Shown here in pieces: positions 1-64,000 of a DNA stretch of 64,000 nt. Source of the stretch: a virus (lineage: Duplodnaviria > Caudoviricetes); the IMG/VR virus record IMGVR_UViG_3300031555_001469; one strand, 5' to 3'. How positions within the stretch are numbered: position 1 is the first letter of the stretch; the number at the start of each line of letters is the position of its first letter. Below the pieces are notes generated by a model that was not told the origin of the DNA, did not search any database, and was given only the letters and a program-made list of their open reading frames with translations. The position numbers and the translations under genes are program-made.

Positions 1-444
1 GCCGAAGATTATACAGCTCAGGAATTAAGAGCTGCAATCTTAGCTAAGATTGATTTTGCTCAGCAGGATAATATGGTTATCTTCAAGGCAACTGAAGAAA
101 AGCCTACTGTTGATATTAGAGGATACATTACTTATGGTAATAATGTAGCAATGTCCTTTTACCCATTGGCTAATTCAAATGGCTTAATGGAAGCTGCAGA
201 TGTCTCTATTGATAATTCTATTATTGATATTGATGGAGATCCGAAAAATGTGCAAACTGCACTTAAAGAAATATGGAACCGTATGGTAAGAACTACAGAT
301 GGTAATTTTGACATAACTAAGAAATTAGAAGTTAAAATTGGTATGTGTTTCTTTGATACGGTTTTAGGAAAACCTGTATGGTGTAAATCAAAAAACCCAT
401 ATGTGTTTGTGGATGCTATGGGAGAAGAAGTTTATACTGTTTAA
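1..444 (+). CDS. C-terminal part of a probable tail/fibre-associated protein (runs off the window's 5' edge)
   Basis: Frame 1 is open from base 1 (AEDYTAQELR...) into the 73..444 ORF. It ends in GMCFFDTVLGKPVWC...VDAMG, a C-terminal module typical of phage fibre/spike proteins. Confidence 0.55.
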   Translation, partial: AEDYTAQELRAAILAKIDFAQQDNMVIFKATEEKPTVDIRGYITYGNNVAMSFYPLANSNGLMEAADVSIDNSIIDIDGDPKNVQTALKEIWNRMVRTTDGNFDITKKLEVKIGMCFFDTVLGKPVWCKSKNPYVFVDAMGEEVYTV

Positions 445-449
445 AACAA

Positions 450-482
450 TTCCCAGAATAGGCACACAGCCTATTCTGGGAA
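450..482 (+). terminator. intrinsic terminator hairpin
   Basis: TTCCCAGAATAGGC-acaca-GCCTATTCTGGGAA directly after the stop codon. Confidence 0.8.
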
Positions 483-530
483 AATTTTAAAGGACATAGA
501 AGTAATACTGACGTATAAAACTTAAAGAAA

Positions 531-1334
531 GTGAGGATGAACTGTATGGTTTACTTAACTACTGTAACAGAAACACTTGATCAAGTTGGGAGTGTCGCTG
601 AGAACATAGAAAAGTATGGATCTAATGCAGTAATATTAGCTGTCTTTATCATTATACTTCTTATTGTTGTTATGTATATCTACGGATCTAATAAAAAGTT
701 TATTGAGACTCTGATTAGTAATAATCAATCTTATTACGAAGCACTTAAGAAACAGAATAAAGATTTGTTAGATAAACTAATGGATGCAAATGAGCAGATA
801 AGAAACTACGATGAAAAAGACCTTGCTAGTATTTTCGTTAAATTAGATGACAATCTTAAATCTATATGCCAAGAAGTACAGCGTAAGCTCAAAGCAGAAT
901 GTGTATGTGTTTATGTGTTGCATAATGGAACAGTATCAATCCATGGTTTACCATTTTTTAAAATGAGTTGTATAAGTGAGTGGACAAGAAAAGGTTCTGG
1001 TGTATCGAGTAGAATTAAAGAACACACTAACTTACCTATAAATTTGTTTAATGACCTTATATCTGGATTATTCCAAAATGCTGAATATATTATCGATGTT
1101 GATAATATTGAGAATACTAACTTTAAAATGTTTGTTAATGGACCTAGAGTTAGTAAGAGTATATTTATCCCTATATACGATGATGAAAATAAAATGATGG
1201 GATTCATTGTTGCAGATTTCACCAACGAATTAGGGGATGATGAAGAAAGTATTCAGAAAGTTAAAAATGAATTAACAGAAACTGCTAAAGCTATGGCTTT
1301 AGTTCTCGATTATTCTGGATACAGAGAAATTTAA
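531..1334 (+). CDS. membrane protein: TM helix + coiled coil + GAF-like domain (possible T-type holin)
   Basis: Hydrophobic segment AVILAVFIIILLIVVMYIY. C-terminal GAF-like pattern VYVLHNG...SIFIPIYD...MMGFIVADF. Late-type promoter at 493-504. Confidence 0.55.
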   Translation: MRMNCMVYLTTVTETLDQVGSVAENIEKYGSNAVILAVFIIILLIVVMYIYGSNKKFIETLISNNQSYYEALKKQNKDLLDKLMDANEQIRNYDEKDLASIFVKLDDNLKSICQEVQRKLKAECVCVYVLHNGTVSIHGLPFFKMSCISEWTRKGSGVSSRIKEHTNLPINLFNDLISGLFQNAEYIIDVDNIENTNFKMFVNGPRVSKSIFIPIYDDENKMMGFIVADFTNELGDDEESIQKVKNELTETAKAMALVLDYSGYREI

Positions 1335-1350
1335 AATAATAAAAGGAGGT

Positions 1351-3480
1351 ATGTTTATGAAACCCGGAAAAGCAACAGCTGCTTCTGTTTCATTACTATC
1401 TTTAGAAACCGAAGTATCAGAAGATAAAATACTTCAACACGTTGGCGATGAGAGTATACATACTTCTGGTTATGAAAAGGAACAAATAGCTGAAGCCCTT
1501 AAGTCTTTTGCCGACCACAAAAATGACGGCAATGTGCATGTATCCAAAGAGCAAATAGAAGATTGGACTGGTAAAGAAACCCCATCTGGAGCTCAGGATA
1601 AAGTAAATAAGGTAAAGAGCTTATTACAGAAACATGAGAACGATTCTAACGTGCATGTTACTGTTAAGGAAAAAGAAAAATTGCATGATAAATATACGAG
1701 AGCTGAGATTAATGCTTTATTATCTTCAATTGTATCTAGTATCAACTGGGTAGAAGAAGTAGAGACATATGATCAGATTAGTATAGTACACCCTAATCCA
1801 TCTGTAAGAGATACTTGTACAGTACTTGATACTGGAATATCTTATACTTTTAATGGGAAGCAATGGGTTGTTTCTTTCGTATCATTCTTACCTGTAGCTA
1901 CTCCAGTAGAAGATGGTAGAATGTCTAAAGAAGACAAACAAAAATTAGACGACATTGAGCAGGGTGCTAATAACTATCAGCACCCTGACGATGAGTATAG
2001 TAGACATGTAACTGATTCACAGATTAATAGTTGGGAGCATAAAGCAGATGATGTCGAAGCTACAACTATAAATCGTGGGTTAATGTCCCCTACAGATAAA
2101 AAGAAACTCAATTCTGTAGAATACAATGCGAATTATTATGAGCATCCATCTAAGCATCATTATTCTATGATTGAAACAGATGACACTCATCAGTTTATAT
2201 CTAAGGATGAAATTGAATATTTCAATACTAAGGTAGATCCTGACGAATTGCAATCTGCAATTGAAGATGCTATAGATGAAGCAAACAGATACGTCAATAA
2301 TGTAATTAGTAATTTATCTAATACTACTCCAGAATTATATAATCTTTTGATGACTATTCGTAAAGAATTATCTTCTGATACGATTAGTATATTATTAAGA
2401 GATATATCTGGTAAATTAGATACTGAATCATTTAATAACCATGTAAATGATGAATATATTCATGTCACTCCAGAAATGGTGAAGAAAATAAATACTTTAT
2501 TAGCTGATCCTAAGATTGACTGGAATGAGACGAATCCTAATTCTCCTAAGTACATTGTTAATAAACCAGAAGCTTTACCTGCTAATGGTGGTAATGCTGA
2601 TACTGTAGGAGGACTTTCTGCAGCTGCTTTATTATCAAATAGAAAAGCTGCTACTGTAACTATTGGTACATTAAGAGCAAACTGTTTAACAAGATCTGTA
2701 GATTATATTTGTGATGGTAAAAATGATGCAGAAGTTATTCAGAAAGCTTTTAATATGATATCAAGTTTCGGTGGAACAATTCTTTTTAGAGAAGGTACTT
2801 ATTTAGTTGATTCCTCACTTACATTACATGGTAATAATATTACCATCGATTCTTGCAATGCTACAATTGAAAAGACTTTCTCTGATGGAACTTTGTTAAA
2901 TGTGTCTGGAGATAACTGTGTGATAAAGAATTTGTCTTTTAAGTATGGTTCGTACCCAAACAATAACAATACATTCATTAATATCAAAGGATCTAATAAT
3001 ATAATAAGAGATAACCATTTCTTAAATGGCAGTGCTGTTATATTAGGATCTGGTTCTAATAATATTATCTCTCACAATGTTATAGATAATCCTTTCTATG
3101 GTATAAGTGTTATGCCTGAGAAAGGTAATGCTAATTACAATTCAGTGAATGATAATAGTATTATAGGTGGTCAATATGGTATCGTTATTAAAGGTACTAG
3201 TTGGTCTATCCTTCACAACTTTATCAAGGATAATAAGATACTTAACTGTGGTGTTGGATTATGGTTAACGTCTTCTGTTCCTATCAATGATAAGGTAAGT
3301 GGTTGTGGTATTACTGGCAATCATGTTCTTAGAGGGTTTGGTGATGACTCCTCTTATGGAACCAACCAAAAAGACATATTGGTCGAGTATGGATTTAAGA
3401 ACATCATTTCAGGAAACACTCTGAAAAAGATCGAGATCAGAGGCTCTAAGAATCAGGTTGTTAATAATATAAATGTATAA
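1351..3480 (+). CDS. tail fibre/spike with His-rich shaft repeats and C-terminal parallel beta-helix
   Basis: Repeated HxxDxxxH(V/T) and YxHP motifs, GRMSKEDKQKLD/GLMSPTDKKKLN fibre repeats, then DAEVIQKAF...GGTILFREGTY and Asn/Ile-rich beta-helix rungs. Confidence 0.75.
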   Translation: MFMKPGKATAASVSLLSLETEVSEDKILQHVGDESIHTSGYEKEQIAEALKSFADHKNDGNVHVSKEQIEDWTGKETPSGAQDKVNKVKSLLQKHENDSNVHVTVKEKEKLHDKYTRAEINALLSSIVSSINWVEEVETYDQISIVHPNPSVRDTCTVLDTGISYTFNGKQWVVSFVSFLPVATPVEDGRMSKEDKQKLDDIEQGANNYQHPDDEYSRHVTDSQINSWEHKADDVEATTINRGLMSPTDKKKLNSVEYNANYYEHPSKHHYSMIETDDTHQFISKDEIEYFNTKVDPDELQSAIEDAIDEANRYVNNVISNLSNTTPELYNLLMTIRKELSSDTISILLRDISGKLDTESFNNHVNDEYIHVTPEMVKKINTLLADPKIDWNETNPNSPKYIVNKPEALPANGGNADTVGGLSAAALLSNRKAATVTIGTLRANCLTRSVDYICDGKNDAEVIQKAFNMISSFGGTILFREGTYLVDSSLTLHGNNITIDSCNATIEKTFSDGTLLNVSGDNCVIKNLSFKYGSYPNNNNTFINIKGSNNIIRDNHFLNGSAVILGSGSNNIISHNVIDNPFYGISVMPEKGNANYNSVNDNSIIGGQYGIVIKGTSWSILHNFIKDNKILNCGVGLWLTSSVPINDKVSGCGITGNHVLRGFGDDSSYGTNQKDILVEYGFKNIISGNTLKKIEIRGSKNQVVNNINV

Positions 3481-3485
3481 GTTTA

Positions 3486-3513
3486 AGGCTAGGGTATTAA
3501 ATTACCCTAGCCT
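3486..3513 (+). terminator. intrinsic terminator hairpin
   Basis: AGGCTAGGGTA-ttaaat-TACCCTAGCCT. Confidence 0.75.
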
Positions 3514-3548
3514 GAACTTTTTATTAATATTAAAAGGAGGTATAAAAT

Positions 3549-4157
3549 ATGGACGATTTAACTTTATCGTTAATTATCATTGCTTTATTATGTATTAATC
3601 TTATTCCTATATACATAATGGTGACCAAATTTCTTTCTAAGAAAGAACCAAAAGGAAAAAAGAAAAAGATTTCTGAAGAATCATTTAACGAATTATATGA
3701 TGCTTGTTTTGCTGTATTAAAAGATTTAATCTATAGAAGAGAATATTTTAATACATTCATAGAACTCGCTGATCATGTCAAAGACTACTATCTTACCCAT
3801 ATCTCTATAGAATCTTATAAAGGTATAGATGAAGAGATTAGAGATATTACAGTGTTTGGTATTGTAGTATATATAGTCAAAGAACATGAATTCGAATCAA
3901 GGCTAATCAAAAAGCCTATAGCTAATATGTCTATAGAACATCGTGGTGCAGGTGTAAAAGAAGATGGTTCTGTAACTATACCATCTGAAGTATTATCTAG
4001 ATTCGGTGGTAAAGTTGTAGCCCACACTACAGACCCAGAAGAACCTACAATTGAATACATTAAATCTACCGATAAACCTAAATCTGTAGAAATAAAGGAA
4101 CCAAAATACGATAAAGAATCTATGATACATTCTATCAACCAATTTTATGAAGAATAG
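3549..4157 (+). CDS. hypothetical membrane-anchored protein
   Basis: AAAGGAGG SD; N-terminal TM helix followed by a Lys-rich stretch. Confidence 0.7.
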   Translation: MDDLTLSLIIIALLCINLIPIYIMVTKFLSKKEPKGKKKKISEESFNELYDACFAVLKDLIYRREYFNTFIELADHVKDYYLTHISIESYKGIDEEIRDITVFGIVVYIVKEHEFESRLIKKPIANMSIEHRGAGVKEDGSVTIPSEVLSRFGGKVVAHTTDPEEPTIEYIKSTDKPKSVEIKEPKYDKESMIHSINQFYEE

Positions 4158-4159
4158 AC

Positions 4160-5437
4160 TCAGTTGAGTCTATTCTTCATAGCTTCGTCTAAATTGACGA
4201 TGGTCGAATTTACGTAATTCATATCAATATAAATAGCTGCACAAGATACAGGGTCAGTATGAAGTTCTGTGCAAGTAACTTCTAGTGTTTCCCAATTTAT
4301 CTTAGTCGGCAACTCTTTCCCATTATTATGAATCTTAATATCTAAGAAGACTGATGGACTGACCATAATTGATTTAGTATAGTCTATAACTCTTCCTACA
4401 TCAGACCCTACAAATAATGGAGTAAAGTCTATATTAATATATTCATGTAGATTGGTTTCTACGATATCCGTACTGAGAAATTTATTCCATCCTTTTTCAT
4501 TAGTATCAGGAATATAACCTAATCTAATGGTATTAATAAATGTAATATTTTCTCCATTTACAGTATCTCCTAAGATACCAATAAGTTTGTTTTCTTGTAA
4601 AGAATATAAGATATAAACCTGAGGTGCTGGGAATCTAGTTTCTGTATTAATTTCAATTGTGAAATTGCCCATTAACTGTCCAGTTCTTTCTCCATTGTCT
4701 ATACTTATATCAGTAACTCTAGTATGCACATACATATCAGTTACTCTAATAAAGAACTCCTGTCTACCATTTACATATCTAAGTTTATAGATAAAAGGTA
4801 TAGCAGAGTGTGAATTTAAATATACTAAGAATTCATCTATCTTATAGATTTTCTTCTTTTCTTTATCTGTTTTAAATCCAGCGTGTTCAGCAACCTGTAA
4901 AAGTAATTCAAAAGGTACATGAACATCGGTAGATATATACTGACCAGAAGTCTGTCCTAATGCTAACTTCAGTCTCTGGTATAAATCTAACTGCTGACTC
5001 TTGGTCTTAACTTTTATCTTATATTGAGTATTTAACTTCAGTACTTCAAAGTTAATACCAATTCTCATATCATTTTTATGATCAATAAAGAACGCTCTAT
5101 CAAAGCCAGATCTCTTTACATAAGTTTTAAGCTTAGTGCAATTAAGATCCAGATATTCATTATTGAATTGATAATCTAATTCTGGAATAATAGTTAAATT
5201 AGGTGATGGTCTCTTAAGTAACTGCGCTCTAGTTAATTTAGCCATCTCACTAAATATATGGCTACCATCTACATATATAGATTCATCTTTAAAGAAATTT
5301 TTTGGACATCTTTCTATAATCCAATTCTTCACATATTCTATAGCAACACTATATGCATGAGAATGTGATGGTACTATAAGATCACTATATAGTGACCCCT
5401 TAGATATTTCCTGAATAGTAACTTTTCTTATAGCCAT
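4160..5437 (-). CDS. hypothetical protein, probably virion structural
   Basis: 425-aa ORF with GAAAGGAGG SD and beta-rich composition; function not recognised. Confidence 0.6.
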   Translation of the reverse strand: MAIRKVTIQEISKGSLYSDLIVPSHSHAYSVAIEYVKNWIIERCPKNFFKDESIYVDGSHIFSEMAKLTRAQLLKRPSPNLTIIPELDYQFNNEYLDLNCTKLKTYVKRSGFDRAFFIDHKNDMRIGINFEVLKLNTQYKIKVKTKSQQLDLYQRLKLALGQTSGQYISTDVHVPFELLLQVAEHAGFKTDKEKKKIYKIDEFLVYLNSHSAIPFIYKLRYVNGRQEFFIRVTDMYVHTRVTDISIDNGERTGQLMGNFTIEINTETRFPAPQVYILYSLQENKLIGILGDTVNGENITFINTIRLGYIPDTNEKGWNKFLSTDIVETNLHEYINIDFTPLFVGSDVGRVIDYTKSIMVSPSVFLDIKIHNNGKELPTKINWETLEVTCTELHTDPVSCAAIYIDMNYVNSTIVNLDEAMKNRLN

Positions 5438-5468
5438 TGAAATTCCTCCTTTCAGACAAAAAATAAAG

Positions 5469-5501
5469 TTCCCATTATCTCAATGTTTGAGATAATGGGA
5501 A
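5469..5501 (-). terminator. intrinsic terminator
   Basis: 15-bp perfect inverted repeat followed by a T-run on the minus strand. Confidence 0.8.
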
Positions 5502-5507
5502 ACTGTT

Positions 5508-6287
5508 TTAATTATTAAATATATCTATGAATGCTTCGAAATTCTTTCCTCCAGGAATTGCAAATACTACCTTTTCAAAACAATTAGCGTACTTAGTCTT
5601 TAAAAAGTATTTGAATATAGTTGCAACTTCGTAAGGGTCATTACCGAATACTCCACATCCAAAAGCACCTAATATTAATGTATCTACCTTCTCAGAATAT
5701 GCTGTATATAATACATGGTTTATTCTGGAAACAAGAGCGTTATTTACATCATCATCAGATACTCTATAATATTTCTGTGCACTTTTCTTATTAGGAGCAG
5801 CACACGTTATAACATCAGCTCTGTATATAACACCAGCATAATCTTCAAAGATTACATCCGGTGTATATATAGCTCTATCCACATATAATGATTTATTAAG
5901 CATTTTCTTATTCTGGTTATAATAGGTTGGTGCAAATGCTAATAAGATATTATATAAATTAGACGTATGACATAACGCTTCTTCCTGAGCATTAGAGCCA
6001 TTTAAAAACATACCACCTGGCTTCTTAAAAGAAGCGAAGTTTAATGCTGCTAACTTAAGACTGATTGGTCGATATCTAAATATAGCATTAGTAGTATCAA
6101 GTTCCTCAATCAGAATATTCATATTCGGAAATCTAGGCTTTATATCAGGAACTCCGTCGAACCAGTCATATACTTTAGACCTATCAATAGAGTCAGATGT
6201 ATTAGGTTCATACTGAAATTTCATCTTCAGATAATGAGCCTGTGCTAATTCTGATAACTGTTCTTTATGTTTTCTTGGATCAAACAT
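5508..6287 (-). CDS. bacterial-type poly(ADP-ribose) glycohydrolase / macrodomain (TIGR02452-like)
   Basis: LNFASFKKPGGMFLNGSNAQEEALC catalytic signature; IYTPDV, VITCAAPN, LILGAFGCGVFGND. Confidence 0.9.
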   Translation of the reverse strand: MFDPRKHKEQLSELAQAHYLKMKFQYEPNTSDSIDRSKVYDWFDGVPDIKPRFPNMNILIEELDTTNAIFRYRPISLKLAALNFASFKKPGGMFLNGSNAQEEALCHTSNLYNILLAFAPTYYNQNKKMLNKSLYVDRAIYTPDVIFEDYAGVIYRADVITCAAPNKKSAQKYYRVSDDDVNNALVSRINHVLYTAYSEKVDTLILGAFGCGVFGNDPYEVATIFKYFLKTKYANCFEKVVFAIPGGKNFEAFIDIFNN

Positions 6288-6522
6288 TGGCTTCTACCTC
6301 CTCTAATTTATAATATGGTGAAATGGATTCTATAACTCTCCAAATCATTGTGTTTAATTTAGGTTCAAACTGGGTATTCATTTCTGGATTATCGGAAATA
6401 CAATACAACCAGCTAAAGTCTGCAATCTCGTTATCAGGTTCTATCATAACTACAGTACCATGTCCTTCAATACCTGTAATCTCATCGATAACTGTAATCT
6501 TTAAAATCTTATTTTGTTCCAT
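6280..6522 (-). CDS. hypothetical protein
   Basis: Operon-coupled ORF with GGAGG SD. Confidence 0.7.
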   Translation of the reverse strand: MEQNKILKITVIDEITGIEGHGTVVMIEPDNEIADFSWLYCISDNPEMNTQFEPKLNTMIWRVIESISPYYKLEEVEANV

Positions 6523-6918
6523 TTAATCTACCTCCAACTCAACTAACTTATTATGAAGTATTCTAGCTTCGACATATTTATCGAAATATTTCACTCCAAC
6601 GAAGTGATCATTATGATCAAACCATTTTTTATTAATTTCATCATAATTATCTCCTTCAATTTCCAATCCGTATAAAGAACCTATTCTCTTCATCTCAAGA
6701 ACAGCTTCTTCTTTAGCCTTTCTGATATCCTCAGATTTAGGTACGATATTATTTAATGCAGTAAAGTATCCGATATAAGAAATATATCTTTTAAATTTCT
6801 CAATATCTTCCTCGCTGCCATAAATATACTTTGATTTGATTATTTCATAACACAAACCAAACTCCTTAGCTTCGTAGTCCTTGTCTCCATTTGAACAAAA
6901 CATCTTTACTACGTTCAT
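6523..6918 (-). CDS. hypothetical protein
   Basis: AAGGAG SD; abuts the next ORF. Confidence 0.7.
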   Translation of the reverse strand: MNVVKMFCSNGDKDYEAKEFGLCYEIIKSKYIYGSEEDIEKFKRYISYIGYFTALNNIVPKSEDIRKAKEEAVLEMKRIGSLYGLEIEGDNYDEINKKWFDHNDHFVGVKYFDKYVEARILHNKLVELEVD

Positions 6919-6947
6919 TAGTAATATCTCCTTTTATTAATATATTT

Positions 6948-6981
6948 TAAGCAAGAGGATCATAGTAAATCCTCTTGCTTA
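6948..6981 (-). terminator. terminator hairpin
   Basis: TAAGCAAGAGGAT-N8-ATCCTCTTGCTTA after the beta'-N gene. Confidence 0.75.
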
Positions 6982-6987
6982 CTTACA

Positions 6988-8541
6988 TTACATAGCATTC
7001 TTTAACTCCATGATTCTAGCAACCTGTTCTTTAGAATATCTTTCTCTAGAAAGGTTGATCATAGCATTGGAGTTGATAATACTATCTCTAGCGAAATTGA
7101 TATCATTGTTAAAACGACCATCATTTCTGCTAATATACATTGCATTACGAGGATTAAGAATTCTCTCTGCTCTTTCTGCAAATGGTTTATTTATCAGATA
7201 CAGAATATTAAGAGTATCCCCGTCGAAGTCAGCACCGAGAGGTTTCAGTATCTGTAATGGGATAGACATAGTAAAGTTATCATTAATTCCCACTACATAC
7301 ATCTGCATTAAAGATCCGTAGTTAATAGAAGGATTTCGATTGATTAATACAGGAATACCGTTAGGTGTATCCTTGATTAATAATTCGATAATAGTCTTAA
7401 CTCTAGGATCTAACTTAATCTGTGCTTTATACCATGTCTTATATGCTTCACTATAACTATAACCATATGTCTTCTGAAGTACATTGATAATAGTTTGCTG
7501 AAGTAATTCGACTAATCCATGATATGGTAATCTAACCTGATCGATTCGTAAATCCGGACCAGGCACAATTACAGATCGAGAACTGAAGTTATATCTTCCG
7601 CCGAAGAGCTGTCTGATAACACCCTTCTTCTGAGCAAGACCCGCTTCAATCTCTTTGTATAAATCATTATAGTAAGTCTGCATTTCGAATAAGAGCTGTT
7701 CCTTAGGTTTCTTACTTCTAGAAATTCTAAGGTTAGTTCTATTTAATTCCGCAGCTAACTTAGCCATGATATTATAAGTGGCATTAGTACCTTCGAATAC
7801 TAATTTCTCACCTTCTACTCTAAACGGTCTTAAGTGAGTAGTATATACAGGTACTGACTGTATAAATAACTTATCCAAGTTGGTCATGATATCATTATAA
7901 TATTCATACTTACCCGGATACTTATCTACATAATAATTTAAGATTTCCTCGATTCTTTCTCTAAAGGAAATCATACCGATTCCAAAGAACGGTTCATCTT
8001 TTACAATTTGGTCATAAGACTTTGACTTTAATAAATGAACCAAATCTTTATCGCTCTTTTTCTTGCTAATACTAAAACCATCAATATCTTTTTCATCGAT
8101 ACGTCTGATGATATTAATAAGCTTACTGGTTCCAATTAAAAACTCCAGTGATTTGTACAGATTCGGATGGATAAGATAATAAGGTCCTCTTATTACAATC
8201 CAACCAAAGTACTCGAAATCATCATCAAGGAATTCTACTCTATGCCCACAAATAGGACACTTAATTCCATGATTGATTCTTGACTTAAGATGACCACATT
8301 TACATTTATATCTATCTGCAAATGCGTTTACATCTTGTAACGTTTGACCATATCTCGTTGAGAATATGGTGTTGATACCATTATTGATATCTTTCTTGAT
8401 TGAGGATGGTTCTGTTATAACAAAACCATTACCTGTTAGTAAATCTTTTTCCCTCTCCTCATCCAGATTAATTCGTTCGAGTCTACACTCATAATGAAAA
8501 TCTGGATCAAAAGGATACTGTTTGTTAATGTTGTCTGCCAT
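6988..8541 (-). CDS. multisubunit phage RNA polymerase beta'-like subunit, N-terminal half with catalytic motif (probably non-virion RNAP)
   Basis: Zn finger CKCG...CPIC, GGRYNFSSRSVIVPG, LINRNPSI, and catalytic PLGADFDGDT; preceded by an early-type promoter. Confidence 0.92.
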   Translation of the reverse strand: MADNINKQYPFDPDFHYECRLERINLDEEREKDLLTGNGFVITEPSSIKKDINNGINTIFSTRYGQTLQDVNAFADRYKCKCGHLKSRINHGIKCPICGHRVEFLDDDFEYFGWIVIRGPYYLIHPNLYKSLEFLIGTSKLINIIRRIDEKDIDGFSISKKKSDKDLVHLLKSKSYDQIVKDEPFFGIGMISFRERIEEILNYYVDKYPGKYEYYNDIMTNLDKLFIQSVPVYTTHLRPFRVEGEKLVFEGTNATYNIMAKLAAELNRTNLRISRSKKPKEQLLFEMQTYYNDLYKEIEAGLAQKKGVIRQLFGGRYNFSSRSVIVPGPDLRIDQVRLPYHGLVELLQQTIINVLQKTYGYSYSEAYKTWYKAQIKLDPRVKTIIELLIKDTPNGIPVLINRNPSINYGSLMQMYVVGINDNFTMSIPLQILKPLGADFDGDTLNILYLINKPFAERAERILNPRNAMYISRNDGRFNNDINFARDSIINSNAMINLSRERYSKEQVARIMELKNAM

Positions 8542-8569
8542 AATTAAAAGATCCTCCTTTTATTATCAT

Positions 8570-8584
8570 CATTATAATAATATA
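8570..8584 (-). promoter_or_regulatory. early-type phage promoter TATATTAT-N5-TG
   Basis: TATATTATTATAATG upstream of the beta'-N gene; the motif recurs 13 times in the window. Confidence 0.7.
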
Positions 8585-8610
8585 TATTTCATTATTAAAT
8601 TGAGATATCT

Positions 8611-8622
8611 TATTTCTTTGTT
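8611..8622 (-). promoter_or_regulatory. late-type promoter AACA-N6-TA
   Basis: AACAaagaaaTA upstream of the beta'-N gene. Confidence 0.45.
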
Positions 8623-8677
8623 TGGGTCTGAATAATTTCCAACAAAAAATAAACGTAGAGTTGTTAAATATAAAAAA

Positions 8678-8699
8678 CAAGCTAGCCGAAGCTAGCTTG
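8678..8699 (-). terminator. intrinsic terminator with UUCG loop
   Basis: Minus strand CAAGCTAGC-TTCG-GCTAGCTTG-TTTTTT. Confidence 0.85.
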
Positions 8700-8704
8700 C
8701 GCCA

Positions 8705-8820
8705 CCTAAAGTCTATTCTACAAAAGAAAATATAAAACTATCTTAACGGTTGTTTACACGAACTAATCGTGTATCTTATGAGCTTTATAACAATCTTTTG
8801 TAGGAATAGATAAGTTTAGG
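8705..8820 (-). ncRNA. putative rod-shaped structured RNA in a 3' UTR
   Basis: Nested pairings CCTAAA/TTTAGG, TCTATT/AATAGA, CTACAAAAGA/TCTTTTGTAG, TATAAAGCT/AGTTTTATA, then a bubble and TACACGA/TCGTGTA. Confidence 0.5.
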
Positions 8821-9169
8821 TCTCTTCAAAGAATAATTGTTTTTTAAGTCTCGCTACTGTGTACTGGGATAATTCTTGAACTTCTAATAAGTCTCGTATT
8901 GATAACTTATCTATGTAGTCAATTATGAAACCCTCTGATAACTTCTGTGAATATGAGATAATTTTCATATTCAGATATTCCATATTCTTTATAATAAAAG
9001 GTTCGGATAGCTTTTGATATAAGCTAAGCAAATCTTTATCAAAATATGAAATATGTTTTTGTAGGAAACCTTCCGAAAACTGTCGTTTTTCTATAAGATT
9101 ATCTAAATTAGTTTTAGAAATCTTAGAAATTATTTGCGACAGATAATCTTCAGAAAAATCTAAATACAT
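8816..9169 (-). CDS. short repeat protein (..QKLSExFI.. repeats)
   Basis: About four ~22-aa repeats (RQFSEGFL, YQKLSEPFI, SQKLSEGFI, VQELSQYTV); early promoter at 9207-9221. Confidence 0.7.
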   Translation of the reverse strand: MYLDFSEDYLSQIISKISKTNLDNLIEKRQFSEGFLQKHISYFDKDLLSLYQKLSEPFIIKNMEYLNMKIISYSQKLSEGFIIDYIDKLSIRDLLEVQELSQYTVARLKKQLFFEET

Positions 9170-9233
9170 AAAATCATTCCTTTCTCTCGAATATTTAGTT
9201 CCTCTACCTTATTATAATATATGCTTGGCAATA

Positions 9234-9261
9234 AGCCGTATACCAAAATAGGTATACGGCT
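9234..9261 (-). terminator. terminator hairpin
   Basis: AGCCGTATACC-N6-GGTATACGGCT. Confidence 0.75.
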
Positions 9262-9266
9262 CATTG

Positions 9267-10523
9267 TTATTTCATAGAGAATGCTTTCATTGGATCCATT
9301 TCGGCAAAGTCAATTACTGAGTTATGGAAGCTCTTCATGGATGCGTTCTTTAATCTAGATGGGACCTGAGGAGTTGCTGTACCAATATTCTTAATACCTA
9401 AACGGTAAAACATATTACCAGCACACATATTACAGAATCCGGTCTTTGATTCACACATTGAAGAGAATCTCATCTTTACTGTCTGACCAATTAACTCATT
9501 CTTATTATCAGATGTAATCTCTGTCCACTTATTTTTATACCAGACAAAGTTATACATATTTTCTTTAATATTCTTTGTAGTAAGAGTAATTGTAATAGTG
9601 CGTTTAGTACCACAATCACTACCCTTAGGGTCAAGAACCAAATGCTGGAACGCTCTCAAGAATAATTTTTCCTGAGCACCACCAACTTCTGTTTTCTTAG
9701 CACGAGCATATGGGCCTTCTACTAATGAGTTAGCCATTGTCACATACTCCTCTTTCTTGATACCGTCAACAAGATTGGATCCTACTACCTCATATCCCTT
9801 GTCAGGGTCAGGGTTTTTAACAGCACCTTTCATTACGTGCATATTCTTGAAGTTATTTCCCCAAGAACCTCTTGCTCCAGAATTATATAAATCTGCAGAA
9901 GGGTCTCCTTCTAATAATTCCTTAGCATATCTAAGTAATTCTTTCTCAATATCAGCAGCTGCTTTAGCTGAATTAGAATCACCAGATTTTAATTCTTTTT
10001 CATATTTCTTAAGTAATTCTCTTTTCTTTGGATCAAGCTCATTACTAATAAGAAGCATCTTCATTGTGTAGCCAGGGCAAAACATAGTAGAGTATGGCTG
10101 AAACTTTTGACATTTCATAGTAAATCTTTTTACTACTTCTATATCTATCTTATCTTCCATTAAAGCATATGCCATATCCTGATTGATGCTTTCATATTTG
10201 TCATTAGTAATTTCGTCTTCTATATATCCTTCTAATTCGAATAAATCTTTTTCGATAAATGTTTTATTGAACCACCAAGTACCTACAGTAGTTCTAAACG
10301 TATTAGTATTCTTATTTCCTTCTGGACCATAATATCCAGGCGGTACTACAAGAATATCATAAGGTTGACACTTAGGACCTTTGCCAAAATCCCCAAACAT
10401 TTCCATGAATGAAGATTCTTTTACTCCATATTCTTCGGTCATATTAAGCAGTGTGTTAATTACCTCTTTATCAGTTATCTCTTTAGGATATCTAATATTA
10501 GGATTTTTAGCCATTTTAGACAC
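9267..10523 (-). CDS. multisubunit phage RNA polymerase beta'-like subunit, C-terminal part (probably virion RNAP)
   Basis: SGARGS, bridge-helix-like KKTEVGGAQEK, DCGT, MRFSSMC...CNMCAG Zn site, NIGTAT and trigger-loop-like MKSFH; late promoter at 10543-10554. Confidence 0.88.
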   Translation of the reverse strand: MSKMAKNPNIRYPKEITDKEVINTLLNMTEEYGVKESSFMEMFGDFGKGPKCQPYDILVVPPGYYGPEGNKNTNTFRTTVGTWWFNKTFIEKDLFELEGYIEDEITNDKYESINQDMAYALMEDKIDIEVVKRFTMKCQKFQPYSTMFCPGYTMKMLLISNELDPKKRELLKKYEKELKSGDSNSAKAAADIEKELLRYAKELLEGDPSADLYNSGARGSWGNNFKNMHVMKGAVKNPDPDKGYEVVGSNLVDGIKKEEYVTMANSLVEGPYARAKKTEVGGAQEKLFLRAFQHLVLDPKGSDCGTKRTITITLTTKNIKENMYNFVWYKNKWTEITSDNKNELIGQTVKMRFSSMCESKTGFCNMCAGNMFYRLGIKNIGTATPQVPSRLKNASMKSFHNSVIDFAEMDPMKAFSMK

Positions 10524-10574
10524 CTCTCTTCTTATTTTCTATTAATATTAAGTTCGACAAAGCAACATAAAAAT

Positions 10575-10664
10575 AAAGGTGTCGTTGTTACAACTTTGCT
10601 GTTGGTTATTCATTTTATGTGCCTTCTTCTGAATTATCCCCCGTTACGGTATTCGTAACGGGGG
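10575..10664 (+). ncRNA. candidate late small RNA (~90 nt)
   Basis: AACAtaaaaaTA promoter at 10564-10575 facing a hairpin at 10638-10664; no sense ORF. Confidence 0.4.
10638..10664. terminator. terminator hairpin (likely bidirectional)
   Basis: CCCCCGTTACG-gtatt-CGTAACGGGGG. Confidence 0.8.
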
Positions 10665-10675
10665 AAACATGTGTC

Positions 10676-11515
10676 TTAATAATAAATATCGTAAGTGATA
10701 TCGATACCCTTTGTAAGGTCAACTAAAGACTCACCAACAATATTTAACTTAGTAAGAGGTCTAATATTCTGGTAAACCTTCTTACCATTGATTTCTTTAG
10801 CCCATCCTGTAAGTAAAGAGATTGTGTTGATCTTTGCTTCTTCAATACCTGTTGTATTCAAGAACCAGTCTCTACAGTCATCACTTGTAATCTTTAACTT
10901 TAATCTTACATATGTCTGAGCTTCAGTAGATCTATCAATGTCATATACATTAGATGTAACTGCTGTTCCATCTGTATACTCCTGAATGAATTCAGGTTCG
11001 GAGTCGAATGTCTTAAAATAATACGCATTCATTCCATTTTCATTTGTCTTCTTACCAAAATATACATCTGTGTCAATATTGTCAGCAGATGCTGGTACAT
11101 ATCTAAACGGAATCAGATTTTCTGGTGCTGTCCATTTAGTATAATCTACAGGATACTTCTGAGATGGTTCAGTACCACCACCATCAATACCTACTGCAAA
11201 TAAATAAACCTTCTCACTAGCTCCATTTTCAGCAGCTGTTTCAGATGTACTATCATCTAAGCCAAGCTCTGTATTATAGCTAGGAGTGATTTCTTCCGAT
11301 GAGATATCAAAATGACATCTAGCGGTAAAGCTTGCACCTGGAATAATAACCTTATTATGAAGGTGCTCGAATAAAACTTCACCTAATCCATTTCTGATTG
11401 TAACGTCTGTTGTTAACTGAGAAGCCTTGTATATATCCTTGGCTTCATGCTTTTCTGACAGAAACTTTTTCTTAAACCAATTCATGGTAAATACCTCCGT
11501 TCTATAATTATTCAT
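10676..11515 (-). CDS. putative virion structural (baseplate-region) protein
   Basis: Beta-rich ORF ending DITYDIYY, coupled to the upstream late gene; the real start may be the ATG at 11485 behind GGAGG. Confidence 0.6.
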   Translation of the reverse strand: MNNYRTEVFTMNWFKKKFLSEKHEAKDIYKASQLTTDVTIRNGLGEVLFEHLHNKVIIPGASFTARCHFDISSEEITPSYNTELGLDDSTSETAAENGASEKVYLFAVGIDGGGTEPSQKYPVDYTKWTAPENLIPFRYVPASADNIDTDVYFGKKTNENGMNAYYFKTFDSEPEFIQEYTDGTAVTSNVYDIDRSTEAQTYVRLKLKITSDDCRDWFLNTTGIEEAKINTISLLTGWAKEINGKKVYQNIRPLTKLNIVGESLVDLTKGIDITYDIYY

Positions 11516-14096
11516 ATGTTTCCACTATATAACAATCATCTTTTTTAATCGATCCGTTTTCAGAACAAGCTAACTCTGACTCTACAGAAGGATGTGATGA
11601 AATATTTATATAGTCTTTGGAATTAAAGTATAACAATGGTGTACGGAATACATCTTCAATATTAATTGTATCCTTCCAATGTAATACGATCTTAATATCA
11701 GCTATCGTCTCAACAATTTCGACAACATCAGGAAATTGAAGAGAGATCCATCTCCAAGCTTTAAGCCAAACTTGTTCGTCAATGCCAAGCTTTTCGATTT
11801 CTTTTCTATTAGATTTAAGAGAAATAATAATATCACCATACTTAACACCATCATCTACATTGTAGATATCTGTCAATTCTCCAATACAGTCAATAGCTCG
11901 TATAGTATTCTCTAATTTGTTATAGAATTTATAAACTGTATTAATTTCAATAAGATGTGTCTTATAAGACTTAAAGAAATTAATAACCTTTTCCATATAT
12001 AACTGTACATAGTCTGCAGAAGAACCTGGTAATGTACTGTAAATATATGCAAAAGCATCTGAATCTAACCACTCATCAAGAGTTCCGATAACAGAAATCA
12101 TAGTATTAACTATTGCTGTCTGTCTAGACTGCATATCATTCATACCTTTAAATTTCATAATAGAGTCATATAATACAGCATCCCTACTCTGGATATATTC
12201 AGTCCAGGTATGAGCAGGCTGACCATTAGACATTCTAAAGAAATTCATATTAAAATCTGTTATATATAGAGCATCATGAATATGCTTATAAATATCGTAA
12301 ATATACTTATCATCAGCATTAAAAATCTGTTGTACGATATGGTCATATATTGCTCTATTTGTAATAAATACATCAGCCATTTGTTCATAACTTAAACATT
12401 CTAATGGCTGTTTAAAAGAGCCTATCTTCTTTGTATTAAGTAAGGTTTCTAAGCTATAACCTTTACTTACACAATAAGATTTAAGTTCATTTAAATCTGC
12501 TTCGAAGTTAAAGCCTTCTATTGTAAGTACTTTAGTAGGAGTCAGCATAAGACTATCCTCTAAACCTACATACAAATATCCTAAGCAGAATAAGTAACTG
12601 AACACATCAGTTAATTTAAAAAGATGATTTACTCTAAGAGAAGGAATAGTTAAATCCAAATTGAATCTAGTTCTTCCTGCAGCGTAGTCTGCATTACTCT
12701 TATAATATATCATATTGTAGAAGTAAGGTAAATCGAATGACATTCTAGTCAAGTCATATGTAGTATCAACTCCAATATACTTTGTTCTAGCAACTGTCAA
12801 TTCTTGATTAACGATAGCTTCTTTAATTTGATCATGATCTCCTTCTCCATCCCAATATGGATCAGCTAATGTGATTGTATCGTATTCTATATGGTTAATA
12901 GTTTCTTTGATATAATCATCAGCTTTATCTGTAATAGGAACTTTAATGAATTTGAGATCATAGTTCTGCATATTATCTGGAATCTTTTCTCCATCAGGGT
13001 CTAATAAATATTCCCCATCTTCATCCTTCTTATAAGCAAATACATAATTACCATTAGCATCTACTCTTCTATCTTTTAAGATATAATATCTAAAAATAGA
13101 TACGTCATTAAATCCGAATAAAGAACAGATGTCTATAAGGTTCTTAGTAGACGATTTGTACTTAAGAAGTGTATGCATATTCTTAATCATTGCGATCTGA
13201 TATTTAGTCGGAATCTCTGGCCAATATGGTATACCATTGGACTGGAATAAATACTGAATAGATCTATTATCAAAGATTTCTTTTCTTAATATAAATTCCT
13301 GTACTTCAGAAATAATATCAACCATAGTCATGATTAAAATAAGTATTATAATAAATTCATCATAATGATCAGAACCGTATTTAAAAGCTTCTGAATAAAT
13401 GGTTCTTAATGCAAAGATTCTATTAGTCTCATATTTAGTTTTAAACTTTTCTAAGACTTCGGCAGAATCTATATTAGGGATATAAATGATCTGGAAATTA
13501 GCAGCTTTTCTTGCTACATAAGAATCAATAGCGTTATCTCCTAAATAGTTTAAATATAAAAGATCTGGGTATAACTCTTTAACAGATTCTAAAATACCAT
13601 AACTCTCTAAGATATTTATCTCGTGAGATGTCATTTTATGAATCGGTAAAGACCAATCTACTTCTAAAGATCTATCGATTAAATCACTAGGTATTTTAAT
13701 ACCCTTATCACCAATAGGTGGTAATCCCATTAATCTACGATAGTAGGTATTCTTTTCTTCATAGTTATTAATAGTATAGGTTACCATCTTACTTGTTACC
13801 AGAGCTCTTTTAGATTCTGGTATATTAAATTTATCAATCAAACAAGCTTGTTTGATTGCTGCAGGTATACCACACTCAACCAGTATTGATTCTGGTACTG
13901 ATCTGAAAGTGGTAAATTTAGCCTTTCCTTCAACACATGCAATATAAATATTAGCATTTATTTGAGCTTCTAAAGTTTCAAACTTATTAGCTAACTCTTC
14001 ATTTTTGATTACAGAGTTGATGGCAAGTATTTTTGTATAATACACTAATTCATCTACAAAGGGATAATCAGTCAATATTTTCTTGACTTCATACAT
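11508..14096 (-). CDS. large virion structural protein (baseplate-like)
   Basis: 862 aa; late promoter CACAtattaaTA at 14122-14133; LLKYKSST...INFFKSYK pattern resembling baseplate wedge proteins. Confidence 0.55.
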   Translation of the reverse strand: MYEVKKILTDYPFVDELVYYTKILAINSVIKNEELANKFETLEAQINANIYIACVEGKAKFTTFRSVPESILVECGIPAAIKQACLIDKFNIPESKRALVTSKMVTYTINNYEEKNTYYRRLMGLPPIGDKGIKIPSDLIDRSLEVDWSLPIHKMTSHEINILESYGILESVKELYPDLLYLNYLGDNAIDSYVARKAANFQIIYIPNIDSAEVLEKFKTKYETNRIFALRTIYSEAFKYGSDHYDEFIIILILIMTMVDIISEVQEFILRKEIFDNRSIQYLFQSNGIPYWPEIPTKYQIAMIKNMHTLLKYKSSTKNLIDICSLFGFNDVSIFRYYILKDRRVDANGNYVFAYKKDEDGEYLLDPDGEKIPDNMQNYDLKFIKVPITDKADDYIKETINHIEYDTITLADPYWDGEGDHDQIKEAIVNQELTVARTKYIGVDTTYDLTRMSFDLPYFYNMIYYKSNADYAAGRTRFNLDLTIPSLRVNHLFKLTDVFSYLFCLGYLYVGLEDSLMLTPTKVLTIEGFNFEADLNELKSYCVSKGYSLETLLNTKKIGSFKQPLECLSYEQMADVFITNRAIYDHIVQQIFNADDKYIYDIYKHIHDALYITDFNMNFFRMSNGQPAHTWTEYIQSRDAVLYDSIMKFKGMNDMQSRQTAIVNTMISVIGTLDEWLDSDAFAYIYSTLPGSSADYVQLYMEKVINFFKSYKTHLIEINTVYKFYNKLENTIRAIDCIGELTDIYNVDDGVKYGDIIISLKSNRKEIEKLGIDEQVWLKAWRWISLQFPDVVEIVETIADIKIVLHWKDTINIEDVFRTPLLYFNSKDYINISSHPSVESELACSENGSIKKDDCYIVETYE

Positions 14097-14232
14097 ATTT
14101 TTCCCTCCTTCCTTTTTGTCTTATTAATATGTGAAGATCTTATGGTGACCTTTATTCGTAATTAATTATATCAGAATACGGGGAATTGGGAAAAACATAT
14201 TAATAAATAAATATCAAAGGAGGGATTTATCT

Positions 14233-14895
14233 ATGAGTGGGCAATTAGGACCTCAGCAAATTTTACCTGAAGTTTTTAATTATAACATAGGTGGAAATCC
14301 TACTATATTCTCTCCTAATGCTGGATATGAACTTCCATTCTTCCAGACTAGAGATTCTCTCAGAGATACAGAGAGTTATAAAGCATTTTTAGATAATGCA
14401 ATCCATAGATTTAGAAAGAGCAGAACTTATAAAAACTATAAGGGATTCCTTATGAATCTTGGATTAGACCATTGTCAAATGCATGGTAATATATCTTCTG
14501 AAATGGCTAGTATAGAAATGCACCACAATGTATTGACTATATTTGACATTGCATTGATTATTACTGAGCACGTTTTAAATACTACTGGATATATTACTAC
14601 ATTCGATTTAGTTCAGCTCTTAGCTCAAGAGCATATGCAACATCGAGTTCAGTTAGTTATGTTATCATTAACACCTCATCAGGCATTCCATGATGATCCT
14701 CAGTTTTTCATTCCATCTACAATGTGTGTAGGAGATTGGGTTGCATTTCTTGAGAAGTATAAATCTGGAATCACTCAGGATATAGCTTATAAATTATTAT
14801 ATTATATCCGTAGAGAGGAAGAACTTAAAGGAGAACCATTCGATAATAATTTACTTGATTTAAGAGAAAAAATATTAGGATGGGCTCAAGAATAA
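14233..14895 (+). CDS. HNH-like (His-Me finger) protein, paralogue of 23946..24728
   Basis: C...IEMHH..LTIFDI...VMLSLTPHQAFH; late promoter AACAtattaaTA at 14194-14205. Confidence 0.55.
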   Translation: MSGQLGPQQILPEVFNYNIGGNPTIFSPNAGYELPFFQTRDSLRDTESYKAFLDNAIHRFRKSRTYKNYKGFLMNLGLDHCQMHGNISSEMASIEMHHNVLTIFDIALIITEHVLNTTGYITTFDLVQLLAQEHMQHRVQLVMLSLTPHQAFHDDPQFFIPSTMCVGDWVAFLEKYKSGITQDIAYKLLYYIRREEELKGEPFDNNLLDLREKILGWAQE

Positions 14896-14902
14896 AAAAT
14901 AA

Positions 14903-14928
14903 AGAGGGAACCTTAATTGGTTCCCTCT
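14903..14928. terminator. bidirectional terminator
   Basis: AGAGGGAACC-ttaatt-GGTTCCCTCT between convergent genes. Confidence 0.8.
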
Positions 14929-14935
14929 AAATTTT

Positions 14936-15283
14936 TTATGAATTTGAAACGAGACTTTGCAATTCTCTTTCACGAGATGCTCTATCAAACATTTCATCGC
15001 TGAAATCATAATCGACTTCAGCTTTCATATCTCCGTTACCTACTGGTGTAAGAGTGATATCATTAATAATGCGTCCATTAATAATGATACCCGGTTCGAA
15101 TATAGTCTTCCTAGTTATATTCTTCTCTACATAAGAGATGATGATATCATCATCCTGCTTGTAGATATGTAACCAAGTATATCCGTTGCCACCAGACACA
15201 TTAGGACCAACTGTCTCCAATCTGACTGGGGCAACTTTTCCTAATCCCCACCGTAAACCTTCATGATAATATCCAATTGCCAT
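14936..15283 (-). CDS. hypothetical early protein
   Basis: AGGAGG SD; second gene of leader cassette 1. Confidence 0.7.
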   Translation of the reverse strand: MAIGYYHEGLRWGLGKVAPVRLETVGPNVSGGNGYTWLHIYKQDDDIIISYVEKNITRKTIFEPGIIINGRIINDITLTPVGNGDMKAEVDYDFSDEMFDRASRERELQSLVSNS

Positions 15284-15294
15284 GTCAACACCTC

Positions 15295-15489
15295 CTAACG
15301 ATTCATATAAGAAGCAGCCATCATTTGGAATTCTTCTGTCATCTGACGGATCATTGCGGCGTCACGCATAGCCTGTTCGTGAGCCTCATCCATCTTCTGT
15401 TGAATCATTGCGGCGTCACGCATAGCCTGTTCGTGAGCCTCATCCATCTTCTGTTGAATCATAGCCATCTGTTCTTCAAATGTCATCAT
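15295..15489 (-). CDS. small Met/Gln-rich helical protein with exact 18-aa duplication
   Basis: Start reassigned to ATG 15489, 10 nt after AAGGAGG; (MIQQKMDEAHEQAMRDAA)x2. Confidence 0.7.
   Translation of the reverse strand: MMTFEEQMAMIQQKMDEAHEQAMRDAAMIQQKMDEAHEQAMRDAAMIRQMTEEFQMMAASYMNR
15350..15462. repeat. perfect 54-bp tandem repeat (2 copies plus 5 bp)
   Basis: ATCATTGCGGCGTCACGCATAGCCTGTTCGTGAGCCTCATCCATCTTCTGTTGA at 15350 and 15404. Confidence 0.95.
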
Positions 15490-15496
15490 GCCAAAA

Positions 15497-15635
15497 GCGC
15501 CTCCTTGACGCATGTCTTCTTATACCCCCGTAGTATTATAAGCTCTTTGGCTTGGGTAATAGAAGGATAAGATATTATTTCTTCTTATCACTACTATAAT
15601 ATACAAATAAAATATATGAGTTTTACGGATCATAG
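15497..15635 (-). promoter_or_regulatory. conserved early promoter + structured 5' leader, copy 1
   Basis: Homologous to 40735-40874 and 43219-43350; covarying stems; SD held in a hairpin. Confidence 0.8.
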
Positions 15636-15685
15636 GTAAACTTCTAAACTGAAAACTATCTAGTAAAATAAACGGAGGTGTTTTT

Positions 15686-16111
15686 ATGATTGAAGCATTT
15701 TTAAACATAGATAAATTTTATATTGTAATTGCAGTAGTATTATTTATAGCTTTAAAGTATATTAAGATGGTAAAGACTACTAAAGAAAAGTATCTCAAAT
15801 TAGAATATGATAGATTAGACCTCAATATTAAACTCGATTTAGAGTTTACTGATATTTTAGATAAGCTTATAATGGATACTTTTAATGAGTATAAATTGCT
15901 TAATTTAGCATATGATGATACATTCATTAATAAAGACAAAGAGGAGCATATATATAAAGATATGACAGATCTAGTTTCTGCTAGACTTTCTAATACATTT
16001 ATTAAGCAACTTGGATTATATTATAATCCATCTATAATATCTGATATAATAGGTAAAAAGATCTATCTTATAGTAATGCAGTATGTAATTGAGCATAATC
16101 AAACAAAATAA
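15686..16111 (+). CDS. hypothetical membrane-anchored protein
   Basis: GGAGG SD; N-terminal TM helix; late-type promoter at 15647-15658. Confidence 0.7.
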   Translation: MIEAFLNIDKFYIVIAVVLFIALKYIKMVKTTKEKYLKLEYDRLDLNIKLDLEFTDILDKLIMDTFNEYKLLNLAYDDTFINKDKEEHIYKDMTDLVSARLSNTFIKQLGLYYNPSIISDIIGKKIYLIVMQYVIEHNQTK

Positions 16112-16118
16112 AAAATAA

Positions 16119-16148
16119 AAGAGGAAGACTAATTAAAGTCTTCCTCTT
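16119..16148. terminator. bidirectional terminator
   Basis: AAGAGGAAGACT-N6-AGTCTTCCTCTT between convergent genes. Confidence 0.8.
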
Positions 16149-16153
16149 AAAAT

Positions 16154-16558
16154 TTAGTTAGGATCGAAAATAAATGTTTTTAATCCGTACTTGTTAGCGT
16201 TGTCAATCATATTTTTAGTACCTTTAGATTTACCATCCCATAATGCGATAAGTACTCCAGTATATCCTTCTTCAGAAGCATATTTAGCTATCTGTTCATT
16301 TCGAATATATCCGGCTCGGCTACCATACTTATTCCAATCTGCAGGAAACTGCTTGACGGTTATATTATAATTACAGCCAAATTCTTCACCAATCTTATCA
16401 GCGCCTCTAGCTGTACCACTTACAATTTCAGTAAGATCTTTATCAAAGTTTGGTAACTTTCTGATACATTCGATAATAAAATCTTCGCCCAATGGATAAT
16501 TAACAAATTCTCTACTACCAGCAATAACAATTCTGTATTCAGTACGTCCTTCTACCAT
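16154..16558 (-). CDS. SLOG-superfamily protein (DUF2493/YspA-like)
   Basis: IVIAGSREF, IVSGTARGAD, FPADWNKYG..AGYIRN, WDGKSKGT. Confidence 0.88.
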   Translation of the reverse strand: MVEGRTEYRIVIAGSREFVNYPLGEDFIIECIRKLPNFDKDLTEIVSGTARGADKIGEEFGCNYNITVKQFPADWNKYGSRAGYIRNEQIAKYASEEGYTGVLIALWDGKSKGTKNMIDNANKYGLKTFIFDPN

Positions 16559-16583
16559 AATAGTTTCCTCCTTCTATAAAATA

Positions 16584-16615
16584 TTCCCCGTGATGACTTT
16601 TATCATCACGGGGAA
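16584..16615 (-). terminator. terminator hairpin
   Basis: TTCCCCGTGATGA-N6-TCATCACGGGGAA. Confidence 0.75.
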
Positions 16616-16622
16616 ATACTGT

Positions 16623-17006
16623 TTAGACTCCTATGCTAAATACGTTAAGGCCGTAGGCTTTAGCAGCCCTTTCAGCTTCTTCTTTAGGATTGTCATACTT
16701 TTTATAAAACGTAAAAAGTAATCCTGAACAATCATCTTCAGTAGCATATTCAAGCATTTTATTGAATCTGATTTGATAAGCGTCAATAAGACCATATTGC
16801 TCTACATCTACATAAAAATCCTTTACTTTAATCATATTATTTGAAGCGAATCTATGAGCGATATCATCAGAATCTTCACCGAATCCGAGAATGTGAACAT
16901 CCTCCCAATCGATTGTTAATCCTGTAAGTAATTCGGACACATATTCTTCTACATCTTCATATGAAACGTAAGAATCTGTAGATATAATAACTCTGTATTT
17001 TGGCAT
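16623..17006 (-). CDS. degenerate SLOG paralogue
   Basis: Colinear with the neighbour (YRVII/YRIVI, QIRFNKMLEYATED/YIRNEQIAKYASEE, AKAYGL/ANKYGL) but lacks the glycine-rich motifs. Confidence 0.6.
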   Translation of the reverse strand: MPKYRVIISTDSYVSYEDVEEYVSELLTGLTIDWEDVHILGFGEDSDDIAHRFASNNMIKVKDFYVDVEQYGLIDAYQIRFNKMLEYATEDDCSGLLFTFYKKYDNPKEEAERAAKAYGLNVFSIGV

Positions 17007-17019
17007 TATTAAAGCCCTC

Positions 17020-17820
17020 CTATCGTTTATTAAAATATATTTGAGAAAATATTTTGTATAATTCTCTCAAAATATTATAATTATAAGAAATGTTAAGACA
17101 GTATTTATCTTTCTCAGGTAAATGATCTGCCAGTAATTCCATATAATGTAACCCACCCTGAATCCTGTATTGGCTTGCAGGGTTAAATTCACGATAGTAT
17201 CCAATGTCTAAGTCTAAAGAGACATACTTTTGACTAAAAGCTTGAATTAGCCAAAGTGTGTTCTCTATACTATCCACTGTAGATACGTTTAGAAGCTCTA
17301 ATAAAAATTCATAGAAGAAATCTTGATGCAGAGCTAACTGCTGTTCTCCTATACCTTTTATATCTAAAACTTCTTTTCTCATTATAGGATCAAAGTAATA
17401 TAAATACTGAACCCTATTTATCCTAAGATAAGAAGTATATATATTCCTACAAGTAAATTCTACATTATCAAATTTAGTAACTGTAGGAATTTTGTTTATG
17501 ATATATATAGCATCATTCTTAATTGCCAATATATCATAATCTTGTATATCGTTTGCTTCAAAGAATAACTTCTTTACCTCGATAACCCCAGCATCTAAAG
17601 CTTTTCCTAATTCAGGATTAGCTGCTCTGAGTTTACCTATAGTAACCTGTCTAGTCATTCTATCGGCACTGTATAAAAAATTGTACTGCTCGATTGATAT
17701 AAGACCTTTCCATAAGAGAATATTAATATTAGCTTTAGCAATATCATACTCTCTTATGAATGATCCAATTAGATAATCAATGTCTGCAGTATAGTTTACG
17801 TTATTCCATAATTCTGACAT
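17020..17820 (-). CDS. minimal family-B DNA polymerase-like palm domain protein
   Basis: Motif-A-like IREYDIAKAN, motif-C-like LAIKNDAIYI, downstream DIKGI. Confidence 0.55.
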   Translation of the reverse strand: MSELWNNVNYTADIDYLIGSFIREYDIAKANINILLWKGLISIEQYNFLYSADRMTRQVTIGKLRAANPELGKALDAGVIEVKKLFFEANDIQDYDILAIKNDAIYIINKIPTVTKFDNVEFTCRNIYTSYLRINRVQYLYYFDPIMRKEVLDIKGIGEQQLALHQDFFYEFLLELLNVSTVDSIENTLWLIQAFSQKYVSLDLDIGYYREFNPASQYRIQGGLHYMELLADHLPEKDKYCLNISYNYNILRELYKIFSQIYFNKR

Positions 17821-18296
17821 ATCACCGCAAACCTTTCTTTATCTAAATCAAGATAATACAATCCTTGAAGTGTAAATGTAGAATCTTTTGTGTAGGCAAA
17901 ATCTTCTACGTCACCAAGAACCTGACCATTGAATCCATATCTCTGCTGAATAAATTTAAGAACGCTCTCTACGAATAATTCATTATATTCATCTGCTACA
18001 TCCGAGATACAGAATACATCATATCCTTGGTACAGATTATACATTATCTTCATAATATCAGTAAAAGCGGCTTCATTTGACATCAAATAATTTGCATAAG
18101 CTATATCAAACATTCTTTCATCATTTAACTGCATTGGAGATACAGTAATTTGACTTGATGAAGGAGTTAAATTTTTGAGATATTCTATATGCTTACCGCC
18201 CATAAACATACTTCCTATATTATATAAAAAGCATGGCTTACCATAATTAGCGACGACCGGCATTATTACATCCGGCCGCCCTATTAACAACCTCAT
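17796..18296 (-). CDS. conserved hypothetical protein
   Basis: Overlap-coupled in an early operon; weak similarity to 18293..18940 (F...Y.NYLMS.E/DAA). Confidence 0.7.
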   Translation of the reverse strand: MRLLIGRPDVIMPVVANYGKPCFLYNIGSMFMGGKHIEYLKNLTPSSSQITVSPMQLNDERMFDIAYANYLMSNEAAFTDIMKIMYNLYQGYDVFCISDVADEYNELFVESVLKFIQQRYGFNGQVLGDVEDFAYTKDSTFTLQGLYYLDLDKERFAVICQNYGIT

Positions 18297-18940
18297 GGCT
18301 TATCAGCAGAAAACTTAATTGGGGATACTCTTTCTAATAAGTGTCCATTAAGATGCTGCTGATCCCAAAGCATTGCTGTAAAGTTGATGAGTTGAACAGG
18401 ATCATAGAAAAGATCATAATCGATACCAACTTTATGAGCAATTGATTCAAATAACTTAAGGTCTCTTGGTACCTCTGCTAAGAACTCACTTAATGTGATC
18501 ACATCCGCCATATAACAGCACTGATTAATACATATCTGTGCATTAGGCAATAAAACGAATGGTCTGTTCTGAGTTCCTACTACTATACCAAAAGCTCCAG
18601 CCATATATTCTAAAAGAATTTCAATGAATAATTGAGCTTCGTCTTTAGGTACAAATAATGTAATATTAATACCCTGCAATAAAGCTCTACCAATTATTGC
18701 TATAAGTGTACAAGCCGCATCTGTAGACATGAGATAGTTTACATATTCCATTTTGAATCTATTCATATCTCCATCAACCTGTGCAAGCATAGCCTGGTAT
18801 GGAGGCATCAATACAGAAGCCTCCACAACCTGTATAGCATTACCAAAAGGATTTCCTTCGGTAATAGATACAATTCTGCTTTGATAAGCAAGATTTGGTA
18901 TCATATTATGGTCAGTTACTAAATAACAAGTTCCTACCAT
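18293..18940 (-). CDS. conserved hypothetical protein
   Basis: GGAGG SD; FKMEYVNYLMSTDAA motif shared with the downstream gene. Confidence 0.7.
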   Translation of the reverse strand: MVGTCYLVTDHNMIPNLAYQSRIVSITEGNPFGNAIQVVEASVLMPPYQAMLAQVDGDMNRFKMEYVNYLMSTDAACTLIAIIGRALLQGINITLFVPKDEAQLFIEILLEYMAGAFGIVVGTQNRPFVLLPNAQICINQCCYMADVITLSEFLAEVPRDLKLFESIAHKVGIDYDLFYDPVQLINFTAMLWDQQHLNGHLLERVSPIKFSADKP

Positions 18941-18953
18941 AAATTCTCACCTC

Positions 18954-20282
18954 CTAGTAGTCAGAAAGGGACTGCTTTCTCTTTTGAATCTTTTCTCCAG
19001 AAGAACTCTTCTTTCCCTTCTTACCCTTACCAGATACAGCCTTTTCATAGTATTCATCATATGCATCAGTATACTCAACTGGTTCAGCTACTTCTGGTTC
19101 TGGAGTAGCTACCTTTTCAGGTTCTACAGTTGGTTCAACCATCATATCTTCCTTAGATGGTTCTTCAACCTTTTCTTCCTTTGCAGGAGCTGTAGGTCTA
19201 ATAGGCTTAGCTGCAGAATCAGCCTTAACGAATCTTCCGCCCTGTCCTCTAGCTGGCTTAGTCTTTTCTTCCTTAGCCTTTTCTTCCTTAGCGCTAGGTA
19301 CCTGTACCTTAGCTGCCTTTTCCGGTTCTCTGTAAACAGTAGTTGACTTGGTAACAATTTCTTTACCATTCTCTGTAACAGATACCAGAATCTTTCTGTT
19401 TCTGATTTCTTCCTTAGCCTTTGGCGCAGGCTTCTTGATTGTGTCGGAGACTCTATTTACATTAATCTCCTTGCCATTTTCCTTCACTACTACGTTCAAC
19501 ATGTTAGTTCCTCCTTTAATTAAAATTAAACCTTCATTCCGTTTGTCTTCAAGATCCTTTGCAGAGTATTTCTTTCCACAACAACGGCATACTAAATAGT
19601 TAAAACCATCGTCATAATCTATTTCACCACCGCATACAGGTTCTTTTGTATTCGGGAATATAGGTCTATTACACATGAGTTTCCTACCATCCAATTTATA
19701 CATATATGGATAGTCTAATAAACAGATACCGAATCCTACTCTAATTCCATAGTTATTAAAGAACTTAGATCCAATATCTTCTAATACATATTTGCCTACA
19801 ATACACTTTGTAATCAAATCAAAAGTATCTTCGTATACATAGGCAAATTCTTCAATTGAGTTTATAGGCTCAATTCTTTCAAATACTCCGACGGTTCCAC
19901 ATGGAGAAACATCGAAGCACTTTGTTACAAATGGTTTAAGCTCGAATTGGTTTCTGAATTCTCTTGGATTATCATTCATCCCAACACGATCTACTGCAAC
20001 TTTACAAACAATATGTGGTAACTCATAATGAGTATAAACGACTCTATTAGTTCCAGCATGGAATCTCATAAAACCATTTCTTACCATAATATCATTTATC
20101 ATTTCTTTTTTCTTAACTATATTTCCATTCAGCTTAATGCTAGTAGCTATCTTTCTTAACTCTTCTACATCAGCTGGTGGTATAAGTTGATACACTGCAG
20201 GACCGAATAACGAGTCCCACTGAAATTCTAAAGCGGATTTCTTTTGCCCATACAAAACTGTCATTGCATCTGCTCTAGCCAT
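18954..20282 (-). CDS. protein kinase-like protein with Zn ribbon and charged disordered tail
   Basis: HAGTNRVVY P-loop, VCKVA, NPREF alphaC, EDIGSKFFNNYG catalytic loop, LLDY; CN...CGG...CRCCG; E/K/P-rich C-terminus. Confidence 0.7.
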   Translation of the reverse strand: MARADAMTVLYGQKKSALEFQWDSLFGPAVYQLIPPADVEELRKIATSIKLNGNIVKKKEMINDIMVRNGFMRFHAGTNRVVYTHYELPHIVCKVAVDRVGMNDNPREFRNQFELKPFVTKCFDVSPCGTVGVFERIEPINSIEEFAYVYEDTFDLITKCIVGKYVLEDIGSKFFNNYGIRVGFGICLLDYPYMYKLDGRKLMCNRPIFPNTKEPVCGGEIDYDDGFNYLVCRCCGKKYSAKDLEDKRNEGLILIKGGTNMLNVVVKENGKEINVNRVSDTIKKPAPKAKEEIRNRKILVSVTENGKEIVTKSTTVYREPEKAAKVQVPSAKEEKAKEEKTKPARGQGGRFVKADSAAKPIRPTAPAKEEKVEEPSKEDMMVEPTVEPEKVATPEPEVAEPVEYTDAYDEYYEKAVSGKGKKGKKSSSGEKIQKRKQSLSDY

Positions 20283-20295
20283 TACTACAATCCTC

Positions 20296-21246
20296 CTATC
20301 CGCCTAATATAGCACTGAAGAATTTAGCTTTTCGTTCACTATATGACCTTGCCAAATTCTCAGGTAATGTAACTTCTAAATCATCAGTAGAAATATCATT
20401 AGGGTCAAAATTCATTATGCTACTATAATAACTTCCACTTGTATTATGCAGATTTAATAAATGCTGGAAATTTCCTTGATTGTATACCCTATTAACTTCT
20501 CTTTCTTGCTGATATCCTCTTGCAGCTTTCGCCTCACAATATAATTCTCCAGCTCTTTCTAAGAATTCAAATAATGACATATCATCAGGATAATTTTCTT
20601 TCATCTGAGCCATACGAGTATTATTATTCTGATTCATTCTTGAAATCTGGGTTGATACATTATCTTGCTGCTGACTTAATTGTTCAAGTCGTTGCATACG
20701 CTGCCAATGCTGTTCGCACTGTATTTCTTTTTGGTCTACGTAGTATGGGTCATATTGACTTAAATATTCATCATCGACCTCTACGCCCAAATAACTATTT
20801 ACGTTTCTTGAAATCATTTTCATGATAGAAGCCTGCTGTTTCATAGCTTCTTCTTCTTGCATTCTCTGCAATTCCATCTGTCGCTGAATTAAATATGGAT
20901 TAGCGCCATAATAATTATTTGTATAGTATCCACCTACCATAGGCTGCGACTGATAACCATATCCATAACTCTGTTGTGGGTTATATTGAGCAAACGCACC
21001 ACCTGCAATAGGCTGTTGCAAATACTGCTCAAAACCAGAACCTCCAACAGGCTGTTGCTGTTGATTCATATAAGGATTATATCCTGTATAAGTAGTTTGC
21101 TGCATATATGGATTATATCCATAATTAGCAGGTTGATTATATCCATACCCACCGACATTAGCGATTGGAGTAGGAGGTACAGGATATCCCATACCTCCGT
21201 TGTATCCAATACTATTTGCGATAGGCGACTGATTTGCGAACATCAT
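20296..21246 (-). CDS. protein with Q/N/Y/G/P-rich prion-like N-terminus
   Basis: First ~120 aa almost free of charged residues, with GYNPY(M) repeats; early promoter at 21277-21291. Confidence 0.75.
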   Translation of the reverse strand: MMFANQSPIANSIGYNGGMGYPVPPTPIANVGGYGYNQPANYGYNPYMQQTTYTGYNPYMNQQQQPVGGSGFEQYLQQPIAGGAFAQYNPQQSYGYGYQSQPMVGGYYTNNYYGANPYLIQRQMELQRMQEEEAMKQQASIMKMISRNVNSYLGVEVDDEYLSQYDPYYVDQKEIQCEQHWQRMQRLEQLSQQQDNVSTQISRMNQNNNTRMAQMKENYPDDMSLFEFLERAGELYCEAKAARGYQQEREVNRVYNQGNFQHLLNLHNTSGSYYSSIMNFDPNDISTDDLEVTLPENLARSYSERKAKFFSAILGG

Positions 21247-21307
21247 AATCGCCTAGCCTCCTTAATCTTATTTATTCATTAGTATAATATATAACTAATG
21301 AATTTGT

Positions 21308-22138
21308 TTAGAATTCATAATTATCATCATTATCTCTATGATAAGTACGATCTAAGTTTTTCCTAACTTCAGGATTGAATTTAAATTCGACGCCAAGGTT
21401 ATCATAATTTCTCTTAGTATCTACATCAAATTCGATAACTTTATTAGTACGTTCAACTTCTTCAGGCTCAAGGAAAATCTCGCCTAATAAGTTTTCTGTC
21501 TTGTAAGCTTCATCATACTGACCAATCTCTTCGACGAGATCTTCATTATGATAACTCATTGCTCTTAATGCTGTCATCTCATTATGGTATCCTACCAAAT
21601 GATGAATGATAATATTCGAGCAGTTAGCTACAATTCTGTTTAAGTACTCTACAATCTCTGTGGCTTCTTCTGGAGAACTATGTCTACCAAAGATAGCATA
21701 TTTGTAAAGAGATGCATACATTTTGCAGCAAAGCATATGTGATAATGCTCCTATATCAGTTAAACTGCAAATTCTTGCGTTTACAGGAATATATGAAAAT
21801 TCATGTAAATCAACCTTATCATAATCGATAAGACCGGAATTGATACATGTGTTTAATGCAGACATAAATACATCTGTTAACAGGAACTGTAATTTGTCAT
21901 ATGCTGCCCCGCACATGTTGTTATAAAGTTTTGTCCATCCACCCTTTTCTTCTAATGATGTGGAAACATCACCCATATAAATTCCCATTGAATTAAATGG
22001 TGTTTCGTGTCTAACGACACCACCCTGACCGATAAGAATATTAGGACTTAATGCTCTAACCGGTACAATCTTTTCTACTGTTTTTGGAAGGGTTTCTTCC
22101 TTCTGTGCTGTAAGATTTCTTCTCATTAATTTACTCAT
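21308..22138 (-). CDS. hypothetical protein
   Basis: GGAGG SD; 276 aa. Confidence 0.7.
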   Translation of the reverse strand: MSKLMRRNLTAQKEETLPKTVEKIVPVRALSPNILIGQGGVVRHETPFNSMGIYMGDVSTSLEEKGGWTKLYNNMCGAAYDKLQFLLTDVFMSALNTCINSGLIDYDKVDLHEFSYIPVNARICSLTDIGALSHMLCCKMYASLYKYAIFGRHSSPEEATEIVEYLNRIVANCSNIIIHHLVGYHNEMTALRAMSYHNEDLVEEIGQYDEAYKTENLLGEIFLEPEEVERTNKVIEFDVDTKRNYDNLGVEFKFNPEVRKNLDRTYHRDNDDNYEF

Positions 22139-22180
22139 TTTATACGCCTCCGTTTTTATTATTATATAAAAGTTTTTGGT

Positions 22181-22885
22181 TTAGTTAGAATTAACCAAAA
22201 GCCTCTTATATCTAGCTATTGCATCGCTTGGAAGGATGCATTTGATTGGGTTGATAACCTCGCTAACAGGCTCAGGAACATAGGTATCCAGTACCTTACC
22301 TGTAAGCACATCAACTTTGTCATTAAACTGTGCCATTAATTTAATCATATTCATATTATACACTTCTAATCTATTAGAAGAGTTGAATACTTTAATAGCA
22401 TTATTAGGGCCACCTGATTCATTTACATGCCCCTTGCAATGATATAAGTTAAACTTGATATTATTAGTAATCACGTATGAAATGATATGCCTAATAATAT
22501 CCTGATTCTTAACTCTTTCACCAGAGCTTGAAATCATATAACCTTCTTCGTCTAAATGCTTTACCCAACCAAATATCCAGTCTCTTAATCCGCAAACTGA
22601 GATCTTGCTATCACTGAATATATTGATTGTGTAAAAATTATCTTTGTATTTATTAGCTAATTGTAAAGCCAATAAGATTGCCGTTAATTCTCCTCTATTA
22701 TTAGTAGAGAATCTTAAACAGTCAAACTTGTCCTCAATGGCTGTTTGAAAGCCGTGCTCGTCTGTGACAACTGCTATAGCCCCAGGACAAGAAATCGTTT
22801 CTCCGTCCGGCATATTTTTAATAGAAGCATCACAGAAGATATTTAAAGTCTTTGGACTATAATAAAATATTCTATCTTTTTCCAT
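22181..22885 (-). CDS. rnhA: ribonuclease HI
   Basis: IFCDAS, STNNRGELTAI, IFSDSK, VKNQD, HCKGH, N..VD catalytic pattern. Confidence 0.9.
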   Translation of the reverse strand: MEKDRIFYYSPKTLNIFCDASIKNMPDGETISCPGAIAVVTDEHGFQTAIEDKFDCLRFSTNNRGELTAILLALQLANKYKDNFYTINIFSDSKISVCGLRDWIFGWVKHLDEEGYMISSSGERVKNQDIIRHIISYVITNNIKFNLYHCKGHVNESGGPNNAIKVFNSSNRLEVYNMNMIKLMAQFNDKVDVLTGKVLDTYVPEPVSEVINPIKCILPSDAIARYKRLLVNSN

Positions 22886-22902
22886 TAGAAAACATCCCCT
22901 TT

Positions 22903-23340
22903 CTATTTATGGTATACGATCATTACACGATCAAATAGCCATGAATCTAAATCCATTATAACATCAGAATTTATAGGTGCTATATATCTAGATCCATTCA
23001 TATAATATTCTACATGCTTGTCAGCAAATATTATATATTTACCTTCTTTATGATTATACATAAATTCGCCAACTGTCGTACGTTGTGGTATTTTTAATTT
23101 AGTGTATCCATATTCTTTGAGTATAGGAATTATGACATGTTTAGCTGAATTAAATAAAACATGTTTTTCTTTACCCATTTTAGATTGCAATTCATATACG
23201 TCATTAAATGACAATCCTGTAACTTTTGTGAGTGCTACTGTAGAACATAAGTTTGCATGTCTTTCATATTCACCACATTCAGTAACTCTTTTATACTTTA
23301 TTCCAAGTATATCCATATAAAATTTTTTATATCTATTCAT
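22903..23340 (-). CDS. hypothetical protein, possible papain-like Cys/His dyad
   Basis: LCSTVALTKVTG ... KHVEYY; early promoter at 23366-23380. Confidence 0.5.
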   Translation of the reverse strand: MNRYKKFYMDILGIKYKRVTECGEYERHANLCSTVALTKVTGLSFNDVYELQSKMGKEKHVLFNSAKHVIIPILKEYGYTKLKIPQRTTVGEFMYNHKEGKYIIFADKHVEYYMNGSRYIAPINSDVIMDLDSWLFDRVMIVYHK

Positions 23341-23410
23341 ATATTTGTACCCCTTTCGTGTTATTCATATTAATAATATATAAATAAAACGAATTTAGGA
23401 TTAAGGTAAA

Positions 23411-23436
23411 CCCTAGGTGAAAATTATCACCTAGGG
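23411..23436 (-). terminator. terminator hairpin
   Basis: CCCTAGGTGA-N6-TCACCTAGGG. Confidence 0.75.
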
Positions 23437-23443
23437 CTATATT

Positions 23444-23899
23444 TTACTTCTTCTTTTTAACTACCTTAATCTTTTCTTTCTTAAGCTTACCAAGAAGTTT
23501 AGCAACTCCCTTGAGTTCCTTTTCTTTCTTCTTGTCCTTCTTAGCAGCTTCTAAGAATGCGAAGAAATAATCTTCACTTTCTACAACTACAGTCATCTTA
23601 GAAGCATCAATATCATTACATTCGGCAATGTTACTAAGAGCCTCCTTAACTGTCTTAACCTGCTGAGAAACCATGTACTTAGATACATCGGACATCTCTA
23701 CATAATACACATCGTTATCCTCTACCACATTAACCATTTCCTGTGTATAGTTAATTTCAATAGGACAACACTCGATACCAGCAAATGCAGACTTTAATTC
23801 ACCAGAAATTGCATTTGTAAGTACGTTATCAACTTCAAAAGTTTCAGCCTTAGCTGCCTCTGCCATTAATTCCAGAGGACTTCCTAAAAGAACTGCCAT
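23444..23899 (-). CDS. late protein with acidic body and Lys-rich tail (possible internal head protein)
   Basis: Late promoter at 23925-23936; basic C-terminus after FLEAA. Confidence 0.6.
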   Translation of the reverse strand: MAVLLGSPLELMAEAAKAETFEVDNVLTNAISGELKSAFAGIECCPIEINYTQEMVNVVEDNDVYYVEMSDVSKYMVSQQVKTVKEALSNIAECNDIDASKMTVVVESEDYFFAFLEAAKKDKKKEKELKGVAKLLGKLKKEKIKVVKKKK

Positions 23900-23945
23900 A
23901 TTCGAAATCTCCTTTCATTTTAATTATTTTTATGTTTTAGGTTGA

Positions 23946-24728
23946 TTACTTCTCAACTATTCTAATCGGCTTAATTACGATAGAATTAGGTTGATAATCA
24001 TCCATTTGTCTGTTAGCATTTCTAATCTCTTCTAATCTACCTTTAAGAAGATTAGCTACATACTCTGCTGATGGTAATTCATATGCACCTGTTAAATCGG
24101 TGTATATGTAATTCTTTTCGAGTAATTCCATACCCTTAGATTCTTCATAAGTCTCTGTAGCGGACTCGATTCTTTCTAAGATATCAAGCTGTTCTGGAGA
24201 GAAGAAATCTTTGTATGCTTCTACAAAGTTCTTATAAGCACCATATACTTTAGTAGTAGGTACGAATAAGTACATATTGTGTACAAGCTCATGTACTGTT
24301 TCTGCCAAAGGGATTAATCCAACCCAACAGTTGTAGTGGATCCACATTACTTCTTTGGCTACAGATTCTACATCTAATGGTTCTCTATAAGCTTTACGCT
24401 TATTGAATACTACTATAACCATATCGAATAAAGTTATAGGGTCATGATGTATATGAATCTTAATCTTGGTAGAATCTATATTAGTAATATTCTTATAGAA
24501 ACTACACTTATTCATATTAAAGTTTTCTCTTAAGAAAGCTACCATTTTTCTATACTCAAAAGAAGTTCTAATGTTTCTCTCAATATCTGCAAAGTATCTC
24601 TTAAGATCTTTTTCATCATTGAGATCATAGTCTACTATGTCGTATTCTGGTAACTCTGATATTTTTACGAGATTTATATCATTTCTTTCCACATAATCTA
24701 TAGTGATTATATTTCCTGGATCTCTCAT
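23946..24728 (-). CDS. HNH-like (His-Me finger) protein, paralogue of 14233..14895
   Basis: C...IHIHHDPITLFDMV...LIPLAETVHELVH; late promoter at 24743-24754. Confidence 0.55.
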   Translation of the reverse strand: MRDPGNIITIDYVERNDINLVKISELPEYDIVDYDLNDEKDLKRYFADIERNIRTSFEYRKMVAFLRENFNMNKCSFYKNITNIDSTKIKIHIHHDPITLFDMVIVVFNKRKAYREPLDVESVAKEVMWIHYNCWVGLIPLAETVHELVHNMYLFVPTTKVYGAYKNFVEAYKDFFSPEQLDILERIESATETYEESKGMELLEKNYIYTDLTGAYELPSAEYVANLLKGRLEEIRNANRQMDDYQPNSIVIKPIRIVEK

Positions 24729-24786
24729 ATAAACACCTCCTTTATTAGTATGTGAAAAAATAAAAATGATTAAGCAAAAATTTAAA

Positions 24787-25395
24787 CCCAGTAAGAGATA
24801 ACTCTTACTGGGATTGTTTTAGGGGATCGGACTGGTTGCTTGGATTCAACCAGTCCTAAGCGTATGAATTTGGTTTTATAGTCAAATAACAATCTGCGCG
24901 ATTGATTGTTATTTTTGTGCTTGGGGTGTGTGGGAGCAGTTGGTGTGTGAACTACTCCCACGTCAATGTTTATAAATAACTAGCAAAAGCTAGATATCTA
25001 TCTATATATTTACTTGAATGTTGTGCTCTGGTTAAAAGCTAACCAGAGCACTATTTTTACTCCTATAATAGGAGATTGTTTCCCAGTCTAGGTAGGAGAC
25101 ACCCTAGACTAGATGGATTGGAAATATATGTTTCAAAATTGAGCTAACCAAGTGTTATTGGAATTTACGAATCATAGGAAAATAGATTAGCCCATCTTAT
25201 TATCTTGAGGAGAGGGCTGATTATTAAATCAGCCCGGGAAGTTATAACGACTAGTGCCTAGTTAGGCACTTAGATAATATCCTTTTTATTGGGCCACTGT
25301 ATCCCTACAGTAGCCCATCCACTAATAATGAATAAAGGAGATCTTCAACTATGATGTTGAAGTAGCGACACCAAGACAAGTCTCATCTTAATATC
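24787..25395 (-). ncRNA. putative large structured non-coding RNA (~610 nt, at least 13 hairpins)
   Basis: Early-type promoter at 25395-25409; ORF-free; GC-enriched stems with G-U pairs that form only on the minus strand; ends in terminator 24787-24812. Confidence 0.7.
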
Positions 25396-25460
25396 ACTAT
25401 TATTATATATGGTTATAAAGGCTTTTAAAATAAAAAATAATAGGGGTGATTAAACTACCC

Positions 25461-25709
25461 CTATATTTCGTGAAACATTGGTTTATGACGCTCATCATAA
25501 AACAATGTCTCAGCATCAATTCCTTTAACAAATAGCTCTCTTTGAGACTCGTTATGCCAGTCTACAAGAAACTCATCTGTTTCAGTTTTAATTTTAGCTC
25601 TAGTTGTACCCTCTGCAATGTACAATCTGATCGCTACTATGTAGCCATGGGTTGTTGGGTTATAAACTTCTCCGCCAACGTTTTCATTTACACCTAATGA
25701 AATCATCAT
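25461..25709 (-). CDS. hypothetical early protein
   Basis: Start reassigned to the ATG after AAGGAGG (25709); early promoter at 25739-25753. Confidence 0.7.
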   Translation of the reverse strand: MMISLGVNENVGGEVYNPTTHGYIVAIRLYIAEGTTRAKIKTETDEFLVDWHNESQRELFVKGIDAETLFYDERHKPMFHEI

Positions 25710-25812
25710 AATTAATACCTCCTTAGATATTATTATTTCATTATTATAATATATCATTAAGATTCTGAATTTGACATAAGTAAGAGGGTAGGTTTTACCC
25801 TACCCTTTAATA

Positions 25813-27117
25813 TTAAATATCTTCAGAAGCAATATCTTCCTGTTTATCTACAGTATTCAAAATAACCTCTTCAGATCCACCATCTTCAGAAACTTCGATT
25901 TCTTCTTCTACGGTATGAATCTTCTTAGTGAGGTGAGAATCTACGTCTGTGTAATCAGGAGATATTCTTGTTCCTAAATACATAGGATCAAGATACTTAT
26001 ATACATTAATAGTATTTAAACTTGCTCTAAAGCTATCCATTACAGCATTATCAATAACATCTGCATACTGCTTAATTTCAGGCTGAGCAGACTTATGAGT
26101 TCTAAGCTGTAAGAACTTCAATAAGTGTCTATACGTGAAAGTCATATAAACCTTACCAGATGCATAGTTCTGAGGGAGATATCCTCTAGCATCTTCTTTA
26201 TCAAGACCCTGTTCTCTAAGATCTTCATATATATCCATTAAAGCATCTCCAAGATCTTTTAAAGTAAAATATTCTTTGAATCGCTCAATAAAATAAGTTT
26301 TATCGGCTTCATACTTAGGTTTGAATTTATCTGGAGAATTGAACCCGTATTCTCTTAAGTCTACATATCTACCAGATTCCTGAGTAATACCATTTCTGTG
26401 TCTTGTGAGCTGCTGTGTAATAATACGGCTCATCTTATCAAATATGATTGTAACAGTCATCATATCCAGAAGATCATCAAATGTAAATACATCATACATC
26501 TTAGATGCTGCTTCATCGATATTATCTACATTGACAATTGTAACTCTATCATCTTCGACTTCTACCTTGTTACAATAGCCAGTAACTTCTGTTTCTTCAT
26601 CTGGATAATAACCGAATGAATGATCATTCATGATTCCATCCTGAATGAAATCTGCAAAATAACACTTATCTAAGTTCATATAGATCTGCGTTCTGATTGT
26701 GTCGAGTACTACATTAGTCATATCAAGCATATTTCTAAATGCTTCCTTATAACCTCTGATACTTCCTCCTACTAAAAGATAAATGTTTTCACCCTTTACT
26801 CTAGCTTTCTTATTAAGATACTGAGCAGCTGACATAAATGCTAAAACACTTTCCATCTCATGAGCAGGAAATACCATCTGAATTACCATATTACTGTGTT
26901 CAATAACAGATTCATGACCGGTTTTAATTCGCTTAGCGATATACTCACATTTCTCTGAGTATGTAGTATATCCCTTTGTTCCCCAGCACACTTTACATGC
27001 ATCCGCCACAATATTAATATTATCATTAGTTAAAATTGTTTCAGCTGCATAAACAGCCTTTCCTTTCACAATCTTTGATTTGTTACTCTTTTTTGTTAAA
27101 GCGTTAAATAAATTCAT
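25813..27117 (-). CDS. thyX: flavin-dependent thymidylate synthase (extended)
   Basis: GHESVIEH, SRIITQQLTRHRNGITQESGRY (ThyX motif), EDARGYLP, LRTHKSAQPEI. Confidence 0.92.
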   Translation of the reverse strand: MNLFNALTKKSNKSKIVKGKAVYAAETILTNDNINIVADACKVCWGTKGYTTYSEKCEYIAKRIKTGHESVIEHSNMVIQMVFPAHEMESVLAFMSAAQYLNKKARVKGENIYLLVGGSIRGYKEAFRNMLDMTNVVLDTIRTQIYMNLDKCYFADFIQDGIMNDHSFGYYPDEETEVTGYCNKVEVEDDRVTIVNVDNIDEAASKMYDVFTFDDLLDMMTVTIIFDKMSRIITQQLTRHRNGITQESGRYVDLREYGFNSPDKFKPKYEADKTYFIERFKEYFTLKDLGDALMDIYEDLREQGLDKEDARGYLPQNYASGKVYMTFTYRHLLKFLQLRTHKSAQPEIKQYADVIDNAVMDSFRASLNTINVYKYLDPMYLGTRISPDYTDVDSHLTKKIHTVEEEIEVSEDGGSEEVILNTVDKQEDIASEDI

Positions 27118-27197
27118 TTTATATTACCTCCTTCAAGTAATTAATAATAGGTTTAAAAGATAGTAATTTCCAATTAGTATAGAAATTGACATATGTG

Positions 27198-27352
27198 CTC
27201 CCGTATGATCCGGCTATCATACGGGAGTTTTTGAAAGGAAAAAATTATGAAAAAGTTTTATTTCTATATGTGTAACAAGCGAAAATACTATTAATGAAGA
27301 GAAATATTTTCTTAGCTTGGAGTTATGTAATAAGGGACACGCCCTTAGATTT
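27198..27352 (-). ncRNA. candidate late small RNA (~155 nt)
   Basis: AACAttaaaaTA promoter at 27352-27363; 5' hairpin TAAGGG/CCCTTA; 12-bp hairpin at 27198-27227; no sense ORF. Confidence 0.4.
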
Positions 27353-27403
27353 ATTTTAATGTTAAATAAAATTTTTTAATTTAGTTATTTATGATACGAT
27401 AAT

Positions 27404-27435
27404 AACTCCCGTAGTAAATAAATACTACGGGAGTT
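27404..27435 (-). terminator. terminator hairpin
   Basis: AACTCCCGTAGTA-N6-TACTACGGGAGTT after the beta gene. Confidence 0.8.
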
Positions 27436-27441
27436 GTATTC

Positions 27442-30400
27442 TTATGGCTGTTCGTTGATTTCGAAATCATATGGTATTCCCATAATGTCTTTCACCGATC
27501 TATCTAATTCGATCATGATCTTATTCAAAGACCAAATACTCAATACAGAACCAACCATTCGTCCATTGATACTAGCTACAGACAAGAAAGCTTCAACTCT
27601 TTCTTCAGGTCTGAATTCGCTAGTAGGTTCTTTTCCTTCTGGGAAAATATCCTTAACTACGCCCTTAAGAGCACGGTCATAAACAAGTTTATCTCCAACA
27701 CCCATTTCATCTTCGTATTTCAGATAGAATTCAATGAGTACAGATTCTTTAGCATGTTTAAGTTTGCCAGTTGTATCAAGTTTATAGTTAGGAGTAAAGT
27801 TTTCTTCGGTATCATTATCACACTTATCTGCAATTCTTTTTACCTTAGAAATAGAAGATTCGTAATCTTTAACTACCTTCTTCAGGGAGTCTGATAATTC
27901 ATCTTCTTCTACAGTACGATATACTACTATATCCTGTACTATACCAGTTACTTTAGATTTAACTCTAACTCTTCCTAAATCACTTACGTCATCATCTTCA
28001 TCAGCAAGATTCTTCAAAAGTGCATTAAGATCGTCTTCGTCAAAAGCATTCTGGAATATCAATAATGGATCACCTTCCTGAACAGGCTGACCTTTCTTTA
28101 CAATAGATAAGATATTAGTGTTCTTAGGCAATGTGATCTCTTTCTTAACGACAATTTCTGATGTCATAGCTTTAGCTAACCATGGAGATATAATAGCAGA
28201 GTCTTCGTATCCTTCATCTGTACTGAGAACAGCAATCTTAGATAATACACCCATATTACACTGAGGATTTGCTTTTCTACCAACAGCTTTAGAAAATGAG
28301 AATTTATCATAAGCTATAATCTGACCAGGTTTAACTTTGTCACCAACTTTAAGATCTGTATCTAATTTGAGAACTCCATAGAAACCACCATCAGAGTTTT
28401 TCTTTACGTTCTCTCTTAAGTCTACAAATTCAGTTGTCTTATCTGTATAGGTGATAACCATATAATCTTCTGTAAGAGAGGTTACCTCACCTTTATCTTT
28501 AGCCTTATAAGCAAACATGTCAGAACACATGTATCCAATAGCTTCATCAGCACCATTAGTTACTAATAAAGGTGTAGATACTCTAGTTCTCATACTGTGC
28601 TTATTAGTCTGAATAAATGTCATAGCTGTACGGAATGGGTCATCTCGTGTTGTGCACATCGGAGTTAACGCTTCTGTAAAACATAAAGTATTTACATCGT
28701 TTATCTCTGGAGTTTCATCTGTCTTAAGATAACCACGTTTTCCTTCTACTGCCATATTAATTGTAGCCTGTCTAGTTAAACCTACATTACCAGCAAAACC
28801 AGTAGACATGGCTAATTTATTAAGCATAGATCTATCGAATGTACGTTTATCTAATCCATAGGATCTATCACTATTCATACCCGCTAATCCCTTGAAGGAA
28901 ACTGAATTAGCTGCTTCCATTTCAAGTAATGGGGAGAATACAGATAAATCACCAGCTGTTGGGTCAGACATAATGCTATCAATAATTTGAGTTCTCTTAA
29001 TAGACATAGTAGCGTCTTTCTTAGACCTCTTAAGCATATTAGAATACTGGCCGTAAGACGTAGCCAAAGATTTATAAATGTAACCAGTTATAATTTCTTT
29101 AGTTCTATATCTGTTACCAGTCAAGTCCACATGCTTATTATATTTATTATCAGCAAGAAGCATATTAGCATATGCTAAAACTTCTATATAATCGTATGGA
29201 AGATCAAAATCTTTACAAACTTCAATAGTTATAGGGTCCATCATCAAGTCATAGAAGTTATCAAGACCATCAGCCTTAATTCTTCCACCGAACTGATCAA
29301 GGAAATCTAACCACATAAGTTTAGAATTTACTTCCTTAATTGAATAAGCTTCAGTACCACATTCTTTTAATCCATTCATTAACAGAGATGAATTATAATC
29401 TAATTCGTATACCAAGTATCCGTCTTCGAATTTAATTACATCATGTGTATCTGGATTAATATGAGGACGTGCTTCAACTAATTCATATTTAACGTTACCC
29501 TTTTTCATAGCGGTAAATAAACCTTCACTGTAAGCCATAACTACAATAAGAGGTATTTCTGTATTAAGAATACTTGCCTTACTGTAAGTATACTTCTTAG
29601 CAGGTTTAATAGAATTATATACTTCTGCAAATTTAGGATCAGCCTTTGTTAAGATATCAGCTAACCAAGTAGAGAATGTCATAGGGCCATCCCAATAAAG
29701 AACTTTACCGTCCTGTATTGCAAATGGTAACCCCTTAGAATAATCTACATTGTGTGACTTTATCAACTCATCCTGATTGAAATATATAGTTAATTTCTGA
29801 CTAGGAACTGAAATCGTAGAGTATACTCCAGATATATCAATATAGTCAATCGGGAGATCATATTTTCTACAAATCTTTCTGTTATCACCAGCCTTTGTTT
29901 TAATAGAAGAACCTTCATATTTATCTAAAGCTTTTAAAAGTCTTCCTGCAGATGAATAAGATTTACCATCACTAGTACCAAATCTTCTAATAAAAATCTT
30001 ATTATAGTTTGATACAATCTGTACAGTATCTTCATCTGTCTTAATAATTGGAAGTAATGGTAACTGAGCAGAGATAGTCTTTTCGTTACCTCTTAATCTC
30101 ATGAATCTACCGTTACGGAATTTAGGTACATCGAATACTAAAGTAAATCTCTTACCATTAGCATCTTCACACTTTACTGTATAAGTATAGATAGAATCTT
30201 CTGTTGTAGAAGTATCTTTCTTATCTATATCTATTACAGATACAGGATTGGTTCTTGTTGAGAAGAAGTCTAATATCGCTACGATATCTTCATCATTCTC
30301 ATAAATATCATTAAAGTTAGTAAACTGCAATTTACTCCATTCGTCATTGATAGAATCGACAGGCAAAGAGGTTTCTGGTAACTCTCTATCTTCTTTACTT

Positions 30401-32157
30401 CTATCTAACAATTCCTTTACTGAAACTCCATCAAGTTTCTTCTTTGTAAAATCCTGATTGAGTTTAGTCATACGAGCTGCTCTTGTAGCAGACACCTGAC
30501 TCTTTTCTTCTTCCTCAGCTGCTAAGTCTAATAACAGCTTTTTGAACTCTTCGGTTTCAAGCTTATCAATAGCTTCTTCTGTAGAGTTAGAAGTTTCTGC
30601 AGCCTTATCAATCATATCGGAAATCTCTTTCTTCTTAGCTGCATTATTAGCTAACTTCTTTTCTAATTCTTCTTTAGATATAGTCTCATCCTTACCAGTG
30701 AGGTTATGTATCTTAATTCCCTGGGAAGTTTCCATTCTATCTAAAATATCTGTCTTGATTGCTTTAGGAGAATCCTTTGCAAGACTATCGTCCTGAATAG
30801 GTTCGCTAGCAATAAGCTTATCAATGAGCATCTTAAACTTGTTTCTACCAAATTCAGTCTTCTCATCAATAGTCATTTTAAAGTAACCAATCTTACCAAA
30901 GAAAACTATTGTATATCCTTTTAATCCTGCTCTTATCTTTGAAGGATTGTATACCATCAGATAATAAAGCATAGATATAGGATTAACAGTTTCTTTATAA
31001 TTGAATATATCACCAGTAGCAGGCTTATACTCATTTATATCTATGAAGATAGTTTTTCTTTCATAGTTTTCAAATCCTCTTGTATTAAGCAACTTCAATA
31101 AAAGGTCGAAATAGATTTCTGCACCTTTGACGTTCTTATAGAGGTTATTACGAAGAAATGCATCATTATAATATCTCATATCAATGAATACATTTCTATT
31201 CTGATATCTTTCTGGACGGATATAAGTATATCTAATCCAAGGATTCTTTTCTCTAACTGCATCGTAAATAGAAAAAAGTTCTTTATCGTTTCTAATACGA
31301 TCGTTAAAAAGAAGTTTCTTAAGTCTTGCATCATTATCAGAAGCTTCTGTAAAGAATATTACAGAGTCTTTAGTCTGAAAATAATTTTCATTTAATAAAT
31401 AAGATTCATTGGATAATACAGCAGGCTTAAAGCTATTCTGAACTACTTCATCAAACTTATCTACCCAGCTATATTCCCAATCAGGACAATATACTTTATG
31501 CATATTTGTCACTTCACCGTAAGAGAAATACTGTTCACTCTTAGAGTTCTCCAGTACAATCTTACCAATACATTTTAATGTAACAGGTTTCTGACACCAA
31601 ACTTCCTTACATAACTTAGCATAAGGAATCTGCTTAATACTAGGAGTCATAACTTTTACATCATGAGCAGGACAGTGTACGTAAAGTACAGTTCCTTTAT
31701 TAACGCCACGCATCTTTAACAGATTACCTTCAATAGATTCATGTAAGGATACTCTCTTATCAGTCGGGTCTTCATATGCAGCTTCTGTAATAAACGTAGA
31801 CGGAATTCTAGGAGTAAGTGTCTTCTTATTCATATTTTTAGTAGATAAGAAGAAATACTTATTCTCTCTATTTGATTCTGTAACTACCTTTTGCTGCTGA
31901 ATCATCCTAAGTATATTTCTCGATTCTTTATCGATAACATAGCCATCTTTCATCAGCCCATATTCTCTTAAAGAATCATAATACTCTAAGAAATATTCAT
32001 TTAAGTTATCTCTGTTTGTCTCAATAAATTCCATCACATAAGATGGATTGTTTGAATCCATAATGTCTTTACAGAGAGATTCACATACACGTTCTTTGCT
32101 TCCCTCAATGGATTCAAAATTCATTATTCTTTCTAAAATATTCATAGGTATTAACAC
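27442..32157 (-). CDS. multisubunit phage RNA polymerase beta-like subunit (probably virion RNAP) with long N-terminal extension
   Basis: FMRLRGNEK, VGLTRQ, DDPFRTAM..IQ.NKH, DEGYEDSAIIS, GVGDKL...LKGVV, SINGRM; late promoter at 32172-32183. Confidence 0.9.
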   Translation of the reverse strand: MLIPMNILERIMNFESIEGSKERVCESLCKDIMDSNNPSYVMEFIETNRDNLNEYFLEYYDSLREYGLMKDGYVIDKESRNILRMIQQQKVVTESNRENKYFFLSTKNMNKKTLTPRIPSTFITEAAYEDPTDKRVSLHESIEGNLLKMRGVNKGTVLYVHCPAHDVKVMTPSIKQIPYAKLCKEVWCQKPVTLKCIGKIVLENSKSEQYFSYGEVTNMHKVYCPDWEYSWVDKFDEVVQNSFKPAVLSNESYLLNENYFQTKDSVIFFTEASDNDARLKKLLFNDRIRNDKELFSIYDAVREKNPWIRYTYIRPERYQNRNVFIDMRYYNDAFLRNNLYKNVKGAEIYFDLLLKLLNTRGFENYERKTIFIDINEYKPATGDIFNYKETVNPISMLYYLMVYNPSKIRAGLKGYTIVFFGKIGYFKMTIDEKTEFGRNKFKMLIDKLIASEPIQDDSLAKDSPKAIKTDILDRMETSQGIKIHNLTGKDETISKEELEKKLANNAAKKKEISDMIDKAAETSNSTEEAIDKLETEEFKKLLLDLAAEEEEKSQVSATRAARMTKLNQDFTKKKLDGVSVKELLDRSKEDRELPETSLPVDSINDEWSKLQFTNFNDIYENDEDIVAILDFFSTRTNPVSVIDIDKKDTSTTEDSIYTYTVKCEDANGKRFTLVFDVPKFRNGRFMRLRGNEKTISAQLPLLPIIKTDEDTVQIVSNYNKIFIRRFGTSDGKSYSSAGRLLKALDKYEGSSIKTKAGDNRKICRKYDLPIDYIDISGVYSTISVPSQKLTIYFNQDELIKSHNVDYSKGLPFAIQDGKVLYWDGPMTFSTWLADILTKADPKFAEVYNSIKPAKKYTYSKASILNTEIPLIVVMAYSEGLFTAMKKGNVKYELVEARPHINPDTHDVIKFEDGYLVYELDYNSSLLMNGLKECGTEAYSIKEVNSKLMWLDFLDQFGGRIKADGLDNFYDLMMDPITIEVCKDFDLPYDYIEVLAYANMLLADNKYNKHVDLTGNRYRTKEIITGYIYKSLATSYGQYSNMLKRSKKDATMSIKRTQIIDSIMSDPTAGDLSVFSPLLEMEAANSVSFKGLAGMNSDRSYGLDKRTFDRSMLNKLAMSTGFAGNVGLTRQATINMAVEGKRGYLKTDETPEINDVNTLCFTEALTPMCTTRDDPFRTAMTFIQTNKHSMRTRVSTPLLVTNGADEAIGYMCSDMFAYKAKDKGEVTSLTEDYMVITYTDKTTEFVDLRENVKKNSDGGFYGVLKLDTDLKVGDKVKPGQIIAYDKFSFSKAVGRKANPQCNMGVLSKIAVLSTDEGYEDSAIISPWLAKAMTSEIVVKKEITLPKNTNILSIVKKGQPVQEGDPLLIFQNAFDEDDLNALLKNLADEDDDVSDLGRVRVKSKVTGIVQDIVVYRTVEEDELSDSLKKVVKDYESSISKVKRIADKCDNDTEENFTPNYKLDTTGKLKHAKESVLIEFYLKYEDEMGVGDKLVYDRALKGVVKDIFPEGKEPTSEFRPEERVEAFLSVASINGRMVGSVLSIWSLNKIMIELDRSVKDIMGIPYDFEINEQP

Positions 32158-32263
32158 CTCCTTCGATGTATTACTAAGGTGTTCGAGTCCTAAAAAGAGA
32201 AAATATATGCTATATCTTCAGAGTACACATCTATATAAATACAAATGAAAGGAGAACGTTGAT

Positions 32264-33565
32264 ATGGCGTTGCTTACTACTTATCAGACCCCTTGTTTAA
32301 GGAATAATGATTATGCTGCAAACTATACCCCAACTTCAGGTACTCTTAATATGAGATATGGGGCATCTTCTTCGAAGTATGATATTGTAGCTACAATAAA
32401 CGAAGGGGAAATTTTTACTTGTATGGGTGAATATAATGATAACAATGGTACTCCATGGTTATATGGTATGTATAACGATCAGTACGGTTATTGTCATTTA
32501 CCATCTTTAACAAAGTCTTCTGTAAAATATGTTAGTGCTGAGAGAAGTGTTAGTGATATAAACACTATGCTCAAAAAGTACAGAAACATTCAGTTTGCAA
32601 AAGGTGCTAAGTACAAGATTTCAACAGCATTAATTGTCCATAGTAATACCATCATTGATTTGAATGGTGCTACTCTTAGAAGATATGGAGCAGATAATGT
32701 ATTAGAATCTTATGTTGATCCTGATGTTACCACAGGATATAATGGTGTACATGATGTTGTCATCAAAAATGGTACACTTGAAGGAATGAATAGTTTAGGA
32801 CTTCGTTCTACTAATTTAACTTCCTTCATGCATTGTAAAAATATTGTTTTTGAAAATGTGACATTTTTAGATACCCCGGGTTGTCATAGTTGTGATGTAG
32901 TTGGATGTAGTAATGTAACATTTTTAAATTGTAAGTTCTTGGGTTACTGTACAGCTGGTAATGATTTCAGAGAATCTATTCAGATTGACTATGCTTCTTA
33001 TGCTTCTTTACCATCTTTCCCAGTTGGCTCTAAGTGTTATGATATGACTTATTGTAAGAATATCAATATCATTGGATGCACTTTCGATAAGTCAGATAAT
33101 TACCCATCTCAGTATTGTGCTATCGGTGCACACTCTCAGGGTAATGATTATAATTATCATGAAAATATTGTAGTTAAGGATTGTGTTGCTACAGGTAATG
33201 GTAATACTAATACTGACCCATCTTATGGAGCATTCATAAGATGTATGAAGTTTAAGAACACATTGATCGAAGGTAATGTAATCGGAAACTACGCAAGATT
33301 CGTTTGGATTACGATGCCTGGTAGATTGATGAACCCTGATGGAAGTGGCATTCAGGCTACTGATGATCCGGATAAAGTATTTAATGTAGAGAATCTTAAA
33401 GTCTTAAATAATAAGATTATTTCTAGAGGATCTACATGGCAATCCTATGGTATGTATATTAAGGATACTTTCAATAAGTCTTCTGACATTTTAGTTCAGG
33501 GTCTTAACGTTCCTAGTACAGCCGTATATACTAAGGGTTGTAGTAATGTAACCATAAATTTATAA
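32264..33565 (+). CDS. SH3b domain + parallel beta-helix (pectin-lyase-like) protein, putative depolymerase
   Basis: LNMRYGASSS..IV....GE....W...Y...YGY SH3b pattern; IDLNGATL, N/V/I rungs, ESIQID. Confidence 0.75.
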   Translation: MALLTTYQTPCLRNNDYAANYTPTSGTLNMRYGASSSKYDIVATINEGEIFTCMGEYNDNNGTPWLYGMYNDQYGYCHLPSLTKSSVKYVSAERSVSDINTMLKKYRNIQFAKGAKYKISTALIVHSNTIIDLNGATLRRYGADNVLESYVDPDVTTGYNGVHDVVIKNGTLEGMNSLGLRSTNLTSFMHCKNIVFENVTFLDTPGCHSCDVVGCSNVTFLNCKFLGYCTAGNDFRESIQIDYASYASLPSFPVGSKCYDMTYCKNINIIGCTFDKSDNYPSQYCAIGAHSQGNDYNYHENIVVKDCVATGNGNTNTDPSYGAFIRCMKFKNTLIEGNVIGNYARFVWITMPGRLMNPDGSGIQATDDPDKVFNVENLKVLNNKIISRGSTWQSYGMYIKDTFNKSSDILVQGLNVPSTAVYTKGCSNVTINL

Positions 33566-33573
33566 AAAATAAA

Positions 33574-33601
33574 AGAGGTAGGGAAAGTAATCCCTACCTC
33601 T
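33574..33601. terminator. bidirectional terminator
   Basis: AGAGGTAGGGA-N6-TCCCTACCTCT between convergent genes. Confidence 0.8.
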
Positions 33602-33607
33602 AATATT

Positions 33608-34123
33608 CTACTCAGGGTCGTAAGCAAGTTCCTCCTCCAACCATTCTTCAGGAGTCAGGTCAGGAACCTCGATTCTGTTGTCAACCTTCCAGCAGTCATC
33701 AATCTGCCATTCGATATCCCCAGCAAAATCCTCGTTGAAGTATATAATCAGATCCTGTAATACTAACCAGTCTCTGATTATTTCTATATCGTCAGTTTCA
33801 CGCTTACGGGCAACATCTATACTGTAACCTGATAATTTTCTAAGTACATTAAAATTAACGTATCTATACAGGTTACGAAATATAATATTCTTATTGATGT
33901 CGTCTTTTGGAAGAGAGTTAAGGAGTTTCTCAGCTTCATTTTTAACTCTCCGGCTATCGACTAAATAGGAAAATTCTCCTTTCTTATCGACATACATTTC
34001 GACCACATATTTATTATTGTGGTCTTTGTCATCTACCATGATACCCTCCAAAATTTTCTTTACCCCTTCAAGTCTACCCGCTTCCTTGAGGATTTTTTCT
34101 ATTGTTGTAAAATTGCGTTTCAT
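33608..34123 (-). CDS. hypothetical protein, paralogue of 34138..34575
   Basis: Probable start MKRNF after the GGGAGG SD; ILKEAGR..ILEGI..EAEKLL..LY.Y..WLVL. Confidence 0.7.
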   Translation of the reverse strand: MKRNFTTIEKILKEAGRLEGVKKILEGIMVDDKDHNNKYVVEMYVDKKGEFSYLVDSRRVKNEAEKLLNSLPKDDINKNIIFRNLYRYVNFNVLRKLSGYSIDVARKRETDDIEIIRDWLVLQDLIIYFNEDFAGDIEWQIDDCWKVDNRIEVPDLTPEEWLEEELAYDPE

Positions 34124-34137
34124 AATTTTATTCCTCC

Positions 34138-34575
34138 CTAATTCTGTTTTCTCCAACCTTCAGGAACACTCCAATCTGTATCACCCTCATAAGGGTCATG
34201 ATAACAAATTATAAGATTCCAGAGTACTAGCCAGCTTCTCAATTCTTCCATGTCGACATCAGGTTCATGTCGATGTGAGATTGCAATAGCGTAGTTATGT
34301 AGCTTTGCATTTGTATGTGTATTAATATATTCATACAAAGTCATGAAGCTATCATTCTCTTCAGCAACTCCTTCTTCGATTAATCTTAGAAGTTTTTCGG
34401 CTTCAGATCTAACTATGTCACCATCAACACGCCATAGTGTTTCACCTGTTTTAATAACATAGGCATCTACCGGATAACTATACTCAGTATCTGAAATTAT
34501 TCCTTTTAAAATACCTACTACATCCTCATATCTACCTGCATCTTTGAGAATGTTTTTAACCATACTAAATATCAT
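34138..34575 (-). CDS. hypothetical protein, paralogue of 33608..34123
   Basis: ILKDAGR..ILKGI..EAEKLL..LYEY..WLVL. Confidence 0.7.
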   Translation of the reverse strand: MIFSMVKNILKDAGRYEDVVGILKGIISDTEYSYPVDAYVIKTGETLWRVDGDIVRSEAEKLLRLIEEGVAEENDSFMTLYEYINTHTNAKLHNYAIAISHRHEPDVDMEELRSWLVLWNLIICYHDPYEGDTDWSVPEGWRKQN

Positions 34576-34630
34576 AATATAATCCTCCTTTAAGATAATA
34601 TAGGGGTGGTTTTAAAACCACCCCTATATT

Positions 34631-34939
34631 TTAGATACCGCGCTCTAACTTTACGTTGATAGCCTTATTGATATCCTCATCTGCGATGAAGAATGCGTGC
34701 TTCAACGCTTCGATGCAGACAATAACATCGCCCATCTCTTCGATGAGATTAAGTTTATCACCCCTACCTCTAAACATTTTAGATGCGGCTTGTGCTAATT
34801 CTGCACACTCCTCCATGCAGATAACCAATCGTTCCTCTACACCGATCTCTACATTGGACTTTATAACCTCATCCATAAACGTAGGACTTAATTCGCCACT
34901 TGCCTTTTTAAACGCTGCCTCGAAATCTTCTCTTTTCAT
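34631..34939 (-). CDS. MazG-like all-alpha NTP pyrophosphohydrolase
   Basis: MEECAELAQA...LIEEMGDV (EExxE...EExxD). Confidence 0.8.
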   Translation of the reverse strand: MKREDFEAAFKKASGELSPTFMDEVIKSNVEIGVEERLVICMEECAELAQAASKMFRGRGDKLNLIEEMGDVIVCIEALKHAFFIADEDINKAINVKLERGI

Positions 34940-34942
34940 ATA

Positions 34943-35149
34943 TTAATCCTCCTTTGCAAACCAGGATAACGTAACCCTGCAACAATATTTGCTGGTGCCT
35001 TCTTTTTTTCTGGAGTCTGTATGATACTCCAAGATATCTAAGTTAGCAATCTTCTCGGACTTTACGAAGGTATTAACCTGTTGTAATGCATCAGTTAATG
35101 CATCGAGAGCTGTGTTATTAGTTGCTTCAAAATACTTTGTTTTAATCAT
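34943..35149 (-). CDS. hypothetical protein
   Basis: AAGGAGG SD; operon-coupled. Confidence 0.65.
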   Translation of the reverse strand: MIKTKYFEATNNTALDALTDALQQVNTFVKSEKIANLDILEYHTDSRKKEGTSKYCCRVTLSWFAKED

Positions 35150-35161
35150 AATTTTTCCTCC

Positions 35162-35608
35162 TTAGTTTTTAATAAGTTTACGACCTCTACACTCTTTACA
35201 TGTACGGGTCGGGTTTATCTTATTCTCTTCAAAGAACTCAAGTTCTGATAACTGGAATTTGAACCAGTTATTGCAGACCTTGCATTTCTGAAACGGGCCA
35301 TTATAAAAGTCATGACCCTCCGGATTGTGAATCTGGAAAACATTTCTAACTTCCTCTTCTTTGAATTTACCATCTCTGAATTTATGGTAAGTTTTTACTC
35401 CGGTTATTTCTGTAAGAGCAGGATGTAAGTTCTTCAACTCTTTACCCTTACTACACGTAAAGACGATTCTCTTGATGTCTTTACTTTCCATTTCTGCTAA
35501 GATGTTGTCTATCAACATCTTGCTTGGTTCTCCGAGGATGAGCATCTCTCCATCCTCAATAAATGCCTTAGCGCCATTTATCTTTACTTCAATAATATAA
35601 TTATCCAT
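35162..35608 (-). CDS. protein with C-terminal zinc ribbon
   Basis: CKVC..WF.F...ELEFF......PTRTCKECR. Confidence 0.7.
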   Translation of the reverse strand: MDNYIIEVKINGAKAFIEDGEMLILGEPSKMLIDNILAEMESKDIKRIVFTCSKGKELKNLHPALTEITGVKTYHKFRDGKFKEEEVRNVFQIHNPEGHDFYNGPFQKCKVCNNWFKFQLSELEFFEENKINPTRTCKECRGRKLIKN

Positions 35609-35620
35609 TAATAATTCCTC

Positions 35621-36844
35621 CTATCGATATACAATATTTTCTAAAATTATCTTTTGAGTCCAATGTAATTTTATATTGCCTAAATTGAATCGGCCTAAGC
35701 CTGGATATGTATATTTAGAAAAATTACGAATTGCAATTTGCCTAATATCAGGCTCTCTTACCTCCTGAAATAAATCACAAAATCCGTTTTCATAAATTAC
35801 AGGCTTTATGATTAAAATGTCTTCATCTTTATGATAGATCAACATATATCCAAATCTAGTTGAATATACATCATTAAGTTTCAATACCACTTTTGCAATA
35901 TTGGTATTAGAATAATGATATGGCATATGAAATGGCTTAGGTTCATGCATGTGAACAGGGACATGTATAATATTTCTCTCATACCATGACGGTATGAAAG
36001 TTGTTACATTAGCCGGTTCGCCGCTAAACCCTAAGTGGTTTATTTTATATAAACACATAGCATATGCGACTTCTTTTTGATTGCTGTTATATAATTCTCT
36101 CAACAAAATTTTTCTATTAAAAGGATCTCGTATAGCATCAATCTCTTCGATAACTGCTGGAAGAACTTTTGGTGAGATACCTTCTAATATTCTTTTAGAT
36201 AATCTATTGTAAGTTATCTCTTGCAATTTTTGAGGTGATGTACGGAATATATGACCACTACTAGATTCACTACAAATTTTATTAGGTCTATGAGATTCAT
36301 CATATAGTACATCCCTCAATGTAGTATATCTTCCATTATATCGTCTGAGTTCTTGCAAGGCCTTTACTTCAATCTGACGAATTCTTTCTCTAGAAACATT
36401 CATCATCTTGCCGGCTTCCTCAAGATATAGACCTCCCCAATATCTTAATGCTAAGACTCTTTGCTGACGTTCAGTTAGGGTGGATACTGCATTCCTAACA
36501 ATTTCTTTATCAATATTCTGATAAAAATCACATTGTGTAGGATATTCCTTAACTTCAGTGATTCTCTGTGCTATATAAGTTTCTTCGATTTCTTCCATTG
36601 GGAGTTTCTCGAAGCGTTGCATAGCACAGTCTATTGGAAAACTATAGCCGTGCTGCATAAGCATTTTCTTGCAGACTGGTTCCACGATAACCCTGATTGG
36701 TTTTACAGGACCATCGTATTCTAATATTGCAATATATGCTTCCTGCCTCAAGTCTTCTACATCAATTGATGTAGGATTAAATTTGTCGTAGAGTTTATCT
36801 ACAACTTTGTTTGCGGTGTTAATCGCTTCTGGTGTTAAGTTCAT
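35621..36844 (-). CDS. sigma70-like protein (regions 2 and 4) with C-terminal extension
   Basis: EDLRQEAYIAIL (region 2); LTERQQRVLALRY...LEEAGKMMNVSRERIRQIEVKALQELR (region 4 HTH). Confidence 0.8.
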   Translation of the reverse strand: MNLTPEAINTANKVVDKLYDKFNPTSIDVEDLRQEAYIAILEYDGPVKPIRVIVEPVCKKMLMQHGYSFPIDCAMQRFEKLPMEEIEETYIAQRITEVKEYPTQCDFYQNIDKEIVRNAVSTLTERQQRVLALRYWGGLYLEEAGKMMNVSRERIRQIEVKALQELRRYNGRYTTLRDVLYDESHRPNKICSESSSGHIFRTSPQKLQEITYNRLSKRILEGISPKVLPAVIEEIDAIRDPFNRKILLRELYNSNQKEVAYAMCLYKINHLGFSGEPANVTTFIPSWYERNIIHVPVHMHEPKPFHMPYHYSNTNIAKVVLKLNDVYSTRFGYMLIYHKDEDILIIKPVIYENGFCDLFQEVREPDIRQIAIRNFSKYTYPGLGRFNLGNIKLHWTQKIILENIVYR

Positions 36845-36914
36845 TTTGGTGACCTCCTGTTTGTGAATTGTTTGTGAAATTTTGGAGAGGAAGATTTTTC
36901 ATCTTCCTCTCCGG

Positions 36915-37268
36915 TTATACGTCTGCTAGTTCCAATACTTCGAGTATATCTTCCTGTAATGAAAGATAGTGCTCACGATACAACACTACTTCATGTCGTA
37001 CCCTTGGGTCTGGATCTCTTATCAAAGCATCCAGATATACCCCATGGCCTGCCACAGCCCTTCTTACAGAAGGTTCTGTATCTCGATAAAGTTTATCGAG
37101 ATCATATCCTTGTATTGCTAATTCTTTCCGCATATGTATATTGCGATTAGCCAGGAACTTGGCAAATCCTGGCATATCGTAGCTCAGCAGCACCAACGCT
37201 ACTGACTCTACTCTGTCAAATCCAGCATATCGCCATATGCCAAATCTCCTAATAATTTCACCTATCAT
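36915..37268 (-). CDS. HEAT-like repeat protein
   Basis: LYRDTEPSVRRAVA / LIRDPDPRVRHEV repeats; early promoter at 37322-37336. Confidence 0.65.
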   Translation of the reverse strand: MIGEIIRRFGIWRYAGFDRVESVALVLLSYDMPGFAKFLANRNIHMRKELAIQGYDLDKLYRDTEPSVRRAVAGHGVYLDALIRDPDPRVRHEVVLYREHYLSLQEDILEVLELADV

Positions 37269-37402
37269 TTTTGTTTTACCTCCTGTTTGTGATTTGCGTG
37301 TATTAATAGGTTCTATTACTACACAATTATAATATATAATAAAAATAAATTATTTTGACAAAAAAGAAAGAGGATCATAGATAATCCCCTTTCTCATGTG
37401 TG

Positions 37403-38143
37403 TTATTTGGTTTCTTCACCTAAACATCTGTTCTTAAGAAGCTTACTTAAGATAATCTCCATAGCTTCTGCAGGAATGAAAGGATTATTAAGATGGCTAA
37501 TATCTACACCAGCTTTAATACCATCTACGATAATCTTAAGCTGTGCGGAAGTATAGTCATTGATATACTCTCTTACATCGATTCCAAGATCAGTATAGTA
37601 ATTAATCAATTCTAAGAACTTTACCTGATCAAGTTCATATGTAAGACCATAACAAATAAGTTCAAAATACTTATCTTTATCATGTACCTTCTGATAGTTG
37701 TCATATATAACTGTCAACAACTGCTTAGGACCAGACATAAGCTGATAGAAAACTTCACGACCAGTTAAGTCTACCCACTTAGAAATATCAGTACTTGATT
37801 TATAATCATTTTTCAGCTGATCGAATTTCTCAGCTAAATCAGGACGTTCCTTGAAATTATTCATAGGAGTATTAAATTTATTACATAATTTATAAGTTAT
37901 AGGTACAATCTTTCTAATAGTGGCAATATATATATCGTAACCAAATAAAGCATGTCTCTTCATACCAACACATAATATACAGAATTTGTCTGGATTATTA
38001 TATATAATATTTCCATTTTCTGCATAATAATCCATTAGTGAATCTAAAGTTCCAAAGAATTTTATGTCATCTGTAATTTGAAAATAATCTCCTTCACTAA
38101 GATAAGCACAAAGTCTTTTTCTTAATAAAATATAAGCCTGCAT
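37403..38143 (-). CDS. hypothetical protein with a Q..I..G...G.D.S....P...AM repeat
   Basis: C-terminal repeat shared with 38157..38498. Confidence 0.7.
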   Translation of the reverse strand: MQAYILLRKRLCAYLSEGDYFQITDDIKFFGTLDSLMDYYAENGNIIYNNPDKFCILCVGMKRHALFGYDIYIATIRKIVPITYKLCNKFNTPMNNFKERPDLAEKFDQLKNDYKSSTDISKWVDLTGREVFYQLMSGPKQLLTVIYDNYQKVHDKDKYFELICYGLTYELDQVKFLELINYYTDLGIDVREYINDYTSAQLKIIVDGIKAGVDISHLNNPFIPAEAMEIILSKLLKNRCLGEETK

Positions 38144-38156
38144 ATTCTTTTCCTCC

Positions 38157-38498
38157 TTAATTATTTTTGAGTCTGGTAAGTGTTTGCCATGCTATTTTCA
38201 TAGCTTCTGATGGCAATTTAGGATGATTGTAAATCGATACATCGAGTCCATCTCTTAATCCTAAATAAATATACTTCATCTGAAGTCCGCCGTAATCATC
38301 TGGATTATAATCTGTTAAAGATACTCCATCGATGAATGCGTGTAGATATGTCTCACACATATCTGGGTCGTTCATATAGTATCTAGCATACAATGCAAGG
38401 CTATCTAAATCAATACCCTTATCTAGTGCTTCCTTCACCAGATCTATACATTCTTTGTCCATTTCGCAAATTTCCACAATAAGGTTTCTTGTGTTCAT
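38157..38498 (-). CDS. hypothetical repeat protein
   Basis: QMKYIYLGLRDGLDVSIYNHPKLPSEAM; early promoter at 38526-38540. Confidence 0.7.
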   Translation of the reverse strand: MNTRNLIVEICEMDKECIDLVKEALDKGIDLDSLALYARYYMNDPDMCETYLHAFIDGVSLTDYNPDDYGGLQMKYIYLGLRDGLDVSIYNHPKLPSEAMKIAWQTLTRLKNN

Positions 38499-38587
38499 TT
38501 TTATTGCCTCCTTTATTTATTATTTCATATAAATAATATATGATTAAAAATTTTATAGAGATACCGATTACTCAGTATCTCTTTTTT

Positions 38588-38743
38588 CTACTTACTTAAT
38601 CCATCAGACCATTCCTGTAAGATAAGTAAAGCTTGAGCTTTTTCTTCTTTGCTAAAAGCTCTAACTACTTCTTCAAAGCATCTTTTTTCCAAACTAGGTC
38701 TGTTGTCATTTTTAGATATTTGTTTAAGTTCAAATTCACTCAT
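38588..38743 (-). CDS. small hypothetical protein (51 aa, not in the ORF track)
   Basis: AAGGAG SD; MSEFELKQISKNDNRPSLEKRCFEEVVRAFSKEEKAQALLILQEWSDGLSK; late promoter at 38769-38780. Confidence 0.6.
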   Translation of the reverse strand: MSEFELKQISKNDNRPSLEKRCFEEVVRAFSKEEKAQALLILQEWSDGLSK

Positions 38744-38790
38744 ATCTGTCTCTCCTTATTTAGTTGATTAATTATGTGTGAGAGAGATAG

Positions 38791-39123
38791 TTAAAGTTTA
38801 ATAAACCAAGCAATAGATTTAAAAATTCTTTTTAAGATTAAAATAGGTTTAGAATAAAGTTTTATTTTATACCAATTGCATGGTAGCATATCTCTTTTTA
38901 ATTCTAATAATTCTATTTCTATACTTAATTTATCTACCTCTTTTATTATATTATCTATATCAGATATCACTTCTTCTTCTGTTCTATAACTTCTACCCTG
39001 TCTTACATCGAATAATTCCATTTCTAAGAAATCTAATTTATATTCTAATATAAGAAGTTGTATAATATTTTCTTCTATATCGTAATCTATCTTTTGTAAT
39101 AATTCTTTATCGTGTTTATTCAT
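38791..39123 (-). CDS. coiled-coil hypothetical protein
   Basis: Heptad-rich; late promoter at 39142-39153. Confidence 0.6.
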   Translation of the reverse strand: MNKHDKELLQKIDYDIEENIIQLLILEYKLDFLEMELFDVRQGRSYRTEEEVISDIDNIIKEVDKLSIEIELLELKRDMLPCNWYKIKLYSKPILILKRIFKSIAWFIKL

Positions 39124-39212
39124 TACTACACCACCTTCTATTAATTAGATGTTTCGGAGGTGTGATTAAGCAAAGTATAGAGGTGTAGATTTCTCTACAC
39201 CTCTTATGTACT

Positions 39213-40331
39213 TTACTTCTTAGAGAATTTAGAAAGAAGATTTAAAATGAAGTTGATTACCTTAGCAATGAATTCACCAAACTTAAACTTGTATGGTTCT
39301 TCAATATCAAGTAACTCATCTTCCTCTGGGTCTTCCTTTTCTTCTAATTCCTTTAATTCAGCTTCAATAACTTCAATCTGAACTTTGAGAGCTTCCATCT
39401 CTGCACCAAGTTCAATCTGAATCTCTTTGAACTTTTCAATGTTATTCATATGAGGAGTCGGATCACCATTCATTTCTCCGTTAAGCATCTTATCTACGAT
39501 CTTCTGTAACTGAGTAATAGTATTACCGATCTCATCAATCTTTTTCTGTAAAGATTCTACTTCAGCTTTATTCTTTTCGAGCCATTCTCTCTTAGCATCA
39601 AGACGGGTATGACCGTCACTAATACCCCAAGTTTCAGCTCTTTCATAGTCATATGGAAGAACACATTTACCCTGGTTACCCCACTCTTCGCCCCAAGAGT
39701 TCTGAACGAGCCAACCATGTTCATTCCAACCATAAATTACCATACAATGATAACCACTAAAATATTTCTTATTCTTGCTAGTATAGAGTACATTAGTATC
39801 AGCCATTAAAACTGCATCTCTGTACCACTTAATACTGAAGATAACAGCATCACCCTTTGTTAAAGCTGCCTTAATAGCATCGTCAGAAGAAATATCATAA
39901 TAAGAAGAAATCTTATTCTGATATGCTTCGGAACTTAACTCAGCCTTAACTTCTTCAAACTGTGTAATTGCCTGCGGTACTTCGATATTATAAGGGAAGC
40001 TTTCATGCTTAGCAGTACCATAGTTAAATACTGCCTTAATAGCATCTCTTATAATCATACCTTCACCCTTATGATCGGAGCCCTCTCTATTACCATAGAT
40101 GGTTCCTGTACTCATAAGAGTATTATCAGTTTCCTGATGATGATTAAACATCTCGATTACTTCAGCTAAAGAATGAGCTACACAGCTTCCTACAGAACCC
40201 TGGTCCTTAATAGGAGGAGTGTAAACTTCATATCTGTCCGGAAACGTAGCACCAGCTACACAAGTTGCCTTGTAATCTCTAACGTCCTTTGGTGATAAAA
40301 GAGCACCTAAACCCTTTTCCATATAAAACAC
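39213..40331 (-). CDS. papain-family (C1) cysteine peptidase with coiled-coil tail
   Basis: DQGSVGSCVAH, GYHCMVIYG, VQNSWGEEWG; late promoter at 40351-40362. Confidence 0.9.
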   Translation of the reverse strand: MFYMEKGLGALLSPKDVRDYKATCVAGATFPDRYEVYTPPIKDQGSVGSCVAHSLAEVIEMFNHHQETDNTLMSTGTIYGNREGSDHKGEGMIIRDAIKAVFNYGTAKHESFPYNIEVPQAITQFEEVKAELSSEAYQNKISSYYDISSDDAIKAALTKGDAVIFSIKWYRDAVLMADTNVLYTSKNKKYFSGYHCMVIYGWNEHGWLVQNSWGEEWGNQGKCVLPYDYERAETWGISDGHTRLDAKREWLEKNKAEVESLQKKIDEIGNTITQLQKIVDKMLNGEMNGDPTPHMNNIEKFKEIQIELGAEMEALKVQIEVIEAELKELEEKEDPEEDELLDIEEPYKFKFGEFIAKVINFILNLLSKFSKK

Positions 40332-40389
40332 CTTCCTTTTCTTTAGATTTTATTTAAATGTTGACGGGTAAAAGAGAAAAAAAATAAAT

Positions 40390-40411
40390 GGGGAGCTATA
40401 TAAGCCTCCCC
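40390..40411 (-). terminator. cassette terminator (near-identical to 42818-42839)
   Basis: GGGGAGCTATATAAGCCTCCCC with a T-run on the minus strand. Confidence 0.75.
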
Positions 40412-40418
40412 CTTTATT

Positions 40419-40727
40419 TTAAGCCCAAGTTTCTCTCGTTCCGGAATAAGCTCCGAAGAAGATATTGAAGAGCACATCAAAATGCTCTTTGGTTAAAAGG
40501 AACTCTGTTCCCGCATAACCTGTTTCCCTCACAATGAGGTGATATACATCCATGTCATTCTTGCCGAAATCTACGGAAATAACTACTTCATCATACTGAT
40601 CATATACTTCAATCAGTGATGGTCTCATACTTAACTTGAGACCCCTGCGTGCTAATTCTCTACCGAATCCGAATACTTCCTTCTTTAACTCCGGCATGTT
40701 TGTAGTGTTAATTTTGCAAATAATCAT
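40419..40727 (-). CDS. hypothetical early protein (leader cassette 2)
   Basis: ORF lying between the conserved leader and the conserved terminator. Confidence 0.7.
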   Translation of the reverse strand: MIICKINTTNMPELKKEVFGFGRELARRGLKLSMRPSLIEVYDQYDEVVISVDFGKNDMDVYHLIVRETGYAGTEFLLTKEHFDVLFNIFFGAYSGTRETWA

Positions 40728-40734
40728 ACGTCCT

Positions 40735-40874
40735 GCGCCCCCTTGACGCCCATGGCTTTTAATACCCCCGTAGTATTATGAGTCTTTGACTCGGATATTA
40801 AAAGGATAAGACATTGTATCCTCTTATCACTACTATAATATACAAGTATTTTTCCTAACTTTTACGGATCATAG
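40735..40874 (-). promoter_or_regulatory. conserved early promoter + structured 5' leader, copy 2
   Basis: Homologous to copies at 15.5 and 43.3 kb. Confidence 0.8.
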
Positions 40875-41361
40875 ATAATGCCCTTTTATGTTCTTCTCTA
40901 AGCTTATAGTAAACTTCTTCAATTGGATAGAATCTACCAGTATTTATAATATCATCTTGATCACATTCTGCTACAAATCCAGTATATTCTCCATCATAGT
41001 ACCCTATAAATACTTCAGTGTAATATCCGTGCCACTGTTCTTCTTCTGGGATATTTTCTTTAACCCATGGATGTACTTTATCTCGTATGAGATAACAACC
41101 ACTATACACCACATCCTTGCAGCATATTCTAACTTCCTCCTTAGTTTCTCTTATAGCAGCATCTAAACTGCTTTCGTTTTCGTTCCAACTACCTCCTGGT
41201 AATTTATATCTGTCCTCTCCAAATGAAATGAAAACTTTGTCGTCTTTAATGACAAGCATTTCTGACCTAGCCCTTACAGGTTTATCATACCCTTTTACAA
41301 TACAACATGCATTGTAGATTCCGTTGATATACTTACCGTATACCTCTTTAACTATACTCAT
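40855..41361 (-). CDS. Nudix hydrolase
   Basis: LPGGSWNENESSLDAAIRETKEEV Nudix box; early promoter at 41378-41392. Confidence 0.85.
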   Translation of the reverse strand: MSIVKEVYGKYINGIYNACCIVKGYDKPVRARSEMLVIKDDKVFISFGEDRYKLPGGSWNENESSLDAAIRETKEEVRICCKDVVYSGCYLIRDKVHPWVKENIPEEEQWHGYYTEVFIGYYDGEYTGFVAECDQDDIINTGRFYPIEEVYYKLREEHKRALSMIRKS

Positions 41362-41430
41362 AGTATCTACCTCCTTATACTATGATAATATATGAGTGAG
41401 AAGAAAGTTGACCTTTCTTCTCACCATAGT

Positions 41431-42747
41431 TTAAAATTCTACATTCATATTGAATTTCTTGATAGCTTTGCGAATATTTGTAGCTAATTCTTTTTTATGC
41501 TTATCTTCACAGTGACCATAGAATCTGATAGCAGATCTTACATGTGCCTCATCATTCAATGGGAACTTTCTAAGTTTAGGGATACCAAATGCAGAATCTG
41601 GTAATTCGTTTCTGTCTTTCATATTTAATTTGGCTTCCATGAAGTTAACTTCTCTAGTTGCTAAATAAATATCTATAGCAGCTTTATGATAATTATTAAG
41701 CTTATCATAAACTTCTTCAATTGGATAGAAGTTTCCAAAAGCATACATAGAATCATCTCTATCTACATTTCTGATATATCCAGAATAATTTCCATTATAT
41801 TCTGCAATATAAAGATGATTAATAGACCCATGATATTCGAATGGTAAATTACGTAAATTGTCATTTCTCTTACTAAACCTTTTCATATAAGTCTTTACAT
41901 ACTTTACATTCTTAAGAATGATACGAGCTTCTTCTTTACATTCATTTCTAACCTGCTCTTCTATAGAACAAGATGTTTCAGTTCCGCCACCAGGGATTCT
42001 ATATCCATGTCCATCTTTATTCTTATAAATAAAGACTTTATTTCCATAGAATACAAGAGCCTCACAACGTTCTCTGTAGTTATTATCACCAATAACTATT
42101 AAAGAGTTCCATACCCCATCTGAATCATAAGCACCGTTTAAAGTAGCCTCAATAGGTTCACTGGAGATAATACAATCTTCTAATTCATCGTCTCGATCAA
42201 GTGCCAGTGGCTTTATACAACCATTAGGATCATAGACAATTTCCTCTTTTTTCTTCCATGTATAATGATAATTACTGAAATCTAATACATGAATTTGTCC
42301 TAAATTAATAGGCATCAGGTTACCAGATTTCACATCATAAGTCTGTACCCAGAAATCTCTATCTGTGCCATTATTTCCTTTAGCTTTAATAGCTTCTTCA
42401 ATAGTAGGATAGTATTCGTTTCTATGTACAGTATACATCATCTTATCGGTACGAAGCATATAAGCTTTAAGATTATCGAAGTCTTCTACCCTAGTATCTT
42501 CTAAAACCAAGTTACCAGATTCTTCAACTCCTGTTAAGATATAACTCAAATTTCTCTCTGTATAATAAGATTCAAAGTTTTTCTTATTAATAGTAAGAGG
42601 ATTATTCATCAAAGCATTAGAAGCTTCCTCAGACTGAGTTAATAAATAAACTGCACTACCTTTCTTTTTATCCTTATCAGAAAATGGTAAATAGAAAGGT
42701 CTCTTATAGAGCATATTATCTTTTAATTCTTCTAAACAAATAGCCAT
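41431..42747 (-). CDS. late multidomain protein with Nudix domain
   Basis: IPGGGTETSCSIEEQVRNECKEEA; C-terminal LPDSAFGIP..RKFPLNDEAHVRSAIRFY module; late promoter at 42782-42793. Confidence 0.75.
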   Translation of the reverse strand: MAICLEELKDNMLYKRPFYLPFSDKDKKKGSAVYLLTQSEEASNALMNNPLTINKKNFESYYTERNLSYILTGVEESGNLVLEDTRVEDFDNLKAYMLRTDKMMYTVHRNEYYPTIEEAIKAKGNNGTDRDFWVQTYDVKSGNLMPINLGQIHVLDFSNYHYTWKKKEEIVYDPNGCIKPLALDRDDELEDCIISSEPIEATLNGAYDSDGVWNSLIVIGDNNYRERCEALVFYGNKVFIYKNKDGHGYRIPGGGTETSCSIEEQVRNECKEEARIILKNVKYVKTYMKRFSKRNDNLRNLPFEYHGSINHLYIAEYNGNYSGYIRNVDRDDSMYAFGNFYPIEEVYDKLNNYHKAAIDIYLATREVNFMEAKLNMKDRNELPDSAFGIPKLRKFPLNDEAHVRSAIRFYGHCEDKHKKELATNIRKAIKKFNMNVEF

Positions 42748-42817
42748 TTAAATTACCTCCTTCGGCAATATTATTTTATCTTACTTAATTGTTTCAGGAA
42801 TAAATGAAAAAAATAAA

Positions 42818-42839
42818 GGGGAGCTGTATAAGCCTCCCC
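42818..42839 (-). terminator. cassette terminator (21/22 identical to 40390-40411)
   Basis: GGGGAGCTGTATAAGCCTCCCC. Confidence 0.75.
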
Positions 42840-42845
42840 AGTATT

Positions 42846-43211
42846 TTACTTTTCCCTAAGCTCTGCAAGCCAAGCCTCGGTGCTGTCCCAATTTTCTGGT
42901 TTCATATCCATAATATAGTTAGAATCCTTTAACCATGGATCAAATAAATCTTTAATATCATGAACAGTGATCTCCGCTACCATAGTGATCTGATTAGAGA
43001 CTACCTCTAATCTTATTTTTTCTCTGTTATTAGTATGATATCTATACCATACTCTGACTAATCCATTAGCTGTATTTACTAAACAGCCATCGGTATCTAA
43101 ATTACGAACAGCGGTGAGTAATTTGCGGCCATTACTATCAATACCAATAAATACCTGCCCTAAGCTAAGAGCTGTTGCCTCTGTTATTCTGTTAATTGTC
43201 ATGCTTATCAT
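42846..43211 (-). CDS. hypothetical early protein (leader cassette 3)
   Basis: AAGGAGG SD 10 nt before the ATG. Confidence 0.7.
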   Translation of the reverse strand: MISMTINRITEATALSLGQVFIGIDSNGRKLLTAVRNLDTDGCLVNTANGLVRVWYRYHTNNREKIRLEVVSNQITMVAEITVHDIKDLFDPWLKDSNYIMDMKPENWDSTEAWLAELREK

Positions 43212-43218
43212 ATCTCTT

Positions 43219-43350
43219 GCGCCTCCTTAGCGCCCGTGGCTTCTATAACCCTAAAGAGTATTATAGGTTCCTTGACCCGGATATAGAAGGATAAGATATT
43301 ATTTCTTCTTATCACTATTATAATATACAAGTATATTTGTAAATTTTTAC
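43219..43350 (-). promoter_or_regulatory. conserved early promoter + structured 5' leader, copy 3
   Basis: Homologous to copies at 15.5 and 40.8 kb. Confidence 0.8.
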
Positions 43351-43403
43351 AATTTAACCTAAACAGGGACATTTAAGTAATATAAAAAGGAGGTGCATAA
43401 TTC

Positions 43404-43604
43404 ATGCCATCAGAAGATAAGTTCGTAAGAAAATTTAGAATTAGACACGACAAAGCATGGAGCTGGCATTTAGGAATCTTTTTCTGTGTAGAACCTAAGA
43501 GAAACAACGGAAAGAGAGATGTCTATTTGTTCTTGGCTTTAGGTACACATGATATTTCTATAGGTATGATATCCGAATATGAAGGAGACGAAGAATATGC
43601 CTAA
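43404..43604 (+). CDS. small hypothetical protein
   Basis: AAGGAGG SD; late promoter at 43368-43379. Confidence 0.65.
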   Translation: MPSEDKFVRKFRIRHDKAWSWHLGIFFCVEPKRNNGKRDVYLFLALGTHDISIGMISEYEGDEEYA

Positions 43605-43740
43605 TAAATTATCAAAAGAAAGTTTCATTCAAATACTCAACTCTATGACCGATAAAGAGATAAATGAGTATATTAAATCTAAAGGTAAACCACCGAAGGC
43701 AATTCGTCCTATCGTGGTACTTAGAGATTTACAAAAATAA
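43597..43740 (+). CDS. small basic hypothetical protein (47 aa, not in the ORF track)
   Basis: AAGGAG SD; MPNKLSKESFIQILNSMTDKEINEYIKSKGKPPKAIRPIVVLRDLQK. Confidence 0.6.
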   Translation: MPNKLSKESFIQILNSMTDKEINEYIKSKGKPPKAIRPIVVLRDLQK

Positions 43741-43776
43741 AAACAAAATAGTAATTCATTAAAGGAGGTCCATAAG

Positions 43777-44310
43777 ATGGATAATTTAAAGGAAATTATT
43801 GCTGATATTAAGAATAACCTTTCTCAGACATCAGCAAGCAGAAAAGACGAAGTTACCGTAATGAGAGGCATGTTAAATGATACTACATTTACTGTTGGAG
43901 TTTACGGTAAAGATGGATTAGTAGACACCTACTGTCCTGCAGAAGATGCTAGAAGCATGGTAGCTGGTATCCTTAAGGGTGCAGCTCACGTAACTAATCA
44001 GGAAGCTATCCAGTTAGCAGGTAACTATGAATTTACAAATTCTGATGCTACCTCTATGGTTAGAATTTCTAAGGAATTTGTTAATGTATACCTTGATACA
44101 GGTAGAAAGCTTCCACTTGGTTGCAGAGAAAAGTCTGATGTTTCTCTTGCTAAGAAGGAAGTTGCAGAAAGTACAAAGATCTACCCAGTTAAGATTGGTG
44201 TAGAAGCAGATGGCTCCGATAAGTGGGGTACAGGAACTAAGACAGTACCTGCACATGAAAGCATAAAGGTATTTGGTTCTTGTCCAGATTGGTGCAAACC
44301 TACTAAATAA
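43777..44310 (+). CDS. conserved late protein, possibly HU/IHF-like DNA-binding
   Basis: AAAGGAGG SD; own promoter (43742-43753) and terminator; C-terminal arm-like segment KTVPAHESIKV. Confidence 0.5.
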   Translation: MDNLKEIIADIKNNLSQTSASRKDEVTVMRGMLNDTTFTVGVYGKDGLVDTYCPAEDARSMVAGILKGAAHVTNQEAIQLAGNYEFTNSDATSMVRISKEFVNVYLDTGRKLPLGCREKSDVSLAKKEVAESTKIYPVKIGVEADGSDKWGTGTKTVPAHESIKVFGSCPDWCKPTK

Positions 44311-44323
44311 TATTTAATATATA

Positions 44324-44355
44324 TCCCGTAAGTACCTAAACTGGTACTTACGGGA
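44324..44355 (+). terminator. terminator hairpin
   Basis: TCCCGTAAGTACC-N6-GGTACTTACGGGA. Confidence 0.75.
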
Positions 44356-44428
44356 CAAATTTTGTCTCTTCAAGCATCTATTTAAAGGGGAAACATTAAG
44401 ATAAATCTTAAAGAGAGGAGGAGTAATT

Positions 44429-47400
44429 ATGGCCTTAAAAGACGTAACTAGCTATATCAAGAATATGGGTAAGTCTGTTGGCTACTCGATGATTGATGTA
44501 TCCAAAGAAACTGCGCCAGCTATGGCAGAGTTTGTGGATACTAATAAGGAATTATTTAAAGACGTATATGCTGCCGTAAAAGATCATAAGAAGTTTATGG
44601 AAAAAACCAAAGCTCTTATCACTGGTAGTAAAGTATATGAAGCCGCTGATGTCGGTCTCAAAGCTATGAAAGAAGATATCAGAACTGGTAACTTCTATAA
44701 CAAAGCTAGAACTGCTGAATTTGAAGCAAAATACAGTGGTTTTAATATGGATGATATGGATGCTGATGATATAGAGTTCAGTATGAAGGACGACGATGAT
44801 GGTAGTTTCGGAAGCGTAGAAATCTCTGATGGAGATAAGTACGTTGGAAGCACTGTTGAATCTGCAGTAAAAGCTTCTGCTGACCTTACATCAACTACTA
44901 TAGCTAGATCTGCTGAATATATGGGTTCTGTTACAAAGGCAAGCACAAGTGCTATTATTGTACAGAATGAAAGATTATTCGGTAATCTTAGTAATAGAAT
45001 TGTAGCTATGCATGGTGGTATAAATGATTTATATAAACTTCATGCTACTGCTATTGAAGCTACAGGTAAGATGAACAAAGAGTTCTATGAGAACACTACG
45101 AATCTTATGCGTGAATCTAATGCTATGCTTAAAGAAATGCTTGAGATGCAGAGAAATATGTACAAGCAGGAACAGCAGAAAGCAAAGGAAAAGACTACGT
45201 ATGGTGATATCGTAGGTAGTAACGGTATGCCAGATCTTAAAGAATATGCTAAAGTTATTGGCAAGAACTTTAAAGGTGCGACTGGTCAGTTTGGTGATAT
45301 GCTCGGTATGTTTGGTAAAGACAGTAATATGCTTGCAATGATGGTAGCGAGTCCATTAATGTTTATACCTAACTTCATAGCAAAAGCTGTTATACCTGCT
45401 GCTGTAGCGTCTAATATGTCAGAACTTGATAAAAGTTTATCTGGCGTATTCGGAACGTCTATAGCAAGATTTAATAAAATGGCTAAAAAAGATAATAGTC
45501 CTATTGGAAGTTTTATAGGAAAATTATTCGGTATTAGCTCTAATGTAAAGGGATCTATAGATACTGGTAATTATAATAAGGGAGCTGTACCTTTTGATGG
45601 AATTACTAGAAAATCTATTATTGAAGTAATCCCAGGTCACCTTAGAAGAATCGAAGCTATTTTATCTGGAATGGGAGATGAAAGAATATACGATTATGAT
45701 AAGGGTAAATGGACCTCTGCAAGTAAGCTTAAATCTCAGTATGATTCTATTGCAGACCAGCACAGAAATAGTGCTTTTTCTGATCTTAGGAATCATGCTA
45801 AGAGATATACAAAGACTGCAGGATTTTCCAAATCTCAGAAAAAGAAATTCGATGATGATTTTGAATTATTCCTGAAGCAGGTATATGAAGAGGGTGGTTA
45901 TCTTCCTTCTAATCTTCGTAAGATGAAGAAAGAAGACTACAATTATAATATATCTGATATGAATTTTGAACTTATTAGAAACATCCTTACTACTATGAAT
46001 AAGGGTGATGTTATGAGTATTGCTGGTAATGTATTAGAAGCTAGAAATAGACATAACAAAACTATTTCTGATTTAGAATTATCTGGATCAGCATTATATA
46101 ACTATCTTTTTGACGGCTCTGATATGAAGAATAGTTATAAGAAATTTAAGAACAAAGATGGAAAAATTACCGGATTTGATACAGCTGTTAATATAGCGAC
46201 TGTTACCGATAATCTTGGTAATAATATTTTCTTCTACCTTCAGAATATGCTTAAGACCATGGAATGGTATAAACTTAACTGGGGAATGGGAGGAGGTTCT
46301 TCTAATTCTAGAAAGTTTAGAAATATTAAGGATTCTGATTGGGATTCGTATGTTAATCATAGCTCTTCTTCTAATAGTAGAAAATATGAAGATGAACGAG
46401 CTTATGATGAAAAAATACGTAAGAGTGTTGCGAATGGTACCTACGTTAACTTTATTGATGCAGATTCCGATGAAGACATGGCTGAAGCTCAGGCAATGCT
46501 TAGAGGTAAAGCTGTTTTAGCTGGAATCAAAGATGAAGATGATAGACGTAAGGAATATAGATCTAAACACTATGGCGCATTTTATAAAGAACAAGATGAC
46601 TTAGATATGGGCAGATATAGTCATGGTAAGCATAATAAAGGTATTGTTACAAGACTTAGAGAAGCTGGTACTTTAATGGATAAATTTAACGTTATCTCTG
46701 AAGGTATTAAGGATTTTGCTAAGTCTCCTGCAACCTTATTAGCATCCGTAATTGATAAGGCTAATCAGTCTATATTTAGTTTCTTTTATCAGGACCCTCT
46801 TTATGATGAAGATGGTAATAAGATAAAAGGATTTATGGATTTAATGACTTCTAAGATGAAGACTAGTTTCGACAAGTTTAATAAATTCTTAGATGATAAG
46901 ATTTTAGATCCGTTAAAGAAGAAACTTGGAGTTGATAGTTTCGGAGATCTCGCTGATAAGTTCCTTGGAATGTTTGGATTAGACAAAAAGGGGCGTAAAG
47001 AAAAGTGGGACAATTTATTTGGCGAGGGTACATTCTTCGGTGATTTTAAGAAAGGTTTCAAAGATGAAATTGATCGTATCACTAAAGAAGTAGCTGAATC
47101 TACAAAAGCCGCTATGAAAGCAACTTATGGTAAAGCTGGTGAAGCTATTTTTGGAACTAATTCTACTTCAAATCCAGTAGTAGATAAGAAACGTCAAGCC
47201 GAACTTGCAAGACAGGATTTATTAAATAGATCTTCTGCAAGAGCAAGAGCATATCTTACAGGTACAGGATATGATGGAGAAGACTTTGAAGCTCGTGTAG
47301 CTGAACTCGCCGGAAGTTCTAAAAATATGAGAATTGTTAGAGCTTGGGAAGATGAGAATGCTGCTAGAGAAAACGAGTATGGTAATTTATTTAATTCTGG

Positions 47401-50400
47401 CGATACATTAGATTCTTGGATTAACTCGGGGTCTATTAAAGACCAGAATGCTAAAAGAAATATGATGGCATATTATGCTAGCAGAGGTCAGGAAGCTTCC
47501 GAATATACTAAAAACGGTAACGTTCTTGACTATATTAATATGATAGATAAAGCACTTCGTACACCTAAAAAAGTTCGTCGTGCTAATAGATTCGTTAATG
47601 AATCTAACTCTCAGGTGGCTAGAGCTACTGGTAGAGAATCTGAAACAGATTCGGAGGGAGACCCCCGACAGCGTGGTATACATGCGTTTGGCGCTAGGAT
47701 GGTAACTAAAGCAGGATTAACTATGATTTCTCCTGGCGAGGCTATTATCCCTGCAAATATGAATCCTTTTAATCCTGACATGGACACTGTTGATATTAAT
47801 CAGCAGTTGGCTAATGAAAAGAGATTAAAGAATAAATTTATAGGTAGTCTTAGAGATAGAATTGCTACTAAAGCTGGCGGTGACGATGGTACAGGTGTTC
47901 CATTAGCAGAATCTAAGTCCTTAGCTCAACAGGCTGGAGGTAAGATTAAGGATGGTGCTACTGAATTAGTTACTCGTATTGTATTAGGTAGTGATAAAGA
48001 AGCTAAAGCATTTAAAGATGCTACTTCTGAAATTACTCAAAAGATTAAAGGTTATCTTCCTACAATGGCTGCTACTGGTCTTATCGGTGGTGGTGTAGGT
48101 TTATTAACTGGTATCGGTGGACCTATCTTAGGTGCAGTAGCTGGTGCCGGTTTAGGTTTACTTCAAAAATCTGATACTTTACAGAATTGGTTATTCGGTG
48201 AAGTTATTGGAGAAGATGAAAACGGAAAAGATATCCGTAAGGGAGGAGTTATCTCCCAGAAGATGCAACAATCTATGCAGAAGTATTTACCAGATTTAAA
48301 GAACTTTGGTATTGCTGGTGCATTGACAGGCTTATTCACTCCATTAGGACCTGTTGGTGGCTTAATGGTTGGATCTGCTCTTGCATATGTAAAGAACAAT
48401 GATAAATTCGCTCAGATATTATACGGCGATGTAATTGGTAAGGATGAGAACGGAAAAGATATCAGAGATGGCGGTATACTTGGTAAGAGCCATATGGATA
48501 AGCTTAAAAAGGCTGCTCCTAATATCTTAGGCGGTGCTGCTATCGGTGCTTTAGCCGGCCCATTCGGTCTTGTAGGAAACTTAGCCTTAGGTTCTGCTAT
48601 AGGCTTGGCTTCGTCTACAGAAGGATTTAAGACTCTTATTTTTGGTGAAGAAGTTGATGGAGAAAGAACTGGTGGTATCGCTGGTGCTCTTCATGATGGC
48701 TTTGTTGAACCAATGAAAGAGTTTGGAAAATCTATTAAAGATGGATTTGATAGTTTTATTAAGGATGATATTTTAAGTCCTTTAGCTGGGGCAATTGAAC
48801 CTTTAACCAAAGAAATAAGTGATATGATTAAGGGTATAGTGATGTTTGTGCCTAATATCTTCACTAAGTTCATGGAAAATAGAATCACGGCTCCATTAGC
48901 AAATTGGATGGAAGAAAGAATATTCAATCCGCTTGGAAAAGCAACCAAGTTTTTATTATCAGCTCCAATTAAATTAGCTAAAACTGTAGTGTCTGCTCCT
49001 TTTAAAGCTGTAGGCGCTTTAGGAAATGCTGTTAGAGGAAAGCATATAGCTAAGGGTAAAGCGGGATACATGACAGCTAGAGAACGTCTCGATTTTAGAG
49101 CAAAGCATAAGGTTGGTATGGCTTTATCTATTCATCGTGACAAGTATAGAGAAGAAGATGAAGTTATTGCTAACTTAGACGCTTCTTCTGTTCAGAAACT
49201 TAAGGATGTACTTGATGCTCAGCTTACTGGAGGAAAGAGTCTTACTCAGAATATCGAAAAGACTAAGAATAAAATCTATGTAGCGGTTGACAAGTACTTT
49301 AAAGATAATGATAAAGTTCTCTTATTGAATAAAGGAACTCGTTCTAAGATACTTAAAGCTATTCAGAAAGAGAATTATAAAGAAGCTGTAACACTTATTC
49401 GTACTGGTAAGGGTAAAGATGGTAGACCTATACCTGAATCAGAAAGAGAAGCTTTATTAGAAGAACTCGTACCTCTTATTGAGACTTATGAGAATCTTAA
49501 AGCTAGAAAGAAACAGCTCGATGATCTTGGTGAAGTTGATACAGTCGCTCTTGCAAGAGAGATGGGATTCAAGAAGTTTAAAGGAACCAAGAAAGATTTA
49601 AAGAAATACTCTGATCTTCTTCGGGGTACTTATAATGCTTTTGAAGCAGAAGGTGCTTATAAGACAGATACTTTGGGTCTTAATGACTCTGAAGATACTG
49701 AAATTGTAAGCAATCAGTCACTTGAAACACAGACAGATCGTATTGTCGAATCTATTGATAATTTAACAGCAATGATTAAAGGTTTAATAGATCCTGATAG
49801 TATAACTGCTGTTAGTGAAGAACATGGTGACACATATGAAAGTAATTTAGCTAGTTTCTCTGAAGCTATAGCTAATGGTAAAGCTGAAGATTTGCGTGCT
49901 GCTAGAGCTAGAGTAACAGATTTAGCTAAAATTTATGGCTTACACGGCGGTCTCTATGGGGACGACGGTGAAGTTAAACATGATATATTAAGCGGTCTTA
50001 TTAATAATGAGGCTGGGTTTGATGCACTTATGAGAGCAAAGAATGATGGAACTAACTTAAGAGTTGGTAATATCGGAAAGTATCTCTATACGTCTCAAAC
50101 TGATAATAAGAATTTCCTTAGATTACAGGAACTTGGTAATTATACTGATCTGCCAGAAGATATGATAGATGCAGTATTAAAGCTCAATAAGTCTCAGTAT
50201 GACAGATTATTTACAGCTGTCTCTAGAGGAGCTAAAGTTGTCGATGCTAATGGAAAATTTGATAAGGATGCTTTTGATGTATTAATTAATTCTGATGGTA
50301 ATTATAATTGGGAGACTAATACAGGAAAAGCATATAAGGGCAAGGTTAACGAAATGGCTCATTATACAGTAAAATCTGTAAGAGCTATTAAGAACGCTTT

Positions 50401-53400
50401 TGCTGGAAGTATAAATAAAACCTTCGATCACTTCTTCATTCAGTTCCAGGGTCTTGGTTTAGTTGGATCAGGTCCAGGAGCTATATGTAGTGAAAAACAG
50501 TTACAATGGTTGTATAAGAATGCTTATTATGAACTGGATAGGGCCGCTTCTGCTAAAGATCCAGAACAGGCATTTATTGAGTTATATAATAAGTATAAGA
50601 ATAAATTACCAAGTACAGCTACGATACTCTCTGCAGGTGAATCTGTAGTTGATGCATCTGAAATAGAAACTCGTGCTTTTGGTAAATTTAAGAACCTTAT
50701 TACCAATAATAAATTTGTTGCCAAATTTAAAAAGATTGGTACTAGTGATTCTTCTGATTCTAAGGAATCTCAGGAAGAAGCTAATAAAAATGCCTTAGAA
50801 AATGAACGTCAGAATGTCATTGCGTCTGGTGTAACTACTGTCGCTGAAGCTATTCATAACTGGAGAGCTAAGTATGACAAAGACCAGAAAGATGAAGAGA
50901 GTGGAAATAACGGTTTCTGGGGCAAACTTCTTAAGGGATTAGTTTTAGGAGGTAGAGTTCTTGGTACTATTGGTATTGGTGCATTCGGTGCTGGTATCTA
51001 CAAGAATTATTTAGAACCTCAAGTTGCTAATATCTTCAATGATCATGTAAAACCTTGGTGGACTGATAAAGCGCTTCCTGCACTGAAAGAGTCTGCTTTT
51101 GGTAAAGCGATTATGAGAGGTATGGATTATATCACTGGTAGCGGTGAATTTGCTGAAACTGGTGGTTTAAGAGGAACCCTTGCAAAGGGATTTGACTGGT
51201 TCTTGGGAAATGGTGAATATAATGGAAACGGTTTAATCGATAAAGCTAAAGGATTTATTATGGATACAATCGTCCCTAACATGTTTACCGGTCTCGAATG
51301 GGTTATAGGAGATTTAGCTCCTAAGATTTTATCAGGCTTATTTACAGCATTACCTAAGTTATTAGGAGCAACTGTAAGAGGTATTGGTAATTTCTTTAAG
51401 TTATCTATCACTAGTCTGCTTAAGCCTAACGTTAAGACTTATGCTGCTGATGATTTTGATATATCGTACGATGGAAATATGCCTACTTCATCTGTAATTT
51501 CTAAGGGTGGTAATAGTAGTGTATTGAGTAGATGGGGCTTAGCTAAGCCAGCCACCTACGATTTTAATGGTACTGTAAGTACATCTGGAGTGAGTTCTTC
51601 TGATTCTGGAAGTATATCTGGTACTGAATATTATGTAAATGAAAGCGGAAGATCTACTGCCGCTGCTGTAGGAGAAGCTGTTACAAGAGGCACATTAACT
51701 AAAGGTGGAGGGCTTATCAAAGCATTTGCTAAGGGCGGATTAGGCAATAAAGTGCTTAAAAACACCGTTGGTAAATTAGGTATTGCCGGAAAAGCGGTTA
51801 GTGGTGCTGTAGGAGGCGGATCTACATTATTAACCAAAATTACATCTGGAGGTAATTCTTTATTAAGAAAAGCTTTAGATAAATTTGGTGTTAACCCTGA
51901 TAAGTGGTTAGGTAATGCTGCTGGTGAAGTAACCGAAGAAGCTGCAGAATCTGCAGTTAAGCAAGGAGCAGAAGCTGCTGCTAAGCAGACTGCTGAAACT
52001 GTTGGTGAAAAGGTTATGAAAGAAACTGCAGAAAATGTTACCGAGAAAGCTGCTACAGGTGCCGGTAAAGGAATCGTTGAGAAAGTAACTAAATTTGTTA
52101 CTGAGAAGCTTACCGGTTTATTTGCTAATGGAACTGTAATTAGCGCAATTAAAAAAGCACTTAAAGCTAGTGGTAAAGAGGCTACTGAAAAAGCTGCAAA
52201 GAAAGCTGCAAAAGAACTCGGTGAAAATATTATTAAGAAATTAGTAAAGAATTTAGCCGAGAAAGCTGCTAAGGCTGCTGCAAAAGCTGTTGCTAAGTTA
52301 AGTGCATCTATAGCATCTGCTGGTATTGTTACAATAGCATTCATCGTTGCAGATTTTGTATCTGGTATGAAAAATGCTGAAACAATATTAGGCGTAACAG
52401 ATGGTGTATCTGTATTAGAAAGATTGTTATGTGGTGTTATTAATGCTATCACAGAGAATCTTACCTTTGGGTTAATTCCTGCCGATACAATAGTTGATAT
52501 TGTTGTAGAATATGCAGCCCCTGCATTAGGTATTGATACTTCTAAAATAACAGCTAGAAGAGAAGCTGCTATTAAAGAAATCGAAGAATGGAACAAAGAA
52601 CACCCTGATGATCAATACGAAAGTGTTGAATCTTATAATAAGAAAGACCGATGGACTACCAAAGCATGGAAGAGTGTTAAAGGTTGGTTCGGTGGTGGAA
52701 GCGATAAGGAAGATGAAAAGCGTTTAAAGGCTTCTTCGTCTACATCATCTTATGCTGCTTCTGCTAGTGGTACTTCTTCTCGTGTTAGAGCTGCAGGTAT
52801 GTATGGCACAGGTTCTGGAAAGCATCTGAGTCAGATTGATCCTAGATATGCTAATATGAGATTTAATAGCTCTGCAGATTCTGCAAGACAGACTATCGGA
52901 GATTCCGGTTGTGGTCCAGTTGCAGCTGCACAAGTTGTTCAGAGATATTCTGGTTATGGAGCTGACCCTGTCAATGCAGCTAGATATGCAATCAAGAATG
53001 GTTATAAGGAGACTAATGGAGGTACTTATCCTGCATTCTTCAGAGACTACTTGGGAGCAAATAATATCAATACTGAATTATTGACAGATATTAGATCCAC
53101 AGTAAATAGAATTGGTTCTGGGTCTCCTGTTATCTTAATGGGTAAGGATAGTTCTAATTCTAAATCTACACCTTACGGTGCGTCACCTCACTATGTGGTG
53201 GCAACAGGATTTGATAAGAGAGGTAATATCATAATTCAAAATCCTGAATCTATGACTCCAGATTCTATATACAATGCTGGTGATGTGTTAAGCAAGTCTA
53301 GTTTAGCAATCGGAACTAGCTATGGTACAGGAAATGGATATAATAAATTAATGGGTATGCCGATGTTTGGAAGAGGTAGAGCTGCTATGACTACTAACAT

Positions 53401-54760
53401 GGTCTATGACGGTGGTAGTGGAACTGGTACTACATCTGATTATATCGGTAAACACGTTAAGAAGTTTGAATCCGGTAGTACGGGTAGTTTAACATTTGCT
53501 AAATCTTCGGGAAATGACTGGGGATTAAGCTGTGGTACTTACCAGTTTACATTACGTTGGGGAAATGCTATCAAGTTCTTGACAACTTACTTCCCTAATA
53601 TAGTAAACCAGCCTGGATATTATGTGGTATTCCACAACAAGAAGGATTTTCCTTCTAAAACATGGCCGGGTGCTACTTATTGTTCTGGCCCAGCTCAGGT
53701 TGAGAAAGTTTGGAGAGCTTGCTATAATTCGGTGGGCGCTGATGCTTTCTTTAAATATGAATGGGATCATGCAAAGAATAATTGGTACAAGGGCGCATGT
53801 AATTTACTTTCGGATATATTTAATCCTAACACTCACTCTAGATCTATGCAGGAATGTATTTGGTCTTGGGCTATTCATAGTGGTGTTGGTGGATGTAATA
53901 GTGATTTCCGTGCTGCTATTGCAGCTGCTGGAATTACAGATCCACAGAAAGCTTCTGAAGCTAAATTGCTTAAAGCTTGTTATGATTACAGATATAATAA
54001 GTATAAGTTTAAGCGTTATAGTACTGATAGTGGTCAGGAGAGAGATGTTGTGTCTTCTTTAATTGGTAAGAAACCAATTGATTATAGTGGACGAAGCCTT
54101 GGAACTTCTACTGCTGGTATTAGTACTAATGATGAGAAGAATGCATTGTTAAATGAAAATGCAAGCACTTCTTCTGGAATTAATGGTATCTTTAGTGAGA
54201 TTGAAAATATTGTTAAGGGTACTAAGTTATACGAACTTTATAACGGTCTCTTCAATGGTAGTACAACATCTGAAGATGCAACCGAAGCTACTTCTGGTAC
54301 AGGAAGTAACAGAAAGATTAATTCTGCTATTAGAGGAATTATTAAGGGAAGTTCTGGTATGGGTACAACTACAGCCACTGCTAATCTTAATAAGTCCGTA
54401 AGCGGATATAAGCTTAATACGTCTAGTATCAATACACCTAGTGTATCTATTAAACGTACAACAGCAACTAATAATTCTACAAACTCTTTAGATTACAGTA
54501 TGATATTAACAGCGATGATAGAGATCTTATCTACTATTGCTAATAATACAGCTGCTATTCAGAAGATAGTGGATTTATTATCCAATTCACTTGGTATAGA
54601 TACTTCGTCGATTAACACAAAAACTGATTCTACGGGTAAGATTAAAGCTAAGCTTAGATCTAAATTGCAAGAATTAGGTGGAGGATCTTCGGGTTCTGGA
54701 ACCAATAATCCTGATACATTAGCACTTGTTAACGCAATGGCTGCTATTGCTAGAGGATAA
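44429..54760 (+). CDS. giant tape-measure-like virion protein with C39-like peptidase and lysozyme-like domains
   Basis: 3443 aa, helical and Ala/Gly/Lys-rich with hydrophobic Gly-rich segments; SQIDPRY...SGCGPVAAA...HYVV...NP; VKKFESG...SCGTYQF...WSWAIHSG; late promoter at 44392-44403. Confidence 0.75.
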   Translation: MALKDVTSYIKNMGKSVGYSMIDVSKETAPAMAEFVDTNKELFKDVYAAVKDHKKFMEKTKALITGSKVYEAADVGLKAMKEDIRTGNFYNKARTAEFEAKYSGFNMDDMDADDIEFSMKDDDDGSFGSVEISDGDKYVGSTVESAVKASADLTSTTIARSAEYMGSVTKASTSAIIVQNERLFGNLSNRIVAMHGGINDLYKLHATAIEATGKMNKEFYENTTNLMRESNAMLKEMLEMQRNMYKQEQQKAKEKTTYGDIVGSNGMPDLKEYAKVIGKNFKGATGQFGDMLGMFGKDSNMLAMMVASPLMFIPNFIAKAVIPAAVASNMSELDKSLSGVFGTSIARFNKMAKKDNSPIGSFIGKLFGISSNVKGSIDTGNYNKGAVPFDGITRKSIIEVIPGHLRRIEAILSGMGDERIYDYDKGKWTSASKLKSQYDSIADQHRNSAFSDLRNHAKRYTKTAGFSKSQKKKFDDDFELFLKQVYEEGGYLPSNLRKMKKEDYNYNISDMNFELIRNILTTMNKGDVMSIAGNVLEARNRHNKTISDLELSGSALYNYLFDGSDMKNSYKKFKNKDGKITGFDTAVNIATVTDNLGNNIFFYLQNMLKTMEWYKLNWGMGGGSSNSRKFRNIKDSDWDSYVNHSSSSNSRKYEDERAYDEKIRKSVANGTYVNFIDADSDEDMAEAQAMLRGKAVLAGIKDEDDRRKEYRSKHYGAFYKEQDDLDMGRYSHGKHNKGIVTRLREAGTLMDKFNVISEGIKDFAKSPATLLASVIDKANQSIFSFFYQDPLYDEDGNKIKGFMDLMTSKMKTSFDKFNKFLDDKILDPLKKKLGVDSFGDLADKFLGMFGLDKKGRKEKWDNLFGEGTFFGDFKKGFKDEIDRITKEVAESTKAAMKATYGKAGEAIFGTNSTSNPVVDKKRQAELARQDLLNRSSARARAYLTGTGYDGEDFEARVAELAGSSKNMRIVRAWEDENAARENEYGNLFNSGDTLDSWINSGSIKDQNAKRNMMAYYASRGQEASEYTKNGNVLDYINMIDKALRTPKKVRRANRFVNESNSQVARATGRESETDSEGDPRQRGIHAFGARMVTKAGLTMISPGEAIIPANMNPFNPDMDTVDINQQLANEKRLKNKFIGSLRDRIATKAGGDDGTGVPLAESKSLAQQAGGKIKDGATELVTRIVLGSDKEAKAFKDATSEITQKIKGYLPTMAATGLIGGGVGLLTGIGGPILGAVAGAGLGLLQKSDTLQNWLFGEVIGEDENGKDIRKGGVISQKMQQSMQKYLPDLKNFGIAGALTGLFTPLGPVGGLMVGSALAYVKNNDKFAQILYGDVIGKDENGKDIRDGGILGKSHMDKLKKAAPNILGGAAIGALAGPFGLVGNLALGSAIGLASSTEGFKTLIFGEEVDGERTGGIAGALHDGFVEPMKEFGKSIKDGFDSFIKDDILSPLAGAIEPLTKEISDMIKGIVMFVPNIFTKFMENRITAPLANWMEERIFNPLGKATKFLLSAPIKLAKTVVSAPFKAVGALGNAVRGKHIAKGKAGYMTARERLDFRAKHKVGMALSIHRDKYREEDEVIANLDASSVQKLKDVLDAQLTGGKSLTQNIEKTKNKIYVAVDKYFKDNDKVLLLNKGTRSKILKAIQKENYKEAVTLIRTGKGKDGRPIPESEREALLEELVPLIETYENLKARKKQLDDLGEVDTVALAREMGFKKFKGTKKDLKKYSDLLRGTYNAFEAEGAYKTDTLGLNDSEDTEIVSNQSLETQTDRIVESIDNLTAMIKGLIDPDSITAVSEEHGDTYESNLASFSEAIANGKAEDLRAARARVTDLAKIYGLHGGLYGDDGEVKHDILSGLINNEAGFDALMRAKNDGTNLRVGNIGKYLYTSQTDNKNFLRLQELGNYTDLPEDMIDAVLKLNKSQYDRLFTAVSRGAKVVDANGKFDKDAFDVLINSDGNYNWETNTGKAYKGKVNEMAHYTVKSVRAIKNAFAGSINKTFDHFFIQFQGLGLVGSGPGAICSEKQLQWLYKNAYYELDRAASAKDPEQAFIELYNKYKNKLPSTATILSAGESVVDASEIETRAFGKFKNLITNNKFVAKFKKIGTSDSSDSKESQEEANKNALENERQNVIASGVTTVAEAIHNWRAKYDKDQKDEESGNNGFWGKLLKGLVLGGRVLGTIGIGAFGAGIYKNYLEPQVANIFNDHVKPWWTDKALPALKESAFGKAIMRGMDYITGSGEFAETGGLRGTLAKGFDWFLGNGEYNGNGLIDKAKGFIMDTIVPNMFTGLEWVIGDLAPKILSGLFTALPKLLGATVRGIGNFFKLSITSLLKPNVKTYAADDFDISYDGNMPTSSVISKGGNSSVLSRWGLAKPATYDFNGTVSTSGVSSSDSGSISGTEYYVNESGRSTAAAVGEAVTRGTLTKGGGLIKAFAKGGLGNKVLKNTVGKLGIAGKAVSGAVGGGSTLLTKITSGGNSLLRKALDKFGVNPDKWLGNAAGEVTEEAAESAVKQGAEAAAKQTAETVGEKVMKETAENVTEKAATGAGKGIVEKVTKFVTEKLTGLFANGTVISAIKKALKASGKEATEKAAKKAAKELGENIIKKLVKNLAEKAAKAAAKAVAKLSASIASAGIVTIAFIVADFVSGMKNAETILGVTDGVSVLERLLCGVINAITENLTFGLIPADTIVDIVVEYAAPALGIDTSKITARREAAIKEIEEWNKEHPDDQYESVESYNKKDRWTTKAWKSVKGWFGGGSDKEDEKRLKASSSTSSYAASASGTSSRVRAAGMYGTGSGKHLSQIDPRYANMRFNSSADSARQTIGDSGCGPVAAAQVVQRYSGYGADPVNAARYAIKNGYKETNGGTYPAFFRDYLGANNINTELLTDIRSTVNRIGSGSPVILMGKDSSNSKSTPYGASPHYVVATGFDKRGNIIIQNPESMTPDSIYNAGDVLSKSSLAIGTSYGTGNGYNKLMGMPMFGRGRAAMTTNMVYDGGSGTGTTSDYIGKHVKKFESGSTGSLTFAKSSGNDWGLSCGTYQFTLRWGNAIKFLTTYFPNIVNQPGYYVVFHNKKDFPSKTWPGATYCSGPAQVEKVWRACYNSVGADAFFKYEWDHAKNNWYKGACNLLSDIFNPNTHSRSMQECIWSWAIHSGVGGCNSDFRAAIAAAGITDPQKASEAKLLKACYDYRYNKYKFKRYSTDSGQERDVVSSLIGKKPIDYSGRSLGTSTAGISTNDEKNALLNENASTSSGINGIFSEIENIVKGTKLYELYNGLFNGSTTSEDATEATSGTGSNRKINSAIRGIIKGSSGMGTTTATANLNKSVSGYKLNTSSINTPSVSIKRTTATNNSTNSLDYSMILTAMIEILSTIANNTAAIQKIVDLLSNSLGIDTSSINTKTDSTGKIKAKLRSKLQELGGGSSGSGTNNPDTLALVNAMAAIARG

Positions 54761-54832
54761 TTAATTTGAGACGTAGTGATTTAATGTCACTACGTCTCAA
54801 CTTTATAGTAATACAAGAAAGGATGTGATTAA

Positions 54833-56785
54833 ATGCCAACTAAATATAAATCCCTTATGTCTACTAATGTATATAGTAAACCAACTGCTTCTTCTATGAT
54901 TCTTGATATGATGAATAAAGGGGTAGAGATTAATGTATATACAACAGCAAATAGCGGTAAATGGTTATGTTTAGATAGCGGTGGAACTCAGTGGGTTCCA
55001 ATGTATAATTCTAATAGCCAGCCCATATTTCAAACAACTGAACCTATGCAGAAAAGTACTGTTTCTGAAACAAAAGCAGAAGATGTAAATAAATCAACTG
55101 GAGCTTCTAAAAGTAGTTACTTTTATATAGGTACCAATTGGAATGATGGTAAAGCTGTAAATCAAGAAGGTAATGCATTTAAAACAAAGAGTGATGCAAT
55201 GAATTATTACAATGGTCCTCTTAGTTCTAAAGGTAGTCAAAAATCTAATTATAAAATATATGACTCTAATGGAAATAAAGTATATCCTACAACTAATGAG
55301 CCTACTACAGCTACTACTTCTGTTAGTGCTATAGAAGATACTTCTGAAAATGAAGCTGATATTGATTGGATTGAAGTATATGGTTTAGAAGGAGATGCTG
55401 GTTCTTCTTATGTCAAAAGTATAGAGTCTTTGACAATAAAAAATGTTAAAGGTATTATGGGATTACCATATCAATGGACCCCATTACAAGATCCTAGAAT
55501 AACTAGCGGTAATGGTAAAAAGGTAGGTGATAATAGTGGTATAGGTAGAACTTATGGTGATAAGATTTTATCAAGAGTCCCTTTATTATTAATCACCCCA
55601 GGTGTTCCTGACTTTATGGGTAGTTATTCTGATAAACAAGCAGAAACTTTATTGGGTAAAATGCTCCAAAGTGTCGGTGACGATACAGATATTGATAAAA
55701 ATGATTCGGCTTTAAAGAGTATAATCACAAGACAGGGTAAGTACTACAATCTTAAATTTGATTATGCTAGTTATTATAGCTGCGTAAATCCTATGTGTAG
55801 GGCAGCAGCCTATTTTTTAGGTATACAAAATAAAAAAATTGATAATGAATATTTAAAAAGATATGATCATTACAAACATAATAGATCAGAGCTCGATTCG
55901 TTTCTTGGTACATATAGAGGCTGTGTTCCTTTTTATGTAAATTCAGAAACTTCTATCCAAGATTCTTTTGGTAATGATACATCTCAATCCTCATTAGCAG
56001 ATAAGATTAATGGATATTCATCTATGGCAAATGAATTAAGCTATATTTTAGGTAATTCTAAAGCTGGTGATTTATATGATGATCTTAAATCTACTGTAGA
56101 TAATAGTGTAGAAGGATTAGGAAATTTGGTCCATACAATGATGGGCGGAACTAACCTAATCAGTAGTATTACAGATGGTTTAACGTCTGTATTAGCAGGC
56201 GGTAAACTCATATTTCCAGAAATATGGTCAGATTCTAGTTTTACTAGATCTTATGATGTCACTGTAAAATTAGTGACTCCAGATAATGATAAATTATCTT
56301 GGTTCTTAAATATATGGGTACCATTAGCTCATTTAATGGCATTATGCCTTCCTAGACAGGTTGACGTAAATGGTTATATATCTCCATTCTTAGTAAGAGC
56401 TTTTTATAAAGGTCTCTTTAATGTAGATATGGGTATTATAACAAATATGAGTGTACAGAAAGGTGGAGATGGTCTTTGGACTAAGGATGGTCTCCCTACA
56501 TCAGTAGAAGTTTCGTTTACAATTAAAGACCTTTATAATTACATGGCTTTAAGTAATGATCCTTCTATAACTAATAATCTTATGAATAATATCACATTGC
56601 TTGACTATATAGGAAATAGCTGTGGTATAAACATCAATGAAACTGATGTTATAAGAAACGTTGAAATGTTTCTTATGGTAGGAGAAGTAGGTACAGTACA
56701 AGATCAAATTGTAAATGGTGTATTTACAAATCTCGATCAGTGGTTTACGAATAGAGTAGCTAAGATATTTGGATATTTTAATTAA
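54833..56785 (+). CDS. virion protein: SH3-like N-terminus + baseplate/tail-tube-initiator-like C-terminal domain
   Basis: N-terminal SH3-like pattern; FPEIWSDSSFTRSY...SPFLVR...IITNMSVQKG...GLPTSVEVSFTIKDL; late promoter at 54799-54810. Confidence 0.6.
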   Translation: MPTKYKSLMSTNVYSKPTASSMILDMMNKGVEINVYTTANSGKWLCLDSGGTQWVPMYNSNSQPIFQTTEPMQKSTVSETKAEDVNKSTGASKSSYFYIGTNWNDGKAVNQEGNAFKTKSDAMNYYNGPLSSKGSQKSNYKIYDSNGNKVYPTTNEPTTATTSVSAIEDTSENEADIDWIEVYGLEGDAGSSYVKSIESLTIKNVKGIMGLPYQWTPLQDPRITSGNGKKVGDNSGIGRTYGDKILSRVPLLLITPGVPDFMGSYSDKQAETLLGKMLQSVGDDTDIDKNDSALKSIITRQGKYYNLKFDYASYYSCVNPMCRAAAYFLGIQNKKIDNEYLKRYDHYKHNRSELDSFLGTYRGCVPFYVNSETSIQDSFGNDTSQSSLADKINGYSSMANELSYILGNSKAGDLYDDLKSTVDNSVEGLGNLVHTMMGGTNLISSITDGLTSVLAGGKLIFPEIWSDSSFTRSYDVTVKLVTPDNDKLSWFLNIWVPLAHLMALCLPRQVDVNGYISPFLVRAFYKGLFNVDMGIITNMSVQKGGDGLWTKDGLPTSVEVSFTIKDLYNYMALSNDPSITNNLMNNITLLDYIGNSCGININETDVIRNVEMFLMVGEVGTVQDQIVNGVFTNLDQWFTNRVAKIFGYFN

Positions 56786-56856
56786 AAAATATCGATTCTG
56801 AAACATAGGGGTAAGTGGAAGCACTTACCCCTAAAAAATTTGTAAGGGAGTATACT

Positions 56857-57558
56857 ATGAAAAATAGAAAACAAAAACTCGATGAATATGATATGAAGTA
56901 CAAAGATATACCAAGAGATTACTTGGAGCGACTATCTTATATGTATGATTTCTATCATGTATCAGAGAAAAAAGCTTATGAAATAATTCAGAAGAGGCAA
57001 CAACTTCTGAGTAATTTATATTATCAAGAAATTAGAATAGTTTTATATGAAGAACCAGAAGGTTCTCCGCGTCCTAGATTCAGAATAGTAAATAGGAGTA
57101 ACTTAAAAGCTAATGCAATGTCTGCAAGTCAATTTGTTCATGTATATTCTATGACAGGTGCGTCAGATAATAATTACATGAAACGGTTATTAACAGAAAA
57201 TGATTTTGAAGGGTTTGATCAAATAATATGTACTCCATGTGATGTAGAATATTGTTGTTATTTCAAAACCCCATCATCATACCCTGTTCAAGATATATTT
57301 TTAGCAGAAATTGGATTAGAGAGACCTCTAACTAAACCTGACTGGGACAACGTAGGAAAGAAATACTCTGATATGATGAATAGAAACATATGGCTAGATG
57401 ATGCATTTGTAATCGATGGTCATGTACGAAAATACTATTCAATATTACCACGTATAGAAATAAGATTACTATACGCTAACCAAGTATTTAACAGATACCA
57501 GTATAATAGTATCTCAAACAGAGTGGACTTTAAGGATGGTATGATATTAAAATATTAA
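56857..57558 (+). CDS. rusA: RusA-like Holliday junction resolvase
   Basis: PRPRF, KPDWDNVGKKYSDMMN..IWLDD, PRIEI; start at ATG 56857 behind GGGAG. Confidence 0.8.
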   Translation: MKNRKQKLDEYDMKYKDIPRDYLERLSYMYDFYHVSEKKAYEIIQKRQQLLSNLYYQEIRIVLYEEPEGSPRPRFRIVNRSNLKANAMSASQFVHVYSMTGASDNNYMKRLLTENDFEGFDQIICTPCDVEYCCYFKTPSSYPVQDIFLAEIGLERPLTKPDWDNVGKKYSDMMNRNIWLDDAFVIDGHVRKYYSILPRIEIRLLYANQVFNRYQYNSISNRVDFKDGMILKY

Positions 57559-57573
57559 GCGAGGTAAAGTGAC

Positions 57574-57927
57574 ATGATAACTGATATCATTACTATCAAA
57601 CAAGAATTAAACAGAAAATTTTATACATCTGAGATTATGGAAGAGATCAGAAGAGATATTGAAAGTGGATTAGATGCTAAAGTTGATATTATTGGAGGAC
57701 AGATTCATTTTCGAATATCTAAGAAAACAGCGAAAGCTAATGGATTTAAGTTTGATGATTCTACTTCAGTATACAATTACATAGAAGAAGAATTAAGACG
57801 TATTTATTATGGATATTCTAGAGACATAAAAGATTTAAATTTAGATATCAATACAATTGAAAGAAATATATCTTATTTATATCGTCTCAATGCAATTAGT
57901 GGAAACACATTTATATTAGAATTATAA
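57574..57927 (+). CDS. hypothetical protein
   Basis: GAGG SD; 117 aa. Confidence 0.65.
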   Translation: MITDIITIKQELNRKFYTSEIMEEIRRDIESGLDAKVDIIGGQIHFRISKKTAKANGFKFDDSTSVYNYIEEELRRIYYGYSRDIKDLNLDINTIERNISYLYRLNAISGNTFILEL

Positions 57928-57933
57928 AAGAAT

Positions 57934-57960
57934 CCCCGTAAGAGATAATCTCTTACGGGG
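57934..57960. terminator. bidirectional terminator
   Basis: CCCCGTAAGAGA-taa-TCTCTTACGGGG between convergent genes. Confidence 0.8.
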
Positions 57961-57971
57961 ACAAATTTTGT

Positions 57972-58907
57972 TTACATAGAAGCCAATAAGTCTTCAACCT
58001 TTTCAACTGTCATAGATTCGATCTTAGTGGTATTGAGCATTTCTAAGAAAGTATACATAGTATCTGCATAAGATACAATCTTATCCATACTAACTTCACC
58101 ATTCTCAGAAAAATGTTCTTTTAACTGTTCATTCTTCAATGTACTCTTCAGCATAGATTCTACGATATGATGATAGAGATTCTTAGTACTGGAAGATCTG
58201 ATCTTGGCAATGCTACGCTTAGCTGCAATATTAGCAGCTTCTTCAACGTTAGCCTTATCTGCTTCTTTAGCATGATCGATCTTATCCTTAGCATCTCTAA
58301 GAATGTCTTCGATGTTCATCTTGTCGAGTCTGTTAGAAGTAACAAATTCACTTGCTGCACTACTTACTCTCATAGCAATAGTATCAGTGATGTTTTCCAT
58401 ATCGGAAGCCTTAAGGCTATCGAAAAACTCATCTCTGATCTGAGTAGATACTACGAAAGAATCAGGTTTGTTCTTATCACAATTTTCTAATGTCTTATCA
58501 CATGCCTTTTCAACAAGCATAGACATTTCAGAAAGTAAATAAGACTTAGTCTTCCAAGAAGATAAGATACGAGTAGCACCATTCTCCTTGATATAGTTAG
58601 CAATTAAGCTTCTCATGATAGGTTCTTCTTTCTTTAAATCATGAGATTCATTCATGCACTTAGAGAATATTTCATACATACATTCTCCAAGGAAAGATTC
58701 CTTAATACTACTGACAAATTCAGTGTACTGTCTGGCAATAACAGATCTATTAGCTCCGCTTTGTAAAAGAGTCTGAACAGTTTCATTGTAAGCTTCCTGC
58801 TCCAACTTTCTCTTCTTCTCTGCCTGGAGCTGATCTTTTTTGATCATATCATTATATGATTCCTGTATCTTTATAAAATCTTTTGGACTTATAAAAGGAT
58901 TCTTCAT
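57972..58907 (-). CDS. helical late protein, probable virion/head component
   Basis: AAGGAGG SD; late promoter at 58938-58949. Confidence 0.6.
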   Translation of the reverse strand: MKNPFISPKDFIKIQESYNDMIKKDQLQAEKKRKLEQEAYNETVQTLLQSGANRSVIARQYTEFVSSIKESFLGECMYEIFSKCMNESHDLKKEEPIMRSLIANYIKENGATRILSSWKTKSYLLSEMSMLVEKACDKTLENCDKNKPDSFVVSTQIRDEFFDSLKASDMENITDTIAMRVSSAASEFVTSNRLDKMNIEDILRDAKDKIDHAKEADKANVEEAANIAAKRSIAKIRSSSTKNLYHHIVESMLKSTLKNEQLKEHFSENGEVSMDKIVSYADTMYTFLEMLNTTKIESMTVEKVEDLLASM

Positions 58908-58952
58908 ATAGATTAAACCTCCTTAGCTTAATTTAATTACTCTTATGTTTCC

Positions 58953-61900
58953 CTAATCAGTGACAATCTCAATACTAGGGTTACCATAAGAATCGGTAGT
59001 TATATTTAAGAACTCAGGAACAATATGGTTCGAATCTATTTCAGGTCTATAGAAATGCTGAATACCAGGTCCGTATCCGTTACAATCTAAGAACTCAAAG
59101 TAATTCAATTGCTCCCTATACTTATTAGTGATTGTAGTAATAAGATTAGGAATATGAAGATCTGTAATATCATTAATATCTTCCATGTATTCCTTAATAT
59201 TATTGACAATATCATTCATGATAGTCTTATCACTGTTTGTAACAGTAGATATTCTAAATTTCATAGAAAGATTTACACTATTAAGTCTTCTATTTTCTCC
59301 TACATAGAAAAGATTTGTAGGGCCATACGTATTAAAGAATTTGAAATCGATTCCGAAGGAGTCTTCAAGAATATCTAAACAATATTCCATATAGATTCTT
59401 CTTCTCTCAATCTGTTCAATAATAGTATCAAGTACTGTACTATCTTCTACATATGATGCTTTAATCAATGGAACTTTCTTTACCGTATAGTAAATTTCTC
59501 CATCTTCTTCAGACAATGAGATCGGACAGTACGTAAGATTGGAATAGTTGTTAAATACATCTAAACCTTTTGTTACTTTATAATTGTTACAGAGTGTATA
59601 CTTATCCACACCAGGGAAAAGCTTATAAATACTTGCATTACTTGTCTTATCTGGGGTTGTATTAAACTCAGCAAAGATATAAATAGTGGCAGAGATATTA
59701 CTCTCTAAATCACCATAAGTATCTACACCAGATCCTACATCCTTAAGACCAGTTACACGAAGTTTATTAGCATCGGTAAAGATATCATTTGTATACATTG
59801 TAAAGGTATATCTAAACGAAGCATCTTCTTCATCATAAGAATCAAACTTACCTTCAAGATAACCTATATTAGCACCTTCGCTATTAGCAAGCATAACGAA
59901 AGGTTTTATCTTAGCGTCTATTACAGTTCCATTTTCATCAGTTACTAATAATCCAGCATCTTTAGCTATATTTTGAACCATGTCAATGGAAAGTGTATAA
60001 GAACTAGTGCCTCCTATCTTAGTATTTCTAACCCATTCAATATAAGATGAAATAAACTGAATATCAGAGCTCTGGTTAATATAAGAGAACTCAAGATACT
60101 TAGTTGCATTGATATTGGTCAGGAAAGTGGAAGCATATAATGGGTTTCTATCAATTAACGTTAAGAACGGTGTTGTATAGACAAAATAACCCTTATCTTC
60201 TGCATACATGTCTAAGCTATAAATATATTTCTCTACAGCATCAGCATAGTCAGAAGTATCAAAGTATTCTTCTAATGTGAATACGTACTGAATTACTAAA
60301 CCAGCATATATATCTGTCTCATAGAACTGATCGAGACTAAATACATATGAGGTTAAGAGTGTATTATATTCACCAGTTGTTTTATAATTATCCAGTGGGA
60401 AATCAGTTTCTTCTAAACCGTTTTCTATAAGATAATTACTATAAGCATTATTTACAATTTCAGAATCTGTATTTAAAGATTCTTCAGAAGCAAATAAGCC
60501 ATTATTTGTTAAATAAGATTCATATTCCGAAGCTAATATTGTAGATTCTTTAAAATCTTCTTCTGTAGCAAATAATGTTTTTGAAGTAATATAAGTTTCA
60601 TATAAATACGAAACACTTTCAGATGCCTTAAATTCATCTTCTGTAAAATACAGTAATCTAGGGCATCTCCAAGCTCTATACTTTTCACTGAAGTGATCAG
60701 TAGCCTGATAGTCTTCGTCTGTTATAGACGATAAACCATTCTTAAGCATATAATCTTCTTTAGCATAAGTATAGAATGTTGTGGTTAAATATATATCTTT
60801 AGATGTTTCAGCATTATGCGCTTCAATGTATGCAGTAACACCAGCATTTAATTCAGCATCGGTACTAGGTACACAATATGAAGAACCCCACATACCGGTT
60901 TCAAAATCGGATGGTGGTAAGTAAAACTTAGAGCCAGGTTCTATGATCATATTGTCATAGTCTGGATATGTCAGAGTATCAGACTGCTTAACTCTGATAT
61001 CAAGAGTATTGGTTGGAATGATTACATCATTATCATCTTTTAATAAGAGATAAGAGTAGTATAATCTTTCAACCTGATTATCTCTTTTCTTATAGAAGAA
61101 AATCTTATCTGTATCGGTATCGATAGAGTTGAAGAAATTCTCTAAGTCTGTTGTATTAATGATAGATCCTCTAGAAGAAGATTCCTTAGGAATAATCTTT
61201 CTGATATCATCAACAGATTTCTTATCAATACCATACATCGCATCAGATGTAGGTTTAATAAGCATATACATTCCATTGTAATCGTATTTTTCAGACTGTA
61301 AGTCGATCTGAACTTCATCTTTGTAAGTGAAGTTACCTTTATCCCCCTGACAAGTCTTGATATGAACAGTTACATCACAGTTGATAACTGGTTCATATGA
61401 ATCGGAATTGAATTTAACTCTGATAGTATTTGCATTAAGGAAAGTATAATTACAATACTCCTTAGTCTGACCAACATCATAAACATTTAATCCGTCATAT
61501 ACTGGAGTTAAATAATGAGTCTCATCACCCTCGACACACTCTATATAGAAGTCAGCCATCTGACCATCATAAGAGAATGTAAGAGTCTTATTTTCGATTA
61601 CGTTATCTGTAAGAATTTTTTTATACACAGTATTATGCTCTACCTGTCTAAGAGTTACGGTTAATACTACAAGATTAGATGTAGCATCACCCTTTACTAT
61701 AGCAATAGGTGGAAGATAAGGATTTGTGATATCAGATAACGGGTTTTCTAAATTGATATTATACATTGCAGAATAGGTGTATCCGACTGCAAGGTTCTTC
61801 CTAGTGATTATGATATCATAATCAGTATGGAATTCATAATCTCCTATATAGATAGGAACGTCTTTATCGAAAACAAATCTATTGTTTTTCATTAAACTTA

Positions 61901-62219
61901 CTAAAGACTTTTCTGGTAAACACATTAAGACTTGCATTGTAGAAGGTGTAGCAAAAATATTTGTAATACCTAAAGACAATGCATGTGTAATTATATTCTT
62001 TTCAAACTTAGCTTTTGTAGGTATAGCTTCATTTGAATATTCAGATGCTCTTATAGCAGTATCCTGCAATAAGTTAGCAAATAAACTTCCCATATAACCA
62101 AAGAGACCCATTGCTAAAGTTTCATCAGAAGTTCCTTCGATAAACTTAGACTTTAGGCTATTGGTAAATTCGGTGAGTTCATAGATATCTGTGCTTATAT
62201 TATTCGTTGTCGTCGCCAT
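58953..62219 (-). CDS. baseplate wedge-like protein
   Basis: N-terminal GLFGYMG...SNEAIPTKAKFEKNIITHA; CQGDKGN...GID...IRK...RGSI..TTDLENFF pattern resembling gp6/J-type wedge proteins. Confidence 0.65.
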   Translation of the reverse strand: MATTTNNISTDIYELTEFTNSLKSKFIEGTSDETLAMGLFGYMGSLFANLLQDTAIRASEYSNEAIPTKAKFEKNIITHALSLGITNIFATPSTMQVLMCLPEKSLVSLMKNNRFVFDKDVPIYIGDYEFHTDYDIIITRKNLAVGYTYSAMYNINLENPLSDITNPYLPPIAIVKGDATSNLVVLTVTLRQVEHNTVYKKILTDNVIENKTLTFSYDGQMADFYIECVEGDETHYLTPVYDGLNVYDVGQTKEYCNYTFLNANTIRVKFNSDSYEPVINCDVTVHIKTCQGDKGNFTYKDEVQIDLQSEKYDYNGMYMLIKPTSDAMYGIDKKSVDDIRKIIPKESSSRGSIINTTDLENFFNSIDTDTDKIFFYKKRDNQVERLYYSYLLLKDDNDVIIPTNTLDIRVKQSDTLTYPDYDNMIIEPGSKFYLPPSDFETGMWGSSYCVPSTDAELNAGVTAYIEAHNAETSKDIYLTTTFYTYAKEDYMLKNGLSSITDEDYQATDHFSEKYRAWRCPRLLYFTEDEFKASESVSYLYETYITSKTLFATEEDFKESTILASEYESYLTNNGLFASEESLNTDSEIVNNAYSNYLIENGLEETDFPLDNYKTTGEYNTLLTSYVFSLDQFYETDIYAGLVIQYVFTLEEYFDTSDYADAVEKYIYSLDMYAEDKGYFVYTTPFLTLIDRNPLYASTFLTNINATKYLEFSYINQSSDIQFISSYIEWVRNTKIGGTSSYTLSIDMVQNIAKDAGLLVTDENGTVIDAKIKPFVMLANSEGANIGYLEGKFDSYDEEDASFRYTFTMYTNDIFTDANKLRVTGLKDVGSGVDTYGDLESNISATIYIFAEFNTTPDKTSNASIYKLFPGVDKYTLCNNYKVTKGLDVFNNYSNLTYCPISLSEEDGEIYYTVKKVPLIKASYVEDSTVLDTIIEQIERRRIYMEYCLDILEDSFGIDFKFFNTYGPTNLFYVGENRRLNSVNLSMKFRISTVTNSDKTIMNDIVNNIKEYMEDINDITDLHIPNLITTITNKYREQLNYFEFLDCNGYGPGIQHFYRPEIDSNHIVPEFLNITTDSYGNPSIEIVTD

Positions 62220-63387
62220 CTTTCTTTACCCACTTTCTCCATTTTAATTTCCATGGCATCTTTTTATACATGCCACTTATTTTCTCTGTGTCATAGCCGA
62301 TATAAGGCATAACTGGCCATTCACCTTCAACAACATCATATGTCTTATTATACACTGGTAGTGTATTACTCTTTTTAGCACCTACGACTCTATTAAAGTC
62401 TGCTAATATATCAGGATTCATATCCTCTACAAAAGCGCATTTAAAGCTTACAGAGAATTTAATGTCTCCTGGTTCTAAAGTTGAAAAACTATCTCTTGGT
62501 ACGCTGGTCGGATATACACCAGTTAACTTAGCCCAATAGAGTATAGTCTCTCCATCATCAGCAACTATAAATTTATATATAGCCATCTGGTCATGGAGTA
62601 TTTTGTTTGTGATATAACTATCATCTGGTGGTGTAATATCACCATTAAATTTTTTTCTCTCATATTCATCATACAATTTAAATAACATGTACACATCTAA
62701 ATTTTTAGTATCTTTGAACTCAAGAGAAAAGTCAAAGTCTGTATCGCTTTTAATCGAATTACCTCTATAGGTAATTACAGATCCATAGATATTTCTTGCA
62801 GTTTCAATTGTATCTGCAGATATACCTGGTAAGTCTAAACTAGAAGATACCGTATTGGACAGGATCTTCATAAATGGACTCTTTGTTGCTGAAGCTTGTA
62901 ATTGTTTAAGTACAGATGGATACCTTTTCTTAGCATCAGTAAATATAGTCATAGCAGCGTATGTTTCTTTTACTGGCTCTAACTTTTCTTTACCAGCTTT
63001 ATCTTTAACAAATCTGTACTCTTGGTCTGATTCTACAGAACCACCACCAAGTTCAGGATTTAATTTTGATAAATTCTTATCTTTAAATATATGCAAATCT
63101 GGTTTTACAAAAAACAAATACTCTCTGCAACCTGTAAGAGTATTGTATGGGTCGAAATATCCGAATCTATTAAATCTATCGAATAATCGAATTTCACTCT
63201 TTTTGTAGAAGTTATTACCCCTCATAAGAGCATTAATTCCTTTGGAAGTTTCAAGACTTCCAAAATTATCTTTTTCATATTTTAATGCTTCTTCCTTAGT
63301 CATAAGTACTCCTTTCTTTAACTTTTTAGCTTTTGTAGAAGACTTCTTAGATAGTGTTTGTATAGCTTTAATATTGGTTTTAGCCAT
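62200..63387 (-). CDS. virion structural protein (tail-tube/baseplate-like fold)
   Basis: YLFFVKPDL, SLDLPG, FSLEFKD, LTGVYPTSVP, FSVSF; late promoter at 63415-63426. Confidence 0.55.
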   Translation of the reverse strand: MAKTNIKAIQTLSKKSSTKAKKLKKGVLMTKEEALKYEKDNFGSLETSKGINALMRGNNFYKKSEIRLFDRFNRFGYFDPYNTLTGCREYLFFVKPDLHIFKDKNLSKLNPELGGGSVESDQEYRFVKDKAGKEKLEPVKETYAAMTIFTDAKKRYPSVLKQLQASATKSPFMKILSNTVSSSLDLPGISADTIETARNIYGSVITYRGNSIKSDTDFDFSLEFKDTKNLDVYMLFKLYDEYERKKFNGDITPPDDSYITNKILHDQMAIYKFIVADDGETILYWAKLTGVYPTSVPRDSFSTLEPGDIKFSVSFKCAFVEDMNPDILADFNRVVGAKKSNTLPVYNKTYDVVEGEWPVMPYIGYDTEKISGMYKKMPWKLKWRKWVKKDGDDNE

Positions 63388-63452
63388 AGTACCTAATCGC
63401 CTCCCTTCTTGATTTACTCTAATGTTTTCGGGGCCAAAATCTATTAAGATTA

Positions 63453-63467
63453 TATACTATATTTATG
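63453..63467 (+). promoter_or_regulatory. early-type promoter variant
   Basis: TATACTAT-attta-TG. Confidence 0.55.
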
Positions 63468-63474
63468 ATTATAG

Positions 63475-63810
63475 AAATAAAGGTAACCATTTTTAAAGCT
63501 TAAACATTCCGAATCTATCTGCTATCCAACTTACTAATTTTAATTACTATAATTTAAATAGCGGGGGTAGATAGGAATGAGAAATATTAAAAATGGAGAT
63601 TATTGTGGATTGTCTGGATTTATCACAGGAATGATGTTTGATGATATGAGAAAGGAAAACAGCAGACCAGTTGTAGTTGAGGAACCTAAGACGATCAATG
63701 TAACTATAAATATCAACCTGAACAAAGATGAAAATTTTAGCTATAAGAGTCTAATTAAATCTATTGTGGACAGTTTAAGTTAAAATCTTTAACAGTGGTA
63801 ACCTTTATTT
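63475..63810 (+). repeat. 24-bp imperfect inverted repeat flanking a small gene
   Basis: AAATAAAGGTAACCATTTTTAAAG (63475-63498) versus CTTTAACAGTGGTAACCTTTATTT (63787-63810). Confidence 0.75.
63577..63783 (+). CDS. small hypothetical protein
   Basis: 68 aa; GGGGG SD-like element. Confidence 0.6.
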   Translation: MRNIKNGDYCGLSGFITGMMFDDMRKENSRPVVVEEPKTINVTININLNKDENFSYKSLIKSIVDSLS

Positions 63811-63856
63811 TTTCCCAACATACAAGTAAAATTTAAGAAAAGGAGGTATTACTACA

Positions 63857-64000
63857 ATGCCAAATTGTGAAAGAATACATGAAACAGTAATCAGAGATAT
63901 TGTAGATATCATCACTGATATTAAAGATACCGATGAAGTTGACTTTTTCAAGACAAAAAGAAACAATTTGAATTACAGTTCTATTGCAAGCGGAAGTAGC
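63857..64000 (+). CDS. late protein, N-terminal fragment (runs off the window)
   Basis: AAGGAGG SD; late promoter at 63817-63828; MPNCERIHETVIRDIVDIITD... Confidence 0.7.
   Translation, partial: MPNCERIHETVIRDIVDIITDIKDTDEVDFFKTKRNNLNYSSIASGSS

Follow-up and report, generated by a model that had tools for sequence, protein, structure and literature searches.

5'-terminal stabilisers and early-mRNA leaders are found in Escherichia coli ompA, Bacillus subtilis aprE, phage SP82 (the 5' stabiliser) and phage T7 (R0.3), the T7 and SP82 sites being RNase III substrates. In phage T4, the targets of RegA and the GGAG sites cleaved by RegB show that a single factor can address numerous early mRNAs of unrelated genes through sites in or close to the ribosome binding site, while the put sites of phage HK022 lie well downstream of the promoter and serve the read-through of terminators. 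The PeSL elements of T4-type phages consist of a sigma-70-type promoter and a terminator stem-loop, and their effect is exerted on the DNA, by way of recombination (Arbiol et al., 2010; PMC2839356). For the Bacillus jumbo phage AR9, dRNA-seq and primer extension have located the early promoters, which have the consensus AAATATATATTAT-(6N)-G+1 and serve the virion polymerase that the phage injects. The same study notes, without explaining it, a motif in the 5' UTRs of early genes (Lavysh et al., 2017; PMC5312081). Here we describe a repeated element that combines what looks like an AR9-type early promoter with a structured leader RNA, and that precedes small, mutually unrelated ORFs in the genome of a jumbo phage.

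An AR9-Like Jumbo Phage with Seven Copies of a Promoter-Leader Module

The stretch of DNA that we analysed (64,000 nt, hereafter the window) corresponds to bases 138598-202597 of a single contig of 229,764 bp with a G+C content of 33.6%. It encodes split homologues of the RNA polymerase beta and beta' subunits as well as ThyX. Identity of the beta' fragment to its counterparts in phiR1-37, AR9/PBS1 and the Staphylococcus jumbo phages is 29-32%, and IMG/VR relatives reach 39-58% in the beta' protein. Based on the split polymerase genes and on the beta' similarity, we assign this virus, known from metagenomes only, to the AR9-like jumbo phages with split multisubunit RNA polymerases. The ThyX domain forms part of the C-terminal portion of a 434-aa protein (25813-27117, -). 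Other gene products of the window include two NUDIX proteins, one of them fused to DUF6582, and a homologue of papain-family peptidases (40855-41361, 41431-42747 and 39213-40331, all -), as well as a protein of 3,443 aa encoded by a single ORF (44429-54760, +).

The initial annotation had reported three copies of a leader element on the minus strand (15497-15606, 40735-40846 and 43219-43331), and all three were recovered at these positions (copies 1, 2 and 3, at 15.5, 40.7 and 43.3 kb; Table 1). A 24-nt pattern spanning promoter and P1 has exactly three matches in the window versus 0 expected from 100 shuffles. The count of three is thus correct for the window, but not for the whole genome, where a search with a profile of the three window copies revealed four further copies at 40177 (-), 49148 (-), 97222 (-) and 215604 (+), hence seven. 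With a covariance model these seven score between 113 and 131 bits, the next best site in the genome obtaining 16 bits, and their mean column identity is 81%.

Table 1. Positions of the leader-bearing cassettes and associated features (window coordinates unless otherwise indicated; R1, covariance model R1)
Feature	Position	Strand	Remarks
Copy 1, upstream promoter element CTATGATCCGTAAA	15622-15635	-	about -46 to -33; in 4 of 7 copies and in L164
Copy 1, early promoter, TTG + TATATTAT + N6 (AGTAGT)	15590-15606	-	predicted start G at 15589; match to AR9 virion RNA polymerase consensus
Copy 1, P1, 5'-terminal hairpin GAUAAGA-loop-UCUUAUC	15566-15589	-	in single folds and in the consensus fold
Copy 1, P2-P3-J domain, with short linker at its end	15512-15565	-	P2 is the outer stem; P3 has 4 bp
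Copy 1, P3 loop CAAAGA	15544-15549	-	3' bulge AUAAUACUAC from 15539
Copy 1, P4, GC hairpin over Shine-Dalgarno	15497-15511	-	dG -6.8 kcal/mol when folded alone; AAGGA in loop
Cassette 1, first ORF (64 aa)	15295-15489	-	leader to ATG 100 nt; no Pfam or PHROG match
Cassette 1, second ORF	14936-15283	-	followed by terminator near 14895-14927
Copy 2, upstream element and promoter	40829-40874	-	upstream element 40861-40874; promoter 40835-40845 plus N6; predicted start 40828
Copy 2, leader RNA	40735-40828	-	P1 40805-40828; P2-P3-J 40750-40804; P4 40735-40749; 122.6 bits (R1)
Copy 2, ORF (102 aa) and intrinsic terminator	40377-40727	-	ORF 40419-40727; terminator 40377-40412
Copy 3, promoter, TTG + TATATTAT + AATAGT	43314-43330	-	predicted start 43313
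Copy 3, leader RNA	43219-43313	-	P1 43290-43313; P2-P3-J 43234-43289; P4 43219-43233; loop CAAGGA, bulge variant AUAAUACUCUUUA; 120.2 bits (R1)
Copy 3, ORF (121 aa) and intrinsic terminator	42807-43211	-	ORF 42846-43211; terminator 42807-42839, nearly identical to that of copy 2
Recurring near-identical intrinsic terminators	14895-14927, 40377-40412, 42807-42839; genome 215859, 33807		
Second promoter class, predicted starts	8570, 21277, 25739, 38526	-	genome 147167, 159874, 164336, 177123
Variant leader of relative G001	L016, 1501-1619	-	
Variant leader of relative G001	L019, 1501-1606	+	

Promoters and Predicted Transcription Starts

All copies are headed by TTG-TATATTAT-A(G/A)TAGT-G, in which the AR9-type early core TATATTAT-N6-G is exact in six of the seven, the seventh reading CATATTAT. 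By their sequence, the seven promoters belong to the AR9 early class, and because they match the AR9 consensus, the predicted first base of the transcript is the G that opens P1; we infer this start site and the early timing of the seven cassettes by analogy with AR9. Beyond the core, the seven copies have in common the TTG at -17 to -15 and a GTAAA near -35 (the full CTATGATCCGTAAA being present in four), and we therefore regard them as a promoter subclass. A 407-aa protein with a sigma-70 region 4 domain (E 6.5e-17) is encoded at 35621-36844 (-) of this phage, which also encodes its own multisubunit RNA polymerases; this protein might be the reader of the GTAAA element at the leader-bearing promoters.

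A relaxed scan of the genome (TATATTAT with at most one mismatch, N6-G, a Shine-Dalgarno sequence and an ORF) returned 55 sites, approximately 30 of which have the exact core. Most leaders at the exact-core sites measure 13-70 nt, typically around 30 nt, and often read GAATAAAATAAAGGAGG. The proposal that the element defines an early regulon is not borne out: it marks only seven of about 30 or more promoters with the same core, most of the others being followed by short, unstructured leaders. These others make up a second, more numerous promoter class (TATATTAT-N6-G, with leaders such as GAATAAAATAAAGGAGG; examples in Table 1) that is very similar to the early promoters of AR9, whose early leaders are also short and start with GAAT or GATA.

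Among the 14 exact-core sites with a leader of at least 35 nt, eight have a hairpin beginning at +1 or +2, and five of these eight are unrelated to the leader family; with a frame offset of 12 nt the same count is 0. The hairpins in unrelated leaders lend indirect support to the start-site assignment, and early-type transcripts of this phage seem generally to begin with a hairpin. Unrelated leaders with a hairpin located exactly at the predicted +1 are found at genome positions 229123 (-), 175919 (-, window 37322), 125000 (-), 112163 (-) and 37467 (-).

Fold and Covariation of the Leader

A consensus fold computed with RNAalifold on the seven copies recovers the P1 (GATAAGA/TCTTATC), P2 and P3 stems of the initial annotation, P3 enclosing CAA(A/G)GA, and the segment that had been described as invariant is indeed constant (AATACT). 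In all copies P1 (GAUAAGA/UCUUAUC in the RNA) begins at the predicted +1, and its stem sequence is identical in all nine members of the family, two of which come from other phages (see below). P2, of about 11 bp, abuts P1 without any spacer and carries P3, which consists of 4 bp closed by the hexaloop CAA(A/G)GA, with a bulge of 10 nt on the 3' side (AUAAUACUAC, or AUAAUACUCUUUA in two copies). After a linker of 5-7 nt follows P4 (GCGY-loop-GGCGC), and the ATG is located 7-8 nt downstream of P4, giving a leader of 100-102 nt in all seven copies. Folded alone, P4 has a free energy of -6 to -7.5 kcal/mol and exposes AAGGA in its loop while GG and CGC are held in the stem, so that the Shine-Dalgarno sequence, initially described as sequestered, is trapped only in part. 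Going by these computed folds, P4 would damp initiation and not block it. The z-scores of single-sequence folding are modest (-0.2 to -2.6).

We found no conserved alternative pairing that links the P2/P3 domain to the Shine-Dalgarno hairpin, P4 being self-contained, and several other candidate features of the leader were discarded. The UCCUU in the 5' strand of P2, a potential anti-Shine-Dalgarno sequence, is missing from the L164 member; a pairing of the N6 segment (GUAGU) with ACUAC of the bulge, which variant L019 seemed to support, is refuted by L399, where N6 reads TATAAC and the bulge is unchanged. The bulge is not a sigma-70 -10 box (TATAAT) either, as position 2 is not kept (CGTAAT in one copy), a -35 box is lacking and the invariance extends past the hexamer. 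An upstream ORF starting in the CAUG linker is contradicted by three copies without ATG and by differing frames, and P4 does not have the conserved U-run of an attenuator or terminator.

Covariation was assessed on an alignment of nine sequences (the seven paralogues of this genome, L164 and L399) that was guided by the model and fitted to it. Standard pairs occupy 95.1% of the 206 pair cells, versus 37-52% when partners are slid by 1-3 columns. Both sides have changed in 11 of the 24 pairs (26 cells), all of them in P2 and P3, and none of 500 shuffles reaches the observed values, although these shuffle statistics overstate independence, seven of the nine sequences being paralogues from one genome. 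Every position of P3 shows three or four pair types at 100% pairing, and there are ten G-U cells versus a single C-A cell, which places the structure on the sense strand. The covariation proposed initially is hence borne out for P2 and P3, but not for P1 and the Shine-Dalgarno hairpin, which are invariant within the genome and on which covariation cannot speak. Inside the covarying P2/P3 helices, the bulge and the hexaloop are invariant.

The Rfam 15 scan of the whole window at gathering score gave 0 matches, and with E values up to 10 nothing overlapped the P1-P3 domains of the three window copies, in line with the earlier statement that the leader is not recognisable as a known riboswitch or ribozyme. 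A single weak match, to a eukaryotic snoRNA model, extends into P4 of copy 1 and is attributable to chance (E 7.1, mostly over the ORF).

Small ORFs Between Repeated Ends

The ORFs behind the seven leaders encode 49, 64, 71, 81, 102, 118 and 121 aa. They had been called unrelated on the basis of the three window copies, and this extends to all seven, which show no similarity to each other. None of them has a family match in Pfam or PHROG, and a look-up of two of them in the ESM Atlas was uninformative. A strong intrinsic terminator directly follows the ORF in five of the seven cassettes and the second ORF in that of copy 1, and terminators are shared pairwise, between copies 2 and 3 and between copy 1 and the copy at genome position 215604. 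As near-identical terminators thus recur at different cassettes, both ends of the cassette are repeated modules.

Just past the terminators of cassettes 3 and 2 we found AACA-N6-TA motifs (42773-42793 and 40346-40362, both -), which precede the NUDIX/DUF6582 gene and the papain-like peptidase gene, and which match the consensus of AR9 late promoters, those of the non-virion RNA polymerase (PMC5312081). An extended 21-nt late-promoter pattern is not enriched in the window (7 found versus 8.9 expected). With an early-type promoter and leader at one end, a terminator at the other and a late-type motif beyond, these units appear as insulated early cassettes set between other genes.

Elsewhere in the window, a stretch of approximately 610 nt without ORF (24787-25409, -) reaches from an early-type promoter (TATATAATAATAGTG, 25395-25409) to a terminator, with many hairpins and a copy of the upstream motif (CTATGATTCGTAAA, 25164-25177), and likely corresponds to a long non-coding RNA.

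Members and Variants in Other Phages

Outside this genome, among the matches listed from viral and metagenome collections, we found two further members of the family (L164 and L399) and two rearranged variants. L164 is a metagenome contig of 1,065 bp carrying a 104-nt leader (86 bits), an ORF of 53 aa and a terminator. Weak similarity between this ORF and the one behind copy 1 makes it probable that L164 is the orthologous cassette of a close relative. L399, an IMG/VR fragment of 32.8 kb, carries a 108-nt leader, an ORF of 206 aa and a terminator, and scores 37.5 bits with covariance model R1 and 65.7 bits with R2. The P1 stem, CAANGA and AUAAUACUAC are identical to the letter in L164 and L399, and P2 and P3 are rewritten with compensation. 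L399 lacks the GC hairpin; a different helix again pairs GGAGG, this time to an upstream ACCUC.

A relative with 58% identity in beta' (G001) yielded two weaker matches of 32 and 22 bits (L016 and L019; Table 1). Both share the promoter type or its start region and a 5' hairpin, followed by AU(A/G)AU(A/G)CUA, and both have the same GC hairpin over the Shine-Dalgarno sequence, then a small ORF and a terminator. Seven nucleotides of the apical loop are complementary to the seven nucleotides before the Shine-Dalgarno hairpin, and the complementary pairs differ between the copies (AGCUUCU/AGAAGCU versus CCUGUAC/GUACAGG), the model aligning this pairing with P2. The variants may therefore form an H-type pseudoknot, a lead drawn from two sequences. 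A scan for more leaders of the G001 type returned only unrelated promoter-like sites, and the Shine-Dalgarno hairpin pattern is absent from two other relatives (G002 and G003).

The family is rare, with four phage records among the matches listed from 29 related jumbo-phage records and pattern scans. Model R2 found nothing further in the 29 records, and blastn against GenBank phages found no homologue. Loose pattern scans of collections of genome contigs and viral contigs gave almost only chance hits among the matches listed, and a stricter pattern retrieved only L399. In two related jumbo phages (L072 and L085, IMG/VR 3300045988_135244 and _134186) we observed a different multi-copy leader, behind TTG-TATATTATAATAGT-G, that has a long 5' hairpin with a stem covarying between copies, and then AUAUCCCCUAAUGAAAGGAG.

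Possible Function of the Leader

On balance, we lean towards a leader RNA acting in cis: one trans factor common to all copies, probably a protein, would recognise the conserved domain and thereby set the stability and translation of a subset of early mRNAs. The repeat would then be the head of a modular early-gene cassette in an AR9-like jumbo phage, its DNA part being a promoter for the AR9-type virion RNA polymerase (TATATTAT-N6-G(+1)) extended by TTG and GTAAA. In the transcript, P1 at the first transcribed base would most likely shield the 5' end from 5'-end-dependent RNases; P2 and P3 would form a coaxial stack whose drifting stems present the fixed 10-nt bulge AUAAUACUAC and the hexaloop CAANGA as a surface for a specific partner; and P4, which presents AAGGA in the loop and pairs the remainder of the Shine-Dalgarno sequence, would have to be melted by the 30S subunit for initiation. 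A single trans factor, whether phage-made, virion-borne or from the host, would bind the P2/P3 module on all seven mRNAs and, via the adjacent Shine-Dalgarno hairpin and/or the access of RNases, raise or shut off translation and stability together, so that a subset of small early ORFans would obtain its own post-transcriptional programme. That the stems drift while the unpaired nucleotides stay fixed, across phages with different cassette ORFs, argues for recognition of the P2-P3-bulge surface by a specific partner and for a role of the module beyond stabilisation, and we infer the existence and nature of the trans factor from this pattern of sequence conservation. A search of the genome for homologues of CsrA and RegA gave none above the cut-off, and no candidate binding protein was found. 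The initial reading as a phage cis-regulatory translation switch thus fits as far as a phage promoter and structured 5' leader before unrelated genes are concerned, whereas the switch itself finds no conserved switching pairing.

The Shine-Dalgarno hairpin, at merely -6 to -7.5 kcal/mol, is weak enough for the ribosome to open it unaided, so that the leader might only tune expression, without a trans factor. In that case the leader would be constitutive: the cassette would supply only a strong promoter, a 5' hairpin for protection and a ribosome binding site of fixed, moderately reduced strength, and its repetition would stem from duplication and recombination in the manner of PeSL. The repetition of promoter and leader and the pairwise sharing of terminators around unrelated ORFans agree with this, as do the +1 hairpins common in other leaders of the phage and the precedent of T4-type phages, in which repeated regulatory cassettes flanking ORFans mediate gene shuffling (PMC2839356). 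Yet a generic stabiliser leaves unexplained why the 10-nt bulge and the hexaloop are identical in L399 and L164 amid rewritten stems, and why some 55 nt of extra structure are maintained when most same-core leaders measure 13-70 nt, typically around 30, and we consider this explanation unlikely. Invariant unpaired nucleotides within covarying helices, next to a structured Shine-Dalgarno sequence, would also be expected of a riboswitch, with the P2-P3-bulge as the aptamer for a small molecule or ion whose binding alters access to the Shine-Dalgarno sequence; since no known family matches, it would be a new class. The absence of an alternative pairing between the domain and P4 and the unrelated ORFan cargo, which is not a metabolic gene set, weigh against a classical riboswitch: no mutually exclusive pairing to the Shine-Dalgarno hairpin is conserved, the sole anti-Shine-Dalgarno candidate (UCCUU) being gone in L164, the domain, a plain hairpin with a bulge, offers little from which a pocket could form, and its topology is rearranged in G001. 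We give this possibility little weight.

An equally small chance goes to a role of the RNA beyond its own translation, either in cis, through put-like antitermination or pausing, or as a released small RNA that would serve as a decoy or sponge for a host factor. The position of two stem-loops right behind an early promoter, P1 and P2 following each other without a spacer, is suggestive of the former, and 5'UTR-derived small RNAs are documented in the jumbo phage 201phi2-1 (PMC11512511); seven strong copies would moreover produce much leader RNA. However, five of the seven cassettes terminate right after the small ORF and two are followed by late-type promoters, therefore read-through is not obviously wanted. 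A conserved U-run from which a small RNA might be released is lacking past P4, the genome showed no complementary target (the search for an antisense partner of the bulge gave chance matches in coding DNA only), and the constant spacing to the ATG ties the module to translation. The asymmetric internal loop, invariant and flanked by helices, also bears a superficial likeness to phage RNase III sites and small ribozymes. That the bulged hairpin cleaves itself, or is a dedicated target of RNase processing, is nevertheless highly improbable, as models of hammerhead, twister, pistol, hatchet and other ribozymes are unmatched even at E = 10, and P2 plus P3 of L399, with only approximately 9 bp, are too short for RNase III. 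With the riboswitch, the put-like antiterminator and the ribozyme all disfavoured, a common trans factor is the explanation that we favour. In a bolder version, to which we assign a low probability, the P2-P3 domain would serve some of the immediate-early mRNAs of this virion-polymerase phage as a dedicated address tag or as a sensor: it would be either a new class of aptamer for a host signal or a site at which a factor from the virion or the host docks and so permits the messages to be translated, protected or localised in the first minutes of infection; if so, the G001 variants would show the same surface through a permuted, pseudoknotted topology.

Jumbo phages with their own RNA polymerases run early expression independently of the host, and post-transcriptional control in them is almost unexplored. 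A covarying domain on seven unrelated early ORFan messages constitutes a testable handle on such control, and the leader could be used as bait for the factor that reads it. The small proteins of the cassettes also form a candidate regulon, with possible roles in taking over the host or countering its defences, and the compact arrangement of promoter, leader and terminator may explain how such phages acquire and express new genes.

Comparison with Known Systems

The 5' stabilisers place a hairpin on or very close to the 5' end of highly expressed messages, a position that P1 would share if transcripts start at the predicted +1, and like the leader they recur in phage early transcripts; unlike it, they do not possess a further conserved domain whose bulge and loop are invariant, and compared to the RNase III substrates of T7 and SP82 the leader fold in L399 is too short. 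The targets of RegA and RegB resemble our proposal in that one factor serves many unrelated early mRNAs (the factor being proposed in our case) and in the display of GGAG in an accessible loop, but they are short and poorly structured, and the genome has no RegA homologue. The put sites of HK022, compared by description, likewise present two stem-loops 0-1 nt apart on early transcripts, with more than one copy of them in each genome, whereas the units found here are short and terminated.

The structured, 5'UTR-derived RNAs of the jumbo phage 201phi2-1, one of them conserved among giant phages, are comparable in origin, but are single-locus products of premature termination upstream of conserved late genes and not a multi-copy leader on early ORFans (PMC11512511). 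The PeSL of T4-type phages are similar in that near-identical early-promoter modules and repeated terminators flank scattered small ORFans (Arbiol et al., 2010; PMC2839356). Here, in contrast, the promoter is of the AR9 type and the stem-loops behind it would be part of a transcribed leader and not of a terminator, as no U-run is conserved; a long transcribed leader with covarying stems implies that selection acts on the RNA, unlike in PeSL. The closest counterpart is AR9 itself, a phage of the same type with two split multisubunit RNA polymerases (about 30% identical), whose early promoters have the same core TATATTAT-(6N)-G+1 and a purine-rich initial transcript (GAAT or GATA) (Lavysh et al., 2017; PMC5312081). 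The AR9 early leaders that we examined are without this fold, and the TTG, the upstream GTAAA and the structured leader of 100 nt are specific to the present lineage. For the RNA domain itself we know of no relative, and in the literature searched no jumbo phage is described as using such a domain in several copies ahead of early ORFans, while the AR9-class promoter, the PeSL-like cassette logic, and the 5' hairpins and operators on phage early messages are of kinds already known.

Follow-up and report, generated by a model that had tools for sequence, protein, structure and literature searches.

The locus described here lies between two genes of a jumbo phage from the gut. The window, a stretch of 64,000 nucleotides (64 kb), is part of the 229,764-nt record IMGVR_UViG_3300031555_001469 (hereafter G000), whose sequence is present in animal faecal DNA runs, and the contigs compared from these runs are identical to the window. 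The phage is of the AR9/SA1 type, with a genome of about 230 kb, and in its RNA polymerase beta subunit it most resembles Staphylococcus jumbo phages, Listeria phage LPJP1 and PBS1-type Bacillus phages, at about 32% identity. Its ribosome sites are of strong GGAG types, most commonly AAAGGAG (72 genes), which suggests a host among the Bacillota. The locus is located downstream of thyX, between a small early gene (25461-25709) and the gene of a conserved 260-aa protein (23946-24728), and its neighbours encode ThyX, RNase H and proteins without known family. The gap itself (24729-25460), previously recognized as the largest non-coding one of the window, is the largest of the whole 230-kb genome once a 59-codon GTG frame (24782-24961) is discounted, which lacks a ribosome site and is not conserved. 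Its features, and those at its borders, are the following.

25461-25709, minus strand: gene A, upstream and early, of 82 aa counted from its ribosome site, member of an unnamed family and putative partner of the RNA
25395-25409, minus strand: early (virion RNA polymerase-type) promoter, a TATATAAT-N6-G variant identified by consensus score, with the presumed +1 at G25395
24787-25395, minus strand: full-length structured non-coding RNA of about 610-620 nt, the putative early transcript, from fold z-score, homologue folds and the lack of a conserved ORF
25367-25395, minus strand: H1, 5'-terminal hairpin starting at +1, with five G-U pairs, in all six lineages
25343-25362, minus strand: H2, short hairpin, its stem conserved and its loop variable, from alignment and fold
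25331-25342, minus strand: invariant anti-Shine-Dalgarno linker with core CUCCUUU, immediately 3' of H2, the longest invariant run of the alignment
25291-25316, minus strand: H3, GC-rich hairpin whose sequence is almost fully exchanged with pairing kept, from homologue comparison
25214-25270, minus strand: two variable hairpins (25253-25270 and 25214-25235), the second with a counterpart in L027
25140-25194, minus strand: H5, stem with a large loop that holds a conserved 9-nt C/A-rich motif (25154-25162)
25083-25112, minus strand: H6, covarying hairpin whose loop displays CUCCU in the window copy
25060-25074, minus strand: H7, whose stem is an anti-SD:SD duplex, six of six pairs identical in the window copy, L020, L026 and L027
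25023-25051, minus strand: H8, hairpin, from the fold
25009-25022, minus strand: internal late-type promoter (ACA-N6-TAA), from motif score, with a presumed +1 near 25011 that would give a nested late RNA of about 225 nt
24972-25001, minus strand: H10, with an AU-rich conserved base and an exchangeable top, three copies in L027
24829-24961, minus strand: H11-H13, three hairpins with C/A-rich loops and linkers, from the fold
24777-24812, minus strand: 3'-terminal hairpin with U-rich tail, terminator-like, the tail weak in some homologues
24741-24754, minus strand: late promoter of the downstream 260-aa gene, also present in L021, which lacks the RNA

The locus is the most stably folding 600-nt stretch of the genome. 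Its minus strand folds at -221 kcal/mol (z -14.8) and its plus strand at -206 kcal/mol (z -10.4); with pairing spans of at most 100 nt it reaches -206 kcal/mol, against -175 for the best tiled 600-nt window of the genome (median -133, sd 16). Much of the preliminary description, which had been drawn from the letters of the window, holds up in this fold: all 13 hairpins that it listed recur on the minus strand with coordinates within 1-2 nt (that at 24980-24993 being the inner part of the longer stem 24972-25001), the 3' hairpin of the proposed terminator (24787-24812) and the early-type promoter (25409-25395) are where they had been placed, and so are four copies of UCUCCU, one of them locked in a stem and one predicted to be mostly paired in the window copy. 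The first stem does contain G-U pairs, five of them in the fold rather than four as counted before. By contrast, the enclosing helices that had suggested a single multibranch fold of about 610 nt do not hold: the helix cited for it forms only in this phage, the homologues form local hairpins, and structure prediction finds no long-range pairing, loop-loop complementarity or pseudoknot common to them. The locus is thus predicted to be a string of local hairpins of variable module number rather than a conserved multibranch fold.

Searches for known classes of element bear out the earlier impression that it is neither tRNA, tmRNA nor CRISPR. ARAGORN returned no match in the window, and the window copy has no internal repeat, including regular direct repeats of the CRISPR-array or type III antitoxin kind, short 11-19-nt module ends recurring in L027 only. 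For the window and six homologous loci, Rfam 15 (covering ROOL, GOLLD, OLE, RNase P, tmRNA, 6S, RNAIII and RsaE among others) gave no match above the gathering threshold, the weak best match scoring 29.5 bits against a threshold of 60, on the opposite strand; a search by E-value threshold likewise gave nothing credible. A conserved ORF with a ribosome site, as expected of a small-peptide mRNA or a type I toxin-antitoxin pair, is absent on both strands, and a frame of about 22 codons antisense to the 5' end, considered as a peptide gene, is open in only two of six lineages.

Homologues were reached via the flanking proteins, which led to contigs of close relatives (designated by L numbers). Six lineages carry the element: the window copy, L020, L026, L027, L022/L028 and L092/L093+L094, with L093 and L094 joined through a 26-nt overlap in one run; L020, L026 and L027 have neighbouring run numbers and probably come from one study, but are distinct phages nonetheless. 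The syntenic homologues of the five further lineages measure 694-994 nt and are 59-78% identical. Each keeps the early promoter, the 5' hairpin, the invariant anti-Shine-Dalgarno linker and the 3' hairpin, whereas stems covary between lineages, and hairpin modules have been gained, lost or, in one case, triplicated. L023 has a partial, different hairpin array, and in the outgroup L024 the end of a gene occupies the site. L021 has no element, with 76 nt at the site, although its 260-aa protein is 91% identical; trees place L021 among the RNA-bearing phages with the fork unresolved, so that loss of the element is likely, if not proven. Outside the clade, pattern scans of viral, metagenome and prokaryote collections, at limited depth, yielded no homologue, all inspected matches being due to chance. 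BLAST with three versions of the element against 50,697 phage records found only promoter and terminator fragments, which stand before ordinary genes in Machias and AR9. A search of G000 with a model of the 5' core gave no further copy, and the same model matched nothing in four distant jumbo-phage records, of which three are incomplete. Literature searches turned up no description of such an RNA family. The comparison thus gives good support to the earlier proposal of an undescribed large structured RNA read from the minus strand from an early promoter, and establishes a real, clade-restricted family of large modular phage RNAs, whose transcription we infer from motifs. We are highly confident that the element is an accessory locus for a non-coding RNA, belonging to a single clade of gut AR9/SA1-type jumbo phages.

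Several observations indicate that the locus is under selection as RNA, presumably transcribed from the minus strand. All six copies fold at z of about -9.6 to -21, better on the minus strand, and each homologue has 10-12 strong stems compared with 2.6 in shuffles. The primary sequence is poorly kept: at 59-78%, identity lies below that of the neighbouring gene (81-94%) and, in nearly every pair, even below that of its third codon positions (62-86%). We make no claim of positive selection, since conservation in the neighbouring thyX gap (64-83%) is only slightly higher. When hairpins were matched in sequence-only alignments, 90 of 124 double changes kept the pair (permutation mean 48, maximum 69), and RNAalifold on sub-alignments shows two-sided changes in 10 of 34 and 6 of 30 pairs; these counts come from hairpins matched by eye in six related rows and are not of R-scape grade. 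The preliminary description had also seen that stem mismatches resolve as G-U pairs on the minus strand. A strand-neutral count over six homologues bears this out, with 28 G-T against 7 A-C mismatches, compared with 38:49 in shuffles (Fisher p 0.0003, an optimistic value given the relatedness of the rows). Such a bias is expected from selection on RNA or from transcription-linked mutation, not from a DNA cruciform, and thus implies minus-strand transcription.

What is conserved resides in short single strands, above all CUCCUUU. The comparison shows the stems to be scaffolds free in sequence, which hold short C-rich single strands open. The linker is predicted to be unpaired in five of six homologues and mostly paired in the window copy, a UCUCCU is exposed at 25208-25213 (3' of the hairpin at 25214-25235), and the 9-nt C/A-rich motif of H5 is exposed and found in five of six lineages. 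Only the first seed and this 9-nt motif are conserved in position; the other C-rich loops are not. Per 100 unpaired nucleotides there are 2.1 exposed C-rich sites in the window copy and 0.9-1.5 in homologues, compared with 0.27 in 34 other gaps (p 0.0008), a 3.5- to 8-fold difference that is inflated by the higher GC content of the RNA. H1 probably protects the 5' end, and 14 of 30 early transcripts likewise begin paired. Anticodon mimicry by the H2 loop was considered and discarded, since the loop is not conserved. The 3' part (H10-H13 and the terminator) is modular. In L020 (2590-2760), about 190 nt of hairpins continue past the first terminator and end in an identical 24-nt terminator copy, which is a recent duplication.

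The promoters suggest that the locus is read twice. The early consensus, TATATTAT-N6-G, was built from 30 early genes and is found in 29 of them. The promoter of the RNA is a one-base variant of it that is kept in all homologues and scores 17.1, within the range of real promoters, 29 sites genome-wide scoring at least as high; in one homologue, the equivalent site matches an annotated AR9 early promoter. AR9 and PBS1 use early TATATTAT-N6-G and late ACA-N6-TA motifs (PMC5312081), and both types occur at the RNA locus. The early promoter of the RNA differs from the early motif of these phages by a fixed T-to-A change, which also creates a -10 box of the host sigma-A type six bases before the presumed +1, itself the first base of H1. 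The internal late promoter, missed before along with the split into two units seen in relatives, scores 15.6 (training median 13.8, maximum 16.0; about 0.05 expected by chance per 640 nt), and its counterparts score 16.0 in L026 and L027 and 8.5 in L020, with three lineages retaining the promoter. In L022/L028 and L093/L094, the 5' core is about 210-230 nt long, closes with a U-tract of its own and is followed by a second early promoter and a different 3' RNA; no terminator separates the halves in the window clade. Given the late promoter at 25022-25009 and the two-promoter-unit locus of two lineages, we believe that the locus probably encodes two RNAs, and it is best seen as a conserved 5' RNA joined to an exchangeable 3' RNA, not as one ornate fold. 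A TTGAC motif before H11 was dismissed as a further promoter, as it has no conserved partner element.

How might such an RNA act? In Staphylococcus aureus, RNAIII and RsaE bind Shine-Dalgarno sequences and block initiation, and they share a signature of 5' hairpin, terminator, variable helices and a conserved unpaired C-rich box (PMC2790875). At the level of motifs, the phage RNA has the same layout: an independent promoter, a 5' hairpin, a 3' terminator, many hairpins with variable stems and, in place of the box, the invariant linker complementary to Shine-Dalgarno sequences, which in the window copy is predicted to be mostly paired. We envisage that the minus strand would be transcribed early from the phage promoter and its 3' third again from the late promoter, that the terminal hairpins would stabilize the RNA, and that the exposed CUCCUUU seed and other C-rich loops would pair with GGAG-type ribosome-binding sites, thereby blocking 30S loading on many mRNAs at once, as the C-rich regulatory RNAs of Firmicutes do. 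Targets might be host mRNAs, in the service of takeover, or the phage's own messages, with the RNA serving as a damper or timer as it accumulates. Of the three functions proposed earlier, this RNAIII-like regulation is the best fit to an invariant anti-SD seed and C-rich loops. It is most likely that the RNA interferes with translation during infection, and by analogy it would most plausibly work like C-rich-box sRNAs, while belonging to no Rfam family. The complete statement, namely an accessory locus read early and late into a stable RNAIII/RsaE-like RNA that blocks ribosome-binding sites, is our preferred reading and a tentative one, plausible without being probable.

The reservations concern the seed. 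Apart from being mostly paired in the window copy, this sequence is generic. Its pairing energy has the same median, -10.6 kcal/mol, for early genes and for the other genes of the phage (p 0.22), so that specific targeting of early phage genes is not supported, nor is a preference for any other phage gene class. Its U-rich extension contributes nothing significant to pairing with phage genes; pairing within the RNA, after H3, accounts for it. Strong ribosome sites of the phage itself would likewise be bound by a generic anti-SD RNA. Moreover, the phage RNA differs from RNAIII and RsaE in being phage-encoded and served by promoters for phage RNA polymerases, in sharing no sequence or Rfam similarity with them, in carrying its seed as CUCCUUU in a linker rather than as UCCC in loops, and in its variable module number and nested early and late units; the peptide gene embedded in RNAIII has no counterpart in it.

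The main rival to the RNAIII-like reading, unlikely in our estimate but to be taken seriously, is a decoy for a factor that recognizes the 16S rRNA 3' tail or the SD helix. A hairpin with an anti-SD tail behind it (roughly imitating the 3' end of 16S rRNA), the duplex mimic H7 and repeated modules would soak up a host RNA-binding protein or an anti-phage or toxin nuclease, possibly together with protein A. Consistent with this, module number varies as in sponges, one module being triplicated in L027, the sequence of H7 is conserved although it is paired, and in two homologues 11 nt match the 16S rRNA tail exactly. Protein sponges of the CsrB/RsmZ type are likewise hairpins on a string, variable in number, with GGA repeated in their loops. 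Unlike in those RNAs, the loops here do not repeat one motif, the exposed motifs are C-rich, and GGA is not enriched in unpaired parts (7 compared with 4.2 expected). Both the RNA and gene A are lacking in L021, and the locus belongs to a variable early island, but this co-loss is a single case, and family A occurs elsewhere without the array. Nucleases that cut the anti-SD exist, such as the toxin MazF-mt3, which recognizes UCCUU and would fit a decoy (PMC5408214); that precedent is mycobacterial. A combination of both ideas, which we consider rather unlikely, is a modular 'polyvalent anti-SD' RNA whose interchangeable hairpins present mimics both of the 3' tail of 16S rRNA and of the SD:anti-SD helix, either for early shut-off of host translation or for absorbing a defence factor that attacks the 3' end of ribosomal RNA in the ribosome, possibly with the co-lost protein A.

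As for this candidate partner, its true start is at 25709, not 25757. Gene A is present in all six RNA-bearing lineages. Its product belongs to an unnamed family with a beta-beta-beta-alpha domain of about 65 aa (about 65 clusters, some of them tandem doubles), without a Pfam or PDB sequence match and with one weak partial PHROG match among ten distant relatives; the structural model has a pLDDT of 84 and a best structural Z of 4.0. Gene B (77-95 aa) represents a second family of small early genes, present in some of these phages and absent from others in this island: it stands between gene A and the RNA in relatives (L022:2548-2820, L027:8628-8915), is kept in L021 (1655-1888) and is absent from the genome of the window.

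Distinctly unlikely, in our view, is that the locus amounts to a cluster or precursor of unrelated small RNAs, an early 5' RNA of about 210 nt and an exchangeable 3' RNA made via separate promoters or by cleavage at long AU-rich stems. The self-terminating 5' unit followed by its own early promoter and a different 3' RNA in L022/L028 and L093/L094, the internal late promoter of the window clade and the lack of long-range pairing between the halves all speak for it; the window clade, however, has no terminator between the halves, and the repeated stem measures only 12 bp in the window copy. The several small RNAs suggested in the preliminary description are partly borne out, by way of separate promoters rather than of processing. 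Such a cluster is compatible with either a regulator or a decoy.

Could the array instead act in cis, as a long structured leader, attenuator or transcription barrier of the downstream 260-aa operon? The leader of nearby thyX shares the layout of a late promoter followed by hairpins, some homologues have a weak 3' U-tail, the ribosome site of the downstream gene is complementary to the seed, and there are three terminator-like sites on the plus strand. Against this, a separate late promoter serves the downstream gene, which is kept in L021 even though the array is missing there, the 5' unit terminates alone in two lineages, and the minus-strand G-U bias is not expected from a plus-strand barrier, which makes a role in cis improbable. 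No better are the prospects of a near-neutral relic, in which promoter and terminator hairpins left over from deleted cassette genes were perfected by DNA template switching, a process able to mimic compensatory change. The loss in L021, the narrow distribution and the fast turnover of modules would suit a relic; yet most hairpins lack U-tails, coding remnants are absent, and lineages whose third codon positions are only 62-86% identical still share the order of the modules, both promoters and the single-stranded motifs. A DNA element (a replication origin, cruciform array or retron-type template), to which the many inverted repeats might point, is very improbable, given its absence from the close sister phage L021, the lack of a skew inflection at the locus (the minimum lies about 18 kb away), the strand asymmetry of the G-U pairs and, for a retron, the lack of a reverse transcriptase, PF00078 being unmatched in a genome that is 93% complete.

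Returning to the preferred reading of an RNA that blocks ribosome-binding sites, how does it relate to other large phage RNAs? The ROOL and GOLLD RNAs (PMC12286853; Rfam) are likewise large, phage-encoded, structured and apparently dispensable, but the RNA described here matches neither covariance model, has no predicted conserved pseudoknots or long-range helices and varies by whole modules. ROOL and GOLLD lie near tRNA islands, whereas the window has no tRNA and the nearest call is more than 70 kb from the RNA. The RNAs lnc001 and lnc002 of phage K (PMC9241854) and the non-coding RNAs of phiKZ (PMC8545117) are intergenic and of unknown function, and the cited parts of the respective reports describe no comparative structure for them. 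With 635 nt and its own early promoter, lnc001 resembles the present RNA, but these phages belong to different groups, there is no sequence match among 50,697 phage records, and the phage K RNAs adjoin tRNA genes, which the RNA described here does not.

Among the non-coding RNAs of lytic phages, very few have a known role (PMC10884466), and ROOL, GOLLD and the phage K lncRNAs are large ones that have none. The present family has comparative support, defined ends and few invariant single-stranded bases, so that the RNA can be synthesized and tested without the phage. The wholesale replacement of stems, the duplication of modules, the split into units and the loss in a sister phage point to an accessory function under changing host pressure. 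If the anti-SD seed acts, a phage with its own RNA polymerases would be steering translation by RNA alone; and the polyvalent anti-SD RNA, if true, would be a new RNA-based strategy of host takeover or counter-defence in lytic jumbo phages.

A number of other elements came to light around the locus and elsewhere in these genomes. The 260-aa protein (23946-24728, minus strand) belongs to phrog_12252 and has more than 800 homologues; its nearest named ESM Atlas clusters are HNH- or nicking-endonuclease-like, which serves as a lead only. G000 has one solid tRNA call, with a CAT anticodon (68337-68412), and a second, odd one (90130-90229). A second, different early RNA of about 560-600 nt occurs at L028:4415-4990 and L094:1-640, with a well-kept GC-rich two-part hairpin and no Rfam match. 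Between the genes of the RNA polymerase beta subunit and ThyX, the gap at 27118-27441 (minus strand) contains a terminator, a late promoter and a structured thyX leader of about 245 nt. It is a candidate regulatory leader; six relatives retain its stems and C-rich loops at 64-83% identity, and it likewise lacks an Rfam match. At least five early mRNAs of G000 share an almost identical A-rich leader of 18 nt at their start, with the SD at the end of the leader. Finally, a structured early leader with a short hairpin at +1 and an SD-covering hairpin at its end is present in at least seven copies (15497-15606, 40728-40874 and 43212-43331 of the window, minus strand; 40077, 49046, 97121 and 215600 of G000), and the promoter and first hairpin of the RNA resemble its start.
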